Shown: positions 1-64,000 of the stretch, in pieces | Position numbering within the stretch: position 1 is the first letter of the stretch | Layout of the letters: every line of letters starts with the position of its first letter | Source of the DNA: Candidatus Levyibacteriota bacterium | GTDB taxonomy: Bacteria > Patescibacteriota > Microgenomatia > Levybacterales > UBA12049 | DNA: 64,000 nt | NCBI GenBank assembly: GCA_963716145.1 | Contig: OY970292.1 | Span: forward strand, 533,171 to 597,170 | Direction: 5' to 3' | The notes under the pieces: generated by a model | Seen by the model: only the letters and a program-made list of their open reading frames with translations | Databases searched by the model: none | What the model was told of the DNA's origin: nothing | Translations under genes and position numbers: made by a program

Positions 1-754
1 GAACTTGGGTATAATATGCAAATATGCCAACCGGAGAATTTCTAAGACAACTTCCAGCTGACCTAGCTGGAGGATTGGGAACTTGTACAGCAGTCACAGG
101 TGTATTAATTGGAGGCCAAATGTATCTTGAACGTGTAGCTTACGGTACGCGACCGCATAGGTCAACGCAAAATCCTGAATCAGCGCCCCAAGGTACTGCA
201 ACTCCTTCTCCCGCTAGACGAACCCGCCTCCGAAGGCGCTAAATCCCCACCTTGACTTTTCACAGGTATCTTCATATACTATCCTTGCTCTTTGATACTG
301 GATACTTGGTTGGATTTTTTTCTCTACAAGTTCACAAATCCTGAGGTATCCCGATGTAAATCGGGAGATGAGGCGAGTTCAGAGCACCGTGGTGCGATGA
401 GTAACCTTCCTAATTAATTTTAGCTCGGGAAAAAACCAATCAAACCCATATCATAGAGCAAAGAATTTATCTTTCTGAATTAGAGGTGTAAATCCGTTTA
501 TTTTATATATGCCTGAAGCAGAATCAGAGCAAGATCCAACAACTAATATATCTGAATCTGTTGAGCCTGTGGGAAAATTTAGAAATATTATTCTTCCTCC
601 AGATTTCGATATTAACCCAACAAGTAGAGTTACAGTTATTAGACATAAAGCAGCAAAAAGACCTAGGGGCAGAACTTCTCCAATCTACCACGAACACTAT
701 AAACCACCAAAAGAATAGCTTCCACTAATTTTCCAAAAGTAATATAATGCACTC

Positions 755-1394
755 ATGCATTTTGTGATTTTCACCGGCGGTACTCTGCAAAAAGGGCGGG
801 CTGTTGAGAACTCTTTGAAAAACTTTGACAAAATAATTGCTGTTGATAGCGGCGCTTCACACTGTACCCAACTCAAGCTAATCCCCGATTTTGTAGTTGG
901 CGACTTTGATTCTGTGGATAAAAGGATCCTTAAAAACTTTGAACAAAAAGGCTCCAAAATACTTAAATTCTCGCAGGAAAAAGACGCAACGGATACTGAA
1001 ATTGGAATTCAAACTGCCATTGAGCATGGCGCAACCAAAGTAAGCGTTCTTGGAGGACGCAGGAGATAGAATAGATCACATTCTCTCCAACATCCTGCTT
1101 CTTTTGAAAGAAAAATTCGCAAAAACGCGAATAAACTTCGTTAATGAAAATCAGCGAATTTTTATTGCAAGAAAAACCGTAAGCATTTCCGGCAAAAAGG
1201 GAGACACAGTATCTTTTATTCCAATTACGGGGAATGTGCCCGGCGTTGTCTCAACCGGCCTGAAATATAACCTTGCCAACTATCATCTCTCAATCCAAGG
1301 AAACCACGGAATAAGTAATGTGTTAACGCAGGATACAGCCACCGTAACCTGGAAAAAAGGCCCCTTCCTCATCGTCCACACTCAGCAAAGCTGA
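755..1394 (+). pseudogene. thiamine pyrophosphokinase (TPK/ThiN family), split by a +1 frameshift near 1055-1060
   Basis: ORF 755-1069 carries the TPK catalytic motifs (GDFDS, EKDATDTE). It ends in VLGGRRR*. ORF 1050-1394 in the next frame continues AGDRIDHILSNILLL and the thiamine-binding domain. Removing one base in ggaggaCgcagga restores the conserved LGGxGDRIDH motif. Confidence 0.6.
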
Positions 1395-1489
1395 CTTGTT
1401 ACTATTTGGTGAGGTTATTGTAGAGAAATTAGATAGCCGATAATATATACTGTTGTCAATATTGTGGAGATTATCTACAATAATTCTAT

Positions 1490-1993
1490 ATGGCAGAAAA
1501 CGATGGAGACAATCCAAAAGTAGTCCCGAAAGGGACTAACGAAGGACCCAAACTGGAGCAACCAAAGCATCTTGATCCTCCCGCGAGTAAAACAAGCGCA
1601 CTCCCCGGAGCTGATGCTCCAACTGTAAACCCTGCTGCTGATGCCGCAGAGATAAGAGAGCTAAGAGATGAACTCTTAGCGATGGCAAGATTCGGCAATG
1701 AAGAGGATGCACGAGTTATCAATGATGAACTTGACCGCTTCATAGGACAAAAACAAGCAGAAGGAGGAAACCCTATTGCCGAGGATACTTCGGCCGCCAA
1801 AGGTGAGGCCGCAGAAAATGGACTACACGATGACACAAGTTCTCCCCCTGAAAAAACAGACGATGTGCCTAATCCACCAGATCCAGACGCAGCTTCTACG
1901 CAGACACCTGCTTTGCTAACTGGCGATGCTGCTACAGCAAAAGGTCAACCCCGCAGCAGTGTAATAGTACATGCGGAAGCCACCCCGCGATGA
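1490..1993 (+). CDS. hypothetical acidic Ala/Asp/Pro-rich protein
   Basis: ORF with low-complexity acidic composition. It overlaps the next ORF out of frame. Confidence 0.3.
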   Translation: MAENDGDNPKVVPKGTNEGPKLEQPKHLDPPASKTSALPGADAPTVNPAADAAEIRELRDELLAMARFGNEEDARVINDELDRFIGQKQAEGGNPIAEDTSAAKGEAAENGLHDDTSSPPEKTDDVPNPPDPDAASTQTPALLTGDAATAKGQPRSSVIVHAEATPR

Positions 1994-2993
1994 ACCCACA
2001 AGGCCAACCGATGAAGGTATTTTACTTCCGCACACTGAGGTTTATCCGCATATTGAAATACCTAGTAATGCAACTATTCATATTCTTTTTGGCCGACACC
2101 ACACGGCAGCAGATATAGGTGATATTGATAGATTTACAGCTCTTGTTAGAGGAAGCGATATTGTTATTCCTGAGGTAGCAGGATGGGAAGAGTCGGGACA
2201 AAAACTATATAACAGAGTAGCGAAAGGAGACTATGATGCTCGACAAAGACTAATAGCTGCTTTTGAAGGCTTAGCTAGGCAGGGAATGCCTGGTGCTGAA
2301 TTTGAGATAGAAGTAGTTAAAGCTCTATATAGCAGCGGTGCTCAAATTGCTTACGTTGATCTGCCCAAATCACATCCTGATGCTACACTAGACCCTTATA
2401 AGTTTATTGGAAAATTCCCGATTATAGGAAGTTTTGAAGAAGGAATTACCCGTTTGGATTCCAATATGCGAAAAGGTGCAAAGCATCAAAGATCAAGAGA
2501 GATAACAATTATAAAAACCCTTGGCGAATTACTCCCTAAAGCTATATCAAAACATCCTAAGCTAAAAGATAAGCCGGATGCCAAGGTTTTAATGTGGCTT
2601 GGTAAAATTCATACTCCTGTATTTGATGCTTTGCACAGAGATCACGGAGCTCAAGTCAGTAGTGAGTTTTATAAAGAACCACAACCTGACAATATTAGGG
2701 AGTTAGTGCTTGATTATGCTACGGGAGAAATTGACAGCCTGCCGCAAGAGGAAAGAAGGCTTGCTCAAGGAAGAGTACTTGCTGAAGTTGCAGCATCCAC
2801 GGCATTTCGTGGACTAGGTATTGATCCCTCACGATATACACAGGATGAGGTTTCCGCCAGAACTGCCAGAGTGATTAAACCTCTCTCTCTTGAGCAACTA
2901 GCAGAACTTTATAATGCTATTGCAAATAATCAAAGAGATAATATGACAGCATTAGGTTTCCAGACCTCATTAATAAGAGAATTTGCCCGATAG
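1971..2993 (+). CDS. hypothetical protein
   Basis: 340-codon ORF with native-like codon usage. No recognisable motifs. Confidence 0.4.
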   Translation: MRKPPRDEPTRPTDEGILLPHTEVYPHIEIPSNATIHILFGRHHTAADIGDIDRFTALVRGSDIVIPEVAGWEESGQKLYNRVAKGDYDARQRLIAAFEGLARQGMPGAEFEIEVVKALYSSGAQIAYVDLPKSHPDATLDPYKFIGKFPIIGSFEEGITRLDSNMRKGAKHQRSREITIIKTLGELLPKAISKHPKLKDKPDAKVLMWLGKIHTPVFDALHRDHGAQVSSEFYKEPQPDNIRELVLDYATGEIDSLPQEERRLAQGRVLAEVAASTAFRGLGIDPSRYTQDEVSARTARVIKPLSLEQLAELYNAIANNQRDNMTALGFQTSLIREFAR

Positions 2994-3086
2994 CTTTTAT
3001 CTATCCCCATTGTCCCCATAGGTGCGATGTATTGGATAAATTTGTTCAGTATTGCCTAAATTCTCAAAGTATTGTATATTATTGTT

Positions 3087-3210
3087 CTGGGGAGCTCGTT
3101 GTTCGGGCTGAGAGTCCGCCGGTAGGCGGAGACCCATTGAACCTGACTTGCCCCGCGAAGTCCGCCAGTTGGCGGACGAAGTGGGTCCGGATAATGCCGG
3201 CGGAGGGAAA
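3087..3210 (+). promoter_or_regulatory. TPP (THI-box) riboswitch
   Basis: Conserved THI-box blocks are present: GGGGAGC...CUGAGA, a P3 hairpin, ACCCAUUGAACCUGA, then CGGAUAAUGCCGGCGGAGGGAA. These sit immediately 5' of the ThiY-like ATG at 3213. An extra hairpin (gtccgccagttggcggac) that nearly duplicates P3 is inserted before GGAUAAUGCC. Confidence 0.8.
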
Positions 3211-3212
3211 CT

Positions 3213-4226
3213 ATGAAAAAACTCATTCTTCTTTTTGTTATTCTAATAATTGTTCTTTTTGCCCTCTTTCCCTTTCAGAATCAATCTCCCAAGAACCAAG
3301 AACCAAAAACCAAGAACTTTACTATCGCTCTTGACTGGACCCCCAACACCAACCACACCGGTATATATGTAGCACTGCAAAAAGGTTGGTACAAAGAGCA
3401 AGGCCTTGATATAAAAATTCTCCCCTACTCGCAAGTATCAGCTGATACTCTGGTATCCACAGGTAAAGCTGACGCCGGTATCAGTTCAACCGAAAATATA
3501 GTAGCGGATGCAGCGACAGGAAATCCTGTCGTCTCAATTGCCGCGATAATTGCGCATAACACATCAGCACTTGTCGCCCTGTCTGACAGCGACATCAAAA
3601 GCCCCCGCGACTTGGACGGAAAAATCTATGGTGGATTCGGATTGCCTTATGAACAAGCTGTGGTTAGCGAAGTGATTAAGCATGATGGCGGAACAGGCGA
3701 ATTTAAAAATGTAACACTTACCACCTCTGCCATGCAGGCTTTGGAGAGTAAAAAAATTGATTTTGTCTGGATTTTTATGAGTTGGGAAGGAATTGAGGCA
3801 AACCGTGCCAAACTTGGTTTGAAAGTTTTCCCTATCCCGATGTTTGGTATCCCCGATTATTCAACACCAAATATAATAACTTCTAAAAAAACGCTTGAGG
3901 AGAAAAAATTGCTAATCAAAAAATTTATGAACGCAACAAAACGTGGATTTGAATATGCAAGGATTCATCCCAAAGAATCTGCTCAGATTCTTATTGATGC
4001 TACGCCAAAAGGCACTTTTCCTGACACTGGGCTGGTCACTGACAGTCAAATATTCCTAAGTCCGCTTTATGCTGACCCTGGGAAAGCTTGGGGACTGCAG
4101 GACAAAGCCATGTGGCATAATTATCCGAAGTTTATGCTCCAGGCAGGAGCTGTAACTGACGTAGAGGGTAAAAAAGTGACCAAGTTGGATTTAGAAAGTT
4201 TGTATACCAATGAATTTTTGCAATAA
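3213..4226 (+). CDS. ABC transporter substrate-binding protein, NMT1/THI5-like (ThiY-like HMP/thiamine-precursor binding)
   Basis: Signal/TM N-terminus. NMT1/THI5 domain pattern (ALDWTPNTNHTGIYVA...GKADAGISS...DLDGKIYGG). It is preceded by the TPP riboswitch. Confidence 0.8.
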   Translation: MKKLILLFVILIIVLFALFPFQNQSPKNQEPKTKNFTIALDWTPNTNHTGIYVALQKGWYKEQGLDIKILPYSQVSADTLVSTGKADAGISSTENIVADAATGNPVVSIAAIIAHNTSALVALSDSDIKSPRDLDGKIYGGFGLPYEQAVVSEVIKHDGGTGEFKNVTLTTSAMQALESKKIDFVWIFMSWEGIEANRAKLGLKVFPIPMFGIPDYSTPNIITSKKTLEEKKLLIKKFMNATKRGFEYARIHPKESAQILIDATPKGTFPDTGLVTDSQIFLSPLYADPGKAWGLQDKAMWHNYPKFMLQAGAVTDVEGKKVTKLDLESLYTNEFLQ

Positions 4227-4288
4227 ATTTTCATTTTTCAATTTAAAATTTGAAATGAAACTTAAATGTTTAAAAATTTAAATTTGAA

Positions 4289-4309
4289 CCTTGCCTGCCG
4301 GCAGGCAGG
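4289..4309. repeat. GC palindrome cctgcctgccggcaggcagg, copy 1
   Basis: Perfect 20-nt palindrome 60 nt after the thiY-like stop. A near-identical copy lies at 43253-43272. Confidence 0.6.
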
Positions 4310-4392
4310 AATTCATTGAAAATTGTCCATTCGACAAGCTCAGGATCCTGAGTGTATCGAAGGAAAAATTTCAAATTGAAAATTATATTAAT

Positions 4393-5154
4393 ATGTCGGA
4401 TGAAATTCTTCGTATCTCGCGCTTAAATAAAATATTCCCAAACAATCTACAAGCTCTCAGTGAGATCGCGTTTTCTGTCAAAAAGCAGGAATTTGTGAGC
4501 ATAATCGGCCCATCAGGATGCGGCAAAAGTACACTTTTTAATATCCTAGCGGGGGTTGAAAATCAAACAACCGGCGCGGTTGAATTAAATGGAAAAACTG
4601 TCGCAAAGCGAGCTGGATTATTTGGCTACATGCCCCAATCCCCTCTTCTTCTTCCCTGGAGAACAGTTCTTGAAAATGTAATACTGGGCCAGGATGTACT
4701 GCGCGTACCACGAAAAATCTCCAAACAAAAAGCAATGAAAATTCTGCAGCAATTTGGTCTGTCTGAATTTGCTGCTAACTATCCAAATACTCTATCAGGA
4801 GGAATGAAGCAGCGAATTGCGCTGATCCGTACAGTCCTTTTTCAAAAAGACTTCCTTTTGCTTGATGAACCTTTTGGGGCTCTGGACTCACTCACCCGAT
4901 TATCCTGCCAGCTGTGGCTACTGGAGCTACAGAAAAAGCTCAAACCGACAATTCTTTTCATAACTCACGACGTGCGGGAAGCCATCTTCTTATCAGACAC
5001 TATCTATGTACTAAGTCCACGACCCGGGAAAATTATTAAAAAATTTGAGGTAGGACTTCCCCGACCAAGACAAAAAGAACAACTAGCATCACAACTTGCT
5101 GTCAGGTTGGAGCAGAAAATTCTGTCGCACCTTTTTAACGAAAAAAGTCTATGA
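4393..5154 (+). CDS. ABC transporter ATP-binding protein (NitT/TauT family)
   Basis: Walker A GPSGCGKST, signature LSGGMKQR, Walker B LLLDEP. The start is moved to the ATG at 4393; the track start at 4291 lies inside a palindrome. Confidence 0.85.
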   Translation: MSDEILRISRLNKIFPNNLQALSEIAFSVKKQEFVSIIGPSGCGKSTLFNILAGVENQTTGAVELNGKTVAKRAGLFGYMPQSPLLLPWRTVLENVILGQDVLRVPRKISKQKAMKILQQFGLSEFAANYPNTLSGGMKQRIALIRTVLFQKDFLLLDEPFGALDSLTRLSCQLWLLELQKKLKPTILFITHDVREAIFLSDTIYVLSPRPGKIIKKFEVGLPRPRQKEQLASQLAVRLEQKILSHLFNEKSL

Positions 5155-5900
5155 AACTGAAAAAAATCGCGCAATTCGGACCAAGCATTATTTTTCTCTT
5201 CCTAATTTTTCTGGTATGGGAAATTTTTGCTGAGTCTAATCAAATAAATAGCCGCTTGCTTCCCGCCCCATCAAAAATTGTTGCTGCACTGGTTAATAAT
5301 TGGAGCATCATCGCTCCCCACGCTTTCCAAACAATTCTTGAAACTATTATCGGCTTTGTAATCGCAATAATTCTTGGCGTAATTGTAGCCCTACTTTTGG
5401 ATTTCTCCCCCTGGGTGAGACGGACACTCTATCCCCTTCTTGTCACTTCTCAAACAATTCCCATGATCGCGCTTGCTCCTCTGCTGCTTGTATGGTTCGG
5501 GTTTGACCTTTTACCCAAAGTGATTATGGTTATATTGTTTTGCTTTTTCCCGATCGCTATCGCGACAGCCGACGGACTTGCTTCAACTGATAGTGACCTT
5601 TTAAAACTTCTCAAAAGTATGAACGCATCCTATTTTCAAACATTAAGATACGTCAAATTTCCAGGAGCTCTTCCGCAATTTTTTGCAGGTACTAAAATCG
5701 CAGCGACATACAGCCTTACAGGCGCTATTGTTGGTGAATATGTGGGGGCCTACCGAGGACTTGGGATTTATATGCAAACGATGAGCAATTCCCAGGCAAC
5801 AGTTCTTGTCTTTGCCGCGATTGTGGTAACAACACTGCTTAGTTTGGCGTTATTTGGAGTTATTATGCTGATTGAAAAAATCTGCACACCTTGGAATTAA
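5151..5900 (+). CDS. ABC transporter permease (NitT/TauT family)
   Basis: Polytopic membrane protein. ATGA start/stop overlap with the ATPase gene. Confidence 0.8.
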   Translation: MKLKKIAQFGPSIIFLFLIFLVWEIFAESNQINSRLLPAPSKIVAALVNNWSIIAPHAFQTILETIIGFVIAIILGVIVALLLDFSPWVRRTLYPLLVTSQTIPMIALAPLLLVWFGFDLLPKVIMVILFCFFPIAIATADGLASTDSDLLKLLKSMNASYFQTLRYVKFPGALPQFFAGTKIAATYSLTGAIVGEYVGAYRGLGIYMQTMSNSQATVLVFAAIVVTTLLSLALFGVIMLIEKICTPWN

Positions 5901-6000
5901 ACCAGAAAACTATCATCAAATAATTTCTTGCTCCTTGCCCAAGCTCCCTTGGTTTGGTAAAATTGTGAATACCGTAATTTTTGGTTCTGCTTTGCAGAAT

Positions 6001-6072
6001 GCCGAGATAGCTCAGCGGTAGAGCAGCTGTTTTGTAAACAGCAGGTCCGGGGTCCGAATCCCCGTCTCGGCT
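6001..6072 (+). tRNA. tRNA-Thr (anticodon TGT)
   Basis: Cloverleaf folds by hand: acceptor gccgaga/tctcggc, D-stem gctc/gagc, anticodon stem gctgt/acagc with loop tttgtaa. T-loop reads tccgaat. Confidence 0.75.
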
Positions 6073-6170
6073 CTGTCTTCGTATAGCGAAGAACTTAGAA
6101 CAAAGAACTAAAAACAAAAAACGTTTTCTTAGTTCAAGGTTCATAGTTCTATGTTTTGCGTAGCAAACTA

Positions 6171-6254
6171 GCCAGATTCGCATAGCGGCAATTGCACCTC
6201 GCTGTAGACGAGGCGACCGTAAGGTCTACGGGGGTTCGAGTCCCTCATCTGGCA
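6171..6254 (+). tRNA. tRNA-Tyr (anticodon GTA), long variable arm
   Basis: Acceptor gccagat/atctggc, anticodon loop ctgtaga, 16-nt variable arm, T-loop ttcgagt. Confidence 0.75.
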
Positions 6255-6357
6255 CTCTATTCAGCTACGCTGAATACTAACGAACCAAGAACTGAAAACT
6301 CAGAAAGAAAATTTTCCTAGTCCTTGGTTTTTAGTTTTGAGTTCTGCTTTGCAGAAT

Positions 6358-6430
6358 GCCGAAGTGGCTCAGTGGTAGAGCAAGTCATTGGTAATGACTA
6401 GATCATGGGTTCCGATTCCCATCTTCGGCT
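6358..6430 (+). tRNA. tRNA-Thr (anticodon GGT)
   Basis: Acceptor gccgaag/cttcggc, anticodon stem agtca/tgact with loop ttggtaa. The T-loop appears to be 8 nt (ttccgatt). Confidence 0.7.
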
Positions 6431-6444
6431 CAATAATAATTCAT

Positions 6445-7650
6445 TTAACCTGCTATCTCAGCCCCATTAGGATGATTTCTCGTGTTTAGAATTAGAGTAA
6501 TGTAAAGAATGATTATCAAGCTAAAAGCTGCAATTTCAAAACTAATTTTAAAAATACTGACCAACAGTAACAACACTACGTATAATGGCGCGCGTAAAAG
6601 CATAGAGATTGTATTGCGGTGAGTCGAGGCAGCAAGTGAGCCTATCTTAAGACCTCTGGATGTTATATTTGTATCGATGGGAATTGCTACCAAAAGAGAA
6701 AATACTCCGACAATAAATACAGAGATATAGTATAGGAGCGTATCGGTAACTGTAAGACGAAGAATCCAAGTACAAGCAATTATCAGACTTCCTACGATTA
6801 TCATCCGCGTTCCGTATTTTTTTGTTAACTTGCCTGCTAAATAAGAAAAAGAGGCAGTGCTTAGGGAGACTATCACAGGAACTGCGGCAACCGAACCGAC
6901 AGTACCAATTACGGTAAATATAAAAAGCGGCCAGATAATCCCGTCGACCTCACTATGCAATCCCCATAAAGCAAGCGTCAGAAAATTTTTTCTTTCTTGC
7001 GGTGCCTCGAAAAATTCCCTGGAGGATAATTTTTTTTCATTTGGTAAATCGCGAACGTGACGCATTTTAAAAAGAGGAATGATAGACAATATGAAAATAA
7101 ATACGCTTGCAACAGACAAATAACCTTTACCCAATGTGATGAGTATAAGAGCGCCCACAATTGGCCCTGATATATTTGCCAACTGCCGAACTCCCTCCAG
7201 AGCACCGACTGTTTTTCCTGGATCAATCTCCTCCCTATTTATTTCAATAAAAAGGTATACATGAGATATCCAAAAAAGCGTATCATATACTGCGGCTAGA
7301 GTAGCTAAAAGCCATAAAAGAGGCCAGTTGTCAGAAGGTAACGCCCCAAGCAGTCCAAAAAATGCGATAGTCGCAACTGTCCCCCATATCATTACTTTTC
7401 GTGCTCCAATTTTCCGAACAACCCGCTCAACTACAAAATTCAGGGGAATATCAATTGCGTTGTATATAAGATAAAAAATAATTACCTCACTTAATGAATA
7501 TCCTGACTCAAGAAGGAGAATCGGCACAAAAATCGAGATAAGCGATCGGGCCAAGGTATGAAGCCATATAGCCAATTCAAAAAAGTGAAGGTCGGGGTGT
7601 TTGGAAAATCTATATAAATGGTGCCTGTTGTAAAAATGAGCAAGCTGCAT
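6445..7650 (-). CDS. MFS-type membrane transporter
   Basis: 401-aa polytopic hydrophobic protein with about 12 predicted helices. Confidence 0.55.
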   Translation of the reverse strand: MQLAHFYNRHHLYRFSKHPDLHFFELAIWLHTLARSLISIFVPILLLESGYSLSEVIIFYLIYNAIDIPLNFVVERVVRKIGARKVMIWGTVATIAFFGLLGALPSDNWPLLWLLATLAAVYDTLFWISHVYLFIEINREEIDPGKTVGALEGVRQLANISGPIVGALILITLGKGYLSVASVFIFILSIIPLFKMRHVRDLPNEKKLSSREFFEAPQERKNFLTLALWGLHSEVDGIIWPLFIFTVIGTVGSVAAVPVIVSLSTASFSYLAGKLTKKYGTRMIIVGSLIIACTWILRLTVTDTLLYYISVFIVGVFSLLVAIPIDTNITSRGLKIGSLAASTHRNTISMLLRAPLYVVLLLLVSIFKISFEIAAFSLIIILYITLILNTRNHPNGAEIAG

Positions 7651-7728
7651 TAATTTATGATATCACAACTTATGCCCCGCAATATCCTTGTGGCAGTTTA
7701 ATCAGAAATATTGTATAATACATAGATT

Positions 7729-7905
7729 ATGGCGAAAAAAGGAGAACACAGAATAAAAATTGGTCTGGTTTGTCAGATTTGCAAGAATAAAAACTATGTG
7801 TCACAGAAAAATAAGATGGAGACACCTGAAAAATTGGTGCTTCATAAATTTTGTAAGCATTGCAAAAAAGTGACAGACCACAAAGAAACTGAAAAACTTA
7901 AGTAA
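7729..7905 (+). CDS. rpmG: 50S ribosomal protein L33
   Basis: 58-aa ORF, not in the track because it is under 60 aa: MAKKGEHRIKIGLVCQICKNKNYVSQKNKMETPEKLVLHKFCKHCKKVTDHKETEKLK. It has the CxxC...CxxC zinc ribbon and length typical of L33. Confidence 0.8.
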   Translation: MAKKGEHRIKIGLVCQICKNKNYVSQKNKMETPEKLVLHKFCKHCKKVTDHKETEKLK

Positions 7906-7937
7906 GATTGCGTATAGCAAATAGCTTATGGCGTATG

Positions 7938-7968
7938 GTAAGAATCCTTTCTTACTCTACGCTTTTTT
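7938..7968 (+). terminator. rho-independent terminator after rpmG
   Basis: Hairpin gtaagaa-tcctt-ttcttac followed by a T6 run. Confidence 0.5.
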
Positions 7969-8025
7969 AGTATAATGGGCTAACTATTTGCTATTAGCTA
8001 TTAGCTATGCGCTGTTAGCCAATAT

Positions 8026-8097
8026 AGGGACGTGGTGAAATGGTTATCACAGCAGTCTCCAAAACTGCTTTTCCCAGTTCGAGTCTGGGCGTCCCTG
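8026..8097 (+). tRNA. tRNA-Trp (anticodon CCA)
   Basis: Acceptor agggacg/cgtccct, D-stem gtga/tcac, anticodon loop ctccaaa, T-loop ttcgagt. Confidence 0.85.
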
Positions 8098-8150
8098 CAC
8101 ATCACAAATTAATATCTTGCATTTTTTAAAAAAAGTATTAATATATTATT

Positions 8151-8531
8151 GTGGGACATGACGCGCATCACGAACATCTCATAAAAGAACTGACAGAACA
8201 GCTGGAGCCTGTTTTTTCAAACTCTCCTCAGGGCATTTATCTATAACTTGATGATGAGCACAAATCCTGCAATAAGAAATTTGCTGATCTTCTCGGATAC
8301 AAATCAACTCAGGAATGGGTAGATAATCAATTCCCCATCGAAGACGTCGCTGAAGAAGACCAGGAAAAAGGAATTGAGGCATATATAAATGCGTCAACAA
8401 AGCTAATCGCTTCAACGTTTACAGGAAGCTTAGTGAGAAAAGACGGAAAGAAAATAAAAGCAGAAGTCACCATGGCCCCAATAACCTACAAAGGCGAAAT
8501 ATTTGTCCTCCACTTTATCTCCGAGAAGTAA
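8151..8531 (+). pseudogene. PAS-domain protein interrupted by an in-frame TAA at 8244-8246
   Basis: The frame starting at GTG 8151 reads HHEHLIKELTEQLEPVFSNSPQGIYL*LDDEHKSCNKKFADLLGYKSTQEW...KGEIFVLHFISEK. This is the PAS sensory-box pattern (GIYLxD...N.aFadLlGY) with a stop at a conserved hydrophobic position. Confidence 0.5.
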
Positions 8532-8609
8532 TAAGTTCCAACATAATTATTTAACTCCTGCCACAATTTCCCCTCTTGCAATTCTGATTTTTTCAGATAT
8601 ATAATCAAG

Positions 8610-9218
8610 GTGGTGAAAAAATATATCGTTGAATTTATCGGCACATTTTTTCTGGTTCTGGTTATCGCACTTAGCGGAAATCCTCTGGCAATCGGTGTCG
8701 CACTGACCGCGCTTGTCTATATGGGAGGATATATCTCAGGAGCGCATTATAATCCGGCAGTGACTCTTGCTCTTTGGATGAGTAAAAAGGTCAAGTCGGA
8801 TACAGTCCTTCCCTACATGCTGACCCAACTTGTTGCCGCAATTGCCGCATCTAGTGTCTATTTTGTGGTTACCAATAAAATTTTTATTCCTCAACCAGGA
8901 GTAAACGTCAATATGCTTACAGCAGTAATAGTTGAAGTATTATTTACCTTTCTTTTGGCTTCAGTTGTTCTTCATACTGCTGCAACTGAAAAAACAAAAG
9001 GCAATGACTATTTTGGTCTCGCGATAGGTCTGACCGTGATGGCAGCTGCATTTGCAGGCGGGCCAATCTCAGGCGGAGCCTTTAATCCGGCAGTCGGTGT
9101 CGGACCGCTTCTTTTTGATATCGGAAACCTCAGCGCAAACACAACAAATATTATTCTCTACCTCGTCGGCCCGTTCCTCGGCGGAGCATTGGCAAGTGTT
9201 GTATATAAATTGAAATAA
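8610..9218 (+). CDS. aqpZ: aquaporin / MIP-family channel
   Basis: Two NPA motifs (HYNPAVT, AFNPAV) and six TM segments. Confidence 0.85.
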   Translation: MVKKYIVEFIGTFFLVLVIALSGNPLAIGVALTALVYMGGYISGAHYNPAVTLALWMSKKVKSDTVLPYMLTQLVAAIAASSVYFVVTNKIFIPQPGVNVNMLTAVIVEVLFTFLLASVVLHTAATEKTKGNDYFGLAIGLTVMAAAFAGGPISGGAFNPAVGVGPLLFDIGNLSANTTNIILYLVGPFLGGALASVVYKLK

Positions 9219-9266
9219 AGTAGTCTCCAAACATTTCCCCTGTTATAATTTGCTATAATACAATTT

Positions 9267-9644
9267 ATGAACGACTCAACCCACAAATTCGTCGCTGTGC
9301 TGAATAAAAAAGTGGAGACAGGACGCCTTATGAACGCGCTTGCTCACATGTCTGCCGGCTTTTCGGCAATGTACCCTGAAAAGGGAGAACTGAAGTTTGA
9401 TAACTATTTTGACAAAGACGGAGGTATGCACCCAAGCCTTTCTGACAATCCGTTTATTATTTTATCGGCTGATAACTCCAATCAAATCCGAACGTTTCGA
9501 AACGCGTTGAAGGAAAACAATATCTTATTTAATGACTTTACCAGCACCATGGTTGAGGAACCGCACAAGAACAAAAGGAACGGACGAGTAAAACACCTGA
9601 GCTGGAACTTGAATACTGGGGAATCTGTACTTTTGGAGAAATAG
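9267..9644 (+). CDS. DUF2000-like hypothetical protein
   Basis: The K.V.VLNK...NALAH pattern resembles the DUF2000 family. The match is weak. Confidence 0.35.
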   Translation: MNDSTHKFVAVLNKKVETGRLMNALAHMSAGFSAMYPEKGELKFDNYFDKDGGMHPSLSDNPFIILSADNSNQIRTFRNALKENNILFNDFTSTMVEEPHKNKRNGRVKHLSWNLNTGESVLLEK

Positions 9645-9763
9645 AAAAAATAAGCAATCTGACCAAAAAATTCTCTCTGTGGAGATAACGCCTAGTATAA
9701 GCTGTATATAGCATTCCCTTCTCCGTCAATCTAAACTGTTGACAACTCAGCTCGAAAGAGATT

Positions 9764-10510
9764 ATGATGTGCCCGATGACTAATACTGTAGAGGGTTCTA
9801 AGCCTAATTCTGGTGACACTGGGCAAAGATTTTTTGAAAGGTTAAGGAAAAAGAGACCCGAGCCCGAAGCGGTAGACTCTTGGTTTCATGCCTCACTGAG
9901 GGCAAATGCGTATTTACCTCAGACACATGCGGCAATAAGCATAGAACTCGGGAAAAAAGTAGTTGAATCTTTATCAGCAGGCAATGCTACATGGGATGAC
10001 TTCCGAGATACTCATTTAGGAGGCGAGAGGCTCCGAAAGACTCACGCAAAAGTAAAAGCTATCCATACAAACTTAGGCATCTCCAATAAATACGTTACTG
10101 AAGGAAGAATCAAGGGAATTTGGAATAAAGCAAAAAAGGATGTAACAGGTATGACAAAAGGGTACATGAAGATTATGAATCCAGATATCTATAAGGGGCG
10201 CATGGGATATGTAAATAGTGATCAGGTGAGCGATTTTTTTAGTGATCCTGAGCGCGAAGAAGAGGTTGCTATATTGGGTCGCTTATTTTCCGCATCGGTG
10301 CGGGGATTGCATACTCCGCTCAGTGTCGACATTATAGGGATTTACCGGGAAATGCTCAGGCAAGGCCATACATCGGTCAGAAGTATGCTCGGCGTGGTAA
10401 AAAAACAAATGGTAACTTCTATAACAAACGAACTGGAAGATATAAAACTTCAAACAGGAAGAGTTGTACCGCATGAGGTAGTAGGAATATTTACAAATTT
10501 CCAGACATAA
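9764..10510 (+). CDS. hypothetical protein
   Basis: 248-aa ORF with no recognisable motifs. Confidence 0.4.
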   Translation: MMCPMTNTVEGSKPNSGDTGQRFFERLRKKRPEPEAVDSWFHASLRANAYLPQTHAAISIELGKKVVESLSAGNATWDDFRDTHLGGERLRKTHAKVKAIHTNLGISNKYVTEGRIKGIWNKAKKDVTGMTKGYMKIMNPDIYKGRMGYVNSDQVSDFFSDPEREEEVAILGRLFSASVRGLHTPLSVDIIGIYREMLRQGHTSVRSMLGVVKKQMVTSITNELEDIKLQTGRVVPHEVVGIFTNFQT

Positions 10511-10567
10511 CTGCCTTATCCATTCTTAGATTTTGAATAGTTGCCTGATTTTTAGTAATATAAAACA

Positions 10568-11329
10568 GTGAAAATAATATTTTTAGGAACCAATGGCTGG
10601 TACTCATCCCCCACCGGAGACACACCTTGTATTTTAATTGACTCCGCCGACCACTATGTAATTCTCGATGCGGGAAATGGAATTTATAAAACAGATCAAT
10701 ATATAAAAGGGGGCAAACCTATTTCCTTGTTCATCTCCCATTTTCATCTTGATCACGTCTCAGGAATGCACATATTGAATAAATTTAGCTTTAAGCAAGG
10801 AATTGATGTCTATGTAGGAAAAGGACGAACTAAAGATTTTCAGACTCTTGTAAATCCCCCATTCACACTTGGATATCAGTCCAAACCCGGTAATAAACTC
10901 AACTTAAAAACAGAAATCAGGCTTCACGAACTGTCTGAGAAGGAAGAAAACATCCCATTTAAAGCACAAGCGCTCAAGCAAACCCATTTATTTGACGACC
11001 ATGGCTTCCGGATAGAGCTCGAAGGAAAAACTATCAGCTACACCGGAGACTGCGGGAGAACAGAGCAGGCAAGAAAACTTGCAAAAAACGCTGATCTTTT
11101 GATTTGCGACTGCACAAACAGGAAAAATTTAACTATTGATACCGGTCATATGGATCCTGTTGATGCGGCAACTCTGGCAAAAGAAGCTGGGGTTAAAAAA
11201 TTAATCCTCACCCATTTCCACCCTGTTACCTACTCAACTCTTGATGACCGTAAGTGGGCAGAGAATAAAGCAATGAAAATTTTCCCAGCGGCGACCGCCG
11301 CGACTGACGGGCTTGAAATAATTCTTTAG
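10568..11329 (+). CDS. MBL-fold metallo-hydrolase
   Basis: HxHxDH motif (HFHLDHVSG) with downstream His/Asp ligands. Short RNase Z / beta-lactamase fold. Confidence 0.7.
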   Translation: MKIIFLGTNGWYSSPTGDTPCILIDSADHYVILDAGNGIYKTDQYIKGGKPISLFISHFHLDHVSGMHILNKFSFKQGIDVYVGKGRTKDFQTLVNPPFTLGYQSKPGNKLNLKTEIRLHELSEKEENIPFKAQALKQTHLFDDHGFRIELEGKTISYTGDCGRTEQARKLAKNADLLICDCTNRKNLTIDTGHMDPVDAATLAKEAGVKKLILTHFHPVTYSTLDDRKWAENKAMKIFPAATAATDGLEIIL

Positions 11330-11369
11330 TCCTTGCAATTTATATAGCAAACATACTACAGTTATATTA

Positions 11370-12287
11370 ATGTCTATTCTAAATTGGATAAGAAACCACA
11401 AGCTTGCTACTATACTCCTTCTTATTGTCCTTTTTCTTCTCAGAAATTCTACCCCTGAACCACTGGGATCATCTTTAAGTTTTAGGGGAACACGGCAAAG
11501 CAGTTATGACGCAGTCTCCAATAATATGAGTGGCGCTACAACTGAAAAAGCTATGGCCCTTGAGATAGGAATGACTGCGCCATATCAACAGGTGAGTGAT
11601 AGCTCACAGCGCGTTGTTATAAAAGAATCAAGCCTCTCCCTTCTGGTCAAGAATGTCCGGGATACCGGTGACAAAATCATAAATACCGCAAAAGGAATGG
11701 GTGGGTATATGGTGAACGTGAGTTATAACAATCCCAGCGAGCAGGGCTTTGCAACTATAAGTGTCCGCGTACCGACTGACAAACTTGATGACGCGCTTAA
11801 TCAATTCCGCAGCTTTTCAGTAAAAGTTACAAATGAAAACTTGATAGGAACAGACGTTACGCAGGAATACCAGGATCTTGATCAGAGAACCGCTACTTTG
11901 AAGACAACCAAGGACAAATTTGATGAAATACTTAAAAAAGCAACAACTGTTAGTGAGATTCTTGAAGTTAACCGCGAGATCATAAGCCTTGAGCAGCAAA
12001 TTGACTCTGTAACCGGGCAAAAAATGGCAATAGCAGATAACGCCAAACTCACAAAAGTCACTCTCTATCTCTCAACCGATGAACTCGCTCTTCCCTACGC
12101 ACCGGACAAAGTCTTCCGGCCTGATGTAGTGCTCAAGCTCGCTGTACGCTCGCTTTTGGGAACAGTTCAATCGCTTGCGGAATTCTTGATCTGGTTTGGA
12201 GTCTACGCAATTATCTGGATACCACTTTTAATAATTATTATGATATTTAAAAACCGGAGAAAACGCTCAAAGGACCTAAGAAATTAA
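11370..12287 (+). CDS. membrane-anchored coiled-coil protein (DUF4349-like)
   Basis: N-terminal TM, central coiled-coil, C-terminal TM followed by a basic tail. Confidence 0.4.
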   Translation: MSILNWIRNHKLATILLLIVLFLLRNSTPEPLGSSLSFRGTRQSSYDAVSNNMSGATTEKAMALEIGMTAPYQQVSDSSQRVVIKESSLSLLVKNVRDTGDKIINTAKGMGGYMVNVSYNNPSEQGFATISVRVPTDKLDDALNQFRSFSVKVTNENLIGTDVTQEYQDLDQRTATLKTTKDKFDEILKKATTVSEILEVNREIISLEQQIDSVTGQKMAIADNAKLTKVTLYLSTDELALPYAPDKVFRPDVVLKLAVRSLLGTVQSLAEFLIWFGVYAIIWIPLLIIIMIFKNRRKRSKDLRN

Positions 12288-12355
12288 ATTTCCGCTCATC
12301 TCTCCTTTTGAAATTTATTTGCTAAACAAAAAGACATCTGCTATACCTAAGCTAT

Positions 12356-13150
12356 ATGCGCTTTCCTGAAAAAAACTTAATACTGGCATTCTCTGCTTGC
12401 ATATTGATTCTCGCACTCTGGTCCATTTTACTATTCATAGCAAATCAAAAAACTACGGATCTCAATTATATTTATAATGTAGCTGTCGGACTCATGTTTG
12501 CTTCGGGAGGCGGAATTGCGTTCTTAGGTATATGGGGTTTAGGTATAAAAAATGCTCTAAAAAAGGAACTTTTGACAGTTGGAATTGGAATGTCGTGCTT
12601 TGGCATGGGATACTTTGTATGGTCTTTTTACAACCTTGCATTAAGAATTGAGACTCCTTTCCCTTCTCTTGCGGATGCTTTTTTTGCTTTATACACTCCC
12701 TGCGTTACATATGGAGTTATAAATCTTTTGCGTGTTTTTGGCGTAATGATACCTAAAAAGATCTACCTACAATCTTTGGGCATTTATCTTGTTGCTGTGA
12801 TATTCATATTTTCAGTCGGAAATCCACCAGATCTCTCACCTAGCCTGCCAATCTTAACCAAAGCTGTTAATATGTACTATCTTTTAGGAGATTCCCTACT
12901 TATTACATTGAGTATTATGCTGATTCGGCTGACGAGAGGCAGAATTCATAACAGTTTTATATATTTCGTGTTTGCAATGCTCGCAATGGCCTCAGGAGAT
13001 TTTGTTTTTTCATACCGCACCGCAAGTGGAGCGTATTGGAATGGCGATATTTCCGATTTTCTTTTTGGATTAGGTGCATATCTTTTCTCAATAGGTATTA
13101 TTAAAATAATTGCAACCCAATACACAATCTCCAAATCCTTCTCAAGCTGA
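12356..13150 (+). CDS. hypothetical polytopic membrane protein
   Basis: Hydrophobic 264-aa ORF. Confidence 0.4.
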   Translation: MRFPEKNLILAFSACILILALWSILLFIANQKTTDLNYIYNVAVGLMFASGGGIAFLGIWGLGIKNALKKELLTVGIGMSCFGMGYFVWSFYNLALRIETPFPSLADAFFALYTPCVTYGVINLLRVFGVMIPKKIYLQSLGIYLVAVIFIFSVGNPPDLSPSLPILTKAVNMYYLLGDSLLITLSIMLIRLTRGRIHNSFIYFVFAMLAMASGDFVFSYRTASGAYWNGDISDFLFGLGAYLFSIGIIKIIATQYTISKSFSS

Positions 13151-13264
13151 TTTTAGAGGTTTGAAAATTTAATAAGTTGGGGTATTCCAACAATAGCTCG
13201 ACCAAATCTCTTCATATTAATCCCATAGTTGTTTTTACCTCAATTTTTATATAAAATACCCTTT

Positions 13265-13914
13265 ATGAATACAAACGTAGTTCTCATGCGCCACGGGCAC
13301 GTGAATCCAAAGTTTAACGAATTAAGACAACAAATTGTTTATGGTCCCTAACCAGACTTAGCGTGGAGGGCAGATTTGAGACCCGCCTCCTGGCTGCCAA
13401 TTTATACAACGTGAACTTTGATAAAATATACTCAAGTCCTACTTTACGAGCTCAGGAATCTATGGCTATATTATTTGGCGAATTAAATAGAAAAGGCAGA
13501 ACTCCTGCTCCGGCCTATAAAAGAGCTTTGCGTACTATTGATGCTCCCAGCAGAATCGGTTTGCCGGTCGCTGGATCTGTAAATGATAACGGATTTTATA
13601 AGACCTTTTATAGAACACAAGGAGATGAATCCCCGGAAGAGTATTTAAACCGTATATGGAGTGCATTTCAAGATATTGTAAAAAGAAACGAAGGAAAGAC
13701 AATTGGTATAATGGGCCACAGCGAAGGAATCGGACTGATTATGCATAGACTTCACCACCCGGAAGATCCAACCCCACGCATAGAAGGTGCAATTCCAACC
13801 GGTTCGGCAATAAAATTTGAGATTAATCCTGAAAGCCTTGAAATCAGAAACGAATCAAGAATACCTGAGAATGCTCATGATCCCGAAAGCTTTGATCGCA
13901 GTATGCGAAAATAA
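13265..13914 (+). pseudogene. histidine phosphatase (phosphoglycerate-mutase family), frameshifted
   Basis: ATG 13265 encodes MNTNVVLMRHGHVNPKFNELRQQIVYGP* in frame 2, with the catalytic RHG motif. The rest of the domain (EGRF...IYSSPTLRAQESM...GHSEG) continues in frame 1 from 13318-13363 onward. Confidence 0.5.
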
Positions 13915-13970
13915 TCCATATTTTATTCGTTTTGTGACCAAAAATTTAATTAAAATGCTACAATAACCAT

Positions 13971-15200
13971 ATGAAATCCTTTAATAAAACTGTTGTTCTC
14001 GGGATAACCAGCGGGATTGCTGCTTACAAGTCACTAGAGTTAATAAAATTGCTAAAACAGGAGGGACTTGAAGTTTTTGTAATCATGACCAAAAGCGCCG
14101 CCTTGATGGTATCCCCAGCTGAATTTAAAAAAGCCTCAGGAAATGATGTTGCCATTGAACTATTCAAGGATAAATTTGATTACAAAGATGTCTTAAAATC
14201 AAGAAAAGTTGATCATATCGAGCTAGCTGACAGAGCTGATGTCATGATTATTTGCCCGGCAACTGCCAACGTAATCGCGAAAATCGCTTACGGAATAGCT
14301 GATGATTTCCTGACTACCACAGCGCTTGCTATCACCTCCCCTCTTATTATTTGTCCCTCAATGAATGTAAATATGTGGAACAATCCTTCTGTTGTTGAGA
14401 ATCTGGCTAAACTGAAAACCCAAGGAATACAAATTATTGAACCCACAGAAGGCATGCTTGCATGTGGTTATGAGGGAAAAGGCAGACTTGAAAATATAGC
14501 TGTGATTAAACAGGAAGTAATGAAACAAATAAACCGTAGCAGTTCACTTGCGGGAAAAAAAGTGATTGTAACAGCAGGTGGAACTCAGGAAAAAATTGAT
14601 GAGGTAAGATTTATAACCAACAAAAGCTCAGGAAAAATGGGGGTCGCGATTGCTGAGGAATGCTATCTTCGCGGGGCTGATGTTTTACTTCTCCGGGCTG
14701 AAAGTTCGGTCAAGCCACGTTATTTGATTCCTGAAAAAACCTTTATTACGGCTGCTGAATTACAAACTTTGGTCAAAGAGTATACTCCAGAATATAATAT
14801 TCTTTTCCACGTCGCGGCGGTATCTGATTTTTTGCCTGAAAAAATAACTAAAGGAAAAATCTCAAGCAAAAATATTGTTGCTCTAAAACTTAAACCCGCT
14901 CCCAAAATAGCTGACCAAATCAAAAAAATCAACCCAAAGATTAAGCTAATTGCGTTCAAAGCCGAATATGCACTAAGCGAGAAAGAGCTAATACGAGCTG
15001 CGCAGCACAAATTAAAAGAATGTGATGCTGATGCAATTATTGCCAATGATATAAGTAAACCCGACCGCGGTTTTGAGGCTGACACAAACGAGCTACAGGT
15101 TATTATAAAAAATGGCAAACAGCAAAAAATCCCTCTTAACTCCAAAAGGCAAGTAGCATCAGTTGCAATGGATTTTATTACTGAAGAATTAAATATCTAA
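13971..15200 (+). CDS. coaBC: bifunctional phosphopantothenoylcysteine decarboxylase / phosphopantothenate-cysteine ligase
   Basis: N-terminal flavoprotein motifs (GITSGIAAYK, PATANVIAKIAYGIADD) and a C-terminal CoaB/DFP domain. Confidence 0.9.
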   Translation: MKSFNKTVVLGITSGIAAYKSLELIKLLKQEGLEVFVIMTKSAALMVSPAEFKKASGNDVAIELFKDKFDYKDVLKSRKVDHIELADRADVMIICPATANVIAKIAYGIADDFLTTTALAITSPLIICPSMNVNMWNNPSVVENLAKLKTQGIQIIEPTEGMLACGYEGKGRLENIAVIKQEVMKQINRSSSLAGKKVIVTAGGTQEKIDEVRFITNKSSGKMGVAIAEECYLRGADVLLLRAESSVKPRYLIPEKTFITAAELQTLVKEYTPEYNILFHVAAVSDFLPEKITKGKISSKNIVALKLKPAPKIADQIKKINPKIKLIAFKAEYALSEKELIRAAQHKLKECDADAIIANDISKPDRGFEADTNELQVIIKNGKQQKIPLNSKRQVASVAMDFITEELNI

Positions 15201-15201
15201 G

Positions 15202-16038
15202 ATGAGTAGTGCAAAAGCATTCGCGCCTGCAAATATCAGCTGCGCTTTTAAGATTTATGAGCACAAAAATCCACGCTGGGCAGGCTCACTCGGATTTGGA
15301 TTTACTCTTAAAGAAGGAATAACTGTGGAAGTTACCAAATCAAAAACAAGCAAAGTTTTTTTTAATAAAAAGCAGGTCGATTTCCCGACAATAAGACAAG
15401 TTATAAATTCTTTGACAAAAGAGAAAATAGTTGTGAATCTAACTTCTCCCCTGCCTCTTGGCTGTGGGTTTGGCTTGAGCGGAGCAAGCGCGCTGGCAGC
15501 GTCTTACGCCTTAAATAAATTGTTGAAACTTGGTAAATCCAAAAAGCAGCTGGCTATTATTGCACACGTCGCGGAGGTTGAAAATAAAACCGGTTTGGGC
15601 GATGTAACAAATCAATATTACGGAGGTTTTTTGGTGAAATTCAAGCCCAGCTCACATTTTGAAGTTATCAAAATTCCGCTTAAGGATGTTCCAATTTTCT
15701 GCCTGAGCTTTGATAAACTACCTAATAACTCCATCCTTAACAATACAAGATTAACAGCTGATATAAATAGAGAAGCAGCAGTTGCATTGGGTAAAATGCA
15801 GGACTTGCTAAAATCAGGAGAGAAAGTGGAACTTGGATATATTATCAAGCTTTCAAAAGAATTTGCAATAAAATCAGGACTGCTTACAGATAAAAAAGTA
15901 ATTGAAACTATAGAGGCTATCGAAAAAGATAGTGGTCAGGCTTCAATGATAATGCTCGGAGATGCTGTATTCAGCAATATCAATTTCCCCGGCGCAAAGA
16001 GATTAACAATATCAGACCAGGGAGCGTATGTAATATAA
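15202..16038 (+). CDS. GHMP-family small-molecule kinase (candidate pantoate kinase)
   Basis: GHMP motif II PLGCGFGLSGASALAASYA and an N-terminal APANISCAF motif. 278 aa, overlapping the coaBC stop. Confidence 0.5.
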   Translation: MSSAKAFAPANISCAFKIYEHKNPRWAGSLGFGFTLKEGITVEVTKSKTSKVFFNKKQVDFPTIRQVINSLTKEKIVVNLTSPLPLGCGFGLSGASALAASYALNKLLKLGKSKKQLAIIAHVAEVENKTGLGDVTNQYYGGFLVKFKPSSHFEVIKIPLKDVPIFCLSFDKLPNNSILNNTRLTADINREAAVALGKMQDLLKSGEKVELGYIIKLSKEFAIKSGLLTDKKVIETIEAIEKDSGQASMIMLGDAVFSNINFPGAKRLTISDQGAYVI

Positions 16039-16064
16039 AAGCTTATCTATTCGTAAATATAATT

Positions 16065-16263
16065 TTGTGTGAGCATTCAAACAAGCGCGTTTACCCCGCT
16101 AAGCGGGGTTAAGAAATTGTGAATGAATTGTCAGGGGGAATCCGGCTCGAAGCTGAAAGCTGAGTGGCCGAAGGGGGCGGACAATCCCCCGACAATGAAT
16201 GAAACAATTTTAGCGCGACTTTGCAGCTCACAAGCTTTTGGTTCTTTTGTCGACACAAAAGAA
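16065..16263 (+). repeat. copy A of a conserved structured element (candidate small RNA)
   Basis: About 80% identity to 53549-53711 with two indels, and a compensated terminal hairpin (gttcttttgt-cgac-acaaaagaac). A TATAAT box sits at 16056-16061 just upstream. A long-range helix pairs ttgtcaggggg with cccccgacaa. Confidence 0.55.
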
Positions 16264-16293
16264 CAACCACAATCTGCTATAATCCATCTATTC

Positions 16294-17802
16294 ATGAAAC
16301 GGCAAATTTCAGCAACCATGGCCACGCAGCATCCTGACCATGCAGGTGTACCTTACTGGCATGACCGGGAATTCATAAGAACCAGTTACGAGTCGCACGA
16401 AACATTTGAGGCATTTTCTGAGCTTGGAATTCGCGAGTATAAATGGGACTGGGAGGGCAAACTTGTTGATGAATCGGTGCTTGAAAGATTGTTTGGGGAG
16501 CATTTTGAATTCTTTAAAAAAAACCCCTTGGGACAAAAAACATTTTTGACATTCAGACTCCCAAATCCCAAAGTCGAGACCGAATTCCGAATAGGTCGTG
16601 CTTTTATGAACCTAGCAAGTGCCGCAAGTGTCGCAAAGCATTTCGGGCTCCCTACTCCCCCGCTTTTTGAAGTGATTCTCCCCATGACCACATCAGCTGA
16701 GGAGATCTTTGAGATTCAAGTTGCCTATCAGCAAATTCACGCACTCACCCATCCTTTGTATCGCTTGAATAGTATTCTGACCAATCCCCGCATCATCCCA
16801 TTGTTTGAAGATGTTGAGACAATAATTAACTCTGACAAAATAATCGAAAAGTACATAAATCTTTATAAAAAACGGTTTAAAAAGACACCTCCATATATCC
16901 GCCCGTACGTTGCACGGAGTGATCCGGCTTTGAATTTCGGAATGGTACCTACAGTCTTTGCCATAAAAATTGCGCTATCAAGGTACGCAAAGTTGTCTAA
17001 GAAACTCAGGATTCCTTTTTATCCGATCATCGGAGCAGCTGTTCTTCCCTTCCGTGGAGGGATAGATCCAACGCGTATTGAGAAATTCGCTGATGAATAC
17101 AGAGGAATCCGCACAACCACAATTCAAAGTGCTTTCAGGTATGATTTTCCCAAAAAAGACGTTATAAAAGCCATAAAATATCTTGAAAAGACCCTCCCAC
17201 AACAAAAAGCGGAAATCATCCCAGCTAGCGAAGAAAATGAAATGATCAAGCTCATACCTTACTTTGAAAGTTCGTATCGCGAAACAATCGAAAAAATTGC
17301 ACCAGTAATAAATACTATTTCGGGTTTTTTACCCAGGCGCCGCGAAAGAGTCCAGCACATCGGACTTTTTGGATATTCAAGAGGAGTTGGTAAAGTAAAG
17401 CTACCGCGAGCAATTGGATTCACCGCAGCCCTTTATTCAATCGGCGTGCCTCCTGAATTCATAGGGACAGGAAGAGGCATAAAGCAAGCTAAAAAACTAG
17501 GTAAATTGGCAATCGTAAAAAAATATTATAAATATGTTTCAGAAGATCTGGATCAAGCAGGCAGATATCTAAATACTGATAATTTGAATAAACTGAGCAA
17601 GAAATCAAACGCTTGGAAAAAAGTATTGGAAGACATAAAGGCGGTCGAAGAAACATTGGGGATAAAACTCAGACCCATAACAAAAGAGGAAAAAGAACAC
17701 AAAAAACTTACTGATAAAATTTATGCGCAGCTGGATTCAGGAGACGTAATGCTCACCGAGCTAATCACCAAAGCCGCAATTCTCCGGAAAAGTTTGGGAT
17801 AA
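16294..17802 (+). CDS. archaeal-type phosphoenolpyruvate carboxylase (PepcA family)
   Basis: N-terminal MATQHPDHAG motif, GYSRGVGK (analogue of the classical GYSDSGK), and a C-terminal Gly. The start is moved to an in-frame ATG downstream of the repeat element; the track start at 16123 lies inside that element. Confidence 0.7.
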   Translation: MKRQISATMATQHPDHAGVPYWHDREFIRTSYESHETFEAFSELGIREYKWDWEGKLVDESVLERLFGEHFEFFKKNPLGQKTFLTFRLPNPKVETEFRIGRAFMNLASAASVAKHFGLPTPPLFEVILPMTTSAEEIFEIQVAYQQIHALTHPLYRLNSILTNPRIIPLFEDVETIINSDKIIEKYINLYKKRFKKTPPYIRPYVARSDPALNFGMVPTVFAIKIALSRYAKLSKKLRIPFYPIIGAAVLPFRGGIDPTRIEKFADEYRGIRTTTIQSAFRYDFPKKDVIKAIKYLEKTLPQQKAEIIPASEENEMIKLIPYFESSYRETIEKIAPVINTISGFLPRRRERVQHIGLFGYSRGVGKVKLPRAIGFTAALYSIGVPPEFIGTGRGIKQAKKLGKLAIVKKYYKYVSEDLDQAGRYLNTDNLNKLSKKSNAWKKVLEDIKAVEETLGIKLRPITKEEKEHKKLTDKIYAQLDSGDVMLTELITKAAILRKSLG

Positions 17803-17803
17803 A

Positions 17804-18376
17804 TTATTTTGTTTTCTTTGACCTTCTAAGTAAAATTAAGCCCACAACTGAAGTATTGGCTGCAAAAACAAATAAAGGATAAGAAACTAATATTGGATCC
17901 AACTTTCCTACAGATAACGCTCCTAAAAGTCCGGCCATTGCAAAGCATACCCACGCGCTGATTGTTTCACTTTTTGGAGATTCAAAAACTTTAATGTAAA
18001 TCAGCTGATATCCAACCGCATCAATAAGAATTGTTATATAAAGCGATATGTACGCATGCTGAGTTAGATACCATAAGTACAGCCCAATTCCAGATGCCAC
18101 AAGAGCAATAATATCTCTCTTTCGGAATCCTCCAATTCCGTATTTGATTGATAAAGCAAAAATTATAAAGTCCCCTAAGATAAAAGCTACTGTAAGCCAA
18201 AGGGACCAAGTAGCTCCTTCTGCACTCTGCGCGAAAAAAGATATTATTCCAAGCATAGTCCATATGAACCAAGGTGCACATTCGGGTACTGTGGTTTTGC
18301 GAAAAATATCACGTACATATGGAGCACACCCCGCCAAAAATACAACTCCTGAGGCAATTCCCAAAAATTCCAGCAT
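17804..18376 (-). CDS. hypothetical membrane protein
   Basis: 190-aa ORF with about 6 TM segments. Confidence 0.4.
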   Translation of the reverse strand: MLEFLGIASGVVFLAGCAPYVRDIFRKTTVPECAPWFIWTMLGIISFFAQSAEGATWSLWLTVAFILGDFIIFALSIKYGIGGFRKRDIIALVASGIGLYLWYLTQHAYISLYITILIDAVGYQLIYIKVFESPKSETISAWVCFAMAGLLGALSVGKLDPILVSYPLFVFAANTSVVGLILLRRSKKTK

Positions 18377-18456
18377 AATTACATTATATCAGCTGGGCTT
18401 TGTCTCGTGAGTTTTAAGCTCTTGTAATTTCATTTTTTCTTTGCAATACTTGACTT

Positions 18457-19347
18457 ATGGACGCGCAAACGCCAACTACCCAACCGGTTAATCAGCCTAA
18501 TTCCGGTGCTTCTTCGAAAAAGACTAGTAACTTTTTTTCCTTATTTGGGAAAATCATGCTTGGACTACTGATTGTTGGACTAGTGCTTTTTGGAGGATAT
18601 TATCTAGGTGCAAATAAAGCAAAACCAGCGTCTGTCTCCCCCACTCCCTCCTTATCCTCAGCCAAACCTACCACAATTACACCCATAGGGACTACCTCTA
18701 CCCCCACTGATAGCGGCATTCCTATAAAAGCAAATACCGTGAGCTTCACAAGAGTTAATGGTGAAGTATTCATGCGCTACAAAGGAAAAGTTTACAACGA
18801 AGAGGCTGCAAGCAAAAATGATTCTTCGCTTACCAAACTAGCTGATCCCGACAGCCACACTTGGTACGGCCTGGTAGACGCACCGGCAATTGGCGAGCCG
18901 GCCGGATTTGATGAACTTTTTGATTTTAAAGTCTTCCCAAATAAGCAAAATTTTGTTTTTGTTATGCGCTGGCCAACAACAGGAAACGTAATTGATTATA
19001 AAGTATTTTACTATGATGTCTATGCCACAGAAACCAAAGTATCCAATATGCTATCCCTCCAAGACGGCGTGGATGGTAGTGACCAAAATGTTCCCCGCGT
19101 AAAACAAATAAACCCTGAAGGGAAATATGTCGCATTTAATATGTTCTCTTGTTGGAACTGCGGAGGACACGCGCCTGATACTCTTTTGTTAAAAATTGAT
19201 ACCAAAGCCACAAAACGGATCGGAAAAGTTTCCTATTTTAATTGGAAAGAAAACGGGAATTATGAATATAAAGCATATAAAGTAATCCCCTGCGAAGTTG
19301 ATGGACCTGGCGAATGCTCAGAAGACCCAAAAACCTGCCAATGCTAA
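18457..19347 (+). CDS. secreted or membrane-anchored hypothetical protein
   Basis: N-terminal TM or signal sequence, Ser/Thr/Pro-rich linker, Cys-rich C-terminus. Confidence 0.4.
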   Translation: MDAQTPTTQPVNQPNSGASSKKTSNFFSLFGKIMLGLLIVGLVLFGGYYLGANKAKPASVSPTPSLSSAKPTTITPIGTTSTPTDSGIPIKANTVSFTRVNGEVFMRYKGKVYNEEAASKNDSSLTKLADPDSHTWYGLVDAPAIGEPAGFDELFDFKVFPNKQNFVFVMRWPTTGNVIDYKVFYYDVYATETKVSNMLSLQDGVDGSDQNVPRVKQINPEGKYVAFNMFSCWNCGGHAPDTLLLKIDTKATKRIGKVSYFNWKENGNYEYKAYKVIPCEVDGPGECSEDPKTCQC

Positions 19348-19362
19348 CCGGCACCATGTAGC

Positions 19363-21162
19363 TTATCCCCACAAACCAGCCTTTGCCGGTTTGAGATTTT
19401 TGAAATTCAGTTTTGAAGCCTCTCTAATAGTTTTTGTATCAAACCTGTATTTAATCAGCTTCGCCGGTACTCCTCCGACAATTGAATAAGGCTCTACATC
19501 TTTTGTAACCACTGCTCCGGCCGCGACAACTGCGCCCCTGCCAATAGTTACGCCCCCCAGAACTGTTACTTTTGCACCAATCCAAACATCATCTTTTATG
19601 ATAATGCTGCGCACTTCAGGTTTTTGAAAAAACATCGGCAATTTGTAATCATCAAATTTATGGTGAACCGATGCAAACAGACAATAAGGCCCGATCATCA
19701 CATAGTTACCTATCTTCATACCATATGGTGTTGAAAAATTGGTGTGATGATTTATAAAAACCCATTTACCAATCTCCGTATTGCGATAATTTTCAAAAAT
19801 CACGTCTTTCATAACGAAAATATGTCTATTGAAATTCTGAAGCTTTAATCCAAACATGGTTGACCTTAATCTTGCTGTAAAGTATTTTAATTTAATGTAA
19901 AAAGTCAGCATTTTAGGCACAATTGTAAATAACGAATACAAAACATTTTTTATGATATGTCCGACCAGCCAGGCAAAACCTATTCCGACAAGCCCCATTG
20001 ATCGGAAATAATAACTTAAAAACAAAATTGCAACTGTTCCAAGTAAATTAATTACCAACAGAGCTTTAATTTTATGCTTGACGTTTAGAACGGTTAAGCC
20101 GAGATAGTTGAGTGAAACCGGAATACCGGAAACTGCCAGGATCTGGAGAAATATTATCCCTTCGGATGAATACTCAGTCCCAAAAAATGAAAGAATAAAA
20201 TTACCAAAAAACAAAACAACCACAATTGAGGGAACCAGTATCATCCATATAAATTTAATTGCTTTTTTTATATCTTTTGAGAAATTACGGATATCATTTG
20301 ATCCCTCGGCAAAAAGTGATTGAGTTGTGGCATATGGAATTGTGTAGAGAAGCTGGGCAATCATCATGGAGATATAAAAATACGCGGTAGTCTCTGGATT
20401 TATATAATTCGTGATAAGAATAGGCAGAATTAAAGCCGGTGCTATTCCCAAAAGCCCAACCAAATAATTAATAAACGAAAAAGAAATCATACCTTTTAGG
20501 GATTCTTTATTAAATTTTGAACTCAACTTAAAATTAAATTTTTTCCTGAGTACATAAAATGCAACTATCAACCCGCTTGATAAGGCGAGTGCCCAGGCAA
20601 TAAATATTCCTATTGCTCCGTATCCTACGAAAAATACAGGTAAAGATATTTTTAGCATTGAGACAAGTACATTTTTCAAAAAAATGTACTTTGCTGATCT
20701 CATAGCAATGAAGATACTTTCCATCAAAAAATCAATTGACGCTGTAATTGTAAAAAGGAGAAAGATAAAAGAAGTCAAATAATTTGTATTTACAAACGTC
20801 AGTTTTGGAGAAAATATAGGTAAAAATATTAGGAAAATCGCACCCGCTATTGCCGCAGCTGAGGCAACTACCGCAAAACTGCTTGTCAGGAGATTATTGC
20901 GCTTTTTTGAAGTTGGAAGAAAACGAACAATGCTGTAATTAAGACCAAGAATACTTAAGTTCATCAAAAAAAGAAGTACTGAAATTAGAGCGGTTGCCAA
21001 CCCTACTTCGGAACTTTTATAGAGATTGGTCGCTATCAGCCAAAATAAAAAGCCGCAACCTGAGACAATCAGAGTACTTGCCATCATGTAGATAGAATTC
21101 ATGTAAAGTGGGTCCCTGTGAACAGCCGGTGTATTTTTAATCAATGACTTAATTTTTTTCAT
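19363..21162 (-). CDS. polysaccharide flippase (Wzx/MOP-like) fused to a hexapeptide-repeat sugar O-acetyltransferase
   Basis: The N-terminal roughly 420 aa are polytopic and flippase-like. The C-terminal roughly 170 aa carry left-handed beta-helix hexapeptide repeats (IGAKVTVLGGVTIGRGAVVAAGAVVTKDV). Confidence 0.65.
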   Translation of the reverse strand: MKKIKSLIKNTPAVHRDPLYMNSIYMMASTLIVSGCGFLFWLIATNLYKSSEVGLATALISVLLFLMNLSILGLNYSIVRFLPTSKKRNNLLTSSFAVVASAAAIAGAIFLIFLPIFSPKLTFVNTNYLTSFIFLLFTITASIDFLMESIFIAMRSAKYIFLKNVLVSMLKISLPVFFVGYGAIGIFIAWALALSSGLIVAFYVLRKKFNFKLSSKFNKESLKGMISFSFINYLVGLLGIAPALILPILITNYINPETTAYFYISMMIAQLLYTIPYATTQSLFAEGSNDIRNFSKDIKKAIKFIWMILVPSIVVVLFFGNFILSFFGTEYSSEGIIFLQILAVSGIPVSLNYLGLTVLNVKHKIKALLVINLLGTVAILFLSYYFRSMGLVGIGFAWLVGHIIKNVLYSLFTIVPKMLTFYIKLKYFTARLRSTMFGLKLQNFNRHIFVMKDVIFENYRNTEIGKWVFINHHTNFSTPYGMKIGNYVMIGPYCLFASVHHKFDDYKLPMFFQKPEVRSIIIKDDVWIGAKVTVLGGVTIGRGAVVAAGAVVTKDVEPYSIVGGVPAKLIKYRFDTKTIREASKLNFKNLKPAKAGLWG

Positions 21163-21276
21163 TAATAAATTACAAACTATCCTATATTATAACATATACT
21201 GCTTAAATTGCAATTCCTTTCACTATAGTTTTGCCACTTGCAGAGTAAAAATTACGCGCTATAATATCTTTAACTT

Positions 21277-22440
21277 ATGGATCAGGCTGAAAAGACAATC
21301 AAAGATTTGCTAAAGCTCGCGGATATAAAAATTAACGGCAAAAGACCCTGGGATATTCAGATTCATGACAATAGGTTTTACAAACGTATTTTGAATGATG
21401 GCTCACTTGGGCTTGGTGAATCATACATGGATGGCTGGTGGGACAGTAAACAAATTGAGGAAGCAATTGCCAGAATGATAAGGGCGCAACTCGACCGCAA
21501 GATCAAAAAAAGCCTCTCCTTAATTCTTTTCCTTGCCCGTAACAAATTCTTCAACAATGCAACCATCAAAAGATCCTACAAAGTAGGAAAAATACATTAT
21601 GACGTCGGCAACGAACTGTATGAAAAAATGCTAGATAGCGAGATGAACTATACTTGCGGGTATTGGAAAGGACTTGGCGACCCGCTGACTGCCTGGAAAG
21701 ATCCCAAGAACTTAGATAAAGCGCAAACTGCCAAAATGGATTTAATTTGCCGAAAACTTGGTCTTAAGAAAGGAATGAATGTCCTTGATACCGGCTGCGG
21801 CTTTGGAAATTTCGCAAGATACGCCGCAGCCAACTATGGCGTAAGCGTTGTCGGTTGTACTGTGTCCAAAGAGCAGGCAATAAAAGCGCAGGAGAGATGT
21901 AAGGGTCTGCCGGTTAAAATTTATCACAAAGACTACCGCGAGCTGAAATTGGACAAAAGCTTTGACCGCGTTGCCTCAATCGGAATTATGGAGCATATCA
22001 CATACAAAAATTATGATAATTATCTCAGGATCACTTGCGGGGCCCTCAAGGACGACGGACTTATGCTTCTTCACACCATAGGTTATGAAATATCAGTAAC
22101 CGCAGGCGAACCATGGGAGGAAAAATATATTTTCCCAAATTCTCATCTGCCTTCAATTGCCCAGATGGCAAAAGCTGCCGAGAGTAAATTTATTATCGAA
22201 GACCTCCAAAATTTTGGGCTTTACTACTACCCTACCCTTATGAGCTGGTGGACCAATTTCGATAAATCCTGGAAGGAACTTTCCAAAAAATATCCTGAAA
22301 AATACGATGAACGGTTCTATAGAATGTGGAAATATTATCTCCTATCCTTTGCCGGTTCCTTTAAAGCAAAAAATCTTCAGCTTTTTCAAATTGTTCTTTC
22401 AAAAAACAAAAAGGCCGAAGTCTATGAGGCAGTACGCTAA
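21277..22440 (+). CDS. cyclopropane-fatty-acyl-phospholipid synthase family SAM-dependent methyltransferase
   Basis: SAM-binding motif LDTGCGFGNFARYAA and CFA-synthase-family length and pattern. Confidence 0.75.
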   Translation: MDQAEKTIKDLLKLADIKINGKRPWDIQIHDNRFYKRILNDGSLGLGESYMDGWWDSKQIEEAIARMIRAQLDRKIKKSLSLILFLARNKFFNNATIKRSYKVGKIHYDVGNELYEKMLDSEMNYTCGYWKGLGDPLTAWKDPKNLDKAQTAKMDLICRKLGLKKGMNVLDTGCGFGNFARYAAANYGVSVVGCTVSKEQAIKAQERCKGLPVKIYHKDYRELKLDKSFDRVASIGIMEHITYKNYDNYLRITCGALKDDGLMLLHTIGYEISVTAGEPWEEKYIFPNSHLPSIAQMAKAAESKFIIEDLQNFGLYYYPTLMSWWTNFDKSWKELSKKYPEKYDERFYRMWKYYLLSFAGSFKAKNLQLFQIVLSKNKKAEVYEAVR

Positions 22441-22442
22441 TA

Positions 22443-23819
22443 ATGGATTCAAAAAGTGATTACAATAAAAAACAGAGAGGTATTGTTCGTCAATTAAAAC
22501 TGATAAATAATATCAAAGGCGTAGATGGCCTTGGTCTATCCAAACAAAACTCAAATCTATTCCGCAACCGCAAAAAGGGCGCAAAACCAAAACTCGATGT
22601 AAGAAGCCTCAATAAGGTTATACATGTCGACAAGAAAAAACTGATTGCGGAAGTTGAAGGAATGACCACGTATCAGGATTTGGTAGATGCCACTCTTGCA
22701 TTTTCCCTTTTGCCCCCTGTCGTTCCCCAACTGGCCACTATCACAATCGGCGGTGCTATAAGCGGTGGAGGAATTGAGGCATCATCTTTTAAATTTGGGC
22801 TTGTTCATGAAACAGTTGAGGAAATGACAATACTACTAAGTAACGGAGAAGTAATAACCGCAACAGCTAAAAATAAACACCGCGATATTTTTGCAGGAAT
22901 TGTCAATTCTTACGGCACGCTTGGATATATTCTAAAACTAAAAGTAAAACTTGTAAAAGCCTCCCCTTTTGTTCAACTTAGACATTTCAGTTTTACCAAT
23001 TCAAAAGATTACTTTGCCGCGGTTGATGAAGTATTTAAATATAAAAAATACAAAGGAGAAAGAGTAGATTTCATGGACGGCATGGTTATTGATTCCAAAA
23101 AACTTTATCTTTTACTTGCAAGATTTACAGAAAAAGCCCCATATCTCAGTAATTATAAATATATGAATATTTACTTTCGGTCAATCGCAAAAAGATCTGA
23201 GGATTTTTTGACTGTCCGAGATTTTATCTGGAGATGGGATACAGACTGGTTCTGGTGCTCAAAGGGATTTGGCCTTCAAAACCCATTATTGCGCTTAATT
23301 GTGGGAAAGTTTTTGCTTAACTCCAAAGCTTATTGGAAAATTACAAAACTTGATGGGCGCTTTGGACTGGTCGAAAAGTGGGAAAGTCTTAAGGGAAAAA
23401 ATAAATCCAGAGAAAGGATTGTTCAGGATGTGGAAATTCCAATTGATAATTCAGGTAAATTTTTGGATTTTTTTATAAAACGGATAGGAATCTCCCCCAT
23501 TTGGATTTGTCCCTTAAAAACATATAAATCAAGCACCAACTTTCCTTTTTTTCCTTTTGATCCCAAAAAAGAATATATTAATTTTGGCTTTTGGGACAGC
23601 GTTCCCGCAAATAAAAATTCTCAAAGCTACTTCAACCGCTTAATAGAGCGCACGGTTATAGATCTTAAAGGACATAAAAGTCTATATTCTGACTCATTTC
23701 ATACTGAATCTCAATTTTGGAATATATACGATAAAAAACTCTACAATAAATTAAAAAGTATTTATGATCCGGACTCTAGATTAAAAAATTTATATCAAAA
23801 ATGCGTAACTGCTATTTAG
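22443..23819 (+). CDS. FAD-binding oxidoreductase (PCMH-type FAD domain)
   Basis: ATITIGGAISGGGIEASSFKFGLVHE pattern of the FAD-binding PCMH domain. Starts 3 nt after the methyltransferase stop. Confidence 0.65.
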   Translation: MDSKSDYNKKQRGIVRQLKLINNIKGVDGLGLSKQNSNLFRNRKKGAKPKLDVRSLNKVIHVDKKKLIAEVEGMTTYQDLVDATLAFSLLPPVVPQLATITIGGAISGGGIEASSFKFGLVHETVEEMTILLSNGEVITATAKNKHRDIFAGIVNSYGTLGYILKLKVKLVKASPFVQLRHFSFTNSKDYFAAVDEVFKYKKYKGERVDFMDGMVIDSKKLYLLLARFTEKAPYLSNYKYMNIYFRSIAKRSEDFLTVRDFIWRWDTDWFWCSKGFGLQNPLLRLIVGKFLLNSKAYWKITKLDGRFGLVEKWESLKGKNKSRERIVQDVEIPIDNSGKFLDFFIKRIGISPIWICPLKTYKSSTNFPFFPFDPKKEYINFGFWDSVPANKNSQSYFNRLIERTVIDLKGHKSLYSDSFHTESQFWNIYDKKLYNKLKSIYDPDSRLKNLYQKCVTAI

Positions 23820-23894
23820 CAAATATACTTAAACCCTTTCTCTGTTGTTGACAGATTGTACAAAATGTTGTACATTATAGATATGAGCAACTTT

Positions 23895-24134
23895 ATGTCC
23901 ATATCTGATGCCCGCTCTCAACTCCCCAAGCTTGTTAACAAGGTTAGCGAAGGCATGGAGAGTGTAACAATTACAGTAAACGGCCAGCCAAAAGTTACTT
24001 TAATAAACACCGAAGAGTTGGAGTCAATCAAGGAAACTGCCGGTATACTTTCTGTGCCTGGCGCGAAAAAAGAATTGAGGGAGGGCTTAAAACAAGCCAA
24101 AAAAGGCCTCGGCATTCCCCTTTCTGAACTTTAA
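23895..24134 (+). CDS. Phd/YefM-family antitoxin
   Basis: MSISDARSQLPKLV...VTITVNGQPKVTLIN pattern. The start is moved to an internal ATG. Confidence 0.7.
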   Translation: MSISDARSQLPKLVNKVSEGMESVTITVNGQPKVTLINTEELESIKETAGILSVPGAKKELREGLKQAKKGLGIPLSEL

Positions 24135-24135
24135 T

Positions 24136-24384
24136 ATGCAAATCATCGTCACTCCCAAGGCGCAAAAGCATTTCAAAAAATTACCAAAACCTGAGCAAGC
24201 AAAAGTTAAAAGAAAATTTAAGCTTTTAGAAGATGCTCCCCTGTCAGGTAAAAAACTGGACGGAGAATTTATAGAATTAAGATCAATACGAGCCTGGCCT
24301 TACAGAATATTTTATTATCTGAGTACAAAAGAAAACAAGATATTTATTACCTCAATCCTCCACCGCCAAGGAGCTTACAAATAA
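24136..24384 (+). CDS. RelE/ParE-family toxin
   Basis: 82 aa with ...AWPYRIFYY...ILHRQGAY motifs. Starts 2 nt after the antitoxin stop. Confidence 0.7.
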   Translation: MQIIVTPKAQKHFKKLPKPEQAKVKRKFKLLEDAPLSGKKLDGEFIELRSIRAWPYRIFYYLSTKENKIFITSILHRQGAYK

Positions 24385-24409
24385 ATATTTCCTGTGCTAA
24401 AATACATTT

Positions 24410-25960
24410 ATGATCCTCATCGTTGACTTCGGCTCACAGACTGCCCACCTAATCGGAAGACGATTAAGACAACTCGGCGTAGAAACAGAATACACGCACC
24501 CCGAAGAAGCTCTTTCAATAGTTGAGAAAACTAAACCAAAAGGAATTATTTTGTCAGGAGGACCATCGGATATTAGCCATGATGATTCCCTAACTATTCC
24601 TAAAAGTATTTTAGAAATGGGTATTCCTGTTCTTGGGATTTGTTACGGTTGGCAGCTGACTGCCCATCTTTTGGGAGGCATGATCAAGCACTCCAAAAAA
24701 GAATACGGACCAGAGACTTTAATAATGGCAGATGGTAAATGGCCAATAACAAATGGAATTTTTAAAAACCTCCCTCAAAAATTCTCAGTCATTATGTCCC
24801 ATGGCGATACCGTGACCAAGCTGCCTGAGGGATTTGAAGTCTTGGCCAAAACAAAACAAGTAGATTATGCTACTGTGAGTAATGATGGTAGCAAAATTTA
24901 CGGAGTACAGTTCCATCCTGAAGCTGCGCACACAGAACATGGGCAGAAAATACTTGAGAATTTCGTTGAGATTTGTGATGAAAAATTAAACCCGATTATT
25001 CTTGACCCGCAAAAAATAATTGCTGATATTAAAAAGACGGTTGGAAATAATAAAGTAATTTGTGCAGTTTCGGGAGGGGTTGATTCCACCGTTGCCGCTT
25101 TCCTGATAGGAAAAGCAATTGGTCTAAATCTGATCCCTGTTTATGTTGATTCAGGACTTATGAGAGTCGGTACCGACAAACTTGTAGCATACATATTCAA
25201 AGATCTAATACATGCTAATTTAGTGATCATTGATGCTCGAAAACGCTTTCTTGAGAGGCTAAACGGAATAACAGATCCTGAGACAAAAAGGAAAACAATC
25301 GGCAAACTTTACATTGATATTTTCCAAGAGGTTGCGGAGCAGCATGGTTCGGCAAGCTCACCACAAAGTAAGGTCGCATTCCTCGGACAGGGCACAATTT
25401 ATTCAGACGTCATAGAAAGTAAGGGCTCCAAACACGCCAGTCATATCAAATCTCATCACAACGTCGGAGGCCTTCCCGCAGATTTGAAGTTCAAATTAAT
25501 TGAACCGGTCAGAAATTTTTACAAAGACGAGGTGCGGGAAATTGGAAGAATTGTGGGTCTTCCTGAGGATGTTGTAATGCAGCAACCTTTCCCCGGACCT
25601 GGATATGCCGTCAGAATCCGGGGTGAGGTCACCGAAAAAAGACTTAAGCAGATAATAACTGCTGATAAAATAGTCGTTGAGGAAATAAAAAATGCCGGTA
25701 TTTACGAAAAGCTTTTTCAATGCTTTGCAATTATGACTGGTGCTTACAGCACAGCAGTTAAAGGCGATGGAAGAGTTTTTGCCGAAGTTGTAGCCATAAA
25801 AGCATATGAATCCGCAGACGTGATGACGCTCAAATGGGCCGATCTTCCTTATGAACTTTTGCAAAAAATCGCCTCCAGAATTGTAAATGAAGTACCTGAT
25901 ATTTCCCGGGTTGTGTATGATATTACCAACAAGCCCCCGGCCACAATGGAGTGGGAGTAA
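24410..25960 (+). CDS. guaA: GMP synthase (glutamine-hydrolysing)
   Basis: N-terminal class-I glutamine amidotransferase (GICYGWQL, HPE), ATP-PPase P-loop SGGVDSTV, and a C-terminal dimerisation domain. Confidence 0.9.
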   Translation: MILIVDFGSQTAHLIGRRLRQLGVETEYTHPEEALSIVEKTKPKGIILSGGPSDISHDDSLTIPKSILEMGIPVLGICYGWQLTAHLLGGMIKHSKKEYGPETLIMADGKWPITNGIFKNLPQKFSVIMSHGDTVTKLPEGFEVLAKTKQVDYATVSNDGSKIYGVQFHPEAAHTEHGQKILENFVEICDEKLNPIILDPQKIIADIKKTVGNNKVICAVSGGVDSTVAAFLIGKAIGLNLIPVYVDSGLMRVGTDKLVAYIFKDLIHANLVIIDARKRFLERLNGITDPETKRKTIGKLYIDIFQEVAEQHGSASSPQSKVAFLGQGTIYSDVIESKGSKHASHIKSHHNVGGLPADLKFKLIEPVRNFYKDEVREIGRIVGLPEDVVMQQPFPGPGYAVRIRGEVTEKRLKQIITADKIVVEEIKNAGIYEKLFQCFAIMTGAYSTAVKGDGRVFAEVVAIKAYESADVMTLKWADLPYELLQKIASRIVNEVPDISRVVYDITNKPPATMEWE

Positions 25961-25965
25961 GTATA

Positions 25966-26649
25966 ATGAAAAGAAGACTGATTCTTGCTCATTGGATAAT
26001 TGATTACGCCTACCGGGTAAGAGGTGAGGTACAAATGTACCGCTACCGCAAAGTTCCTACACACTTCCCTATAAGCAAACAACGTAAATCCCCCATTATA
26101 TTTCTCTCCGGTTTTACTCTAAGATGGGGATTTCTCAAACATCTTGCAGACCAGCTTTCACTTGACGATTATCCTGTTTACGTTGTTCAGGAACTTAAAA
26201 ATAACATTGGCGATATCCCAAAGTCCGCAGCAAAAGTCAAGACTATTATGGATATAAATAATCTTAAAAACGTGATAATTATTGGCCACAGTAAAGGAGG
26301 ATTAATTGGAAAATACCTACTTATTCACCACAATCAAGACAATCAAATCAAAACAGTAATTGCAATTGCGAGCCCATTCTCTGGTACTACTCTTGCCCGC
26401 AAAATTCCCTTCCCATCATTTAAAGAAGTGGCTGACAAAAGCAAAATGATAAAAGAAATGGCAACAAATAATAAAGTTAATTCAAAAATTATATCAGTTT
26501 TCCCTGCTTTCGATAACCATGTCTGGCCTCAGGGAAGCAGCTTTCTGCAAGGCGCAAAAAATGTAGAATTGAAAGTAAAGGGCCACCACCGAATTGTTTT
26601 TGATAAAGGTACTCAACAGGTAATAATAGATTGTATTAAAAATTTATGA
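25966..26649 (+). CDS. alpha/beta-hydrolase (lipase/esterase-like)
   Basis: GHSKGG nucleophile-elbow motif. The start is moved to an internal ATG. Confidence 0.5.
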   Translation: MKRRLILAHWIIDYAYRVRGEVQMYRYRKVPTHFPISKQRKSPIIFLSGFTLRWGFLKHLADQLSLDDYPVYVVQELKNNIGDIPKSAAKVKTIMDINNLKNVIIIGHSKGGLIGKYLLIHHNQDNQIKTVIAIASPFSGTTLARKIPFPSFKEVADKSKMIKEMATNNKVNSKIISVFPAFDNHVWPQGSSFLQGAKNVELKVKGHHRIVFDKGTQQVIIDCIKNL

Positions 26650-26972
26650 GTATGAAATGCGGAGTTGACATCATCTACATTCCGGGTATTGCCAAAATAC
26701 GAAATGATGCCAGTCTGCTGGAAAAGTTTTTCCATACAAACGAGATTGAGAATCCAACTCCTGAACATCTAGCAGGACTAATTGCCGCCAAAGAAGCCTT
26801 TTTTAAAGCACTTGGTAGGCCTCCGAAATTTCTGGAAATCCAAATCCGACACAAAGAGTCCGGCAAGCCTGAAATAATAGTCTCTCCTGAATTTAAAAAG
26901 TATAAATCAATTGATGTCTCAATAAGCCATGATGGAGATTACGCAATTGCTTTTGTTATACTTGAGGTATGA
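26646..26972 (+). CDS. acpS: holo-ACP synthase (4'-phosphopantetheinyl transferase)
   Basis: GVDIIYI...AAKEAFFKALG...SISHDGDYAIAFV, the AcpS-family pattern. 108 aa. Confidence 0.7.
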   Translation: MSMKCGVDIIYIPGIAKIRNDASLLEKFFHTNEIENPTPEHLAGLIAAKEAFFKALGRPPKFLEIQIRHKESGKPEIIVSPEFKKYKSIDVSISHDGDYAIAFVILEV

Positions 26973-29464
26973 TCAGAACCATCCCCGACCTAATTGAAAC
27001 CTTCAAAACTCGTGATAAAACCGCCATCATCCAAAAAACCGGCGTTCGTACTTTTACCTATACATACAAGCAATTTTATAAAAATATTCTAAAAACCCAG
27101 ACTATGCTTGACAGACTTGGCCTCAAAAAAGGAGATAAGATTCTTCTCTGGGGATTCAACGGCCCATCATGGGGCACTCTTTTTCTTGCAGCTGCCCGAT
27201 CCGGAATCATCATAGTTCCTGTTGATTTTTTGAGCCTGCCTGAATTTGTTAAAAGTCTAAAGGAGATTGTCGGCGCAAAAGCGATCTTTCACTCTGAATT
27301 TAAAATCCCGCCTGAAATGGGAATCAAAAAAGTAATTATTGAGAATCTGGATTTTTATATTAAAGACCTTCCCCAAAAAACGGAAAAGACAGAAATCTCA
27401 GAAAATGATTTACTGGAAATCGTCTTCACATCAGGAACAACGGGTGACCCCAAAGGCGTGATGCTGACTCATAAAAATCTTGTTTCAAATATAGAAGGTG
27501 TCTTAAAAGTTATAAAAATAAATCCCGAGCAAACCTTTTTGTCTCTTCTTCCGATGAGCCACTTATTTGAGCAAAACCCCGGTTTTTTGGCTCCGTTAAG
27601 CGCGGGCTGTACTATCGTTTACATGAAGGGGCTCAGGCCAAATCTCATTTTCAAGACACTCTCGGAAGTCAAAATAACCAATATCGCGCTTGTCCCCAGG
27701 CTCTTAAAATTGTTTTATGACGGCATTATGCGCGAAGTTGAAGCAACAGGAAAGACAAAAACATTTAATAAATTGCTCAACTTAGATCTCCCAAAACCAG
27801 TCCGGAAAATTTTATTTTCAAAAGTTCATAAAAAATTCGGGACTCATTTTCAGTATTTTATCTCAGGCGGCGCGCCGCTTAGCGAGGAACTCGATACCTT
27901 CTGGAAAAAGTTAGGATTTACAATTGTTGAGGGTTACGGCCTGTCGGAATGCTCCCCCATACTTACTGCCAATACTCCTCAGAAACAAGTTCCCAGATCA
28001 GTGGGTAAACCTATCCCGGGCGTAACTCTTAAGATCAATAATAGCGGTGAAGTTCTGGTCAAGGGCGACAACATAACTCAGGGTTATTTTCAGAAAAAGG
28101 AACAAACAAAAGCACTGTTTGATGGCAAATGGATGAAGACAGGCGACATCGGATCATTGGACAAAGACAACTATCTTTTCCTAAAAGGAAGGGCAAAAGA
28201 TATAATTGTGACAGGGGCTGGTGTCAATGTTTATCCTGAGGATATTGAAAAGGTCCTCATGAAAAATAACGATGTCAAAGATGTCTGTGTCTTGGGAGTT
28301 CCAACTGACGCGGGCGAAGAGGTGCATGCAGAAATAATTTTGAAGGATCCCAAAACAAACCTCAAATCAATCATCGATTCTACCAATAAAGAATTAAATG
28401 AAGCCCAGCAAATTCTCTCTTTTGCCCTCTGGAATACAGACGATTTCCCCCGGACGACCACAATGAAGATCAAAAAGCGCTTTGTTTTGAGCGAGATTAA
28501 CGAGCGCGAGAAGAAAGACACCACACTAAAAGCTGAGAATAAATCCAAACTTCACGAAATAATTGCCAAGATAAATGACATTGATCCGCGGACAATCAAA
28601 CCATCATCCAACCTTTCACTTGATCTGAAACTCACTTCAGTAAATAAAATTGAATTAATTTCAATAATAGAGCAAGAATTCAATCTTGATATTGATGAAG
28701 ATGAAATTAACAACAAAACAACAGTCGTAGATCTTGAGAAGATAATTAAAGACCGCCGCCGTTTCAGCAAAAAAGATGTATTCAGGCGATGGACGCTTGC
28801 GATGCCAATCAGGATACTTAGATTTGTTTGGAATCTTATAATTGGTGACAATCTGATTTATCTCTTTTGCAGACGCGAGGTTGTGGGGCTTGAGAACTTA
28901 AAAGATCTAAATCAACCGGCTATCTTCATCGCGAACCACATCGGGTATTTTGACGCGCCAAATGTGCTGATGTCGCTTCCATTCGGCATCCGCAATAAAA
29001 TAGCAACCGCTGCCTGGAAGGAGTATTTCACAACTGATGGAGATCCCCTCTTTAAAAATAAAGTTCTTGATCATCTTCTCTGGAAATTCTACTACCAATA
29101 CACAACTATTTTTGTAAACGTCTATATGTTCCCCAAAAAAACCGGTTTTAAGGAAAGTCTTGAGTACACGGGAGAGCTCTTGGATAAAAATTGGAATATT
29201 TTATTTTTTCCTGAAGGCGAACACTCGCCCGATGGAACTCTTCAGCCTTTCCGCTCGGGAATCGGCTGGATTGCCAAGGAAATGAGAGTACCAATTGTCC
29301 CCATTAAGCATTTTGGTCTTTCGAAAATCATGGCAGGTGATCCGCACCAATTCCCCAGATTTGGAAAAGTTACGATCAAAATCGGCAAACCGGTGATGCT
29401 TGATTACACCAAATCAATTCCGGAAATAACTAATCAACTCCACGATATAATTGCGAAGATGTAA
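26969..29464 (+). CDS. tri-domain acyl-ACP synthetase - ACP - 1-acylglycerol-3-phosphate acyltransferase fusion (Aas-like, reversed domain order)
   Basis: N-terminal AMP-binding enzyme (TSGTTGDPKGV, GYGLSE). Central ACP-like segment (LSLDLKLTSVNKIELISIIEQEFNLDIDEDE). C-terminal PlsC motifs (NHIGYFDAP, FPEGEHSPDG). Confidence 0.7.
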   Translation: MIRTIPDLIETFKTRDKTAIIQKTGVRTFTYTYKQFYKNILKTQTMLDRLGLKKGDKILLWGFNGPSWGTLFLAAARSGIIIVPVDFLSLPEFVKSLKEIVGAKAIFHSEFKIPPEMGIKKVIIENLDFYIKDLPQKTEKTEISENDLLEIVFTSGTTGDPKGVMLTHKNLVSNIEGVLKVIKINPEQTFLSLLPMSHLFEQNPGFLAPLSAGCTIVYMKGLRPNLIFKTLSEVKITNIALVPRLLKLFYDGIMREVEATGKTKTFNKLLNLDLPKPVRKILFSKVHKKFGTHFQYFISGGAPLSEELDTFWKKLGFTIVEGYGLSECSPILTANTPQKQVPRSVGKPIPGVTLKINNSGEVLVKGDNITQGYFQKKEQTKALFDGKWMKTGDIGSLDKDNYLFLKGRAKDIIVTGAGVNVYPEDIEKVLMKNNDVKDVCVLGVPTDAGEEVHAEIILKDPKTNLKSIIDSTNKELNEAQQILSFALWNTDDFPRTTTMKIKKRFVLSEINEREKKDTTLKAENKSKLHEIIAKINDIDPRTIKPSSNLSLDLKLTSVNKIELISIIEQEFNLDIDEDEINNKTTVVDLEKIIKDRRRFSKKDVFRRWTLAMPIRILRFVWNLIIGDNLIYLFCRREVVGLENLKDLNQPAIFIANHIGYFDAPNVLMSLPFGIRNKIATAAWKEYFTTDGDPLFKNKVLDHLLWKFYYQYTTIFVNVYMFPKKTGFKESLEYTGELLDKNWNILFFPEGEHSPDGTLQPFRSGIGWIAKEMRVPIVPIKHFGLSKIMAGDPHQFPRFGKVTIKIGKPVMLDYTKSIPEITNQLHDIIAKM

Positions 29465-29526
29465 TCAGAAACTAAGTTCTGTATACTGCTTGTCTTCACT
29501 TGGTTCATACAGTATAATCTTGCTCT

Positions 29527-30198
29527 ATGTTCGGTAGATTTGAAAGAGCTGCTGTCTTAGCTGGAGCACCGTATGCTCCGGGATTGGCTCCGCACGTTGC
29601 TGAGGCCATGGATAGAAGATCTGAATTAGAAAGATTTAACCCAGCGATGTTTCAAGCAGGAGTTGAGTTAAGAGGCTTACTTGGAGAATGGGATGGAGTA
29701 TCACCAAGAGAAAAGGGAAACAATCTTTCTTTCCTGGACAGTGTAGGCAATATTTTCTTAGAAACTATATCAAAACAACCCTTCCTGCATGAAACAAAGC
29801 CAATAAGGAGAAAAACCAGGAAGAGACAACCTTGGCAGGTATTTAAAGCTGTAATTCTAAGAGGAAGTGCTCCCGAAGACCAAAATGCGTATCGCATATA
29901 TGACCACCTACATTTCCGTATGCGAGCAGGTGCATTAGTGCTAGAGCATAAACAAAAATCACCTGAAATATCCAACCTTCCTGGAGGAGTAAGTCAGAGG
30001 ATTGAATTCAGACCTTCTGAAATTAAAGATCGGTTTGGAAGATATTCGGGCGAATTCATTACAAATCCAACTTACACTACCCAAGGTAGTACTAATGGAT
30101 ATTCGTTTGGGAGACACTCTGTAAGTGGTCAAGAAGCGCAAAGAGCTGCTGGGCTTGCATATAGACTTGTCGAATCAGTTGCAGAAATTATCAAATAA
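29527..30198 (+). CDS. hypothetical protein
   Basis: 223-aa ORF with slightly elevated GC. Confidence 0.35.
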   Translation: MFGRFERAAVLAGAPYAPGLAPHVAEAMDRRSELERFNPAMFQAGVELRGLLGEWDGVSPREKGNNLSFLDSVGNIFLETISKQPFLHETKPIRRKTRKRQPWQVFKAVILRGSAPEDQNAYRIYDHLHFRMRAGALVLEHKQKSPEISNLPGGVSQRIEFRPSEIKDRFGRYSGEFITNPTYTTQGSTNGYSFGRHSVSGQEAQRAAGLAYRLVESVAEIIK

Positions 30199-30204
30199 TT
30201 TATT

Positions 30205-30771
30205 TTAGTGATAAATTCCTTTCAAATTCTCCCTTCCCCACTTCAGTGCTTTGGCCATCCAGATCAGTTCAGTATATGCTCTTTCAATCCGCTTAACATA
30301 AGCTTCGTCCAATAATTTTCCTTTCTCATCAAAAGTATTCTGAACTTGCGGAAAATAAACATCAGAAAAAGTAGATACTAGACCCATCTCCCTTACCGTT
30401 CTGACAAGCGCCTCAATCGCCCGGGCCCCTCCGAAAATCCCGTCCGATACTCCGGCGAAAGCAACCGGCTTATGGATGTAGTTTTTCAATTCCGAGTCAA
30501 GCATCCGTTTCAAAGTCCCCGGAAAACTGTGGTTGTATTCGGGCGTTACGATAAAAAATGCGTCAGCTTTTGCGGTAATGTCTGTGTAGCGGGGATCCTT
30601 GTTCTCAGGGTCATTGCCGTCAAAAGGGAATTTGTAATCCAGCGGATCAACTAATTGTACCTCAATCTCATCAATAGTTTTTCCCACTTTTTCAACAAGC
30701 TTTGCAGCATTAAAAGATCGGCGCTTGGGACGGGTCGTTCCAAGAAGAATCGGGATAAATAGCTTCTGCAT
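30205..30771 (-). CDS. NADPH-dependent FMN reductase family flavoprotein
   Basis: Flavodoxin-like fold pattern (LLGTTRP...FFIVTPEYNHSFPGTLKRMLD). Confidence 0.65.
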   Translation of the reverse strand: MQKLFIPILLGTTRPKRRSFNAAKLVEKVGKTIDEIEVQLVDPLDYKFPFDGNDPENKDPRYTDITAKADAFFIVTPEYNHSFPGTLKRMLDSELKNYIHKPVAFAGVSDGIFGGARAIEALVRTVREMGLVSTFSDVYFPQVQNTFDEKGKLLDEAYVKRIERAYTELIWMAKALKWGRENLKGIYH

Positions 30772-31019
30772 TATTTTTTGCGCTTCTTATTTCTTGCTTT
30801 TGAGGCTCCTGCTATAAAAGAAGACGCTATGTCAAAAACTTTTCTTGCGGGTCTGATCGCTACATCATTAATATCATCAAGCTTTGCCTGAATGTCATCG
30901 TGAATACTGGTGACCTTTTTCTTTATATAAAAAACGAGAACAATGAGACCTATCAAAAGAAGTAGGCTAAGCGACATAAAAATTATACCCAACAGATAAT
31001 ATGTGTCCTGCAAATTCAT
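30771..31019 (-). CDS. small membrane protein
   Basis: 82 aa with a single TM and a basic C-terminus. Confidence 0.3.
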   Translation of the reverse strand: MNLQDTYYLLGIIFMSLSLLLLIGLIVLVFYIKKKVTSIHDDIQAKLDDINDVAIRPARKVFDIASSFIAGASKARNKKRKK

Positions 31020-31058
31020 ATCGTTAGATTAACATAAAATTTAGCATTTGTCACCACT

Positions 31059-31733
31059 TTATTTAGACCGTACTTGAGATTTGAAATTTGAAATTGGTAA
31101 TTTCAGTATCAATCCCCCGCTTATCAGGCCCAATCCCGCCCCCAAAATTGCACCCCCTACCACATCCGTTGTCCAATGTTCACCCAGGTAAACACGGGAG
31201 ACAAACATCACAATGTTATAACATGTTATAACGCCGATGAATGTAAATTTTAAGATTGTGCTTAATTTTTTACTCTGAAATATTAACACAACCAAGATTA
31301 TTGAAATAAAAGCTGTCCTTCCAGCATGTCCTGAGGGATAAGAATTCTCAAGTCGCACATGAAATTGGGGGAAATCAATAATATGCTTTGTTCTTAACAT
31401 AAATTGTGGAGGGGGCGCATGATCGACAAAAAATTTTCCGTATATTTCAATCAAATGAAAACCAACGTATAATCCCAAACTAACAAATCCTGCCACTATT
31501 TTCCTTGCAAAAATCAATATCACAAGTAACGCAATCGTCATCACCTCAATTTTCCCAACATCGCTAAATGTTGAAAATATATTGTCCAGCCGCCTTGGAG
31601 TTTTGTCCTGAAGACGCACTGTTGTATTGAAATCAATCGCTGTAAAGTGATTTTTGTGGACTAAGTAAGAGAATAAAATAAAGAGGAAAAAAAGGGCAAC
31701 TCCTGCCAAAATCAAAATATACTTCCTGGACAT
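31059..31733 (-). CDS. PAP2-family phosphatase
   Basis: PSGH and SRVYLGEHWTTDVVGG motifs in a polytopic protein. Confidence 0.7.
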   Translation of the reverse strand: MSRKYILILAGVALFFLFILFSYLVHKNHFTAIDFNTTVRLQDKTPRRLDNIFSTFSDVGKIEVMTIALLVILIFARKIVAGFVSLGLYVGFHLIEIYGKFFVDHAPPPQFMLRTKHIIDFPQFHVRLENSYPSGHAGRTAFISIILVVLIFQSKKLSTILKFTFIGVITCYNIVMFVSRVYLGEHWTTDVVGGAILGAGLGLISGGLILKLPISNFKSQVRSK

Positions 31734-31803
31734 TTAATTAGTATAACAAAAATTCTTTAATTTAATTGTTCTTTGTGCGCACACAGAACGGAGAAAATAA
31801 ATA

Positions 31804-32685
31804 CTAGATCTTTAACTCTTTGAGGAATTTGCGAAAATCCGTACTGATATCTTCATGCTCCAGAGCAAACTGAACAACAGTCTTCATGTATTCCAATTTA
31901 TTCCCCGTATCATAATACTGACCATTTTCAATCTCACACGCATAGACCGGATAGCCTGTTTTGATAAGCTGATCAATTGCCTCAGGTAAATAAATTTCTC
32001 CACCTGTCCCCGGCTTTTGATTCTTCAGGATTCCAAAAATATCAGGAGGAAGAATGTATGCTCCGTGTGTCGCTAGATTGGACGGCGCCTTGTCAGGATG
32101 CGGTTTCTCAACTATTTTTTTGATTTTAAAAACATTCCCCTCGACCTCCTCAACCTCAGCAATTCCGTATCTTTTTAGATCCTCTTTATTCTCAATCCGA
32201 ACGCCGGATATCACAGCGCCGCCGAATTTTTCATGAACTTCCATCATCTGGGCAAGCCTGGGAGGAGTACTGTATATAAACTCATCTCCCCAAAGTACCG
32301 CAAAAAACTCATTATCAATAACGGGCTCTGCTGAAAGAACCGGAGTGCCGTTACCATACATTCCCTTTTGACGGATATAGATAAAATTGGCCATTTCGGA
32401 AATGGCTCTAGTATGAGCAAGAAGTTTGTCTTTGCCTCCGGCTTGCAGATTTTTGATAAGATCAGCATTGGGCGCGTCAAAATGATCTTCAATCGCCCGC
32501 TTAAGAGATCCGGTCACGATAATAATGTCTTCTACCCCTGAAGCAACTGCCTCTTCAACCACATATTGGATGACAGGCTTATCAACAATCGGGAGCATTT
32601 CCTTGGGCATCGCCTTTGTCTGAGGCAGGAACCGTGTCCCAAACCCGGCAGCGGGAATAACAGCTTTGCGGATCTTTTTTCGCAT
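31804..32685 (-). CDS. galU: UTP--glucose-1-phosphate uridylyltransferase
   Basis: AVIPAAGFGTRFLP.TKAMPKEMLPIVDKP motif. 293 aa. Confidence 0.85.
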   Translation of the reverse strand: MRKKIRKAVIPAAGFGTRFLPQTKAMPKEMLPIVDKPVIQYVVEEAVASGVEDIIIVTGSLKRAIEDHFDAPNADLIKNLQAGGKDKLLAHTRAISEMANFIYIRQKGMYGNGTPVLSAEPVIDNEFFAVLWGDEFIYSTPPRLAQMMEVHEKFGGAVISGVRIENKEDLKRYGIAEVEEVEGNVFKIKKIVEKPHPDKAPSNLATHGAYILPPDIFGILKNQKPGTGGEIYLPEAIDQLIKTGYPVYACEIENGQYYDTGNKLEYMKTVVQFALEHEDISTDFRKFLKELKI

Positions 32686-32731
32686 TATGCAGATATTATA
32701 ATATTAAATTTGGGGCTTTACAAGGACAATA

Positions 32732-33400
32732 TTATAGTATTGGTCTTCTTCTCTCTCTTTCCATTCTTCTTCGCACTTCTTCTCCTTCACCCCTACGTAA
32801 TCGTGTAACTGCTAGTCGTCCTCTCCGAACTGTGGGTATAACATCCGGTATTACAATGTCTGACAGTGTAATGGTGACTACTCTTGAATCTGACCCTCCG
32901 TTTCTTTCTGGTGAGATAGGCGATGTTTGCTCAGGAACTGCTGCTATTGCAGGTTTTACTTCCGATGGTTGGGTAACTCCTAAAGGCTTGTCTGCAATAG
33001 ATATAGTTGACATTTTTCCTCCCAAAACAACAGCTTCTGCAGGCCTCATATGCCTTTCTGCTGTAGGCTCTGGAACGGATAAATCAAGCTGTTTTGCTCG
33101 TGAAGAGGCGGCTCTTGCACGCCTTCTCCTTCTTTCCTCGCGGGCTGTTTCCCTAGCGGCGACTCTTGCACGCATTTCGGCACCCTCCATTGGGAGAACC
33201 ACTGCCGAGTTTGTTCGAACAGACGCAACGGTTTGTTTTGCGCGCCAAGCTGCTTCATCTCTAACTGAACGAGGCATAGGAGACGTAACAGTACCGCCTT
33301 CTACAGATAACCCTTGCCTTTTTCTAACCCGCGCCAGTGGCTCAATAGATGTTTCATCCGGAACGGGAACTCTTGATCTTCTTTCAACAAATAATGCCAT
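32732..33400 (-). CDS. Arg-rich low-complexity hypothetical protein
   Basis: 222-aa ORF (Arg/Ala/Glu-rich, RRRRRARAASSRAK) with AT-biased codons. The region is about 47% GC and open on both strands. Confidence 0.3.
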   Translation of the reverse strand: MALFVERRSRVPVPDETSIEPLARVRKRQGLSVEGGTVTSPMPRSVRDEAAWRAKQTVASVRTNSAVVLPMEGAEMRARVAARETAREERRRRRARAASSRAKQLDLSVPEPTAERHMRPAEAVVLGGKMSTISIADKPLGVTQPSEVKPAIAAVPEQTSPISPERNGGSDSRVVTITLSDIVIPDVIPTVRRGRLAVTRLRRGEGEEVRRRMERERRRPIL

Positions 33401-33815
33401 ATTTATTTTTAGTTACTTTTATTACCCTCTACCAGCATTTTAATACAAACTTTCATTTTGTCAAGAGATTAACGTGCCAACCACAACTATCGTGTAAGAA
33501 TTACAAATTAATTTCCTACCCTTATTCTAACTGCGGGACGACTTAAACGCCTTCTAACTTGATTTTCATACCTATTGTGATCCTGCTTTCCTCCCCTTTT
33601 CGTCCTCTCCGATTCCGCTGTTGGCGGAAGATAACCTCGATCTCTTATCCCTAAAGGTGTCCTTGCAAATCGTCTTTCTACCATACTTATTGTTACTTCT
33701 GATTTTGATTATATTTAAAAATTATTTTCAAATCAATATGCTTCTTTACACACTTGTGCAAGTTTGGTACAATTGCAATTAGTGTATCCGCTCGTTTGGG
33801 CGGATATTTGATAGA

Positions 33816-33998
33816 ATGAGTTCACCTGTTAAATTTTTACGAGAAACATATAGTGAGTTACGGCAGGTTATCTGGCCAACCAGAGATGAAGTTATAAGGC
33901 TTACTTTGGTCGTAATCACCATCAGCGTTCTTGTAGGACTATATATTGGAGCACTTGATTACGCATTTACTAGTTTGATGGGAATAATACTTAAGTAA
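33816..33998 (+). CDS. secE: preprotein translocase subunit SecE
   Basis: 60 aa with a single C-terminal TM and the ETYSELRQVIWPTRDEV motif. Directly upstream of nusG. Confidence 0.7.
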   Translation: MSSPVKFLRETYSELRQVIWPTRDEVIRLTLVVITISVLVGLYIGALDYAFTSLMGIILK

Positions 33999-34089
33999 TT
34001 TTCAATCAAATTACAATTACACAATTTTAAAATTGAAACATTGAAAATTCAATGAAAATTGAGAACTGAAAATTAAAAATTTAAAAACT

Positions 34090-34773
34090 ATGGATACAAC
34101 ACAAACAACCGATCCAAAAGAGAAAGAAGACAAGAAAGTTGAAGAAAAAGCAGAAGACGCAAAACCTGATGTTATTGATACATCCGGTATTGCAGGCGAT
34201 GCTTCGGCAGGCTCAGCACAAGGTGACAAAAAAATTGTAACTGTTCCTGATAACGCCAAGTGGTACATTCTACACACTTATGCAGGACATGAAAATAAAG
34301 TCGCGCGTTCCCTGAAGCAGAGAGCCGAGGCGATGAAGTTTGATGACAGGATTTTTGATATCATTGTCCCGACAAGAAATACCATCAAAGTCTCACAAGG
34401 CAAAAAAGAGACTATTCAGGAAAAGATCTTCCCTGGATATGTTCTGGTCCGTATGATTCTGGATGATGAATCATGGTTCATGGTAAGAAGCACTCAGGGA
34501 GTAACCAGTTTTATAGGAGCAGGAAATAAACCAACTCCTATTTCAGAAAAGGAAGTTGAGGCGATTCAGAAATTTATGAACCTTGATGAGCCTCTTTACA
34601 AAGTAGCCTTCGTGGTCGGTGAAGCAGTCAAAATCACAGACGGACCATTCGCGGAATTCCTGGGAACAATTGACAATATAGATGAAACAAGGGGAAAGTT
34701 GAAGGTGCTGGTAAGTATCTTTGGACGCGAAACACCGGTTGAATTAGACTTTTTACAGGTGAAGAAAATATAG
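34090..34773 (+). CDS. nusG: transcription termination/antitermination factor NusG (acidic N-terminal extension)
   Basis: NGN domain ([15 protein letters not shown]) and a C-terminal KOW. About 55 extra acidic residues at the N-terminus. Confidence 0.85.
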
Positions 34774-34775
34774 CT

Positions 34776-35060
34776 ATGAATTATACAAAAGAAATGCCTT
34801 CAAGAGCAGGTTCTAAGCAAGGAGTAATTAGAGCGTCTAGAGATAACCCTGGAAGCAAGGTTATTATAGAATGGAGTGTGGCCTTTGGAGGGGTTAGAAA
34901 AGCAGTAGGAGCAACAACTTTTAACCCTCGAGTATACACCGCAACAAGATCTTTGGATGGGACAATACCGGAAATAAGGGTAGTTGCTATTAACCCTGAT
35001 CACGCGCTTAAAAGGATTTCTTCTAAAAAATCAGCAGCAAGAAAAGTGGCATACGCATAG
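34776..35060 (+). CDS. small basic hypothetical protein inserted between nusG and rplK
   Basis: 94 aa with native codon usage. Starts 2 nt after the nusG stop. Confidence 0.45.
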
Positions 35061-35065
35061 AAGAT

Positions 35066-35488
35066 ATGGCTAAGAAAATAAAAACACTTATAAAAATCGC
35101 ACTACCAGCAGGAGGGGCAACACCAGCGCCACCTGTCGGAACGGCATTGGGTCCGCACGGACTCAATATCATGGAATTTGTTAAAGCTTACAATGACAAA
35201 ACAGCCGAGCTTAAAGGCAATGTCATTCCGGTTGTGATAACAGTATATGAAGACAGGACATTTTCCTTCATCACCAAAAAACCCCCTGTTGCTGAGATGA
35301 TCAAAAAAGCAATGAGCGTTGAAAAAGGATCCCAGAAGCCGGGACGTGAAAAAATCGGCAAACTTACTATGGATCAGGCAAGGAAAATCGCAGAGGACAA
35401 AATGGAAGATCTCAACACAACAGATGTCGAAATGGGAGCAAGAATAGTCGCCGGAACAGCAAGAAGTATGGGGATTGATGTTAATTAA
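35066..35488 (+). CDS. rplK: 50S ribosomal protein L11
   Basis: [34 protein letters not shown], the canonical L11 sequence. Confidence 0.9.
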
Positions 35489-35557
35489 AAATGAAAACTA
35501 ATAACTTATTACTTATAACTTATAACTTGTCACTGTCGCGACTGAAGGGAGCGAACC

Positions 35558-36481
35558 GTGGGTAAAATAAGAGTTAAAACAATCGGAATTGAAGAAGACG
35601 AAAAAGATCAGAAGAAAAAGGCCAAAGCCAAAGCTGAAGCCAAGCGAATTGAAGCTGCAAAAAAACTCGGGGCAGATACAAAGGCGCAAGAGAGCAAAAG
35701 CGAAGAGGCGCAAAAACTTGCAAACACTGATACCGCAGATAAGTCCGCAAAAACACACGAAAGCAGTGACAGCGTAGTTCCGCGTTCGGTTTCGCGTAGT
35801 TCCGCGGACGAGAGCGAGGCGAAGTCTGCAAAAAAGCAGAGCAAATATAAAGCCAAAACCTCCAAAAAATCAAAACCTCATTCTAGCAATTACTTAACAA
35901 TGTCCAAACTTGTAGATAAAAATAAAAAGTACACAATTGACGAGGCATTGAAAATCCTAAATTCCGCCAACAAACTTAAATTCGATGAGACAATTGAGCT
36001 ACATATAAATACCAACGAAAAAGGCGTATCAGGGAATCTCACACTCCCCCACGGCACCGGCAAAAAAGCCAAAATTGAGATAGCAGATCATGCAACTGAC
36101 CCCAAACATCTTGAAGAACTAATCAAAAAAATCGAGGGCGGAAGTATTGATTTTGACATTCTCATCGCGACCCCTGATACGATGAGTCACTTGGCAAGAG
36201 TCGCGAGATTCCTAGGACCCAAGGGCTTGATGCCAAATCCCAAAAACGGAACGATAAGTCCCAAGCCTAAAGAAGCAATTAAAAAGTTTGAAGGCGGACA
36301 GATAAATTTCAAAACAGAAGCAAAAGCTCCTATCATCCATTTGAGCGTAGGTAAGCTTTCTTTTGGTGAAAAAGATCTGAATGCCAATATCACAACTGTT
36401 CTTCAAGCAGTCCAGACAAAAAATATAAAAAATGTAACTCTTAAATCAACAATGTCACCAGGTATTAAAATTTCTATTTAA
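35558..36481 (+). CDS. rplA: 50S ribosomal protein L1 with an approximately 114-aa Lys/Ala/Glu-rich N-terminal extension
   Basis: The canonical L1 domain begins at the in-frame Met at 35900 (MSKLVDKNKKYTIDEALKIL...GLMPNPKNGT). No stop lies between 35558 and 35900. Confidence 0.8.
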   Translation: MGKIRVKTIGIEEDEKDQKKKAKAKAEAKRIEAAKKLGADTKAQESKSEEAQKLANTDTADKSAKTHESSDSVVPRSVSRSSADESEAKSAKKQSKYKAKTSKKSKPHSSNYLTMSKLVDKNKKYTIDEALKILNSANKLKFDETIELHINTNEKGVSGNLTLPHGTGKKAKIEIADHATDPKHLEELIKKIEGGSIDFDILIATPDTMSHLARVARFLGPKGLMPNPKNGTISPKPKEAIKKFEGGQINFKTEAKAPIIHLSVGKLSFGEKDLNANITTVLQAVQTKNIKNVTLKSTMSPGIKISI

Positions 36482-36540
36482 TCTCTCCAAAATCCTCCAA
36501 CTTATTGACAACTCTTAGCTTTCTACGATAGAGTATTAAT

Positions 36541-36945
36541 GTGACTAATGGTAAAAAAATTATAATTGGCGGAATTTCTATCATCGCGCTGGTTATGCTT
36601 TTTGTCATTTTCGCGCCTTCATCATGGAAATTGCAAAAAAACAAACCATCCCTCAGCCCAACCCCCAACAATTGGCAGACCAATCCTTCAATTATTCCTG
36701 AATCAATGCAAGGCAAGGTTACTGCGTCTCTTTCAGCTGAATTAAAGGAGGTAGATAATTCAAATATTACAGGCGTTACAACATTTAAAGAAATTAATGG
36801 CAAGGTTTTTGTGGGGGTCGTACTTAAAGACGCATCGGCTGATACTGAATATCCGGCATATATCCATTACGGAACCTGTACTGAGCAAAAAGGTCCAAAT
36901 ATTCCCTCAGCCCGGTTGTCAAAGGAAAAACAGACAATTATATAA
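36541..36945 (+). CDS. small secreted protein, function unknown
   Basis: N-terminal TM or signal sequence. Faint beta-sandwich, SOD-like pattern (weak, not relied on). Confidence 0.35.
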   Translation: MTNGKKIIIGGISIIALVMLFVIFAPSSWKLQKNKPSLSPTPNNWQTNPSIIPESMQGKVTASLSAELKEVDNSNITGVTTFKEINGKVFVGVVLKDASADTEYPAYIHYGTCTEQKGPNIPSARLSKEKQTII

Positions 36946-37169
36946 ATACGACAGTTGCAGAATTTAAAAAAGAATTCCCGCTCTCTGTTAAAATCCACAA
37001 ATCTTCAGATGAGCAAGACGGATTGCTCAGCTGCGCTGATCTTAAATAATTCTGCGAAACCGCGTAGGCGGAAAAGCAGAACATCATTCGTATAAATGCT
37101 TTTTTCATTGATTTCCCGCTTTTTAAAATTTTGCTATACACCTAGCCTCAACAATCTGCATTGTGATAC

Positions 37170-37198
37170 TTGACATCTTATAGGGTATTTAATATACT
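37170..37198 (+). promoter_or_regulatory. near-consensus sigma70 promoter
   Basis: TTGACA, 17 nt, TATACT. Confidence 0.4.
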
Positions 37199-37750
37199 GT
37201 GTGGGATTCTTTGGAAGGTAAAGCTGAGAGTGCTTTTTTCGCGCTTTCACCCCAACCTTTTCCTGAAGAACGAAATCGGTAACTGAGATATGAAGGTCCA
37301 AACGCTGGACCAAATCATAACTCTTTTGCACTTTAAAAAACTAGGGATGTATTTTTTGCGTCCCGTAAGGATCATGAAATACTATGGACATCATCTATTA
37401 GCAGTTAAATGCTTTCAAATTTTTGTTGCGACCCATGCTCGCTTCTTCTCTTGTCCCGCGAAGCCTTTTGGCGAAGCGGGAAATCTCTCCGGTTATTTTC
37501 CTAAACTTTAAGCACTACTGTAATTTTGCTTATTTTTATAGGATAATTTATCGGAGAATTACATTCGGGATTGACATCCTACATTGGAGATAAATTATTT
37601 GTCTCCAGCGTTGGATGTCACATCCACCTAATTAGGGCAATTCTCACGGCGACCGCCGGCCCTAGCTTCCCCTAAAGGAGAGACTCGTCCTTACGACAAG
37701 GAGAGACTTTTTCGCAGGGAAAGTATGAGAGACAGACAAGGAGCAACACC

Positions 37751-38385
37751 ATGCAACGTCCATCCATCCGCCGAGGATTCGTGGCCGCTTTGGTCGCAAT
37801 TGGGATCGGTCTTACCACCGCCCCCGCCCCGGCGCTCGCCGACAACACCGACGTCAACGCCATCGTCGCCCAGGCCCGTGCCGACGCCACCACCCGTGTG
37901 GAAGCCGCTCTCGCAGCAGCCAACGCTCGTGTCGCAACCGTCGCCGCCCCGGCCCAGGCCGCCGACAACAACATCACGGCCACCCCGGCCAGCACCACCT
38001 CGGAGGCAACCGCCACCGAGTCCACCTACCAGGCACCCGCCGACACCGGCAACGCCAACAGCGGCACCGTCGAGGTCGCACCTGACCCCGTCGTCGCTTC
38101 GGCACCCGTCGTCGTCGAGGCAGCAGCTGTCGCTGTGGAGGCGCCGCCCCCGCCCCGGCCCTTGCCGTTTCGGCGCCTGTCGCACCCCTGGACTTCAACA
38201 TCCAGAACCCTGCCCAACCGGGGCAGAGGGTGCGCTTCGTGCGTTCCGAGGACGGGTCGTTCAGCGTGATCGCCACCAACAGGACCGGTTCGAACCAGTC
38301 CGCCCGCGTGTTCGCAGACCCCGTCTCGATCGGGATCGGCGTCCGCAACGGGAGCAAGAACTTCACCGGCGTCTTCAGCAGGTAG
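37751..38385 (+). pseudogene. high-GC (about 70%) Actinobacteria-like Ala/Pro-rich secreted protein gene, frameshifted
   Basis: AAGGAG ribosome-binding site 7 nt before the ATG. Signal peptide MQRPSIRRGFVAALVAIGIGLTTAPAPALA. GCC/GAC/ACC/GTC codon usage. The frame breaks in a C-run at about 38140-38165 and continues in another frame (DFNIQNPAQPGQRVRFVRSEDGSFSVIATN...) to the TAG at 38383-38385. Confidence 0.5.
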
Positions 38386-38958
38386 TCGCTTCACCAGGTG
38401 ATGCATCAAGGAAGGTTGACGGAATTTCTGTCTCAGGCCTCGGCTTGACTCAAGAGCTCGTCAGCTCCCCGCGATGCATCGCCTTTAGCTTTTAGCTTGC
38501 AAGGATGATCGTCCTCCTCCCTAGTTGGGAACTTTTTATGTGCCTAAAAAGCGCTAGTTCCCAACAGGGAGGGTGGATTCACTGATGTGGATTTTTCCTC
38601 GTAGAGGAGACATTTTCACATTTGTGATATTTTATTTTTTACGCGTTGCGGCTAAGCTGTTTCTGAGCAATTCGCGCTCCTTTTCACCGCTTACCGCGTA
38701 CCGTTACCCTATCCACCCTCCCTACTTCTATTTTGAGCCCCAATCAGACTTGGCGAAGCCTCGTTTGACGCGGGACTTAGAATAAAAGTATTTCATTATC
38801 TCAAAAATTACTCCTAAGCTCTGATTTATAACCACCATCTACTATCAGTACTTTGTTCCCGTTTGTAATTATTCTTATTTGCTTCTTAGCTGAAGATTTT
38901 TGACGTAGAAAAAACACCTTCATTGACATATAAGCTCCCCTATTTGTATAGTTAAATT

Positions 38959-39816
38959 GTGAGCAAAAAGTTTCTTCTAAACATTCTTACTGTTTCCATT
39001 TTATTTGTATCTGGTACCTTTTTGGTCTGGGCAGCAGCTAGCCCGAATGGGTGCGGAGGTAATGGCGGTACAGCCGGAGGCGTAGGCACCAAAGGATGCG
39101 ATAGCAGCTTCACAGGTTATAAAGGCGGCAACCCAGGCTCAGCAGGAGGAGGAAATGGGAATCCCGGTGGTAATGGATCTAATTTATCTGGGGATGCTGG
39201 TCAATATGGTGCTGGTGGGGGTGGGGGTGGAGGCGGAAGTGCTGGCGTTCGCGGTGGAAATGGAGGAATTGGTGGAAATTTTAATAACTTAGACGGTTTG
39301 GAGAGCGCTTCAGGCAACGGAGGACACGGAGGCTCGGGCGGTGCCTCTACTACCAATAGCGTCAGCGGTGGTGATGGTGGAACTGGAGGATTGGGAGGCA
39401 TTCTACAAAACGATAGCAACACCGGTAGCATAGGCGGAACGGGGGGTAATGGAGGGAAGGGAGGAGATACAGGCACAAGCGGGAGCGGAGCGGGTGTTGC
39501 CGGTGGTGCTGGAGGCGCCGGGGGAAATGGAGGAAATGTGTCAAAAGATACAGGGTTTGGTGTTACTACTTGGGGTAAGGGAGGAACTGGTGGCGTTGGG
39601 GGAAATGGAGGCGCTGGAGGCGATGCAAATGTGTCTGGGAACGGTGGTAATGGTGGTATAGGGGGAAAAGGAGGAAATGGTGGGAACGGAAAGACAAGTG
39701 GAGTTGGCTCCAACGGTGGGGTGGGGGGAAGTGGAGGAGATAGTTTTAGAGGGATTGGAGGAAACGGAGGAACCGGTGGAAATGGTGGCACTGGCTCAAC
39801 TGCAGGTACCCGGTAG
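38959..39816 (+). CDS. N-terminal segment of a giant surface protein: signal peptide plus Gly-rich (GGNGG/GGAGG) repeats
   Basis: TM or signal sequence MSKKFLLNILTVSILFVSGTFLVWA, then about 260 aa of GGxGG repeats. The Gly tract continues in other frames to about 40600. Confidence 0.5.
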   Translation: MSKKFLLNILTVSILFVSGTFLVWAAASPNGCGGNGGTAGGVGTKGCDSSFTGYKGGNPGSAGGGNGNPGGNGSNLSGDAGQYGAGGGGGGGGSAGVRGGNGGIGGNFNNLDGLESASGNGGHGGSGGASTTNSVSGGDGGTGGLGGILQNDSNTGSIGGTGGNGGKGGDTGTSGSGAGVAGGAGGAGGNGGNVSKDTGFGVTTWGKGGTGGVGGNGGAGGDANVSGNGGNGGIGGKGGNGGNGKTSGVGSNGGVGGSGGDSFRGIGGNGGTGGNGGTGSTAGTR

Positions 39817-40640
39817 CCCTGGCGGTGCCGGAGGAGAAGGTTGCGGTGGGCCCGGAGCAGTTGGTTCTCCCGCCTCAGGAAGTACCGGCGGTGCCGGAGG
39901 AGCTGGAGGACCAGTGTGTCTAAGCGGTGGTGCAGGTGGCACGGGTGGTATAAATGGCGGTGCCAGGAGGAGCTGGAGGACCAAAAAACGGCGCTGCCGG
40001 TGGCGCGGGTGGTACAGCCGGTGGAGGCGGTGGAGGCACGGGTCAACTTATAATTATGGGCGGAGGAGGTTCTACAAATTATGCTTATGGAGGAGGAGGT
40101 GGTGGAGGAGGCGCAGGGTACCAATGGTCTAGCTGGCGGTAAGGGTGGAAATGGTGGAGGTATGATAGTAGGTGGAGGAAGTTCTCTCAATTATATGGCA
40201 ACCGGGTCGGGTGGAGATGGAGGAGATGGAGGACATAATTCCAATGGTCCCGGTGGCAAAGGTGGAGACGGCGGGAGTGGTGGAGGTATAATAGGAGGTG
40301 GAGGAGGTTCTGTAAATCATGTATATCGTGGAGATGGGGGTAATGGCGGAAAAGGCGGGAACGGCACAGCCGGTCAGCCGGGTGGTGCTGGAGGAAATGG
40401 TGGATTTAGAAGTGGATACATTGTCGGCGGTGGAGGTAGCTCAAACTATTTTCATGTGGATGGAACTGATGGTGTAGGTGGTGCGGGAGGTGCTGGGTGC
40501 GGTGGCTTTGGTCAGCCTGCATCAGGCTCAACAGGTGGGGCTGGTGGCCCAGGATGCGAGGCGACCAACAGCAGCTTGCAGCAGCGGAAATGTCACCTGG
40601 AGTTGGACCGCCAGTACGAGTAGTCCCTCAACCCCAAATG
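39817..40640 (+). pseudogene. Gly-repeat region of the same gene, broken by at least 3 single-nt frameshifts
   Basis: Gly-rich translation hops between frames, for example ggtgccGgaggagct versus ggtgccAggaggagct at about 39965. The motif SPASGSTGGAGG(A)GGP(V)C recurs. Confidence 0.45.
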
Positions 40641-42265
40641 CACGACTTCAAGTTTTTGATAGCGCTGGAACAACTCTGTTATATGACAGTAACTCTGCTA
40701 TTGGTTCACCAAGAACCACCATTGGATTACCAGGAACTACCTTTAAAGGTCAAGTTAGCTACAACGGAACCAATCTTTACTCCGCACAAACCACTATTAC
40801 TTGCGCCGCAACACCAACATACTCCCTAACAGGCAGTATTTTTATCGATAGCAATGGAAATAATCTGAAAGATCCCGGAGAAAACCCTTACAATAGCTCC
40901 CAATTAAATGTCAGATTACGCAGTGGAGGCTCTACCTGGGATCAGGGCAACACTCCCGCTAACTATAATTATACCGGCCGTTCAGCCGGCGCGTATACCT
41001 TTGAGTTTTTATCGGCTATTCCGGCAGGATACACGCTGGGTCACCCCCCTGGTCCTCCATACCAGTATTCAGTTACTCTAGGTGCGGGATGCACGGCAAG
41101 CCCGCTGCCTCCCGGCAGTCCTGCCATCTGTGACGGATCAAATAACATAGTTGGTCTTAACTTTCCTCTTCAGGTTGTAGTCAGTCGTGTAACCACCACA
41201 ACTCTTTCTTCCTCACTCAATCCATCAACTGTCGGGCAAAATGTCACATTTACTTCAAATGTCAGTGGGGCTTGCGGGCCTACAGGAAATGTAGAATTTC
41301 TTGATGGGGCAGCAGTTATGGCAACAAGAGCATTGGCCGGAGCAACAGCCACATACTCAACTACCACCTTAACTGTCGGAAGTCACAATATTACGGCACG
41401 ATATACTGGCAATGCAGCTTGTGATCCAAGCACTTCCCCGGTTGTGGTCCAAACAATAAATCCCCCACCAAATCAAGCACCTACCATAAGCAACGCGACT
41501 ATTTCGCCCAAACCAATAACCGCAAATGGTTCAACACAATACGCAATAACCCTCACAGCAACCGACCCGAATGGCGGAAATGATATTGGAGCAGAATACA
41601 CAATCATCAACTATCAGGGCCCAAACGCAGGAGCTGGAAACTACCGAGGATATCTTGGATGGTCCACTCTGGGAGCTTCTCCGCCTCCTTATTCTTATCC
41701 CTACTGGACCTCTTCCATTTCTCCAAAACCCTGCGCGCCAGGTGGTGGCCAAGCGGCTGTCAATACCAGCGATGGCGCCACATGGGGACATCAATACATT
41801 AATTTGATAAGCTGTTCTACCGCAGTCGCGGGCAACATCAGGACAGTAACTTTTATTGTGACATTTAATAGTAACTTTACTGCGCCTACTAACAACAATA
41901 CTCTTTCCGGATATGTCCGGGATTGGGGAGGATTGGAAGATACTCCTATTATGAAACCATTTGACACGTTCAATTTGGCGCCGCCTGCAACTTACACAAT
42001 TTCAGGCAGTGTTTTTACTGATATAAGCGGAAATAAGATTAAAGATGGCAGTGAAATAGACTATCCAAGCTCTCCGGGCATAACAAAAAGCCCTGCCGGC
42101 GGAACTGTTACCAATAATGCAAACGGAACTTATAGCATTACTGGATTGTCTGCCGGAACTTACACTGTCTCCTATGGATCTGTCCCCGCAGGATACAATA
42201 TTGTTCATCCCCAAACAGGTCCGCCTCCCCAATTCTCAGTTACGGTTGGCCCGGATGCAGCGTGA
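40560..42265 (+). CDS. central part of the giant surface protein: SdrD-B / Cna-B-like and bacterial Ig-like (Big_3-like) domains
   Basis: Two SGS(I/V)F(I/T)D.NGN.IKD.GE motifs. Ig-like pattern TTTLSSSLNPSTVGQNVTFTSNVSG...GSHNITARYTGNAACDPSTS. The frame ends at the TGA at 42263. Confidence 0.55.
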
Positions 42266-43215
42266 ACCCCACTCCCCCAACAGCGGCCATAGCCTGTGAT
42301 GCTTCGCAAAACATTTCCGGCCTTAACTTCGCGATCAGTAATTCGTCTCCTTGGATACAGGGCTATGACTTGGATATGCGCTTTGATTATGGCTTTAATG
42401 ATGCTATCCCAGGCGGGACTCCATATACTCCCTACGCCTCAGTATTTGACACTTTTAGCAATACTCCTGGAGTTATTTTTTCAGGAGATAGCTCTTACAG
42501 CTTTGGATCGGGCCAAGCATCAATTACTAGGAGTGTTGTTGGGGGCACAACCTATCCTGAAGTTTTTAACTTCCCATCAGGCAACCCTCTGCACACAAGT
42601 TATGGATACTTATCAGGCAATGCCGCGAGTGCCGGAATAACTCCCAGAGATATGGCAGGAAATGATACTTCGGGAAATTCGGTCTGCAGCGGCGGCGGCA
42701 TTGGTAATTGCACTATCCATCCGAATTTACTAAAAGGTGTTTACGGCGCAAATGGAAATGTAAAAATAAACACATCTTCTCTAAAGGCTGCCAGCAATTA
42801 TATTTTCCTCATAAACGGAACTCTAACTATAAATGGAAATATAACTATTCCTACAACCTCAACAGCTCTTTTTACATCAAGCAGCAACATCATAATTGAC
42901 AAGTCCGTTGGAGCAGCAAGTAATTCATTCCCCCGTCCCACGGGACAATTGCAGGGATTCTATAGCGCTGACAATTCTTTTACTATCCAGGGAAACAATA
43001 ATTGCTCTCTCGGAATTGATAAAATGTTAAACATTGAAGGTTCTGTAGTTGTGAATGCCAACGGCACGGGAGGATCTGTTGTGAATCAGCGCAATCTTTG
43101 CGGTGATAATGCCACTATTCCTTCTCTTACGATCGCTCCCCGTCTTGATTTTATTCTCAATGCTCCATCATTTCTGATGGTACCTGATGTTATCTCCAAT
43201 GAAGTCGCACCATAG
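42262..43215 (+). CDS. C-terminal part of the giant surface protein (beta-helix-like repeats)
   Basis: Starts by repeating the PxxPxAAIACDxSxNIxGLNF motif seen upstream. Separated from the previous segment by a -1 frame shift. Confidence 0.45.
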   Translation: MNPTPPTAAIACDASQNISGLNFAISNSSPWIQGYDLDMRFDYGFNDAIPGGTPYTPYASVFDTFSNTPGVIFSGDSSYSFGSGQASITRSVVGGTTYPEVFNFPSGNPLHTSYGYLSGNAASAGITPRDMAGNDTSGNSVCSGGGIGNCTIHPNLLKGVYGANGNVKINTSSLKAASNYIFLINGTLTINGNITIPTTSTALFTSSSNIIIDKSVGAASNSFPRPTGQLQGFYSADNSFTIQGNNNCSLGIDKMLNIEGSVVVNANGTGGSVVNQRNLCGDNATIPSLTIAPRLDFILNAPSFLMVPDVISNEVAP

Positions 43216-43252
43216 TTCAGGATTAAAGATATACGATTAAAGATTAAAGAAT

Positions 43253-43272
43253 CCTGCCTGCCGGCAGGCAAG
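43253..43272. repeat. GC palindrome, copy 2
   Basis: cctgcctgccggcaggcaag, 38 nt after the giant surface-protein gene stop. Confidence 0.6.
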
Positions 43273-43446
43273 TCTTAAATCTTAAATCCCCCAACGTTCC
43301 TCTTTACAATACCTAACTCCCCTGTTATAATCTTCTTATCCTAAGAAATGGTCCTGCAAAGCAGAATTCGAAAGAATCTAGCAGCAGATAAAACATCAAA
43401 GCAGAATCATAAAGTATTCTTCTTTGAAGAACCCATGGAGGATCAT

Positions 43447-43992
43447 ATGCAAGACACATCAACTAAAGTCAGTTCAAACCGCCTCAAAAAAGAAGCTGTT
43501 GTTACAGAACTTTTGCAAAAGGTTGAAAAGGCGCAAGGATTGGTTTTTACAAACTACCAGGGCCTCACACATCAGCAAATCGAATCGCTCAAAAAAGCGC
43601 TAAAGTCGCTTGATGCTGAATATGTAAATACCAAGAACACTCTACTGCTCAGAGCCCTCAAAGATAAGCTTGACACTGAGGCGGAAAAAGATAAATTTCA
43701 GCAGCCTACAGCTACTCTTTTTATGTACAATGACATAGTTGAGCCTCTTAAGCAGCTTGCCAAAACACTTAAAGAGCTAGGTCTTCCAACAATCAAGTTC
43801 GGATTCCTGGAAGGAAAAGTTATGACTGATCAGGAAGTTGTAAAAATCTCCACTCTCCCTCCCCTTCCCGTACTTCGCGCTCAATTACTTGGCAATATGA
43901 AAGGGCCTATTTCAGGGCTGCACATAGCACTGTCGTGGAATATCAATAAACTTGTACTTACATTGAGGGCAATCGAAACTAAAAGGGGATAA
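43447..43992 (+). CDS. rplJ: 50S ribosomal protein L10
   Basis: L10 pattern (KAQGLVFTNYQGLT...LKDKL...). The start is moved to an internal ATG; the track ORF starts at 43348. Confidence 0.8.
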   Translation: MQDTSTKVSSNRLKKEAVVTELLQKVEKAQGLVFTNYQGLTHQQIESLKKALKSLDAEYVNTKNTLLLRALKDKLDTEAEKDKFQQPTATLFMYNDIVEPLKQLAKTLKELGLPTIKFGFLEGKVMTDQEVVKISTLPPLPVLRAQLLGNMKGPISGLHIALSWNINKLVLTLRAIETKRG

Positions 43993-44112
43993 TTGTCCAT
44001 TTTCCAGGCTTCATTTTCCATTGATTGATCAATTTACAAATTTTTTCAATCGAAAATAAATGGACAATGGCAAATGATAAATGGAAGATTACCTACTGGA
44101 AGGAGGTGTATT

Positions 44113-44505
44113 ATGGCAAAAATGAATAAAGACGATTTAATGAAATCAATCGAAGAGATGACGGTTCTTGAACTTTCAGATCTGGTTAAAGCACTTGAAG
44201 AAAAATTCGGAGTTTCAGCAGCAGCAATGGCTGTAGCAGCACCGGCCGCAGGAGCCGCTCCAGCAGGAGACAGCGCACCAGCTGAGGAGCAAACAGTCTT
44301 CAACGTTGTAATTGCGCAGTCAGGAGCACAAAAAATCGCTGTTATTAAAGCACTTCGTGAATTAGTCCCAACTCTTGGGCTTAAAGATGCGAAAGATTTA
44401 GTTGACGCAGCTCCAAAAGAAATAATGAACGGCGTAAACAAAAAAACAGCTGATGAGGCAAAAGAAAAGTTAACAGCAGCAGGCGCTACTGTTGAGTTAA
44501 AATAA
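44113..44505 (+). CDS. rplL: 50S ribosomal protein L7/L12
   Basis: [34 protein letters not shown]...AAGATVELK. Perfect AGGAGGTG ribosome-binding site. Confidence 0.9.
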
Positions 44506-44509
44506 CACT

Positions 44510-44563
44510 AAATAGTATCTAGTATCTGCACTTTTTGAAGTCTCATGCTAGATACTATTTTTG
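44510..44563 (+). terminator. rho-independent terminator after rplL
   Basis: 13-bp inverted repeat aaatagtatctag/ctagatactattt followed by TTTTT. Confidence 0.55.
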
Positions 44564-44580
44564 CGAATGCTTGTTTTATT

Positions 44581-45660
44581 ATGAAAAGACCTAAAAACCT
44601 AAGAATCCCAGGGCCCACAACGCTTTATCCTCAAGTCAGGAAAAAGATGGGCGAACCGGCGTTTAACCACCGTGGTCCGGAGTTTGAAGAAATAATTATT
44701 CAAGCCACCAAAAAACTGCAGGAAGTCTTTCATACCAAAGAAGATGTACTTATTCTGACTACTTCGGGAACCGGCGGACTTGAAGCTGCTATCGTAAACA
44801 CTCTCTCCCCCGGAGACAAAGTGATTGCTGTTTCTATCGGCACATTTGGAGACCGTTTCTCACAAATTGCTGCGTCTTATGGCGCAAATCTTATCGACCT
44901 TGCTTACGCATACGGTACAGCTGCAAATCCGGATGATATCCAAAAAATATTAAAAGCAAACCCTGACGCAAAAGCAATCCTCATAACTCATAACGAAACA
45001 TCAACCGGCGTGACAAATGATCTGAAAACAATCGCAAAAATTGTCAAGGATAATTCCAAAGCTCTTCTTATTGTTGACGGCGTCAGTAGTGTCGCGGCAA
45101 TACCTCTGCGGACTGATGATTGGGGATGTGATATTGTAATTACAGCTTCACAAAAAGGCTTCGGCACGCCGCCCGGAATTGCGATGATCAGCATGAATAA
45201 AAGAGCGTGGATTGCTTATGAAACATCAAAGATGCCAAAATTTTACCTTGATTTAGGTAAGGCCAAAAAATCGCTTGCCAATAAGCAAACCCCCTTCACT
45301 CCGGCAACTCATCAAATTGACGCACTCAATACCGGCCTTACTATTATGCTCAAAGAGACTCTTCCCGTAATTATCAAAAGGCATTCCAATGCAACCAAAA
45401 AAATAAGAAAAGCAGTCAGAGAAATGGGGCTCGAGCTTCTGGCAGACGATAAACATGCCTCAACTGTCCTGACCTCCGTAAAAACAGACCGAGCTTCAGA
45501 AATTGTAAAAGCTATGCGTACAAAAGGAATAGAAATTGCAGGCGGTTATGGTCCTTTAAGCGGAAAAGTTTTCCGCATCGGCCACCTCGGCTTTTTCACC
45601 GAAGCGGAAATTGATGAAACCTTGAAAGCTCTAAAAGTGTGTATAGCGGGCCTCAAATAA
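44581..45660 (+). CDS. class-V PLP-dependent aminotransferase (serine-pyruvate / alanine-glyoxylate family)
   Basis: TTSGTGGLEAAIVN...DGVSSVAAIP...SQKGFGTPPG with the PLP lysine. The start is moved past the terminator hairpin. Confidence 0.7.
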   Translation: MKRPKNLRIPGPTTLYPQVRKKMGEPAFNHRGPEFEEIIIQATKKLQEVFHTKEDVLILTTSGTGGLEAAIVNTLSPGDKVIAVSIGTFGDRFSQIAASYGANLIDLAYAYGTAANPDDIQKILKANPDAKAILITHNETSTGVTNDLKTIAKIVKDNSKALLIVDGVSSVAAIPLRTDDWGCDIVITASQKGFGTPPGIAMISMNKRAWIAYETSKMPKFYLDLGKAKKSLANKQTPFTPATHQIDALNTGLTIMLKETLPVIIKRHSNATKKIRKAVREMGLELLADDKHASTVLTSVKTDRASEIVKAMRTKGIEIAGGYGPLSGKVFRIGHLGFFTEAEIDETLKALKVCIAGLK

Positions 45661-45665
45661 AATCT

Positions 45666-46379
45666 TTATGCAGCCGCAGGCATAGGCACAAGATAATCTG
45701 TATTAAATGTTGTCCAATACCATCCCCCATCATAACCGCCCAAACCGCTCCTGAGCACTTGTTCATCAAGTTCGGCAGCTTCTCTACGATTTAAGCCCCG
45801 GACATTTCTATATACTCTTTGTGCATCTCTCCTCCACCCATCTGGAGGATTAATTGGAAAAACAACGCGGAATTGAGTATCGGGCGGATTAGTATATTTA
45901 AGCGTATTAAGAGATGCTAAGTCATCGGGCATATATCCGGAAAATGAAAGCCAAAATTTAGGACCATTTTCATCACCAGGTAGTTTTAACTCTAGATATT
46001 TTTGTCCCACAGCTGCCTCTCCATCTATATTAGTTTCTCCAGGATAACTACTAACAACTCTATTGACAACCAAAGGACCAACAAGCGCAAATGATGGCTC
46101 TTTCCTCTTTTTGTCATTTGGAGGGTAATCAAAAGTGACATTCAATTCTGGTGGCAAAACAGCTTCAATCTCCGCAGCTGTTCTCATTTTTAGAGGATTA
46201 ACAGGAGCAAGAATATCTCTTAGGTTTTGTCGTGGTTGTGATGCTCCCGCATTTCCTTCAGCGCTCAATCCGGAACCACCTATAGCTCTCCTATTCGAAA
46301 GCGCAATGGCACCACCAATTGTAACTGCGCCACGTATTAATAACTCTCTTCGACTTAAGTCCCCCTCTTGACCACGCAT
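45666..46379 (-). CDS. Tat-signal hypothetical secreted protein
   Basis: Twin-arginine N-terminus MRGQEGDLSRRELLIRGAVTIGGAIAL. Slightly elevated GC. Confidence 0.45.
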   Translation of the reverse strand: MRGQEGDLSRRELLIRGAVTIGGAIALSNRRAIGGSGLSAEGNAGASQPRQNLRDILAPVNPLKMRTAAEIEAVLPPELNVTFDYPPNDKKRKEPSFALVGPLVVNRVVSSYPGETNIDGEAAVGQKYLELKLPGDENGPKFWLSFSGYMPDDLASLNTLKYTNPPDTQFRVVFPINPPDGWRRDAQRVYRNVRGLNRREAAELDEQVLRSGLGGYDGGWYWTTFNTDYLVPMPAAA

Positions 46380-46516
46380 ACTAAATGATTATGAAAAAAA
46401 TCGTTTAAGATGTCAAGATTTAATAATCTTCCCTCTTGACAAAAGGTGTACTAGTTTGTTACTTTAGAGATAGCTCTGAATCATAAGAATAGTACATTAG
46501 TATAGTTAACACTAGT

Positions 46517-46726
46517 ATGAATAATCAAAAGCTATCAATAGATAACCTTCCAGATCTACTTACAGTCCGTGAAGTTGCTGAAGTTCTCCGTGTCTCCCCT
46601 CTTACTATCAAAAGATGGGGTAAAAGAGGAAAGCTTCCGGCAATAAGAATAAACTCACGAGGAGATAGAAGATACAAAAAAGAAGCAGTCCTCTGGCTCC
46701 TCGGCATCCAACCAAAAACTGAATAA
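46517..46726 (+). CDS. excisionase-family / MerR-like helix-turn-helix DNA-binding protein
   Basis: LLTVREVAEVLRVSPLTIKRWGKRGKLPAIRI..GDRRYKKEAV. Confidence 0.6.
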   Translation: MNNQKLSIDNLPDLLTVREVAEVLRVSPLTIKRWGKRGKLPAIRINSRGDRRYKKEAVLWLLGIQPKTE

Positions 46727-46741
46727 AGTCCTCCTATTTAC

Positions 46742-48196
46742 ATGATGACTCATGAATTTGCCAGAAGACATGCCCCTCAAGAACCTCACGACTCGGAGAC
46801 ACTGAGGAAAAAAACCTTCCATATCGAGTCAGGAAATCGACTGCGTGGAGAAGTTAATCCCGGAGGATCAAAAAATGGAGCTATTCCTATCATGTGGGCA
46901 GCTACGCTCTGCAATACTCCTTCAACTATTAGAGGATTGCCTGCGCTTGGAGATACCACAATAAACATGAAGTTGCTCAGGGCATTTGGCGTAAATGTAA
47001 TCCCAGACGGAGATGTTACAACCATCGACCCGCAAAATGTCACAACCGGAACTGCCATAAGAAAAAATATCGAATCTTCAAGAAATAGTATTCTGACAGT
47101 TGGAGCTATGTTAGGGCGTCTCGGGCATGTTACCATCCCTCACCCAGGCGGTGATGCACTGGGACCCAGACCAATTGATTATCACATAAAAGTAATGGAG
47201 GCCCTAGGAGCAAAATTCAAAGAAGATGCTGACGGCATGCAGTTTGAAGCGCTTGATGGATTAAAAGGAGGCTATTATAAATTCCCCCAACCTAGCCATT
47301 TGGGAACAATAAACGGCTTGCTTGCGGCAGTAAATGCAGACGGCTCAACCACGCTTAAAAACTGCGCATTAGAACCTGAAGTTGAAGAATTTATCGATTT
47401 TTTGACAAAGGCAGGAGCAAGAATTAAAAGAGATGGTTTGGACCCCCGAACTATCTTGATTGAGGGAGTACGCGAATTGAATGGTGTTGAGGATTTTGAA
47501 ATATTGCCCGATAGAAATGCGATAGTTACCTACGCAGTTGCTGCTATAGCTACCGAATCTGAGGAAGGAGTCACTGTAAAAGGAGCGAAAAAGGTGCATT
47601 TGAAATCATTTCTATCTTTGCTTGATGAAATGGGAGGCGGATACAAAATTCCAGATGACGAGAACGAGGACTGGATAAGATTTTTCTATAAAGGAGAATT
47701 GACTGCACCAAAACGCACTATAGTAACTTGCCCGTATCCCAATGACCAATTTGGTAATGAAAATTACCTTGGCATAATGACTGACTGGCAGCCGCTTGTA
47801 AGCTTATTACTCTTAAAAGCAAAAGGTACTTCAAGAATTATCGAAGCAGTACATCCTGATCGGTTCCAACACTTAAATAGTGCTTCTTCTGCAGGAGCAA
47901 ATATAGAATTTTTTGATCCAAAAATAGAAGATCCTGAATTGGGGTACTTTTTTAGAGATGAATTCGACAAAAAAAATCACGGAGCGGTCATTACCGGTGG
48001 AACGCTTTTCAGTAAGGAAATTCCAACCTCTGAAAGTGATGATGTAAGGCTAAGCGCGTTTAATATGATTGCGGGACTTTCGCTGACCCAACCGGGAGTA
48101 ACCACTATCATGCACAGCCCGCTGCACCTGGAAAGAGGCTATGAAGATCTTACTGGAAAACTCCAATCTCTCGGCGCTAATATTTTAGCGGCTTAA
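46742..48196 (+). CDS. murA: UDP-N-acetylglucosamine 1-carboxyvinyltransferase-like enzyme (MurA/EPT family) with Asp at the fosfomycin-target position
   Basis: Aligns with E. coli MurA end to end (KNGAIPIMWAATL... HLERGYEDLTGKLQSLGANI). The active-site loop reads PGGDALGPRPIDYH where E. coli has PGGCTIGARPVDLH. Confidence 0.8.
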   Translation: MMTHEFARRHAPQEPHDSETLRKKTFHIESGNRLRGEVNPGGSKNGAIPIMWAATLCNTPSTIRGLPALGDTTINMKLLRAFGVNVIPDGDVTTIDPQNVTTGTAIRKNIESSRNSILTVGAMLGRLGHVTIPHPGGDALGPRPIDYHIKVMEALGAKFKEDADGMQFEALDGLKGGYYKFPQPSHLGTINGLLAAVNADGSTTLKNCALEPEVEEFIDFLTKAGARIKRDGLDPRTILIEGVRELNGVEDFEILPDRNAIVTYAVAAIATESEEGVTVKGAKKVHLKSFLSLLDEMGGGYKIPDDENEDWIRFFYKGELTAPKRTIVTCPYPNDQFGNENYLGIMTDWQPLVSLLLLKAKGTSRIIEAVHPDRFQHLNSASSAGANIEFFDPKIEDPELGYFFRDEFDKKNHGAVITGGTLFSKEIPTSESDDVRLSAFNMIAGLSLTQPGVTTIMHSPLHLERGYEDLTGKLQSLGANILAA

Positions 48197-48318
48197 ATAT
48201 ATAACGCCACGAAGAAAATAAAACATTAAATTACTACGTTGGGTTAAATTCGTCTTTGAAAGCTAAGGTAGGTGTACCACATTATTGAAAATGATTGCAG
48301 AGTGGTATAATTAGATTC

Positions 48319-48579
48319 ATGAATAGCGACTACATTTCTCTGATAGGTTTTGCGGCGGCGACTTTGACTACTGCCTCTTTTTTACCACAGGTGGTTCAAA
48401 CTCTGAAAACCCGTAAAACAAAAGACATTTCACTGGGTATGTATATCGCTTTCACGATTGGGATTACTCTCTGGGGAATTTACGGTTTTCTTATCGGGTC
48501 CCCACCTATTATCATCGCCAACATCATAACTTTTGTTCTGACTTGCATTATTCTATATCTCAAAATCAAACATGGCTGA
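48319..48579 (+). CDS. SemiSWEET (MtN3/PQ-loop) sugar transporter
   Basis: 86 aa, three TM segments, PQ motif (SFLPQVVQTLKTRKTKDISLGMY). TATAAT at 48305-48310 suggests a near-leaderless transcript. Confidence 0.6.
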   Translation: MNSDYISLIGFAAATLTTASFLPQVVQTLKTRKTKDISLGMYIAFTIGITLWGIYGFLIGSPPIIIANIITFVLTCIILYLKIKHG

Positions 48580-49648
48580 TGACTATCAACAAGTAAAGCA
48601 AAACTTTTTTTCAGAGCTCAAAGCCGCCTCAAACAATAAAAAAAGCAGTCTCTCATACATAAAAAATGACCTTTCTCAAAAACCTCTTGTAGAAAATGGT
48701 ATTGTTCAGGTGATAGTAGTGGGCGGGACAAATTATATTTCCTCATTAGTCAAAGTGGTAAACGGAAAAAATCAGAGTCTGAGTATTGAAAAAGGTAAGT
48801 TGCCTATCTTCAAAACACGTAAAGATTTTTCTCTATTTCTGGATAAAACTCTAAGCAAAGATGCTGAGGCTTTAGGAATCAATTTCGCCTTTCCGCTCTT
48901 GCCCACTACCGGACTTCTGGGAGCGCTTGACGGGATACTTATAAAAGTCACCAAGGAGCACAAATTTATTGGACTTATCGGAAAGCGTGTCGGGGAATTT
49001 GCCGGAAAACAGTATTTTAAAAAATATAAAAACTTTATACCCGTTACAGTTGCCAACGATACAGTCTGCCTCACTCTTTCGGACCAAGGAGAAGCGGATG
49101 GCGGAATGGTCTTGGGGACTGGATTTAACATGAGTTTGAAAACAAGCGGAAAAGCCAAAAAAACGATAATCAATTTAGAAGCCGGCAATTTTAATGGTTT
49201 TGAGATATCCGATACTCTTAAAAAAATTGATGAGATATCTGAAAAACCGGGAAATATGCTGTTTGAAAAAGCTGTTGCCGGTAAATACCTTGTGGAGGAT
49301 TTTAATGAGCAGGCAAAAGCGTTAGGGACAAACTTCGCTTTAAAAACAACCGAAGATTTGTCCCATCTTGCGAAAACAAACCATAAGGCTGAGGGTGATT
49401 TGGCGCAATCAGTTCTGAAAAGGTCAGCATTTTTTATCGCAGGGGCCCTTGCCGGAGTTTATGAATTCAGAAACCGTCCCACCAAACTTGAATTCGTTAC
49501 AGAAGGTAGTTTGTTCTGGAAAGGATATAAATATCAAGAAAATGTACAGAAACAATTAATCGGGCTAGGAGTGCCCAAAAACGCAATAAGATTTAAATAC
49601 GTAGAAGACAGCAGCCTAAAAGGCGCGGTAGGTTTATTGATTAAATAA
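48572..49648 (+). CDS. hexokinase-family sugar kinase
   Basis: VIVVGGTNYISSLV (matches LDLGGTNFRV), LGINFAFPLLPT, VTVANDTV. These follow the order of the hexokinase signature motifs. Confidence 0.55.
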   Translation: MADDYQQVKQNFFSELKAASNNKKSSLSYIKNDLSQKPLVENGIVQVIVVGGTNYISSLVKVVNGKNQSLSIEKGKLPIFKTRKDFSLFLDKTLSKDAEALGINFAFPLLPTTGLLGALDGILIKVTKEHKFIGLIGKRVGEFAGKQYFKKYKNFIPVTVANDTVCLTLSDQGEADGGMVLGTGFNMSLKTSGKAKKTIINLEAGNFNGFEISDTLKKIDEISEKPGNMLFEKAVAGKYLVEDFNEQAKALGTNFALKTTEDLSHLAKTNHKAEGDLAQSVLKRSAFFIAGALAGVYEFRNRPTKLEFVTEGSLFWKGYKYQENVQKQLIGLGVPKNAIRFKYVEDSSLKGAVGLLIK

Positions 49649-49683
49649 TTTCCAATTTTAAATTTCAAATTACAAATTTCTAA

Positions 49684-50058
49684 TTATTTTCTTTCTTTGC
49701 CGTTTATGCCTGCGTTTTTGATAATTGTGCTGACAATCGCAACGATCTCGCTTCCCTCTTTAACTAACAATTTAACCTCAGGCATATAAATTTCCGCATT
49801 TGTGCTTTCTATCAAACGCAGCCAAAAAATTGTTTCTTTTCCTTCTTTTCTTACTATTGTAAAGCCATGAATAAAATCCTTCCTGGTTAATGCACCATCG
49901 GCTTCTTGATCATTTGCGCCCATTGAGGTTACTGAGCGAGTCAATTGATTAATAAATACTAAATTGGTTGCTGTTTTTGGAAGTTTATTTAAAAACTTAA
50001 TAACCGATACTATAAATTTAAAAATCCGTTCGTGAATATCGTAGTTTTTTGCAATCAT
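49684..50058 (-). CDS. four-helix-bundle protein (23S-rRNA-IVS-protein family)
   Basis: SVTSMGANDQEADGALTRKDFIHGFTIVRKEGKETIFWLRLI matches the family pattern S.GAN..EA.G..S.KDFI...IA.KEA.ET.YWL.L. Confidence 0.6.
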   Translation of the reverse strand: MIAKNYDIHERIFKFIVSVIKFLNKLPKTATNLVFINQLTRSVTSMGANDQEADGALTRKDFIHGFTIVRKEGKETIFWLRLIESTNAEIYMPEVKLLVKEGSEIVAIVSTIIKNAGINGKERK

Positions 50059-50133
50059 TGGGTATTTGAAATTTGAAATTATAAATTTGAAATTCCTATG
50101 CTCTCTTCCGGTACTCTGCCTGGTGTTCTTTTT

Positions 50134-51165
50134 TTATCTTCTCATGATCCGGCTCCAGAAATGTTCCTTGATAAACCCAAACGTTTCCGCAGGGTCTTGC
50201 GTATTAACAATAATATTTGTACCCAATTCAAATCCGCCGATGATTTTAACTCTTGGAATCAAGCGCAAATACCAGTTTTTGCCGGGATAAATATAGAAAT
50301 TAAATGGAAATTCATGACCGTGACGCAGATCAAAAATTTGTATCAATCGAGACAAAACAAAGCTCAAATCGGTAATTTCTTCATCTTTGATGAATCCAAA
50401 CCCTCCACCGTTCTGCTTTGGTGCTATCCATGCTTCGTCCGGCCAATCACTCGTTGCGGGGCAGAAGATCAGGAAATGCTCCGTTTCCAATTTTCCATCG
50501 TCCATGTTCCACTTTCCATTTATTTCTTTATTGGACAATTTGGAAATTGAAGATTGCAAATCATTGGAAAATGGTAAATGGGAAATGGAAGATCTATTTG
50601 CTGAATCTTTTTCATAAATAGCCTGATCCAACGGAGTTATATCCAACTTAATATTGTGCGGAATCACCACCAGTTGCGTATGCGGATGTCCAAGGCTTGC
50701 GCCCGCGGATGAGCCCGAATTGTGAAAAATATAAACCCGCCCGCCCTTTTTGTGAGTATTAAACCTCTGCTTGTAAGTTTGCAGTATCAACTCAACAGCT
50801 GATAAAGGCAATTCATCAAAGCTCTTGTGATGATCCGGGGAATGAATTACAACCTCATGATTCGGAGCAAAAGGAAATTTGTTGGCTACTACTCTAACAA
50901 GCCAATTTGAGTCTTTCGGAAAACTCTGAACACTCGGTTCGCCGGATGTATCTGACGGTCTGACAATCTGAACGTCTGACCCTCCGGCTTTCTGAGGATT
51001 CTGAGTATTCTGAATTCTATAAAGTTCTTCCTCGGCAATTTCATTTCCCGGACAAAAAGGGCAAATATCCACGGCTTTTTCAACATTTGTACGATGCGAG
51101 CGCCTGGGAGCAGAAACCACCCATTTGCCGTTAATTTTATTCTGTAAAAATTTGAAATCAGCCAT
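50134..51165 (-). CDS. galT: galactose-1-phosphate uridylyltransferase (HIT family)
   Basis: Zn-binding CPFCPGNE and HPH motif (GHPHTQLVVIPH). Confidence 0.75.
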   Translation of the reverse strand: MADFKFLQNKINGKWVVSAPRRSHRTNVEKAVDICPFCPGNEIAEEELYRIQNTQNPQKAGGSDVQIVRPSDTSGEPSVQSFPKDSNWLVRVVANKFPFAPNHEVVIHSPDHHKSFDELPLSAVELILQTYKQRFNTHKKGGRVYIFHNSGSSAGASLGHPHTQLVVIPHNIKLDITPLDQAIYEKDSANRSSISHLPFSNDLQSSISKLSNKEINGKWNMDDGKLETEHFLIFCPATSDWPDEAWIAPKQNGGGFGFIKDEEITDLSFVLSRLIQIFDLRHGHEFPFNFYIYPGKNWYLRLIPRVKIIGGFELGTNIIVNTQDPAETFGFIKEHFWSRIMRR

Positions 51166-51251
51166 ATTCGAAATTAAAAACTTTATCTTTTTACAGTATA
51201 ACGCAACTATCTGAACTTGACAAAAATGTCTGTTTATAAGAAGATAATTGT

Positions 51252-53525
51252 ATGCCTGACTTGCCCACAGACAAAGACAATAAGGCAGTAGATACTGCTT
51301 TCTCCTATCCTTTTCTGAAAAGGTTTTCCAAAAAAACTCTTATTCTTATTGCGGGCTTCTTAATTCTAATTGTTATGGTAATACTTGGAGTTCTTTTATC
51401 AAAGGATTCATCTGACCAAGCCAAGCAAGCGCAAATTGATGAGCAAAACGCCAAGCTTGAAAATATAAAAAAACAAACAAATCTGCCCTCCTCCAAAGAA
51501 TCAACCAGTACAATTGTCTATGGCGCATGGACCGGCCAACAATCAGTAATAAAATCTGTTGATCTGTTATCCGGAAAATCGGTATCGATTGCTGCACTCC
51601 CGATAAATATTAAAAAAGTAAGTATCCTTTCACCAAAACAATTTGTCTATATTGACCAAACCAACGCCCAGGATCATGGAAAACAGATTGTACGCTTTGG
51701 GATAAAAGAAAAAACCTCAGAAGTTATAATTGTCTCAGATGAAGGATATGGAATTGATGATTATGTTATTTCTCCCAATAAAAGGTACATGGCTGTGTGG
51801 GAAATAGCGCTTGCACCATCATCACAAATACTTTTTGGCGGACGATCACGCGTATACGCAGTGGATCTTTTAAATCCCACCAGTAAACACCTCATATATA
51901 ATGAACTTGCCACAAGCCCGATTCACTATCCAAGAGCAATTCTCAACAATGGAAGACTCTTTACCGATAAATTTCTACCCAATGACCCAAATGGTGGAGC
52001 GGGCTGGTCATACGGAATGGGCGTTTCTGATTTTGAAGGGAAGGATAAGAAAGATCTTTCTCAAATGGAAAACGGTACATATGGTACCCAGCCTTCTATT
52101 TCCTCAAATGGAAAATTCCTTGTATTTGCAGGTTACGATGGAACTCTGGGAGATGGAAAAGCCGCAAAAGACGGTTACCGCCAAGCGATATTAAAGCCAA
52201 ACACAGTTGAACTGCTTGATACGGATACTCTCGAAAGGACAAAATTGCCAAATCTTCCCAATACCAGTACATATATCAGCGCGGACTGGGACAACATCAC
52301 AGGAAATATTCTCCTGACAATTATTCCGACAGACCCTGAAAAAACAGGTCTTTACTTTTATGACCTAACATCTCACAACACAAAGCAGATTAATATCCCT
52401 GGAAACGATCAAGCCACATACTCTTACGTTTCCACGCTATCAAACGGCAAATTTCTTATTGGAAAAGCGGATGAATCTGCCTCCAGCCTGGGAAACTTGG
52501 GAGACGGATATGCTCCATCTCTGAGTCAGCTTTTCAGCTTTGATCCCTCCGCCAATACCGCCGGAGAAATACCGATTGATAATATCTTTGTGCAGTACAT
52601 AACCACTCTTCCCCAAAACTATTTTGCAAATGTTCTAGGATTTACAGCCTACGCGGCGGCAACAACGCCGATTCCCCAACCAACATTTATTGATTTGTAT
52701 TCAGACAAAAACGCAACCAAGCAAAACCTCCAGCTTTACACTTTCCTCTTCAAACAGGATCTTACTCAAACAAGAGAAACTCAGCAGAGTACTCCTGTAG
52801 CCACGCCCACACCTACATCTGCGCCCACAATCCCTCCTCGCGGGGATGCTCCAACACGAGAGCCTTTTAAATTTCCCGAAACAATAAATTGCTGGGATCT
52901 AGCCCAGGCGCAGTGCCACACCACCAAACGCAACACCTGCGTAAAGAATGCTAGAATAAAGCTAAAAGAGCAGGGGAAATGCAACCAGTCCCCTCTTTAT
53001 CTTTACGGACAAGCCGGACAACAGGTGAAAGTTGTGATTCAAACTCCGGTACAAAATGCTATCCCCTCCTACGGAAATGGCTACGATGTGACTATTCAAG
53101 ATGCAGGTAAAATGGAAATAAAAGGACAAATTTACAATGCCATAACTTATGATTATAAATCAAACTTAAGGAGAGTCGCGGCGCCTAGGACAGGAACTAT
53201 TTCCAAATTATCAGAGGTGAGTAAAGTGCTTCAGGAGTATGCGAAAAAGCTGGGATTAAACGAGAAAGAAACAGCTGATCTAGTAAATTCCGCTAAACAA
53301 AAACTGGCCAGCCCATATATACTTATCTCCTTTTACGATCAGGCAACATCTGAGCAAATCCTTCCCTTATCGTTCTATCCGGAACCTGATAATTATCTAA
53401 ATGTTGTCTTTTACTTCAAAGAGCTTGATGAAAAACCAAACTACACCCCTATTCCGCCGGTTTTCCCGGCTCTGCTAAACCGCACCGGCCTCACAGCCGT
53501 TGAGGTGAGTGAGATTGTGGAATAA
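51252..53525 (+). CDS. large membrane-anchored / secreted hypothetical protein with beta-propeller-like repeats
   Basis: N-terminal TM anchor and TolB-like repeat patterns. 757 aa. Confidence 0.4.
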   Translation: MPDLPTDKDNKAVDTAFSYPFLKRFSKKTLILIAGFLILIVMVILGVLLSKDSSDQAKQAQIDEQNAKLENIKKQTNLPSSKESTSTIVYGAWTGQQSVIKSVDLLSGKSVSIAALPINIKKVSILSPKQFVYIDQTNAQDHGKQIVRFGIKEKTSEVIIVSDEGYGIDDYVISPNKRYMAVWEIALAPSSQILFGGRSRVYAVDLLNPTSKHLIYNELATSPIHYPRAILNNGRLFTDKFLPNDPNGGAGWSYGMGVSDFEGKDKKDLSQMENGTYGTQPSISSNGKFLVFAGYDGTLGDGKAAKDGYRQAILKPNTVELLDTDTLERTKLPNLPNTSTYISADWDNITGNILLTIIPTDPEKTGLYFYDLTSHNTKQINIPGNDQATYSYVSTLSNGKFLIGKADESASSLGNLGDGYAPSLSQLFSFDPSANTAGEIPIDNIFVQYITTLPQNYFANVLGFTAYAAATTPIPQPTFIDLYSDKNATKQNLQLYTFLFKQDLTQTRETQQSTPVATPTPTSAPTIPPRGDAPTREPFKFPETINCWDLAQAQCHTTKRNTCVKNARIKLKEQGKCNQSPLYLYGQAGQQVKVVIQTPVQNAIPSYGNGYDVTIQDAGKMEIKGQIYNAITYDYKSNLRRVAAPRTGTISKLSEVSKVLQEYAKKLGLNEKETADLVNSAKQKLASPYILISFYDQATSEQILPLSFYPEPDNYLNVVFYFKELDEKPNYTPIPPVFPALLNRTGLTAVEVSEIVE

Positions 53526-53548
53526 AAATATTTCTCTTCTTACGTTCT

Positions 53549-53711
53549 ATTGTGAGCATTCAAACAAAGCGCGTAAAGAAATTGTGAAATGAGTTGTCAG
53601 GGGGAAACTGGCCGAATGAGCCGAGGGGGTGTTATCACCCGACAACGAATGAACAATTTTAGCGTGACTTTGCGCGAACGAGTTTTTGGTTCTTTTGTCG
53701 GCACAAAAGAA
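53549..53711 (+). repeat. copy B of the conserved structured element
   Basis: Aligns to 16065-16263 with two deletions, the same long-range helix and terminal hairpin (ttcttttgt-cggc-acaaaagaa). Sits at the left boundary of a GC-richer segment. Confidence 0.55.
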
Positions 53712-54046
53712 TGAAGAAAAGTATTTTCCCCAATCTATCAATTAAAATTGGTAAATTAAAGAAAACAGGCATACAAGGACAAAAGGGTCTCCAACGGGAG
53801 GACAAACGGCGTAAAAACGCAGAAAAGTACTCGATCCGGGGGAGGATCACTCAATTGTAAAAAGACGGGAGACCGCCAAGTCCTTGTTTCCCACCGCTTG
53901 TGGTGAGTAAGTTTCCATGATGGAACGCCCTTCTTTCAAAGCTTAGAAAGCTATATCCACCTTGGGAGTCAGAAGTTCACTACACTTCCATATGAGCGTC
54001 CGATCGACACTCGACTCCCACCTCACTACTTCATTCTCAGAAGTAG

Positions 54047-54355
54047 CTATTCAGTTTTGGGCTTCGGCCTCCTCCAGAATGTCATGCTCTCGTCAAACGG
54101 CCGAGTGAGACCGTCAGAAGCTGTGGTGACGTGAGCGCGAGCGGGATCGTGCGCAAACTCCACCTTGGAGACCTGCAGGAGGTCTTCCCCGACTTTGACG
54201 TAGTCTTCTGCCTGGGCATCTTTAAGATCAACCTGGACCATTCCATACATCTGAATCATTCCTCTCGTAGTCTGGTATGCGTAGTACCCTACCTGGGAGT
54301 CCGAGAACTCATGTCTCGACAGATATGGCGACTCCCGCCGCGAATGTAACTGCAC
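54047..54355 (-). CDS. hypothetical protein (GC-rich island)
   Basis: 102-aa ORF, co-directional with and contiguous to two other small minus-strand ORFs. Confidence 0.3.
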   Translation of the reverse strand: MQLHSRRESPYLSRHEFSDSQVGYYAYQTTRGMIQMYGMVQVDLKDAQAEDYVKVGEDLLQVSKVEFAHDPARAHVTTASDGLTRPFDESMTFWRRPKPKTE

Positions 54356-54381
54356 CAGGAACCCACGATGGGGCTACCTAG

Positions 54382-54609
54382 TTAAAGCCAGGGCGGATAT
54401 ACTTCCACTATTAAGATGAAGCTTGTGGAGTCGTCTCGCCTGTAGCAGGACGTTTTCTCCGACAGTGTGAGTTGCCCGGAACAGGTGGTGACGATGGTTT
54501 CTCCACCGCTTCGATCTATCGATGTGACCTTTTCGAGCCAGCCACCGCCGACTGCGATGTAGTCACCCTTCTGGCACTCGGTCCAGGGAATAGGTTGTAG
54601 AACCAACAT
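54382..54609 (-). CDS. hypothetical protein (GC-rich island)
   Basis: 75-aa ORF. Confidence 0.3.
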   Translation of the reverse strand: MLVLQPIPWTECQKGDYIAVGGGWLEKVTSIDRSGGETIVTTCSGQLTLSEKTSCYRRDDSTSFILIVEVYPPWL

Positions 54610-54636
54610 TGCTGCTTCTCCTCTCTCAGCGCGGAT

Positions 54637-54852
54637 CTACCGCTTCGGGTGGCACTGCGGGCATCGCCCGTCATGCCATATTTTGTGTTGACGACACTTG
54701 TACAGAGGGTTCTTCTTCGTTACCACTTTGGCCGTGCGCGTCCTTTCAGACGACGGCGTTGTAGAAACAGAGGCTTGCCGAGCCTTTTCTGCGGCTGCTT
54801 TTAGAGCTGCCGCTGATGGCCTCTGGTTTTTACGAGCATTCCTGTCAGGCAT
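54637..54852 (-). CDS. small basic protein with C-terminal zinc ribbon (CRQH...CPQC)
   Basis: 71-aa ORF. GGAGG ribosome-binding site upstream. Confidence 0.35.
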   Translation of the reverse strand: MPDRNARKNQRPSAAALKAAAEKARQASVSTTPSSERTRTAKVVTKKNPLYKCRQHKIWHDGRCPQCHPKR

Positions 54853-54873
54853 CTGTACGTTTCCTCCGTTTCG

Positions 54874-54999
54874 TTATGCAAGGACAAAGACGACCAGCAC
54901 CACGACCACTACGATCGCAGCGATTATGAGCAAGATGGCCCGCATGAGCCACTTGGGCACCTCTGCAAAACCCATCTCGTCAGGATCAGAAATGAACAT
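54874..54999 (-). CDS. 41-aa single-TM peptide (holin-like)
   Basis: Not in the track (under 60 aa). MFISDPDEMGFAEVPKWLMRAILLIIAAIVVVVVLVVFVLA. AAGGGGG ribosome-binding site. Directly precedes the zinc-ribbon gene on the minus strand. Confidence 0.3.
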   Translation of the reverse strand: MFISDPDEMGFAEVPKWLMRAILLIIAAIVVVVVLVVFVLA

Positions 55000-55555
55000 T
55001 TTCACCCCCTTTCCGAGGCTAGTAGATTGCCGAACTACATCCGGCTCCTACCTTCACTTGTTTTCCCCGCAGCCTACGAATAGGTACACAAAGTATCCAA
55101 AGCCGAGGCATAGAAGGACCACGATGGTTACCGCGATCCCTTGCATTACTGCTGTTCCAATCACTGTGCTCACCTCCTCTCTTTCCCAATCTGGGATTCC
55201 AGGGGGCAAATTTTGCCCGCTCGAAACCCAAATTGGGAATTTGAAGAGAATAAATTTCTAAGCTAAAATCTTGTATGCCTTGTTAAAGAACATCTGCTTA
55301 CTAAATTACGGTATAGCAAAACAGATTTTGCAGCAAAAGATAAAATTCAGACCGCATTTGGCCTCAATTTTTCCTGTTTGCAAGAGTGGAGTCTAGCAGA
55401 AAAAGCAGTTTTTATCAATACTATGAGGCGCAAATTGACCTAACTATTTGAGCTTTGTGAGCGTAGTATAAAAAGCAGTTGAGGTAAGTAAGATTGTTGA
55501 GTAAAGCTTTCCTGGCGTCTTAGCTATTTTTGAGACTGGGGAATTAATGGTCTGC

Positions 55556-55942
55556 CTAAGCTCTTCTGCGTACTTGCAATCGCGGTGTCTCCACGACCTC
55601 AATTCCTGCTTCTGCAAGAGCACGCCGAAGTGGATCGTCAGGATCACTTCCCAAAATTCGGGCAAAACCGGGACGTAGCTCAACGACTTTTGGTGTAGGC
55701 CGACGAGGATCATAACGGGTGGGGTCGGTTGAACCCGCCACTACAAATTCAGGTCCTATGAGGCCATTTCTTCCCCGAGAAACATACGTGGTAACACTTA
55801 CCACAACCTTGGGATCGTCAAGTGTAGTTGGTTCTGCTGTATATGGATAATTAGTTACTACTTTCTCAACATCTACTGCTCTCACCTCTGTTCCAACAGG
55901 CACCACTCCGTCTGGACCAATGAAACTCTCTAGCCTTGCCAT
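55556..55942 (-). CDS. hypothetical protein (GC-rich island)
   Basis: 128-aa ORF. Confidence 0.3.
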   Translation of the reverse strand: MARLESFIGPDGVVPVGTEVRAVDVEKVVTNYPYTAEPTTLDDPKVVVSVTTYVSRGRNGLIGPEFVVAGSTDPTRYDPRRPTPKVVELRPGFARILGSDPDDPLRRALAEAGIEVVETPRLQVRRRA

Positions 55943-56133
55943 ATGAATCAGATAATATTCGAATTTCCCTTACTTATCAACAATTAAAAGTATTAAATCG
56001 CGCTGCGCTAATTTTTGCATACTCAAATCTTTACTTAACCACTAATTTCACAAAATCAGTCAAGGATAAAGAAAATTTATTTATTACTTTCTGCTTGCGA
56101 AAATATATCAAAACAACTATAATCCCAATTATT

Positions 56134-57453
56134 ATGGGGCGAAGAGGTAATGAAGGAGATTTGATTAGTCCAATAAATCCAGGGGGTGGTTTCTCGCGCA
56201 GGCGATTCTTGGAGGGTGCTGGAGCATTGGTGGCTTCTGCTGCCGGTCTCGGGGCTTTGGGTTCTCAGGATTCGGGCCGGCAAGACACCCAATGGGCATT
56301 AGAAAGAATGTTCCAGGTGGATCCAAAGGAATGGCGTGTGACTTTAAACCCACCTCTCAAAAGACCATCAACCTTTGTACTTGCTGCTGGAGAGGGAAAC
56401 CAATTAACCTCCGCTCCCCTTGCGCATACACGATTGACCAGCTCTTTTAATCAGCCCGATGATACTTACCCCGGGGCACCTGTTATTACTGAGAGGGATG
56501 TTGAGATACTGGCACCTCTTTATCCGGCTAACAAACCAACAATTACTGTCAAAACTGATGGACCGCCTATTGTGAAAGAAATCGCATTAGAAGCATACAG
56601 ATATGATGAGTATGGGAGACGGCTTATGGGAGAAGACATTGGAGTTAATGTGTATGGCTCAAGGCCTGTCCTCGTTAGTCCTGTGGAACTGGAGAGAGAA
56701 TCTGGCATGGTTTTAAGACAAGTTCTTAATACAACGCAGGAAGTATTCCGACCATTTAAGGGTTTATGGAATTCTGGACGTGGGGCTTTTGATACATATG
56801 TAGTTCCGGGATCTAATCAAGTTCACACGGGAGCCGACGGCGATGTAATATTTTTGGGTCTTAAGACTATCACGGAACCAGCGTACGAACAGCAAGCTGA
56901 GATTGAAACATTTGCAGCAACTTCAGAGGCAGTTTTTTCTTCACAATTTGAGGCTATGAATCTAAAACCTGCTACCGCTGAACTTGTGACAAAAGTAACC
57001 TCACAGTGGAAGGGAGTAAGGGCGGATAGTGTCGGCAAAAGAGATTTGTCAGCTATAGAGAAGCTATTTGCAAAAGGAACTTATACAGGGGGAGCAGTTT
57101 TAGGAGGTGACTCCGCCCACTTTGCTGATAGTTATAACTATAATGCCTCTAATACAAGACTCTTTGCTGACGCACTGACAATAATGCGTTTTTTTCCTTC
57201 TCAATTAGCACGCGGTGTAGAAGCTCTACCAACGGAGTTGGATAAAAGCATAGCGCGGGACAGACTTAATGCGACCCTCTTGGTATTAGCCGATGGCTAT
57301 AATTACCCGGATAAACATATTTTGTTGGGTCATTTGAAATCTCTAATTTATAATATACAACCCCTGGAAGAAAGACTCGGACTGATACCAGTAAGTAAAA
57401 GCAATCAAGATAATCTAAGCCTTAATCAAACTAGACACCATCCTACAGCTTAG
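56134..57453 (+). CDS. Tat-signal hypothetical secreted protein
   Basis: MGRRGNEGDLISPINPGGGFSRRRFLEGAGALVASAAGLGAL twin-arginine signal. TATAAT at 56118-56123. The start is moved to an internal ATG. Confidence 0.45.
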   Translation: MGRRGNEGDLISPINPGGGFSRRRFLEGAGALVASAAGLGALGSQDSGRQDTQWALERMFQVDPKEWRVTLNPPLKRPSTFVLAAGEGNQLTSAPLAHTRLTSSFNQPDDTYPGAPVITERDVEILAPLYPANKPTITVKTDGPPIVKEIALEAYRYDEYGRRLMGEDIGVNVYGSRPVLVSPVELERESGMVLRQVLNTTQEVFRPFKGLWNSGRGAFDTYVVPGSNQVHTGADGDVIFLGLKTITEPAYEQQAEIETFAATSEAVFSSQFEAMNLKPATAELVTKVTSQWKGVRADSVGKRDLSAIEKLFAKGTYTGGAVLGGDSAHFADSYNYNASNTRLFADALTIMRFFPSQLARGVEALPTELDKSIARDRLNATLLVLADGYNYPDKHILLGHLKSLIYNIQPLEERLGLIPVSKSNQDNLSLNQTRHHPTA

Positions 57454-57459
57454 GCTTAC

Positions 57460-58257
57460 TCAGTGAGGCTTTTGAAAACGTTCCCTGAATACTAATCTAA
57501 CAAACTCAATCAAGGCTAGTTGGCGTTTCCAGCGCCATGGTTCCTTTACTAGGCGGAACAGCCATTCAAATCCAATTGCTCTTATTATAAATGGTGCACG
57601 CGTAGCTTCACCGCTGATATAATCAAACGCCCCACCGACCCCCATTGCCGCTTTCACCGGCAGCTTTTCCAGATTTTTGTAAATCCACTCCTCTTGCTTT
57701 GGATGACCAAAGGCAACGAAAAGCAAATCAATAGATTTATGATTTAAGAAATAAGATTTAGGATCTCTAGAAATGCTATTATTCTTTAATCTTAAATCTT
57801 TAATCTTATCTCTCTCATTTAAATTAGCTGAGTCTTCCCCCCACTCCTCGGCAACATACACAATATTCAAGTTGGGATACTTCCGCAGCAAGCGCTCGGC
57901 TGTTTTATCTGCCACTCCTCTTCTTCCTCCGAGAATGCCTATGGATGCGCCCATTCTTACACTTTTCTTACAAAGAATTTCCATAAAATCTATACCCGGA
58001 ATACGCTCTTTAAAGGGTGTTAGCATCAAAATACTGGCCAAAAATAGCCCAGTTCCGTCAGGAATCGCGATTTCAGCCTCATTCAAAATCTTTTTATACG
58101 CGGGATTTTTTGCGGAATATACCAGAATTTCGGGGTTTGGTGTAGCAATAAAAAGCTTTTTTTTGCTATTTTTTAGGGATTGCAGTATGTACTCTGAGAT
58201 TTCCTCTTCCGTTTCGTTGGTAATTCCAACTCCAAGAATATTACTTTTTTTTAACAT
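57460..58257 (-). CDS. WecB/TagA/CpsF-family glycosyltransferase
   Basis: Family pattern (ILGVGITN...KKKLFIATPNPEILVYS...IPDGTGL). Confidence 0.65.
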   Translation of the reverse strand: MLKKSNILGVGITNETEEEISEYILQSLKNSKKKLFIATPNPEILVYSAKNPAYKKILNEAEIAIPDGTGLFLASILMLTPFKERIPGIDFMEILCKKSVRMGASIGILGGRRGVADKTAERLLRKYPNLNIVYVAEEWGEDSANLNERDKIKDLRLKNNSISRDPKSYFLNHKSIDLLFVAFGHPKQEEWIYKNLEKLPVKAAMGVGGAFDYISGEATRAPFIIRAIGFEWLFRLVKEPWRWKRQLALIEFVRLVFRERFQKPH

Positions 58258-58589
58258 ATTTCACAAATGACTATAAACATAAAATTTAAAATGTAAAACT
58301 CAAAAAATGATTCATTTGTATACAAATCATATGCAAAAATTAGCTACAAAATTTGCGCTCTAGCTTGAAAAATATGTAAAAAATTGTGATAATTCATTTT
58401 TAGTATTATATCACCTTATAACTTGTGAAATCTACTTTATATTTTTGATTACAAACAATTTAATAGTCAACTCTTGCTCCAACTACAAGCCTTATTTTCC
58501 ATTTACCACTTTCCATCTGTCATTAATTGTCAATTTTAAAATTTCCCGATCGATAAATAAATGGAAAATGATAAATGGTCAATGGAAAA

Positions 58590-59615
58590 TTATTTCTTAT
58601 TTATCGACCGTTTGTACAGTTCTATATTTTCCATAGCTACGCCAGTCCCCCGCGCTACGCACAACAAGGCATCCTCAGCCACATGGCACGGGACTCCTGT
58701 TAGCTCAGTCATGAGCTTATCAAGGTTGGTTAAAAGCGAACTTCCTCCTGACATCACAATTCCTTTATCAATTATGTCACTTGCCAATTCCGGCGGGCAT
58801 TGCTCAAGAACTTCTTTGACCCCTTTTACCACTTCAAGAAGCGTCGGCTTAATGGCTTCATTTATTTGCGTCTCATCCAGAATAATCGTCCTTGGCAATC
58901 CGGTAATATTATCCCGTCCCCGGACCTCCATTGACTTGGGCTTATGAGCAGTAGACACAACAGCATTTCCTATTTCTATCTTTATGGTTTCAGCTGTTGT
59001 CTCCCCAATCAGCAAATTAAATTTCTTTTTTGTATATCCTGCAATAGCTTCATCAATCTTGTTGCCTGCGACTCGTACTGAGCTATGCACGACCACTCCG
59101 CCAAGTGAAATAACAGCTGACTCGGTAGAACCGCCTCCTATATTGACAATCATGTGTCCCGCAGCCTGAGCGATTGGTATCTTGGCTCCAATCGCAGCTG
59201 CCAGAGGCTCATCAATCAGATAAGCGATCTTGGCTCCTGCCGACATAGTCGCGTCCAACACAGCACGCCGCTCAACCTGAGTAACGCCTGAGGGTATGCA
59301 GACCATAACTTCAGGCTTGAAAAAGCGGGCTCTGCCGCAAACTTTGTCTATAAAGTAGGAAAGCATTGCCTCTGTTATCGTATAATCAGCAATCACACCG
59401 TCTCTTAACGGACGCAAGGCCGTTACATTGCCGGGGGTCCTGCCCAGCATTTCTTTGGCCTCATGCCCCACAGCAACCACCCTATTTTCCTCAGCTGTGA
59501 CAGCAACCACAGTCGGCTCATTCAAGATAATCCCTTCGCCAACTACATAAACTAATGTATTAGCTGTACCGAGATCTATTCCTATTCTTTTTGTTGTTGG
59601 TAGCTTAAACTGCAT
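58590..59615 (-). CDS. mreB: rod-shape-determining protein MreB
   Basis: IGIDLGTANTLVYV actin-fold motifs. 341 aa. Confidence 0.9.
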   Translation of the reverse strand: MQFKLPTTKRIGIDLGTANTLVYVVGEGIILNEPTVVAVTAEENRVVAVGHEAKEMLGRTPGNVTALRPLRDGVIADYTITEAMLSYFIDKVCGRARFFKPEVMVCIPSGVTQVERRAVLDATMSAGAKIAYLIDEPLAAAIGAKIPIAQAAGHMIVNIGGGSTESAVISLGGVVVHSSVRVAGNKIDEAIAGYTKKKFNLLIGETTAETIKIEIGNAVVSTAHKPKSMEVRGRDNITGLPRTIILDETQINEAIKPTLLEVVKGVKEVLEQCPPELASDIIDKGIVMSGGSSLLTNLDKLMTELTGVPCHVAEDALLCVARGTGVAMENIELYKRSINKK

Positions 59616-59642
59616 AAAAAATTCAGAAAACTCAGATTAAAC

Positions 59643-59987
59643 TCAGTAAACCAGATATTCAGACGGTCTGACTATCTGACATTTCAGAAACTCTGGTAAA
59701 CTGAGTGTTCCGAGAGTTCTGAAATCTATATCAAACCACTGTATTTCTATATCATTTCTGACTACAGGCGTATCTAGCTTTATTATACCAATACCCGAAT
59801 TAGTTGCAAGGGTTAGTTTGAAAGGGTATGCCACTCCGCTATTCAATATCTGTTTGGCATACCTCCGAAGCTTTAGGTAATAAATTCGACCCAAAGTATT
59901 ACTTAAAATCAAAGCTACGTAGGCATTACCCCTTTTAATTTTGTAAGCGTAGGGGTATAATTGCAAAACAGCCAAATGAAAAAACAA
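59643..59987 (-). CDS. hypothetical protein
   Basis: 114-aa ORF upstream of mreB. Confidence 0.2.
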   Translation of the reverse strand: MFFHLAVLQLYPYAYKIKRGNAYVALILSNTLGRIYYLKLRRYAKQILNSGVAYPFKLTLATNSGIGIIKLDTPVVRNDIEIQWFDIDFRTLGTLSLPEFLKCQIVRPSEYLVY

Positions 59988-61364
59988 ACTAAATCACCCA
60001 AGGCGCAATCCAAGCGACTTAAATCGAATAAAAACCAGGATACTAATTCAACCTCTTCTTCAGCTAAAAGACAATTATTTGTTTCCTCAGCGATTTTACT
60101 TTTTTTGATCCTTGGAACTATTCTTACTGTATTCTATGCTCGCGGATATAGATTTGTTTTTGGCGGGGGTGAGCCCAAACTTTCAAAAACAGGCATTCTG
60201 AACGTCACAAGTGTGCCCCAAGGAGCTCAGGTTTCCCTGGATAATCACCCAACCACGGCCACAGATAACTCAATTAATCTTGCTCCCAATAAATACACCG
60301 TAAGGATTAGCAAAGACGGCTACAATGATTGGCAAAAAGATGTTGATATAAGACAGGAAGAAGTTACCAATATAGATGCGCGGCTCTTTCCAAAAGCCCC
60401 AACGCTTCAAAGTATCTCAACTTTTGGAGTTGAACAGGCACTGGTAGATCCAACAGGCACTAAGTTGGCCTTCAAAATCGCCTCTCAATCCGCAAAGAAA
60501 AACGATGGGATATATATTTTTGATATGACCCAACGCCCCCTACCCATTCTTCAAGGCCAAAGCAGCTCCAATCAGCTAGCTGATGACAGCATTGATAGAT
60601 TCTCGAAGGCTTCGCTTTCCTTTTCGCCTGATGGTAAACAGCTTCTCGCCAGTATTTCAGCAGTTACGGAAGCTGCCAATCCTGAAGATCCCCTAGCTGA
60701 ACCTATCTTACAGCCTGAACTCTCCACTTACTACCTTCTTAAAACTGACGGATTTAATGATGTTCCGCAGGATACAACTGCGATAATTGATACGGTTTTT
60801 GAAACGTGGAAGGCCCAGCGCGCAGCCAAGGAAAAAGCAAGACTAAAGTCACTCAAACCAAAGATTGCCGAATTTAGTAAAAAGAATTTCAATATTCTTT
60901 CCTGGTCACCTGACGAAAAAAAGATCCTCTACCAGGCATCCTCCTCGGCCCAGATGCCGGTATTTATCAACCCCCGAAGAATCGGAAATAATTGGCGATA
61001 CGAGAGGCGTGACCTTAAAAAAGGAGCAATTTATGTCTATAATATTACGGAAGATCTCAATACAAGAATTGTTGACAGCATTGATGCAATTTGTACTGAT
61101 GAAGAATCAAGTTGCATTGGCGAAAATTCTACTCTGGGAAAGAATCCTTTTAGCTGGTTTCCTGATTCAGAGCACCTTATATATGTGCGGGATCGCAAGA
61201 TTAACCTTGTTGAGATAGATGGTTCCAATATGACGACTGTTTACGCCGGACCGTTTGTTGATCCTTATGTTTTTCCCTGGCCTGATGAATCTAAAATCGT
61301 AATACTTACAAATCTCGGAAACCCAACGGTGTCTCCTACCCTATACACAATAGGACTAAAATAG
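59961..61364 (+). CDS. PEGA-domain membrane-anchored protein with beta-propeller-like C-terminus
   Basis: TM anchor. PEGA pattern (ILNVTSVPQGAQVSLDN...YTVRISKDGYNDWQKDV). Confidence 0.5.
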   Translation: MQNSQMKKQTKSPKAQSKRLKSNKNQDTNSTSSSAKRQLFVSSAILLFLILGTILTVFYARGYRFVFGGGEPKLSKTGILNVTSVPQGAQVSLDNHPTTATDNSINLAPNKYTVRISKDGYNDWQKDVDIRQEEVTNIDARLFPKAPTLQSISTFGVEQALVDPTGTKLAFKIASQSAKKNDGIYIFDMTQRPLPILQGQSSSNQLADDSIDRFSKASLSFSPDGKQLLASISAVTEAANPEDPLAEPILQPELSTYYLLKTDGFNDVPQDTTAIIDTVFETWKAQRAAKEKARLKSLKPKIAEFSKKNFNILSWSPDEKKILYQASSSAQMPVFINPRRIGNNWRYERRDLKKGAIYVYNITEDLNTRIVDSIDAICTDEESSCIGENSTLGKNPFSWFPDSEHLIYVRDRKINLVEIDGSNMTTVYAGPFVDPYVFPWPDESKIVILTNLGNPTVSPTLYTIGLK

Positions 61365-61894
61365 ATCAAAAGGTAAATAAAGATATCAACAAATCTTATT
61401 CTATAAACCAGAAATATAAAAGATTAAATCCGCAAATAATCCGCTTTTAATTCTCCTCATCTGTCTTATTGATTTTTACAGTAAAGGTTCTTTGTTTGAT
61501 AATATAAAATTTTAATTTTAATAAAAATTAAATTCCTCAAATTTACAATCTTTTGTGAAAAAACGGTTGTGAAAAATAGAAAAAACACGGCATTTTTTCA
61601 TCAAAAATCCCAAACGTATTTGCCTGATTCTTATTATTAATTACTTCACAGGGGCAAAATTTGAATAATTGAGGCTAAAATACGTGAAAATAATTGAAAA
61701 CATAATGTGAACAAAAAATCAATTTATGTCTTGACAAACTTATTAATATATGTAGTAATTAATATATAGACAAAGTTGGACATCAAAGTTGGACTAGTAC
61801 AACTTTACAAAGAGCTAAGAACAGTGAACAAATAATTAAGATTTTCTCAGCTTTAAGTTCAAAATTTTAAGTATTTTAAAAATTCCTGCCCATT

Positions 61895-64000
61895 ATGACT
61901 ACCGATAAAAAGAAAGTAAAAAATTCTAAAGAGATAGTTGAGAAAGAGACGATGCCACTTGCGAGTAAATCATCTGATTCCTCTTTCAAAAAAAAGACTG
62001 ATAAAAATAAACAACGAGAGACTTCCCAAAAGGAAAACGCACAAGAGGCAGTTACGTTTACTATCCAGCAGGCCGCAGATCAATTGGGACTTTCCACCAA
62101 AACCCTCAGGCGCTGGGAAGAAAAAGGGATCATAAAAGCTCAAAGAACAGCGGGAAATCAGAGACGCTATACCTTATTGGACGTTGAAAGATTACAACCA
62201 AGAGTAAAAAAACTCTCTTCTCAACAATTTTCAAACATAGCTGAAATCCGAAACCCAAATAGCCAATTGTATCTAGAAAGCTCTTTTTCAAATGAATCTA
62301 ATCCAATAAACTCTAATGTAGAAAGAGTTAATTCACCTCCATTCAGTAAAAACACGACACGGCGTACTTTTGGTGCTGACCCAAAGGTTGGTACTAATAA
62401 TAGTTATGTCCAAGTTTCAAGAGTTGGACAAGATGATAATGTCCAAGATTTGAAAATTTCGCATAAGAGTAAGTTCAAACAAAGTACGGCACTTCTTGGG
62501 GTATTCGCAATCGTAATAATCAGCATGATTTTTTTATCCTCCCCCCACATCGCGGGAGAAACGAACAGGAGAATATTTTCTGTCCTGATTGGCAGTCTCA
62601 ATAAAGAACAGGGCGATTACCAATCAAATGTGCTATCTCCTGGAGTTCTCTCGGATACTATAAAGCTCAAAGGAATGAAGGGAGAGATAAGTTTTAACAT
62701 CCCCGCGATCTTCAATAGCAACTTAAGAGTAAACGGAGACACACTTCTCAATGGCAATGCAACAGTCTCAGGAACATTGACTGCTCCAAATATAGTTTAT
62801 AGTGTCATACCAGGTCAAAATATATCAATTTCCGGTGATCCCCAGAATCCGACAATCTCTACAGGCCCAATTGTCACCTCCTTTGCCGGCAAAACAGGAG
62901 ATCTTAAGCTGTCTGCGGGAACCGGAATAAATGTAAGTGATCTTGAAATAAGTATGAAAAATACTTCTCTGACTGTCGAGGCGGGAAGTGGCCTTTCCGG
63001 CGGAGGAAAAGTTGAGCTTGGCGGCTCAATATCGCTTGAGAATGCTGGTGTTATTTCATTGGCAGGGACGGCAAATCAAGTTCTTGTTTCGGTATCAACA
63101 GGAGACGTAACTCTTTCGCTTCCACAGGATATTGATTTGAGCTCATCCCCTACTTTTTCCAGTATTAATCTGACCAGCAATACTAATCAACTGGTTCTGG
63201 GAAGTGGCAATACCGGGACACTTACTCTCGGCACACTTACAGCAGATCGGACTTATACTTTACCAGATCTTAATGCATCAAATGACACTATTTGTTTGGC
63301 TGCTCTAGCCAATTGTTCAGGCGGGTCAGGAGGTATTGGAGGCGCGGGCACAATCAATCGGGTAGCAAAGTTCACTGCTTCCAATTTGATTGGCAACTCA
63401 AGCATAAACGACCTTGGCTCAGCAGTCGCAATGACTATAGATGCATCAGGCAACGTGGGGATTGGCACCACTACACCAACATCCTTTAAACTCGAAGTCG
63501 CAGGCAATGTAGGTCCTGAAGCTGATAACACCAGGGACTTGGGATCAGCAAGCAAAAGATGGGCAAATATTTATGGTACAAATGTCATCGCAAGCAATCT
63601 AAGTGGTGCAATCACTCCAACCGGCTTTACTCCAGGTTCCGTAGTGTTCGCAGGCTCAGGTGGTACTCTGACGCAGGACAATGCCAACTTCTTCTGGGAT
63701 GATACTAATAACAGGCTTGGGATAGGAATAACCACTCCGACCTCATCGCTGGTTGTCCAGGGTATTACTGGTAATTCCACAGCTGAATTTATAACAACTG
63801 AAAATGCCAATAGAAGACTTGTTGAGATCAGAAATTATAGCAATGGTACGGCGGGGGCGACCCGGCTGGGCATAATTAACGATGCTGGGACCGGCATGGA
63901 CATTACAGCATATGGAAGTGGCAATACCGGAACTTTTGCAGGCCTTTCTCTTGCCAACACGGTTCGTGTCAGTTCTAGTACTGCCCTTGTTCTTTATGCC
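61895..64000 (+). CDS. membrane-anchored MerR-type HTH protein with extracellular tail-fibre-like repeats (3' partial, runs off the window)
   Basis: Not in the track because there is no stop in the window. The frame is open for more than 700 codons. N-terminal MerR HTH (FTIQQAADQLGLSTKTLRRWEEKGIIKAQRTAGNQRRYTLLDVERL). TM ALLGVFAIVIISMIFL. Then repeated GNVGIGTTTPTS...L.V.G motifs. Confidence 0.55.
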   Translation, partial: MTTDKKKVKNSKEIVEKETMPLASKSSDSSFKKKTDKNKQRETSQKENAQEAVTFTIQQAADQLGLSTKTLRRWEEKGIIKAQRTAGNQRRYTLLDVERLQPRVKKLSSQQFSNIAEIRNPNSQLYLESSFSNESNPINSNVERVNSPPFSKNTTRRTFGADPKVGTNNSYVQVSRVGQDDNVQDLKISHKSKFKQSTALLGVFAIVIISMIFLSSPHIAGETNRRIFSVLIGSLNKEQGDYQSNVLSPGVLSDTIKLKGMKGEISFNIPAIFNSNLRVNGDTLLNGNATVSGTLTAPNIVYSVIPGQNISISGDPQNPTISTGPIVTSFAGKTGDLKLSAGTGINVSDLEISMKNTSLTVEAGSGLSGGGKVELGGSISLENAGVISLAGTANQVLVSVSTGDVTLSLPQDIDLSSSPTFSSINLTSNTNQLVLGSGNTGTLTLGTLTADRTYTLPDLNASNDTICLAALANCSGGSGGIGGAGTINRVAKFTASNLIGNSSINDLGSAVAMTIDASGNVGIGTTTPTSFKLEVAGNVGPEADNTRDLGSASKRWANIYGTNVIASNLSGAITPTGFTPGSVVFAGSGGTLTQDNANFFWDDTNNRLGIGITTPTSSLVVQGITGNSTAEFITTENANRRLVEIRNYSNGTAGATRLGIINDAGTGMDITAYGSGNTGTFAGLSLANTVRVSSSTALVLYA

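What the first reader, a model, noticed from the sequence alone, without database searches (positions are those of the whole stretch)
53712..57453. GC-richer (about 50%) island with small minus-strand genes and a Tat-secreted protein, bordered by structured-element copy B
Immediately after repeat copy B the composition shifts. Five or six short co-directional minus-strand ORFs follow, including a 41-aa single-TM holin-like peptide with an AAGGGGG ribosome-binding site and a CxxC zinc-ribbon protein. A divergent Tat-signal protein gene follows. Plus-strand ORFs here look like noise. This resembles a degraded prophage or integrative remnant.
Basis: seen in the sequence. Interest (0 to 1): 0.55.

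Follow-up and report, generated by a model that had tools for sequence, protein, structure and literature searches.

The report
Small foreign DNA insert, no integrase
A 2-kb piece of foreign DNA sits at the end of a surface-protein gene in a tiny-genome Levybacteria (CPR) bacterium. It carries five tiny orphan genes and a copy of an unnamed structured RNA, and it looks like a decayed or non-autonomous integrative element, which is a fairly ordinary kind of thing.

Summary
The host is a Candidatus Levyibacteriota genome of about 41.5% GC.

The foreign unit is about 53527-55505 (1,979 bp). It is bracketed by an imperfect 32-nt direct repeat (27/32). The left copy is the last 9 codons plus stop of the 757-aa gene. 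The right copy is a displaced duplicate of that gene end.

The unit holds structured-RNA copy B, a structured 3' UTR and five minus-strand mini-genes of 36, 41, 71, 75 and 67 aa. It also holds a 75-nt palindrome that covers the first ribosome-binding site.

- The five genes have GC3 of 0.56-0.67, against 0.34-0.44 in neighbouring host genes.
- All five have Shine-Dalgarno (SD) sites, against 3 of 45 host genes.
- None has a credible sequence homologue in any database searched.
- Two of them fold confidently as the same SH3-like barrel seen in many small uncharacterised phage proteins.

The two closest relatives with this locus, L002 and L004, join the 757-aa gene directly to the Tat-signal gene. 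The Tat gene is therefore resident, not island cargo. The 128-aa gene lies outside the repeat and has host-like codon usage.

There is no integrase and no phage hallmark gene. The best reading is a decayed or non-autonomous integrative element that supplied a surrogate gene end, as e14 does at icd. Cargo function is unknown. "Holin" is unsupported.

The parts
53495..53526 (+). Left direct repeat (attL-like). It is the last 9 codons plus stop of the 757-aa gene (..AVEVSEIVE*).
   Evidence: family D1; 27/32 match to 55474-55505; 0 of 2000 shuffles exceeded 21 matches; the only other hit in the window with at least 22 of 32 matches; C-terminus identical to the L004 orthologue.
53552..53715 (+). 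Structured ncRNA copy B. It belongs to a Levybacteria-specific RNA family that is not in Rfam.
   Evidence: CM R1 gives 144 bits, E 6e-29. Nineteen covarying pairs against 8.4+-2.0 in shuffles, 0/500. No Rfam match. It is 79% identical to copy A at 16069-16267.
53714..54046 (-). Structured non-coding tail (3' UTR) of the minus-strand operon. It ends in a long hairpin (about 53724-53767) followed by a U-run.
   Evidence: dG -114 kcal/mol, z -4.81. Terminator-like sites are listed.
54047..54250 (-). o67, a 67-aa protein predicted to be a small SH3/Tudor-like beta-barrel (the ORF is 102 aa if read from GTG 54355).
   Evidence: AGGA lies 8 nt before the ATG. GC1/2/3 is 0.63/0.38/0.63. AF2 pLDDT 83.6. 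BFVD matches to small phage proteins. Singleton cluster.
54382..54609 (-). o75, a 75-aa protein with the same beta-barrel topology as o67. I read the two as structural paralogues.
   Evidence: GAGGAG SD. GC3 0.62. AF2 pLDDT 76. Foldseek on PDB and BFVD. An exhaustive phmmer over 1.84 billion representatives gave only a spurious repeat-protein hit.
54637..54852 (-). o71, a 71-aa basic protein with a C-terminal CxxH...CxxC zinc-ribbon-like motif.
   Evidence: GGAGGA SD. It matched only itself among 5.8 billion proteins. No Pfam or PHROG family.
54874..54999 (-). o41, a 41-aa peptide with one C-terminal transmembrane segment.
   Evidence: AAGGGGGTGA SD. GC1/2/3 is 0.62/0.26/0.67. Singleton.
55054..55164 (-). 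o36, a 36-aa single-TM peptide (GTG start; the mechanical ORF of 51 aa starts inside the palindrome).
   Evidence: GAGGAGGTGA lies 6 nt before the GTG. Sequence reading.
55174..55248 (.). A 75-nt imperfect palindrome at the head of the operon. As minus-strand RNA, its 3' arm pairs with the SD of o36.
   Evidence: I1 (37-nt arms, 78% complementary); dG -46.3 kcal/mol, z -5.75.
55390..55418 (-). Promoter-like site (TTGATA, 17 nt spacer, TG-TAGACT) for the operon.
   Evidence: This is a consensus match only.
55474..55505 (+). Right direct repeat (attR-like). It is a displaced fragment of the 757-aa gene's 3' end (AVEVSKIVE*), preceded two codons upstream by a stop.
   Evidence: Four of the five differences from the left copy are synonymous (my reading of the two sequences).
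55556..55942 (-). o128, a 128-aa orphan gene. It is outside the insert, host-adapted, and absent from relatives.
   Evidence: GC3 0.32. It has no SD and has TATTAT 9 nt before the ATG. No homologue found.
56134..57453 (+). Tat-signal 439-aa protein. It is a resident gene shared with the nearest relatives and is not part of the insert.
   Evidence: L002 48%, L004 39%, same position next to WecG. GC3 0.34. TIGR01409 16.5 bits.

Best explanation
**Shown**
- About 2 kb (roughly 53527-55505) of foreign DNA lies between a lineage-specific 757-aa membrane/surface protein gene and its usual neighbour.
- The insert is bracketed by a 32-nt imperfect direct repeat that duplicates the 3' end of the 757-aa gene.
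- The gene-attached copy keeps the reading frame intact and encodes the consensus C-terminus. The distal copy is a 10-codon orphan fragment.

**Inferred**
- A circular element carried an attP that mimics the end of this gene. It integrated by site-specific recombination into that 3' end and supplied a surrogate end, as prophage e14 does at icd/icdC.
- Its recombinase is now missing. The element has either decayed to a cis-mobilizable (CIME-like) remnant, or it was always non-autonomous.

**Cargo**
- One Levybacteria-type structured small RNA gene.
- One operon of five SD-led mini-genes from a donor with higher GC that uses SD sites: two single-TM peptides, a basic zinc-ribbon protein and two SH3-like barrels of a type common among small phage proteins.

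**Speculative**
- The strong hairpin that occludes the SD of the first membrane peptide resembles the translational locks of type I toxin genes. Such a module could help so small a remnant persist.
For: **Repeat.**: 27/32 matches, 0 of 2000 shuffles above 21, and the only other match in the 64-kb window with at least 22 of 32.

**Divergence pattern.** Four of the five differences between the copies are synonymous third-position changes. This fits two functional gene ends rather than in-situ decay (my estimate, roughly p = 0.016).

**Empty site in relatives.** In L002 the distance from the 757-aa gene's stop to the Tat gene's called start is at most 122 nt. In L004 it is 51 nt. None of 82 related loci has any of the ORFs.

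**Orthology.** The window's 757-aa gene groups with the Tat-adjacent copies in L002 and L004 at 51-56% identity. The second L002 paralogue is an outgroup at 44-49%.

**Foreign signature.**
- GC3 is 0.56-0.67 against 0.34-0.44 in neighbouring host genes. Across all long ORFs in the window, the 64-74% GC segment aside, GC3 is mostly 0.26-0.45.
- SD motifs precede 5 of 5 island genes against 3 of 45 host genes. My Fisher estimate is about 3e-5.

**The genes are real.** Each has an SD at correct spacing. AF2 single-sequence pLDDT is 76 and 84, with the same strand order in both.

**Assembly.** An independent Logan assembly covers both junctions (L084 = 50152-53907 at 100%; L001 = 53919-63705 at 99.97%).

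**Precedents.** e14/icd-icdC (PMC13626634). CIME definition (PMC5704250).
Against: - There is no integrase or other recombinase in or next to the insert, and no full-length relative of the element was found anywhere.
- The repeat is only 84% identical, and the longest identical run is 8 nt (GTTGAGGT). No crossover core can be proven.
- The insert is a mosaic. RNA copy B is closest to the host's own copy A (79%) and belongs to a Levybacterial family. The ORF cluster uses SD sites and high GC3, unlike Levybacteria. One event from one donor does not explain both easily.
- Only one genome, and probably one sample, carries it, so no polymorphism or excision evidence exists.
- The fold matches to phage proteins are weak (none at E <= 1e-3), and the fold is generic.
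Confidence: 0.6

Rival explanations
1. Replacement of a tandem paralogue. The ancestor had two tandem 757-aa genes, as L002 does. Foreign DNA replaced the body of the second one and left only its last 32 nt.
For: L002 has two tandem paralogues (757 and 762 aa) upstream of the Tat homologue. The 1,979-bp spacing is close to one gene length (about 2.3 kb).
Against: The window's gene is the orthologue of the Tat-adjacent copy (55% to L2b and L4, 49% to L2a), so the missing copy would have to be an extra one. L004 has a single copy. No other collinear trace of a 757-aa gene remains in 53526-56133, even at E = 100. An in-frame stop lies two codons upstream of the fragment.
Confidence: 0.1
2. A functional accessory module rather than junk. 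On this reading the five-gene operon is a retained phage-derived moron, or a type I toxin-antitoxin-like or exclusion module, and its function explains why it persists.
For: All five ORFs are intact, with SD sites and 21-131 nt spacers. A -46 kcal/mol hairpin covers the SD of the first, 36-aa, hydrophobic peptide. There are two peptides under 45 aa with one TM segment each. The fold class is common in small phage proteins.
Against: No PADLOC, Pfam, PHROG or NCBIfam hit. No antisense RNA was demonstrated. The host rarely uses SD sites, so expression is uncertain. There is no conservation data with which to show selection.
Confidence: 0.2
3. Native fast-evolving genes. On this reading the region is not foreign, and its GC reflects amino-acid bias in lineage-specific genes.
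For: This does hold for the 128-aa gene. Its GC1 is 0.68 but its GC3 is 0.32, its start is leaderless in the host style, and it lies outside the repeat. The whole WecG-GalT interval varies among Levybacteria.
Against: For the five-gene cluster, GC3 is 0.56-0.67 and all five have SD sites, unlike 42 of 45 host genes. The cluster lies inside a repeat that duplicates a gene end.
Confidence: 0.05
4. Assembly chimera, or a non-coding GC-rich structured RNA rather than genes.
For: MAG-type data are involved. The Logan assembly breaks at 53908-53918, inside the insert. The 53714-54046 segment is strongly structured.
Against: Both insert/host junctions lie inside contigs of a second assembly at 100% and 99.97% identity. 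Rfam finds nothing. Codon-position GC, the SD sites and confident protein folds argue for coding.
Confidence: 0.05

Closest known systems
Cryptic prophage e14 (and phage 21) integrated in the 3' end of icd in E. coli K-12
   Same: The element sits in the 3' end of a protein-coding gene. The gene stays intact because the element supplies a similar but not identical replacement end. A displaced C-terminal fragment (icdC there, the AVEVSKIVE* fragment here) marks the far end (PMC13626634).
   Different: e14 is 15 kb and has its own integrase and excisionase and a longer duplicated segment. This insert is 2 kb, has no recombinase, and duplicates only 32 nt.
CIMEs (cis-mobilizable elements) of streptococci
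   Same: They are defined as elements that have lost their integration and transfer genes but keep attL and attR, often at the end of a target gene (PMC5704250). This insert has flanking repeats and no integrase.
   Different: CIMEs are recognised because related ICEs or IMEs with integrases exist at the same att site. No such relative is known here, and mobilisation is untested.
Type I toxin-antitoxin loci (hok/sok, tisB/istR type)
   Same: A hydrophobic peptide under 60 aa whose SD is buried in a very stable mRNA hairpin. Such loci are often carried on prophage or plasmid remnants. This comparison rests on my own knowledge.
   Different: No antisense RNA was identified. Here the peptide gene heads a five-gene operon. 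There is no sequence similarity and toxicity is untested.
Small uncharacterised SH3/Tudor/KOW-like beta-barrel proteins of tailed phages (BFVD entries such as Arthrobacter phage Joann A0A0U4B3Z1 and Aeromonas phage 4L372D A0A5B9N903)
   Same: Same size (60-75 aa) and fold. TM-scores are mostly 0.5-0.7 for both o75 and o67, and their hit lists overlap.
   Different: No match reaches E <= 1e-3 and sequence identity is 5-27%. The fold is generic and the matched proteins have no known function.

Membership tests
Prophage / degraded prophage | Phage hallmark genes (capsid, terminase, portal, tail, replication) or PHROG family membership | tested here: not met
   No credible PHROG match: one weak hit, o71 to an unknown-function family at E 0.042. 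No tblastn hit in 50,697 phage records. No IMG/VR relatives for o128, o75 or o67.
Prophage / degraded prophage | Integrase adjacent to an att site | tested here: not met
   No recombinase-like protein was found among the ORFs of 53527-56133 that were tested (Pfam, NCBIfam).
Integrative element with att duplication (e14/icd type) | Direct repeats flank the element, and one of them is the functional 3' end of the target gene | tested here: met
   53495-53526 against 55474-55505, 27/32, 0 of 2000 shuffles. The ORF is intact to the consensus C-terminus.
Integrative element with att duplication (e14/icd type) | An empty site in relatives at the same position | tested here: met
   L002 and L004 join the 757-aa gene to the Tat gene with short spacers: at most 122 nt to the called start in L002, and 51 nt in L004.
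Integrative element with att duplication (e14/icd type) | Excision and circularisation, or an identical crossover core | not testable with these tools
   Raw reads are needed. The longest identical run in the repeat is 8 nt.
CIME (cis-mobilizable element) | attL and attR retained while integration and transfer genes are lost | tested here: met
   The repeats are present and no recombinase or transfer gene was found.
CIME (cis-mobilizable element) | Derived from, and mobilisable by, a related ICE or IME that uses the same att site | tested here: inconclusive
   No related element was found in genome, metagenome or viral collections. The absence may reflect sparse sampling.
Holin / lysis cassette | A small TM protein with a charged C-terminal tail, next to an endolysin gene | tested here: not met
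   o41 ends inside its TM segment (..VVFVLA*). There is no endolysin or any enzyme domain in the cluster.
Type I toxin-antitoxin | A hydrophobic peptide under 60 aa with a structurally occluded SD | tested here: met
   o36 has a single TM segment. The hairpin (dG -46.3, z -5.75) pairs with its SD. This is a prediction only.
Type I toxin-antitoxin | A cis- or trans-encoded antisense RNA antitoxin, and toxicity | not testable with these tools
   There is only a consensus promoter-like site on the plus strand at 55241-55269.
Tat-secreted protein as island cargo | The gene is absent from relatives and compositionally foreign | tested here: not met
   It is syntenic in L002 and L004. GC3 is 0.34. 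It has a host-style TATAAT-ATG start.
Known anti-phage defence systems (PADLOC) | A match to any PADLOC protein model | tested here: not met
   no family at E <= 0.1 for any of the 8 proteins.

The most novel reading that the evidence does not exclude
The 2-kb unit may be an intact member of an undescribed class of tiny integrase-less mobile elements of CPR bacteria, not a dead remnant. On this reading its own structured RNA (the R1 family, which occupies shifting intergenic positions and occurs in 1-2 copies in the loci where it was found) takes part in targeting or mobility. The five SD-led mini-proteins would be its working gene set.
Probability: 0.06. Interest if true: 0.75.

Novelty: new member of a known kind. 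Interest (0 to 1): 0.33.

Why it matters
Mobile DNA of CPR/Patescibacteria is poorly known. This is a cleanly delimited example of foreign DNA entering a 1.1-Mb Levybacteria genome at the 3' end of a protein-coding gene, with the gene end preserved.

The contrast in translation signals gives a simple, reusable marker for foreign genes in this lineage. All island genes are SD-led, while the host hardly ever shows an SD and often carries a TATAAT-like box just upstream of the start codon, which suggests leaderless starts. The contrast also raises the question of whether such genes are expressed at all.

The insert drew attention to an unnamed, strongly covarying RNA family of about 170 nt that is specific to Levybacteria. 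That RNA may be the more interesting object.

The cargo itself consists of orphan genes with no assignable function, so the finding's direct biological weight is modest.

Tried and rejected
**Searches that led nowhere**
- I sent all six small proteins as one concatenated query to the search for homologous proteins. It returned nothing, not even the proteins themselves, which are in the database. I treat that result as uninformative, not as a negative.
- tblastn of concatenated proteins against the phage and plasmid collections found no match.
- The search for related loci with o128 in genomes, viral contigs and metagenomes gave one hit. It is a 41-aa stretch inside a RibBA gene (L083), which I judge to be a chance motif.
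- The exhaustive phmmer of o75 gave one hit at E 2.4e-4. The hit is a 590-aa repeat protein whose score sums four weak repeats. I rejected it as spurious.
- PDB sequence searches gave only insignificant hits. For o128 the best hit was ribosomal protein S16 at E 0.36.

**Ideas tested and dropped**
- BLASTP finds no similarity between o75 and o67. I infer paralogy only from their identical predicted strand order and overlapping fold hits.
- I checked whether other copies of the RNA are also followed by a repeat of the upstream gene's end. Only copy B is.
- A pattern scan of IMG/VR for the RNA core found no hits.
- I looked for complementarity between the RNA and the repeat, as for a bridge RNA. 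The only match is 12 of 15 nt in a conserved part of the RNA, which is not significant by my estimate.
- I considered an inovirus or satellite remnant (tiny TM proteins plus small barrels). There is no Zot-type ATPase or replication gene and no dif-like site, so I dropped it.
Full report
**Host and setting**

The window averages 41.5% GC. MreB, WecG and PEGA-domain genes next to the finding have their best matches in Candidatus Levyibacteriota MAGs. An exact-sequence look-up places the locus on a 1,142,061-bp NCBI contig.

A separate Logan assembly of run ERR11593400 gives two contigs. L084 equals window 50152-53907 at 100% identity. L001 equals 53919-63705 at 99.97% identity. Both insert/host junctions discussed below therefore lie inside contigs of a second assembly.

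**Checking the observation**

The GC rise is real but patchy.
- 53950-55210 is 53.2% GC.
- 55500-55800 is 50-52% GC.

The minus strand carries a tight cluster of five small ORFs and, further on, a 128-aa ORF. I refined the starts from the ribosome-binding sites:

| Gene | Coordinates (minus strand) | Size | Start context |
|---|---|---|---|
| o36 | 55054-55164 | 36 aa | GTG, GAGGAGGTGA upstream |
| o41 | 54874-54999 | 41 aa | AAGGGGGTGA upstream |
| o71 | 54637-54852 | 71 aa | GGAGGA upstream |
| o75 | 54382-54609 | 75 aa | GAGGAG upstream |
| o67 | 54047-54250 | 67 aa | AGGA upstream |

- By my reading of the sequences, o36 and o41 are each a single hydrophobic helix.
- o71 is basic and ends in CRQH...CPQC.
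- The codon-position GC of the five ORFs has the usual coding shape (GC1 above GC2, high GC3).
- The 187-aa plus-strand ORF opposite them does not have that shape.
- The divergent gene starts at ATG 56134 (439 aa). It has an SRRRFL motif that scores 16.5 bits on TIGR01409 against a cut-off of 16.7.

**What relatives show**

The Tat-signal protein has only two entries among 5.8 billion proteins: itself, and a 48%-identical protein from GCA_040384225.1.

In that genome (L002) the gene order is GalT, a Tat paralogue, a regulator, a 757-aa gene, a 762-aa gene, the Tat homologue, WecG, MreB, PEGA. In L004 the order is GalT, p757, Tat, WecG, MreB, PEGA.
- In L004 the stop of the p757-family gene is 51 nt from the Tat start.
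- In L002 it is at most 122 nt from the called Tat start.
- In the window the same two genes are 2,608 nt apart.
- None of 82 related loci (1.3 Mb) encodes any of the six small ORFs.

So the Tat gene is resident, shared with the nearest relatives, and has host-like GC3 of 0.34. It is not island cargo. The small ORFs are private to this genome.

The WecG-GalT interval varies in length across Levybacteria in general. In L003 a 159-aa gene and the end of a DDE transposase follow WecG. The insert therefore lies in a plasticity zone.

**The boundary repeat**

A repeat search of 53300-56400 found that 53495-53526 recurs at 55474-55505, with 27 of 32 bases identical.
- Left copy: AGCCGTTGAGGTGAGTGAGATTGTGGAATAAA. 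This is the last nine codons and stop of p757 (AVEVSEIVE*).
- Right copy: AGCAGTTGAGGTAAGTAAGATTGTTGAGTAAA (AVEVSKIVE*).
- No shuffle of the downstream 2.6 kb exceeded 21 matches in 2000 trials.
- No other site in the window reaches 22 matches.
- A stop codon lies two codons upstream of the right copy.
- Nothing else in 53526-56133 resembles a p757 gene, even at E = 100.
- The left copy encodes exactly the C-terminus of the L004 orthologue.
- Four of the five differences are synonymous third-position changes. That looks like two gene ends that each evolved under selection, not like decay of an in-situ duplicate (my estimate, about p = 0.016).

This is the architecture of prophage e14 at icd. 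There the gene runs into the prophage, and a C-terminal fragment pseudogene, icdC, marks the other end (PMC13626634).

The alternative is that the fragment is what remains of a second tandem paralogue. That is weakened because the window's p757 groups with the Tat-adjacent copies (55% to L2b and L4), while L2a is an outgroup at 44-49%.

**Independent signs that 53527-55505, and only that, is foreign**

- GC3 of the five clustered genes is 0.56-0.67. Neighbouring host genes have 0.34-0.44. The 128-aa gene has 0.32, despite 50% overall GC.
- Across the window's long ORFs, GC3 is mostly 0.26-0.45, apart from a separate 64-74% GC segment at about 37.6-38.5 kb.
- Translation signals differ sharply. 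Of 45 host genes, 3 have any SD-like motif at the annotated start.
- Only 6 of the 45 have a strong SD before any in-frame start in the first 50 codons.
- About a third of the host genes (15 of 45) carry a TATAAT-like box within 18 nt of the start codon. These include p757, the Tat gene, PEP carboxylase and the 128-aa gene.
- All five clustered genes have SD sites. My Fisher estimate for the contrast is about 3e-5.

The 128-aa gene is thus host-adapted and lies outside the repeat. It is a separate lineage-specific orphan.

**Anatomy of the insert**

From left to right:
1. The left repeat.
2. Structured-RNA copy B (53552-53715, plus strand).
3. A 333-nt non-coding stretch. It folds strongly as minus-strand RNA (z -4.8) and ends in a long hairpin plus a U-run next to the RNA gene.
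4. The five genes.
5. A 75-nt palindrome at 55174-55248. As minus-strand RNA it has dG -46.3 kcal/mol and z -5.75, and its 3' arm pairs with the SD of o36.
6. An AT-rich stretch (35% GC) with a promoter-like site at 55390-55418.
7. The right repeat.

There is no recombinase, replication or structural gene.

**The cargo proteins**

Pfam, PHROGs, PADLOC and NCBIfam give nothing credible.
- o71 matches only itself in 5.8 billion proteins.
- o75 has no true hit among 1.84 billion representatives.
- The called proteins are singleton clusters.

Even so, AlphaFold2 without an alignment folds o75 (pLDDT 76) and o67 (pLDDT 84) with the same strand order.

Foldseek places o75 among SH3/Tudor/KOW-like barrels in the PDB, with a best E of 0.2. 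In BFVD, both proteins match overlapping lists of 60-75-aa uncharacterised phage proteins. Many of those come from phages of Actinobacteria. E-values run from 2e-3 to 1e-1, with TM-scores mostly 0.5-0.7.

This supports real, phage-style small proteins. It does not assign a function.

**The RNA**

Copy B and copy A (16069-16267, between a GHMP kinase gene and an archaeal-type PEP carboxylase gene) belong to a family also found in L044, in L070 and twice in L040.
- A covariance model finds six copies in 1.33 Mb.
- 19 of 44 pairs change on both sides, against 8.4+-2.0 in shuffles (0/500) and at most 6 in slid controls.
- The core UCAGGGGGA...GGGGGUG..AUCACCCGA is invariant or nearly so.
- Rfam 15 has no match, and a core pattern is absent from IMG/VR.
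- Its genomic position differs between genomes.
- By my reading of the sequences upstream of the copies, most copies have a -10-like box just upstream, so it is probably an independent small RNA gene.
- Only copy B is associated with a gene-end repeat.
- Copies A and B are each other's closest relatives at 79% identity.

**Interpretation**

*Shown.* A 2-kb insert has foreign codon usage and foreign translation signals. It is bracketed by a duplicated gene end and is absent from the syntenic site of relatives.

*Inferred.* The insert arrived by site-specific integration of a circular element whose attP mimics the p757 3' end. The recombinase was then lost, or the element was never autonomous. 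This matches the definition of a CIME (PMC5704250).

*Speculative.* The occluded SD before a 36-aa membrane peptide recalls type I toxin loci, and such a module could stabilise the remnant.

*Unexplained.* The insert is a mosaic. It combines a Levybacteria-type RNA closest to the host's own copy with an ORF cluster that looks as if it came from an SD-using donor of about 55% GC. A single donor does not explain both easily.

**Verdict**

The finding is real and the 'integrative remnant' idea is broadly right. The limits, the role of the Tat gene and the holin label are wrong.

It is a new, orphan example of a known kind of object. Interest is modest. The unnamed RNA family and the SD-versus-leaderless contrast are the parts most worth following up.

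Noticed in passing
window 16069-16267 and 53552-53715; L040 541-714 and 4552-4727; L044 5405-5572; L070 8318-8495: An unnamed structured RNA family of about 165-200 nt, specific to Levybacteria. It has a rod-like stem series, an invariant apical core (UCAGGGGGA...GGGGGUG..AUCACCCGA) and a 3' hairpin. Nineteen pairs covary (0/500 shuffles). It has no Rfam match. It occurs in 1-2 copies in the loci where it was found, at shifting intergenic positions.
   Followed up: partly
window 37600-38450: An 850-bp stretch of 64-74% GC in a 41.5% GC genome. ORFs are open in several frames. The most protein-like is 37751-38269 (172 aa, GC3 0.76), with an actinobacterial-style signal peptide and an Ala/Pro-rich body and no Pfam match. 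It looks like a second, more extreme foreign fragment. Gly-rich repeat protein genes follow it at 38959-40600.
   Followed up: partly
whole window (45 long ORFs): Host genes almost never have a Shine-Dalgarno motif (3 of 45). About a third (15 of 45) have a TATAAT-like box within 18 nt of the start codon, for example 56113-56133 before the Tat gene and 16274-16293 before PEP carboxylase. This suggests widespread leaderless or non-SD initiation in this Levybacterium.
   Followed up: partly
window 55556-55942: A 128-aa orphan gene with host-like codon usage that is absent from L002, L004 and all other relatives. Its C-terminal 40 residues weakly resemble ribosomal protein S16 (PDB E 0.36) and the C-terminal motif of GTP cyclohydrolase II (L083). 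Neither resemblance is significant.
   Followed up: partly
window 51252-53525 and 56134-57453; L002 3170-11140; L004 6699-10271: The 757-aa membrane-anchored protein and the Tat-signal protein form a two-gene module restricted to a few close Levybacteria. L002 has two copies of each partner. Neither protein has a Pfam family.
   Followed up: partly
L003 7040-7732: In L003, which is the closest relative by its PEGA protein, a 159-aa gene and the 3' end of a DDE (rve-type) transposase follow WecG in place of the Tat/757-aa module. The WecG-GalT interval is therefore a plasticity zone.
   Followed up: no
window 56214 and 56221; 54362: The only differences between the window and the Logan contig L001 are three single-base indels. 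Two of them are a compensating pair inside the Tat signal-peptide coding region. The third lies in the non-coding spacer between o75 and o67, just upstream of the alternative 102-aa GTG start at 54355.
   Followed up: no
L044 5723-6388; L040 2780-3446 and 5497-6157: HigB/HigA-like and VapBC-like toxin-antitoxin pairs lie next to the RNA copies in two relatives. I identified them by eye from the ORF translations, not by a family search. This hints that the RNA tends to sit in variable, mobile-DNA-rich neighbourhoods.
   Followed up: no

What the first reader, a model, noticed from the sequence alone, without database searches (positions are those of the whole stretch)
61771..64000. Membrane-anchored MerR-type regulator with extracellular tail-fibre-like repeats and a candidate operator upstream
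The ORF runs off the window end and is not in the track. It has a MerR HTH at the N-terminus, a single TM at about residue 200, then more than 450 aa of GN(V)GIGTTTP...L.V.G and NxxGSGxT beta-repeat motifs reminiscent of phage tail fibres or capsule-binding domains. This is a one-component, ToxR-like topology on a MerR scaffold. Upstream, 61771-61813 holds two direct repeats caaagttggac followed by a partial inverted copy gtacaactttac, plausibly its operator.
Basis: partly seen in the sequence, partly recalled or inferred. Interest (0 to 1): 0.65.

Follow-up and report, generated by a model that had tools for sequence, protein, structure and literature searches.

The report
Surface fibre with cytoplasmic DNA-binding end
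A gene from an ultra-small (CPR/Patescibacteria-type) bacterium encodes a long cell-surface adhesion fibre whose inner, cytoplasmic end is a DNA-binding domain.

Summary
One ORF (ATG 61895, open to the window end; full protein 1,094 aa) encodes four parts:
- a MerR/excisionase-type winged HTH (residues 54-111, Pfam above threshold, AF2 pLDDT about 90);
- a disordered linker;
- a single TM helix (197-215);
- an ectodomain of over 870 aa, homologous to the trimeric 'MAT' prey-recognition fibres of Bdellovibrio (PDB 8OML, E 2e-11).

It belongs to a large, uncharacterised family, whose named members are Patescibacteria. There are at least 466 metagenome loci and 194 clusters at 50% identity, with members up to 7,646 aa. 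The family sits in a conserved chromosomal neighbourhood (MreB/PEGA/WecG, ATP synthase) and is not phage-borne.

The upstream repeat is one instance of a 12-nt box, AAAsTTGGACAw. Among 58 unique upstream regions retrieved by protein similarity alone, 44 carry TTGGACA, 27 times the expectation. The boxes lie just downstream of a conserved TTGACA promoter, as direct arrays (mostly 10 nt apart) and/or inverted copies. Clusters of boxes occur almost only at these genes.

Most likely this is a membrane-tethered fibre that autoregulates, probably represses, its own promoter. DNA binding, the sign of regulation and any host-contact signal are inferred, not shown. I rate it a new variant of known kinds, with high interest.

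The parts
61731..61736 (+). -35 hexamer TTGACA of the gene's promoter
   Evidence: 65 of 66 unique family upstream regions contain TTGACA. CTTGACA is present in 45 of 58 regions, a 42-fold enrichment.
61741..61761 (+). Conserved spacer/-10 block TATTAATATATGTAGTAATTA. The -10 can be read as AGTAAT (61754-61759, 17-nt spacer, preceded by TGT) or as TAATTA (61756-61761, 19-nt spacer).
   Evidence: The 21-mer is unique in the window. The identical block lies upstream of P0008, P0051 and P0004. Anchored on the -35, positions 15-22 (A.ATaTgt) and 25-28 (TAAT) are conserved across 66 loci. The transcription start has not been mapped.
61772..61783 (+). Box 1, AAAGTTGGACAT, a perfect match to the family box AAAsTTGGACAw
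   Evidence: It is the second-best PWM hit in the window, using a PWM built from other loci (20.0 bits). Box consensus.
61785..61796 (+). Box 2, AAAGTTGGACTA, a direct repeat 13 nt after box 1
   Evidence: exact 11-mer repeat. PWM score 12.7 bits.
61795..61806 (-). Box 3, inverted and degenerate: AAAGTTGTACTA on the minus strand. It forms a palindrome with box 2.
   Evidence: inverted repeat I23 (11 nt, 91% complementary, 0 nt between arms). The direct-direct-inverted layout also occurs in L087.
61886..61891 (+). CTGCCC motif 3 nt before the ATG, family-specific and of unknown role
   Evidence: CTGCC[CT] followed by 0-5 nt and a start codon occurs in 46 of 66 family loci. Of the 49 window ORF starts listed, only this one has CTGCCC just upstream.
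61895..64000 (+). CDS (first 702 of 1,094 codons) of the HTH-TM-fibre protein
62054..62227 (+). Cytoplasmic MerR/excisionase-type winged HTH (residues 54-111)
   Evidence: Residues invariant across 14 family members: A61, L64, S67, T70, L71, R73, W74, R84, T85, R90, Y92.
62228..62482 (+). Low-complexity, poorly conserved cytoplasmic linker (residues 112-196)
   Evidence: AF2 pLDDT below 50 over 117-191. The linker is unalignable and varies in length across the family.
62406..62450 (.). Cluster of three more boxes inside the linker-coding sequence: 62406-62417 (-) AAACTTGGACAT, 62420-62431 (+) AGAGTTGGACAA, 62439-62450 (-) AATCTTGGACAT. Possibly an auxiliary operator.
   Evidence: These are PWM ranks 1, 5 and 3 in the whole window. 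The same AATGTCCAAGTTT string lies in the linker CDS of the closest relatives, L107 and L175. No such cluster was seen in seven more distant loci.
62483..62545 (+). Single transmembrane helix (residues 197-217)
   Evidence: Every family member examined has exactly one such segment between the HTH and the ectodomain.
62678..62860 (+). Conserved juxtamembrane ectodomain module (..FNIPAIF..LTAPNIVYS..G.NISISGDPQNPTIS, residues about 262-322)
   Evidence: Family alignment A1. Invariant residues: T296, N299, Y302, G307, I310, Q317, P319, I321.
62861..64000 (+). Fibre region (residues 323-702 in the window, continuing to 1,094) with GNVGIGTTxP-type modules
   Evidence: PDB sequence hits to Bdellovibrio MAT fibres fall in residues 707-1037, just beyond the window, but within modules duplicated in the window part.

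Best explanation
The gene encodes a bitopic (N-in) membrane protein of a family whose named members are Patescibacteria. Three copies probably assemble into a long cell-surface fibre of the 'mosaic adhesive trimer' (MAT) / tail-fibre kind. This fibre is a likely host- or prey-binding adhesin of an epibiotic cell.

Each chain starts in the cytoplasm with a MerR/excisionase-type winged HTH on a flexible linker of about 85 residues. These tethered HTH domains bind an array of AAAsTTGGACAw boxes. The boxes lie from about +5 to +40 relative to the presumed start of the gene's own TTGACA promoter (61772-61806). In this lineage a second cluster lies about 630 nt downstream, inside the linker-coding sequence.

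By occupying the start region, the HTH domains most probably repress transcription. The amount, or the state, of fibre already in the membrane would then set the rate of new synthesis.

Shown here:
- the domain architecture and topology elements;
- homology of the ectodomain to MAT fibres;
- the size of the family and its conserved neighbourhood;
- the conservation, enrichment, flank conservation, spacing and gene-specificity of the boxes.

Inferred:
- trimerisation and surface exposure;
- that the protein's own HTH is the box binder;
- that binding represses;
- whether extracellular events modulate it.
For: Architecture.

Family:
- 18 homologues were examined. Their alignment (14 sequences) gives the order HTH, variable linker, TM region, conserved juxtamembrane module; 17 of the 18 have one strongly hydrophobic segment.
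- At least 466 metagenome loci encode relatives. Most of the 80 kept encode long ORFs with an N-terminal HTH.
- 194 clusters at 50% identity score E<=1e-30, with lengths up to 7,646 aa.

Not mobile or phage:
- A conserved neighbourhood with MreB/PEGA/WecG and the ATP synthase operon.
- Only HTH-only hits in 2.9 million viral contigs.

Boxes:
- A near-identical block of about 55 nt lies upstream of genes whose proteins are only 31-44% identical in the aligned N-terminal region.
- In 58 unique upstream regions fetched by protein similarity, TTGGACA is present in 44. That is 65 instances against 2.4 expected.
- The flanks, which were not part of the search seed, are conserved: AAA at -4 to -2 in 66-68 of 78 instances.
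- Adjacent direct boxes are 10 nt apart in 16 of 30 cases.
- Of 57 clusters of two or more boxes in 1.65 Mb of fetched DNA, 45 lie at family promoters and 6 more within or next to family genes.
- With a PWM built from other loci, 5 of the top 11 hits in the 64-kb window fall in this locus.

Co-variation:
- 52 of 61 loci with the canonical recognition-helix motif SxKTLRRW[ED] have a box, against 1 of 6 with a variant helix (Fisher p = 0.001).
- A member with the helix VSKDTLRRWE has four TATGCA repeats instead.

DNA-contact-type residues are invariant or nearly so: R73, W74, R84, R90, Y92, K69, R72, R91.
Against: - No binding or expression data exist.
- The transcription start is not mapped, so 'boxes overlap +1' rests on a promoter consensus whose -10 is atypical.
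- About a quarter of the family loci lack an exact box.
- The co-variation test is not corrected for phylogeny, and the variant-helix class has only 6 loci.
- The fetched DNA is biased towards the flanks of fibre genes. The absence of box clusters elsewhere therefore does not prove that the regulon is limited to the gene itself.
- The boxes show a strand bias towards the sense orientation, which would also fit an RNA-level signal.
- Canonical MerR regulators bind the -35/-10 spacer, not downstream of it.
Confidence: 0.6

Rival explanations
1. It is a ToxR-like contact sensor with a wider regulon. Binding or pulling of the fibre tip by a host cell changes clustering or proteolytic release of the HTH. 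The HTH then switches other genes as well, and the sites at its own promoter are only one part of this.
For: It has the same bitopic topology as transmembrane transcription regulators (PMC10269533). The ectodomain is homologous to prey-recognition fibres (PMC10769870). Tip domains vary among relatives: S74, H-type lectin.
Against: In 1.65 Mb of fetched sequence, clusters of boxes are almost confined to the family's own genes. In the 64-kb window no other intergenic box occurs. Only 64 kb of the 1.14-Mb source genome could be inspected, so this is weak evidence.
Confidence: 0.15
2. The HTH is a tether rather than a regulator. It would pin the gene's locus, or the nucleoid, to the membrane in the manner of RacA, for example to favour coupled transcription, translation and insertion of a very large membrane protein. 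Alternatively it is a protein-protein module, like the HTH of RodZ that binds MreB.
For: The best structural match is the chromosome-anchoring protein RacA. mreB is a conserved neighbour. Transertion at membrane-bound regulators is documented for another system (PMC9977878, listed).
Against: The boxes sit precisely at the core promoter and start region in 44 of 66 loci, rather than anywhere in the locus. That position is the one expected for transcriptional control. Conservation of basic, DNA-contact-type residues argues for DNA binding rather than MreB binding.
Confidence: 0.1
3. The boxes act in the mRNA leader, or are bound by a different factor, and the HTH has an unrelated role. In RNA they could be 5' stabilising hairpins formed by direct plus inverted copies, or GGA-containing sites for a CsrA-like protein.
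For: Boxes lie in the presumed 5' UTR and are mostly in the sense orientation. Direct plus inverted pairs could form hairpins.
Against: - The window's leader folds no better than shuffled sequence (z = +0.27), and there is no Rfam match.
- The primary sequence is conserved rather than co-varying.
- 4 loci have only antisense boxes, and 9 have boxes upstream of the -35.
- Arrays of direct repeats at 10-nt spacing cannot pair with each other.
- Variant recognition helices go with absent or different boxes.
Confidence: 0.1
4. It is a prophage tail fibre, or an assembly or annotation artefact that fuses a regulator gene to a fibre gene.
For: The ectodomain has tail-fibre-like motifs and a weak End_tail_spike hit. 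Relatives carry Peptidase_S74.
Against: - A single uninterrupted ORF is seen in the window and in dozens of independent contigs.
- The neighbourhood is conserved and made of housekeeping genes.
- No full-architecture hit exists in the viral collection.
- PHROGs hits are only to the HTH.
Confidence: 0.02

Closest known systems
Transmembrane transcription regulators (TTRs) of the ToxR/CadC/TcpP type
   Same: An N-terminal cytoplasmic DNA-binding domain, a single TM helix and an extracytoplasmic C-terminal domain. DNA is presumably bound while the protein stays in the membrane. A census of TTRs lists MerR (386), MerR_1 (350) and HTH_17 (151) among 50,302 predicted TTRs (PMC10269533).
   Different: The DNA-binding domain is MerR/excisionase-type, not OmpR/PhoB-type. 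The outer part is a fibre of 870 to over 7,000 aa rather than a small sensor domain. The only targets detected are the gene's own promoter and coding sequence. Patescibacteria are not mentioned in that census.
Bdellovibrio bacteriovorus MAT (mosaic adhesive trimer) fibres, e.g. Bd2133, PDB 8OML/8OND/8OJN/8ON4/8OL4
   Same: Significant sequence similarity of the fibre modules (E from 1.9e-11 to 6e-5). Length of about 1,000 aa. Variable tip domains with S74 and non-S74 subtypes. A cell-surface, tail-fibre-like protein of a bacterium that lives on other bacteria (PMC10769870).
   Different: MAT proteins were expressed from residue 21 behind a leader sequence. They have an invariant N-terminal domain that presumably binds a surface element of a diderm cell. 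Here the N-terminus is a cytoplasmic HTH, a linker and a TM anchor, followed by a different conserved juxtamembrane module.
BldC and excisionases (Xis): minimal MerR-like DNA-binding proteins
   Same: Only the winged-HTH core is present, with no coiled-coil dimerisation helix. Structural match has target-normalised TM-score 0.7-0.8 and rmsd about 1.4 Å. From my own knowledge, these proteins bind arrays of direct repeats head-to-tail. That fits the direct box arrays at 10-nt spacing.
   Different: They are small soluble proteins. NCBIfam HTH_BldC scores 28 bits against a cut-off of 77, and excisionase TIGR01764 scores 27.4 against 28.8. Here oligomerisation would come from the membrane fibre.
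RacA (Bacillus subtilis chromosome anchor) and the TnrA/GlnR and CarH DNA-binding domains
   Same: They are the best structural and sequence matches of the HTH domain. RacA links DNA to the membrane, indirectly.
   Different: RacA is soluble and acts through DivIVA. TnrA, GlnR and CarH are soluble effector-controlled regulators. Their operators are inverted repeats of different sequence.
Canonical MerR-family activators (MerR, CueR, SoxR, BmrR)
   Same: The Pfam MerR and MerR_1 HTH is present above threshold. The promoter can be read as having a 19-nt -35/-10 spacer.
   Different: There is no dimerisation coiled coil and no effector domain. The conserved boxes lie downstream of the -10 element, not as a dyad within the spacer.

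Membership tests
MerR family transcriptional regulators (canonical) | N-terminal winged helix-turn-helix of the MerR type | tested here: met
   Pfam MerR 50.3 bits (cut-off 28.2) and MerR_1 47.3 bits (cut-off 21.6). AF2 pLDDT 88-96. Foldseek top hits are all MerR-superfamily DNA-binding domains.
MerR family transcriptional regulators (canonical) | Long antiparallel coiled-coil dimerisation helix after the HTH | tested here: not met
   AF2 predicts one 18-residue helix (94-111), followed by a disordered region (117-191, pLDDT below 50) and then the TM helix. The linker is not conserved in the family.
MerR family transcriptional regulators (canonical) | C-terminal effector (metal, drug or redox) binding domain | tested here: not met
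   No such domain was found in Pfam or NCBIfam. All equivalog models score far below their cut-offs, for example CueR 22 against 147 and SoxR 24 against 117.
MerR family transcriptional regulators (canonical) | Dyad operator inside an over-long (19-20 bp) -35/-10 spacer | tested here: inconclusive
   The spacer can be read as 17 nt (to mGTAAT) or 19 nt (to TAATnn). TATAAT lies at 19 nt in L084 and L085. The conserved boxes lie downstream of the -10.
Transmembrane transcription regulators (TTR; DNA-binding domain plus at least one TM) | A recognised DNA-binding domain and at least one TM segment in one polypeptide | tested here: met
   Definition taken from PMC10269533.
Transmembrane transcription regulators (TTR; DNA-binding domain plus at least one TM) | Regulates transcription while membrane-bound | not testable with these tools
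   Supported only indirectly, by conserved gene-specific boxes at the promoter.
ToxR-like receptors (ToxR/CadC/TcpP) | OmpR/PhoB-type winged-helix DNA-binding domain (Trans_reg_C) | tested here: not met
   No Trans_reg_C hit. The domain is MerR-type.
MAT fibres / tail-fibre-like trimeric adhesins | Sequence homology to the fibre shaft modules of solved MAT proteins | tested here: met
   phmmer against PDB: 8OML 1.9e-11, 8OND (bd2133) 3.8e-09, 8OJN 1.3e-08, 8ON4 1.3e-07, 8OL4 5.9e-05.
MAT fibres / tail-fibre-like trimeric adhesins | Homotrimeric fibre | not testable with these tools
   Only a monomer AF2 model was possible, and the ectodomain part has low confidence. Trimerisation is inferred from homology (PMC10769870).
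MAT fibres / tail-fibre-like trimeric adhesins | Secreted protein with the invariant MAT N-terminal surface-binding domain | tested here: not met
   The N-terminus consists of 196 cytoplasmic residues with an HTH, followed by a TM anchor. The juxtamembrane module is specific to this family. The MAT N-terminal domain itself has no solved structure to compare with.
MAT fibres / tail-fibre-like trimeric adhesins | C-terminal Peptidase_S74 chaperone (S74 subfamily only) | tested here: not met
   Absent from P0001. Present in several relatives.
BldC family / excisionase family | Scores above the curated family thresholds | tested here: not met
   HTH_BldC 28 bits against 77. TIGR01764 excisionase 27.4 bits against 28.8.

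The most novel reading that the evidence does not exclude
The fibre is a single-polypeptide contact sensor. Engagement, tension, shedding or cleavage of the trimeric host-binding fibre outside the cell changes how the three tethered HTH domains occupy the box arrays inside. These arrays are promoter-proximal, plus an intragenic cluster that would allow looping. Host contact would then be wired directly to transcription in episymbiotic Patescibacteria, which have few conventional signalling systems. Giant versions of the same device reach 7,646 aa.
Probability: 0.2. Interest if true: 0.88.

Novelty: new variant of a known kind. Interest (0 to 1): 0.72.

Why it matters
How ultra-small episymbiotic bacteria recognise hosts and couple contact to gene expression is largely unknown.

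This family joins a host-recognition-type fibre, homologous to the prey-binding fibres of Bdellovibrio, to a DNA-binding domain in one chain. It comes with a sharply defined, conserved 12-nt target at its own promoter. That gives several immediately testable parts: a protein domain of about 60 aa, a DNA box, and a promoter with known architecture.

If confirmed, three things would follow.
- It would be a new class of membrane-tethered autoregulator, with a structural surface fibre that 'counts itself' or reports its state.
- It would extend the concept of transmembrane transcription regulators to adhesins.
- It would supply a cis-element that can be used to annotate these genes and their promoters in Patescibacteria metagenomes.

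Tried and rejected
- Exact look-up of P0001's contig found nothing. The genome-contig scan did not return the source genome. The DNA downstream of the window could therefore not be read, and the protein record P0001 was used instead.
- PHROGs gave only HTH-type hits and no tail-fibre family.
- Rfam gave only four tRNAs far from the locus at gathering threshold, and nothing at E<=1 on 61300-62000.
- RNA folding of the leader is no better than shuffles, so a structured leader RNA was rejected.
- The simple promoter scanner did not call the TTGACA promoter, because its -10 is atypical. The promoter assignment rests on family conservation instead.
- A phase-variation idea was considered: an invertible segment between inverted boxes, with the HTH acting as an excisionase-like factor. 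It was dropped. No recombinase is associated, most loci have only direct boxes, and the box positions are fixed relative to the -10.
- The single box-like hits at +370 to +590 in four other loci fall at or near conserved TM or juxtamembrane codons, to judge from one example checked by eye (L082, TM-coding). I treated them as coding coincidence.
- Four literature searches found no description of this family.
- The AF2 monomer model of the ectodomain start was of low confidence and was not used.
Full report
**1. What is in the window**

An ORF starts at ATG 61895 on the + strand and stays open to base 64000, a span of 702 codons. The same sequence is on record as a 1,094-aa protein (P0001, 100% identity, from a 1,142,061-bp contig).

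- **HTH.** Residues 55-119 match Pfam MerR (50.3 bits, cut-off 28.2), MerR_1 (47.3 bits, cut-off 21.6) and HTH_17 (30.5 bits, cut-off 27). An AlphaFold2 model built on a 14-sequence family alignment gives pLDDT 88-96 for residues 51-110, with strand-helix-helix-hairpin-helix topology.
- **Structural matches.** The best Foldseek matches in the PDB are all MerR-superfamily DNA-binding domains. Many of them were solved on DNA: RacA, CarH, GlnR/TnrA, NmlR, BldC, SoxR and a mycobacteriophage Xis.
- **Linker and TM.** The model is disordered over residues 117-191 and predicts a helix at 197-215. This coincides with the only strongly hydrophobic segment of the protein (194-222, Kyte-Doolittle peak 2.39).
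- **Ectodomain.** The remainder is extracytoplasmic by inference. It has a long folded N-terminal domain before a single signal-anchor, and slightly more K+R on the N-terminal side of the helix. It carries GNVGIGTTxP-type motifs at residues 520, 607, 725, 835 and 1015. A module of about 130 aa is duplicated at 66% identity.
- **Solved relatives.** Residues 707-1037 match solved 'cell wall surface anchor family' proteins of Bdellovibrio bacteriovorus: 8OML 1.9e-11, 8OND/bd2133 3.8e-09, 8OJN, 8ON4 and 8OL4. These are the trimeric 'mosaic adhesive trimer' (MAT) fibres that this predator uses on its surface to recognise prey (PMC10769870).

**2. It is a family, chromosomal and not phage-borne**

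Homologues share one layout:
- a nearly invariant HTH (…VSTKTLRRWE..G.L.P.RT.GNQRRYT…);
- a linker of variable length that cannot be aligned;
- exactly one TM segment;
- a conserved juxtamembrane module (…VLAA…F.VNVP..F…LTAPN[IV][IL]YS..G.NI.I.G..QNP.IS…);
- a variable fibre.

Some relatives end in Peptidase_S74 or an H-type lectin domain. This mirrors the tip swapping described for MAT fibres.

A scan of JGI metagenomes, seeded only with two peptide patterns from this alignment, found at least 466 encoded relatives. Most of the 80 loci kept carry long ORFs with an N-terminal HTH. A profile search of 1.84 billion representative proteins gave 194 clusters at E<=1e-30. Most of these match the whole HTH-to-juxtamembrane profile, and lengths reach 7,646 aa.

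Sources label members as Levybacteria or Saccharimonadales. Fibre-only hits in genomes are overwhelmingly Patescibacteria MAGs.

The neighbourhood is conserved. In the window the gene follows a WecG-family glycosyltransferase, MreB and a PEGA-domain protein. The same three genes precede it in L080. The F-type ATP synthase operon is adjacent in L079, L080, L084 and L085. A PEGA gene is nearby in L169.

In 2.9 million viral contigs only five HTH-only matches were found.

**3. The upstream repeat is a conserved, gene-specific box**

*Conservation in close relatives.* Upstream of P0008, P0051 and P0004 there is the block TTGACA-N4-TATTAATATATGTAGTAATTAATATATrGACAAAGTTgGACAA. It is almost identical to window 61731-61785. 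Yet these proteins are only 31-44% identical to the window protein in the aligned N-terminal region.

*Unbiased test.* I took 58 unique 200-nt upstream regions from the loci fetched by protein similarity and counted 7-mers.
- TTGGACA is present in 44 of the 58 regions, with 65 instances against 2.4 expected from the rest of the same loci.
- CTTGACA is present in 45 of the 58 regions.
- Positions flanking the seed are conserved as well. AAA occupies -4 to -2 in 66-68 of 78 instances, which gives the consensus AAAsTTGGACAw.

*Position.* In 44 of 66 unique loci a box starts 25-49 nt after the -35 hexamer, that is, at or just after the presumed start site.

*Arrangement.* Arrangements are +, ++, +-, ++-, and up to +++++. 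Adjacent direct boxes are 10 nt apart in 16 of 30 cases.

*Specificity.* Among 57 clusters of two or more boxes in 1.65 Mb of fetched DNA:
- 45 lie in the promoter region of a family gene;
- 6 more lie within or next to one.

*In the window.* With a PWM built from other loci, the top hits in the 64-kb window are 62406(-), 61772(+), 62439(-), 62420(+) and 61785(+) (ranks 1, 2, 3, 5 and 11). The other eight exact TTGGACA copies in the window fall within long ORFs, judged by comparing their coordinates with the ORF list.

*Co-variation.*
- 52 of 61 loci with the canonical recognition-helix motif SxKTLRRW[ED] have a box.
- Only 1 of 6 loci with a variant helix has one (Fisher p = 0.001, uncorrected for phylogeny).
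- A member with the helix VSKDTLRRWE has four TATGCA repeats in the same place instead.

**4. Most likely mechanism**

The fibre is anchored by its N-terminal TM helix. By homology to MAT fibres it is probably a trimer. Three HTH domains would therefore hang from the membrane on flexible linkers of about 85 residues.

Such tethers can reach sites in varied geometry. This fits the variable number, orientation and spacing of the boxes. The 10-nt periodicity of the direct arrays puts successive sites on one face of the helix. From my own knowledge, the same is true of the head-to-tail arrays bound by the minimal MerR-like proteins BldC and Xis.

Because the boxes cover the start region of a promoter with a perfect -35, occupancy should block initiation. 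The simplest reading is negative autoregulation, in which the pool of inserted fibre limits further synthesis.

In the window and its closest relatives (L107, L175) there are further boxes in the linker-coding sequence, 510-555 nt into the ORF in the window. All three carry the identical string AATGTCCAAGTTT. This could be an auxiliary operator for looping. It could also be a by-product of a conserved NVQV peptide, and this remains open.

Shown: the architecture, the homology, the family, and the conservation and specificity of the boxes. Inferred: trimerisation, topology, that the protein's own HTH binds the boxes, the sign of regulation, and any extracellular input.

**5. Rivals**

- **A ToxR-like contact sensor with a wider regulon.** This cannot be excluded, because only 64 kb of the source genome was visible. 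No site outside family genes was found, however.
- **A tether rather than a regulator (RacA-like, transertion, or a RodZ-like MreB contact).** This is suggested by the RacA match and the mreB neighbour. The fixed position of the boxes at the core promoter, and the invariant basic residues, favour regulation.
- **An RNA-level role for the boxes.** This is disfavoured for several reasons.
  - The leader folds no better than shuffles (z = +0.27) and matches no Rfam family.
  - The sequence is conserved rather than co-varying.
  - Some loci have only antisense boxes, or boxes upstream of the -35.
- **A prophage fibre or a fusion artefact.** This is rejected.

**6. Relation to what is known**

The protein fits the broad class of transmembrane transcription regulators. 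A census of that class found MerR-type domains in about 1.5% of 50,302 predicted members. It does not mention Patescibacteria or any fibre ectodomain (PMC10269533).

It is not a canonical MerR regulator. It has no coiled coil and no effector domain, and its boxes lie outside the spacer. It is not a ToxR-family member, because its DNA-binding domain is of a different type. Its shaft is homologous to MAT fibres, but its N-terminal anchoring is different.

Four literature searches found no description of this architecture or of the box. Databases annotate members only as 'MerR family', 'excisionase family' or 'helix-turn-helix domain-containing' proteins.

**7. Verdict**

This is a new variant that combines two known kinds: a membrane-tethered transcription factor and a trimeric adhesive fibre. 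It has an unusually clear conserved cis-element. Confidence in the autoregulation model is about 0.6. Interest is 0.72.

Noticed in passing
window 62406-62450: Three further high-scoring boxes lie inside the linker-coding part of the gene itself, at PWM ranks 1, 3 and 5 in the window. The identical string AATGTCCAAGTTT, with the same codons for N-V-Q-V, is in the linker CDS of the two closest relatives (L107 near position 3030, L175 near position 190). This may be an auxiliary operator or a by-product of a conserved peptide.
   Followed up: partly
window 61886-61891 (CTGCCC, 3 nt before the ATG); 46 of 66 family loci: A CTGCC[CT] motif lies 0-5 nt before the start codon across the family, in varying frame. 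In L168 it is 9 nt inside the ORF. Of the 49 window ORF starts listed, only this one has it. It is not a Shine-Dalgarno sequence, and its role is unknown.
   Followed up: partly
window 61670-61730 and 61824-61839; L089-L166 upstream regions: More conserved promoter-region motifs occur in the family. GAGGCT(A/G) lies upstream and/or in the leader. Direct repeats GATA(T/A)GATTATGATA(T/A)GAT lie just upstream of the -35 in many loci. TGTGAAA/TTTCACA lies in the spacer in subgroups. The window has GAGGCT at about 61671 and GTGAA(A/C)A repeats at 61687, 61711 and 61824. A second regulator may be involved.
   Followed up: no
window 61731-61761; 66 family promoters: The conserved promoter reads cTTGACA-N9-A.ATATGT-NN-TAAT. 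This is either a 17-nt spacer to an atypical mGTAAT -10 preceded by TGT, or a 19-nt spacer to TAATnn. TATAAT lies at 19 nt in L084 and L085. A 19-nt spacer is the hallmark of MerR-activated promoters, but the boxes are not in the spacer.
   Followed up: partly
L082/L083 6001-6777 and 6979 onward: In two independent metagenome contigs a family gene is interrupted by an in-frame TAA where relatives have Gln (…SSF*GQSG…). This leaves a 258-aa HTH-TM stub, with the rest of the fibre downstream. It may be a pseudogene, read-through, or a regulator-only form.
   Followed up: partly
L082/L083 1547-5653: The neighbouring 1,368-aa ORF combines two N-terminal Phage_int_SAM (integrase core-binding type) stretches with a Peptidase_S74 fibre domain. 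This would be another DNA-binding-type domain fused to a fibre protein. TM content was not checked.
   Followed up: no
L141, L151, L138, L157, L145/L159; P0072, P0166: Some family members carry two tandem HTH domains. Some representatives have 8-9 HTH-like stretches.
   Followed up: no
P0082, P0088, P0093, P0107 and others: Members of the same N-terminal family reach 5,000-7,646 aa. These are giant surface proteins with a cytoplasmic HTH.
   Followed up: no
L168 1-105 (P0014): A divergent member (recognition helix VSKDTLRRWEAKG…SGYRLY) has four TATGCA(A/T) repeats upstream instead of TTGGACA boxes. This is a possible case of co-evolution between helix and box.
   Followed up: partly
window, many gene starts (e.g. 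9267, 17804-18376(-), 21277, 29527, 31059-31733(-), 43348): TATAAT-like hexamers sit 6-12 nt upstream of many ATG codons, and no Shine-Dalgarno motif is visible. This suggests widespread leaderless or near-leaderless mRNAs in this genome. By contrast the fibre gene has a leader of about 125 nt.
   Followed up: no
P0001 residues 1038-1094 (beyond the window): The protein ends (…ALAIFGGPVTLAALPASCSIEGGG) in what looks like the middle of a repeated shaft module, with no recognisable tip domain or S74. The C-terminus may be truncated or continue in another frame.
   Followed up: no
window 61895-62053 (residues 1-53): There is a Lys-rich N-terminal extension of 53 aa before the HTH, which most relatives lack. 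L107 has an even longer extension of about 130 aa. In both genes the leader between boxes and start codon is also longer.
   Followed up: no
window 6001-8097: Four tRNA genes lie at 6001-6072, 6171-6254, 6358-6430 and 8026-8097, all on the + strand.
   Followed up: no
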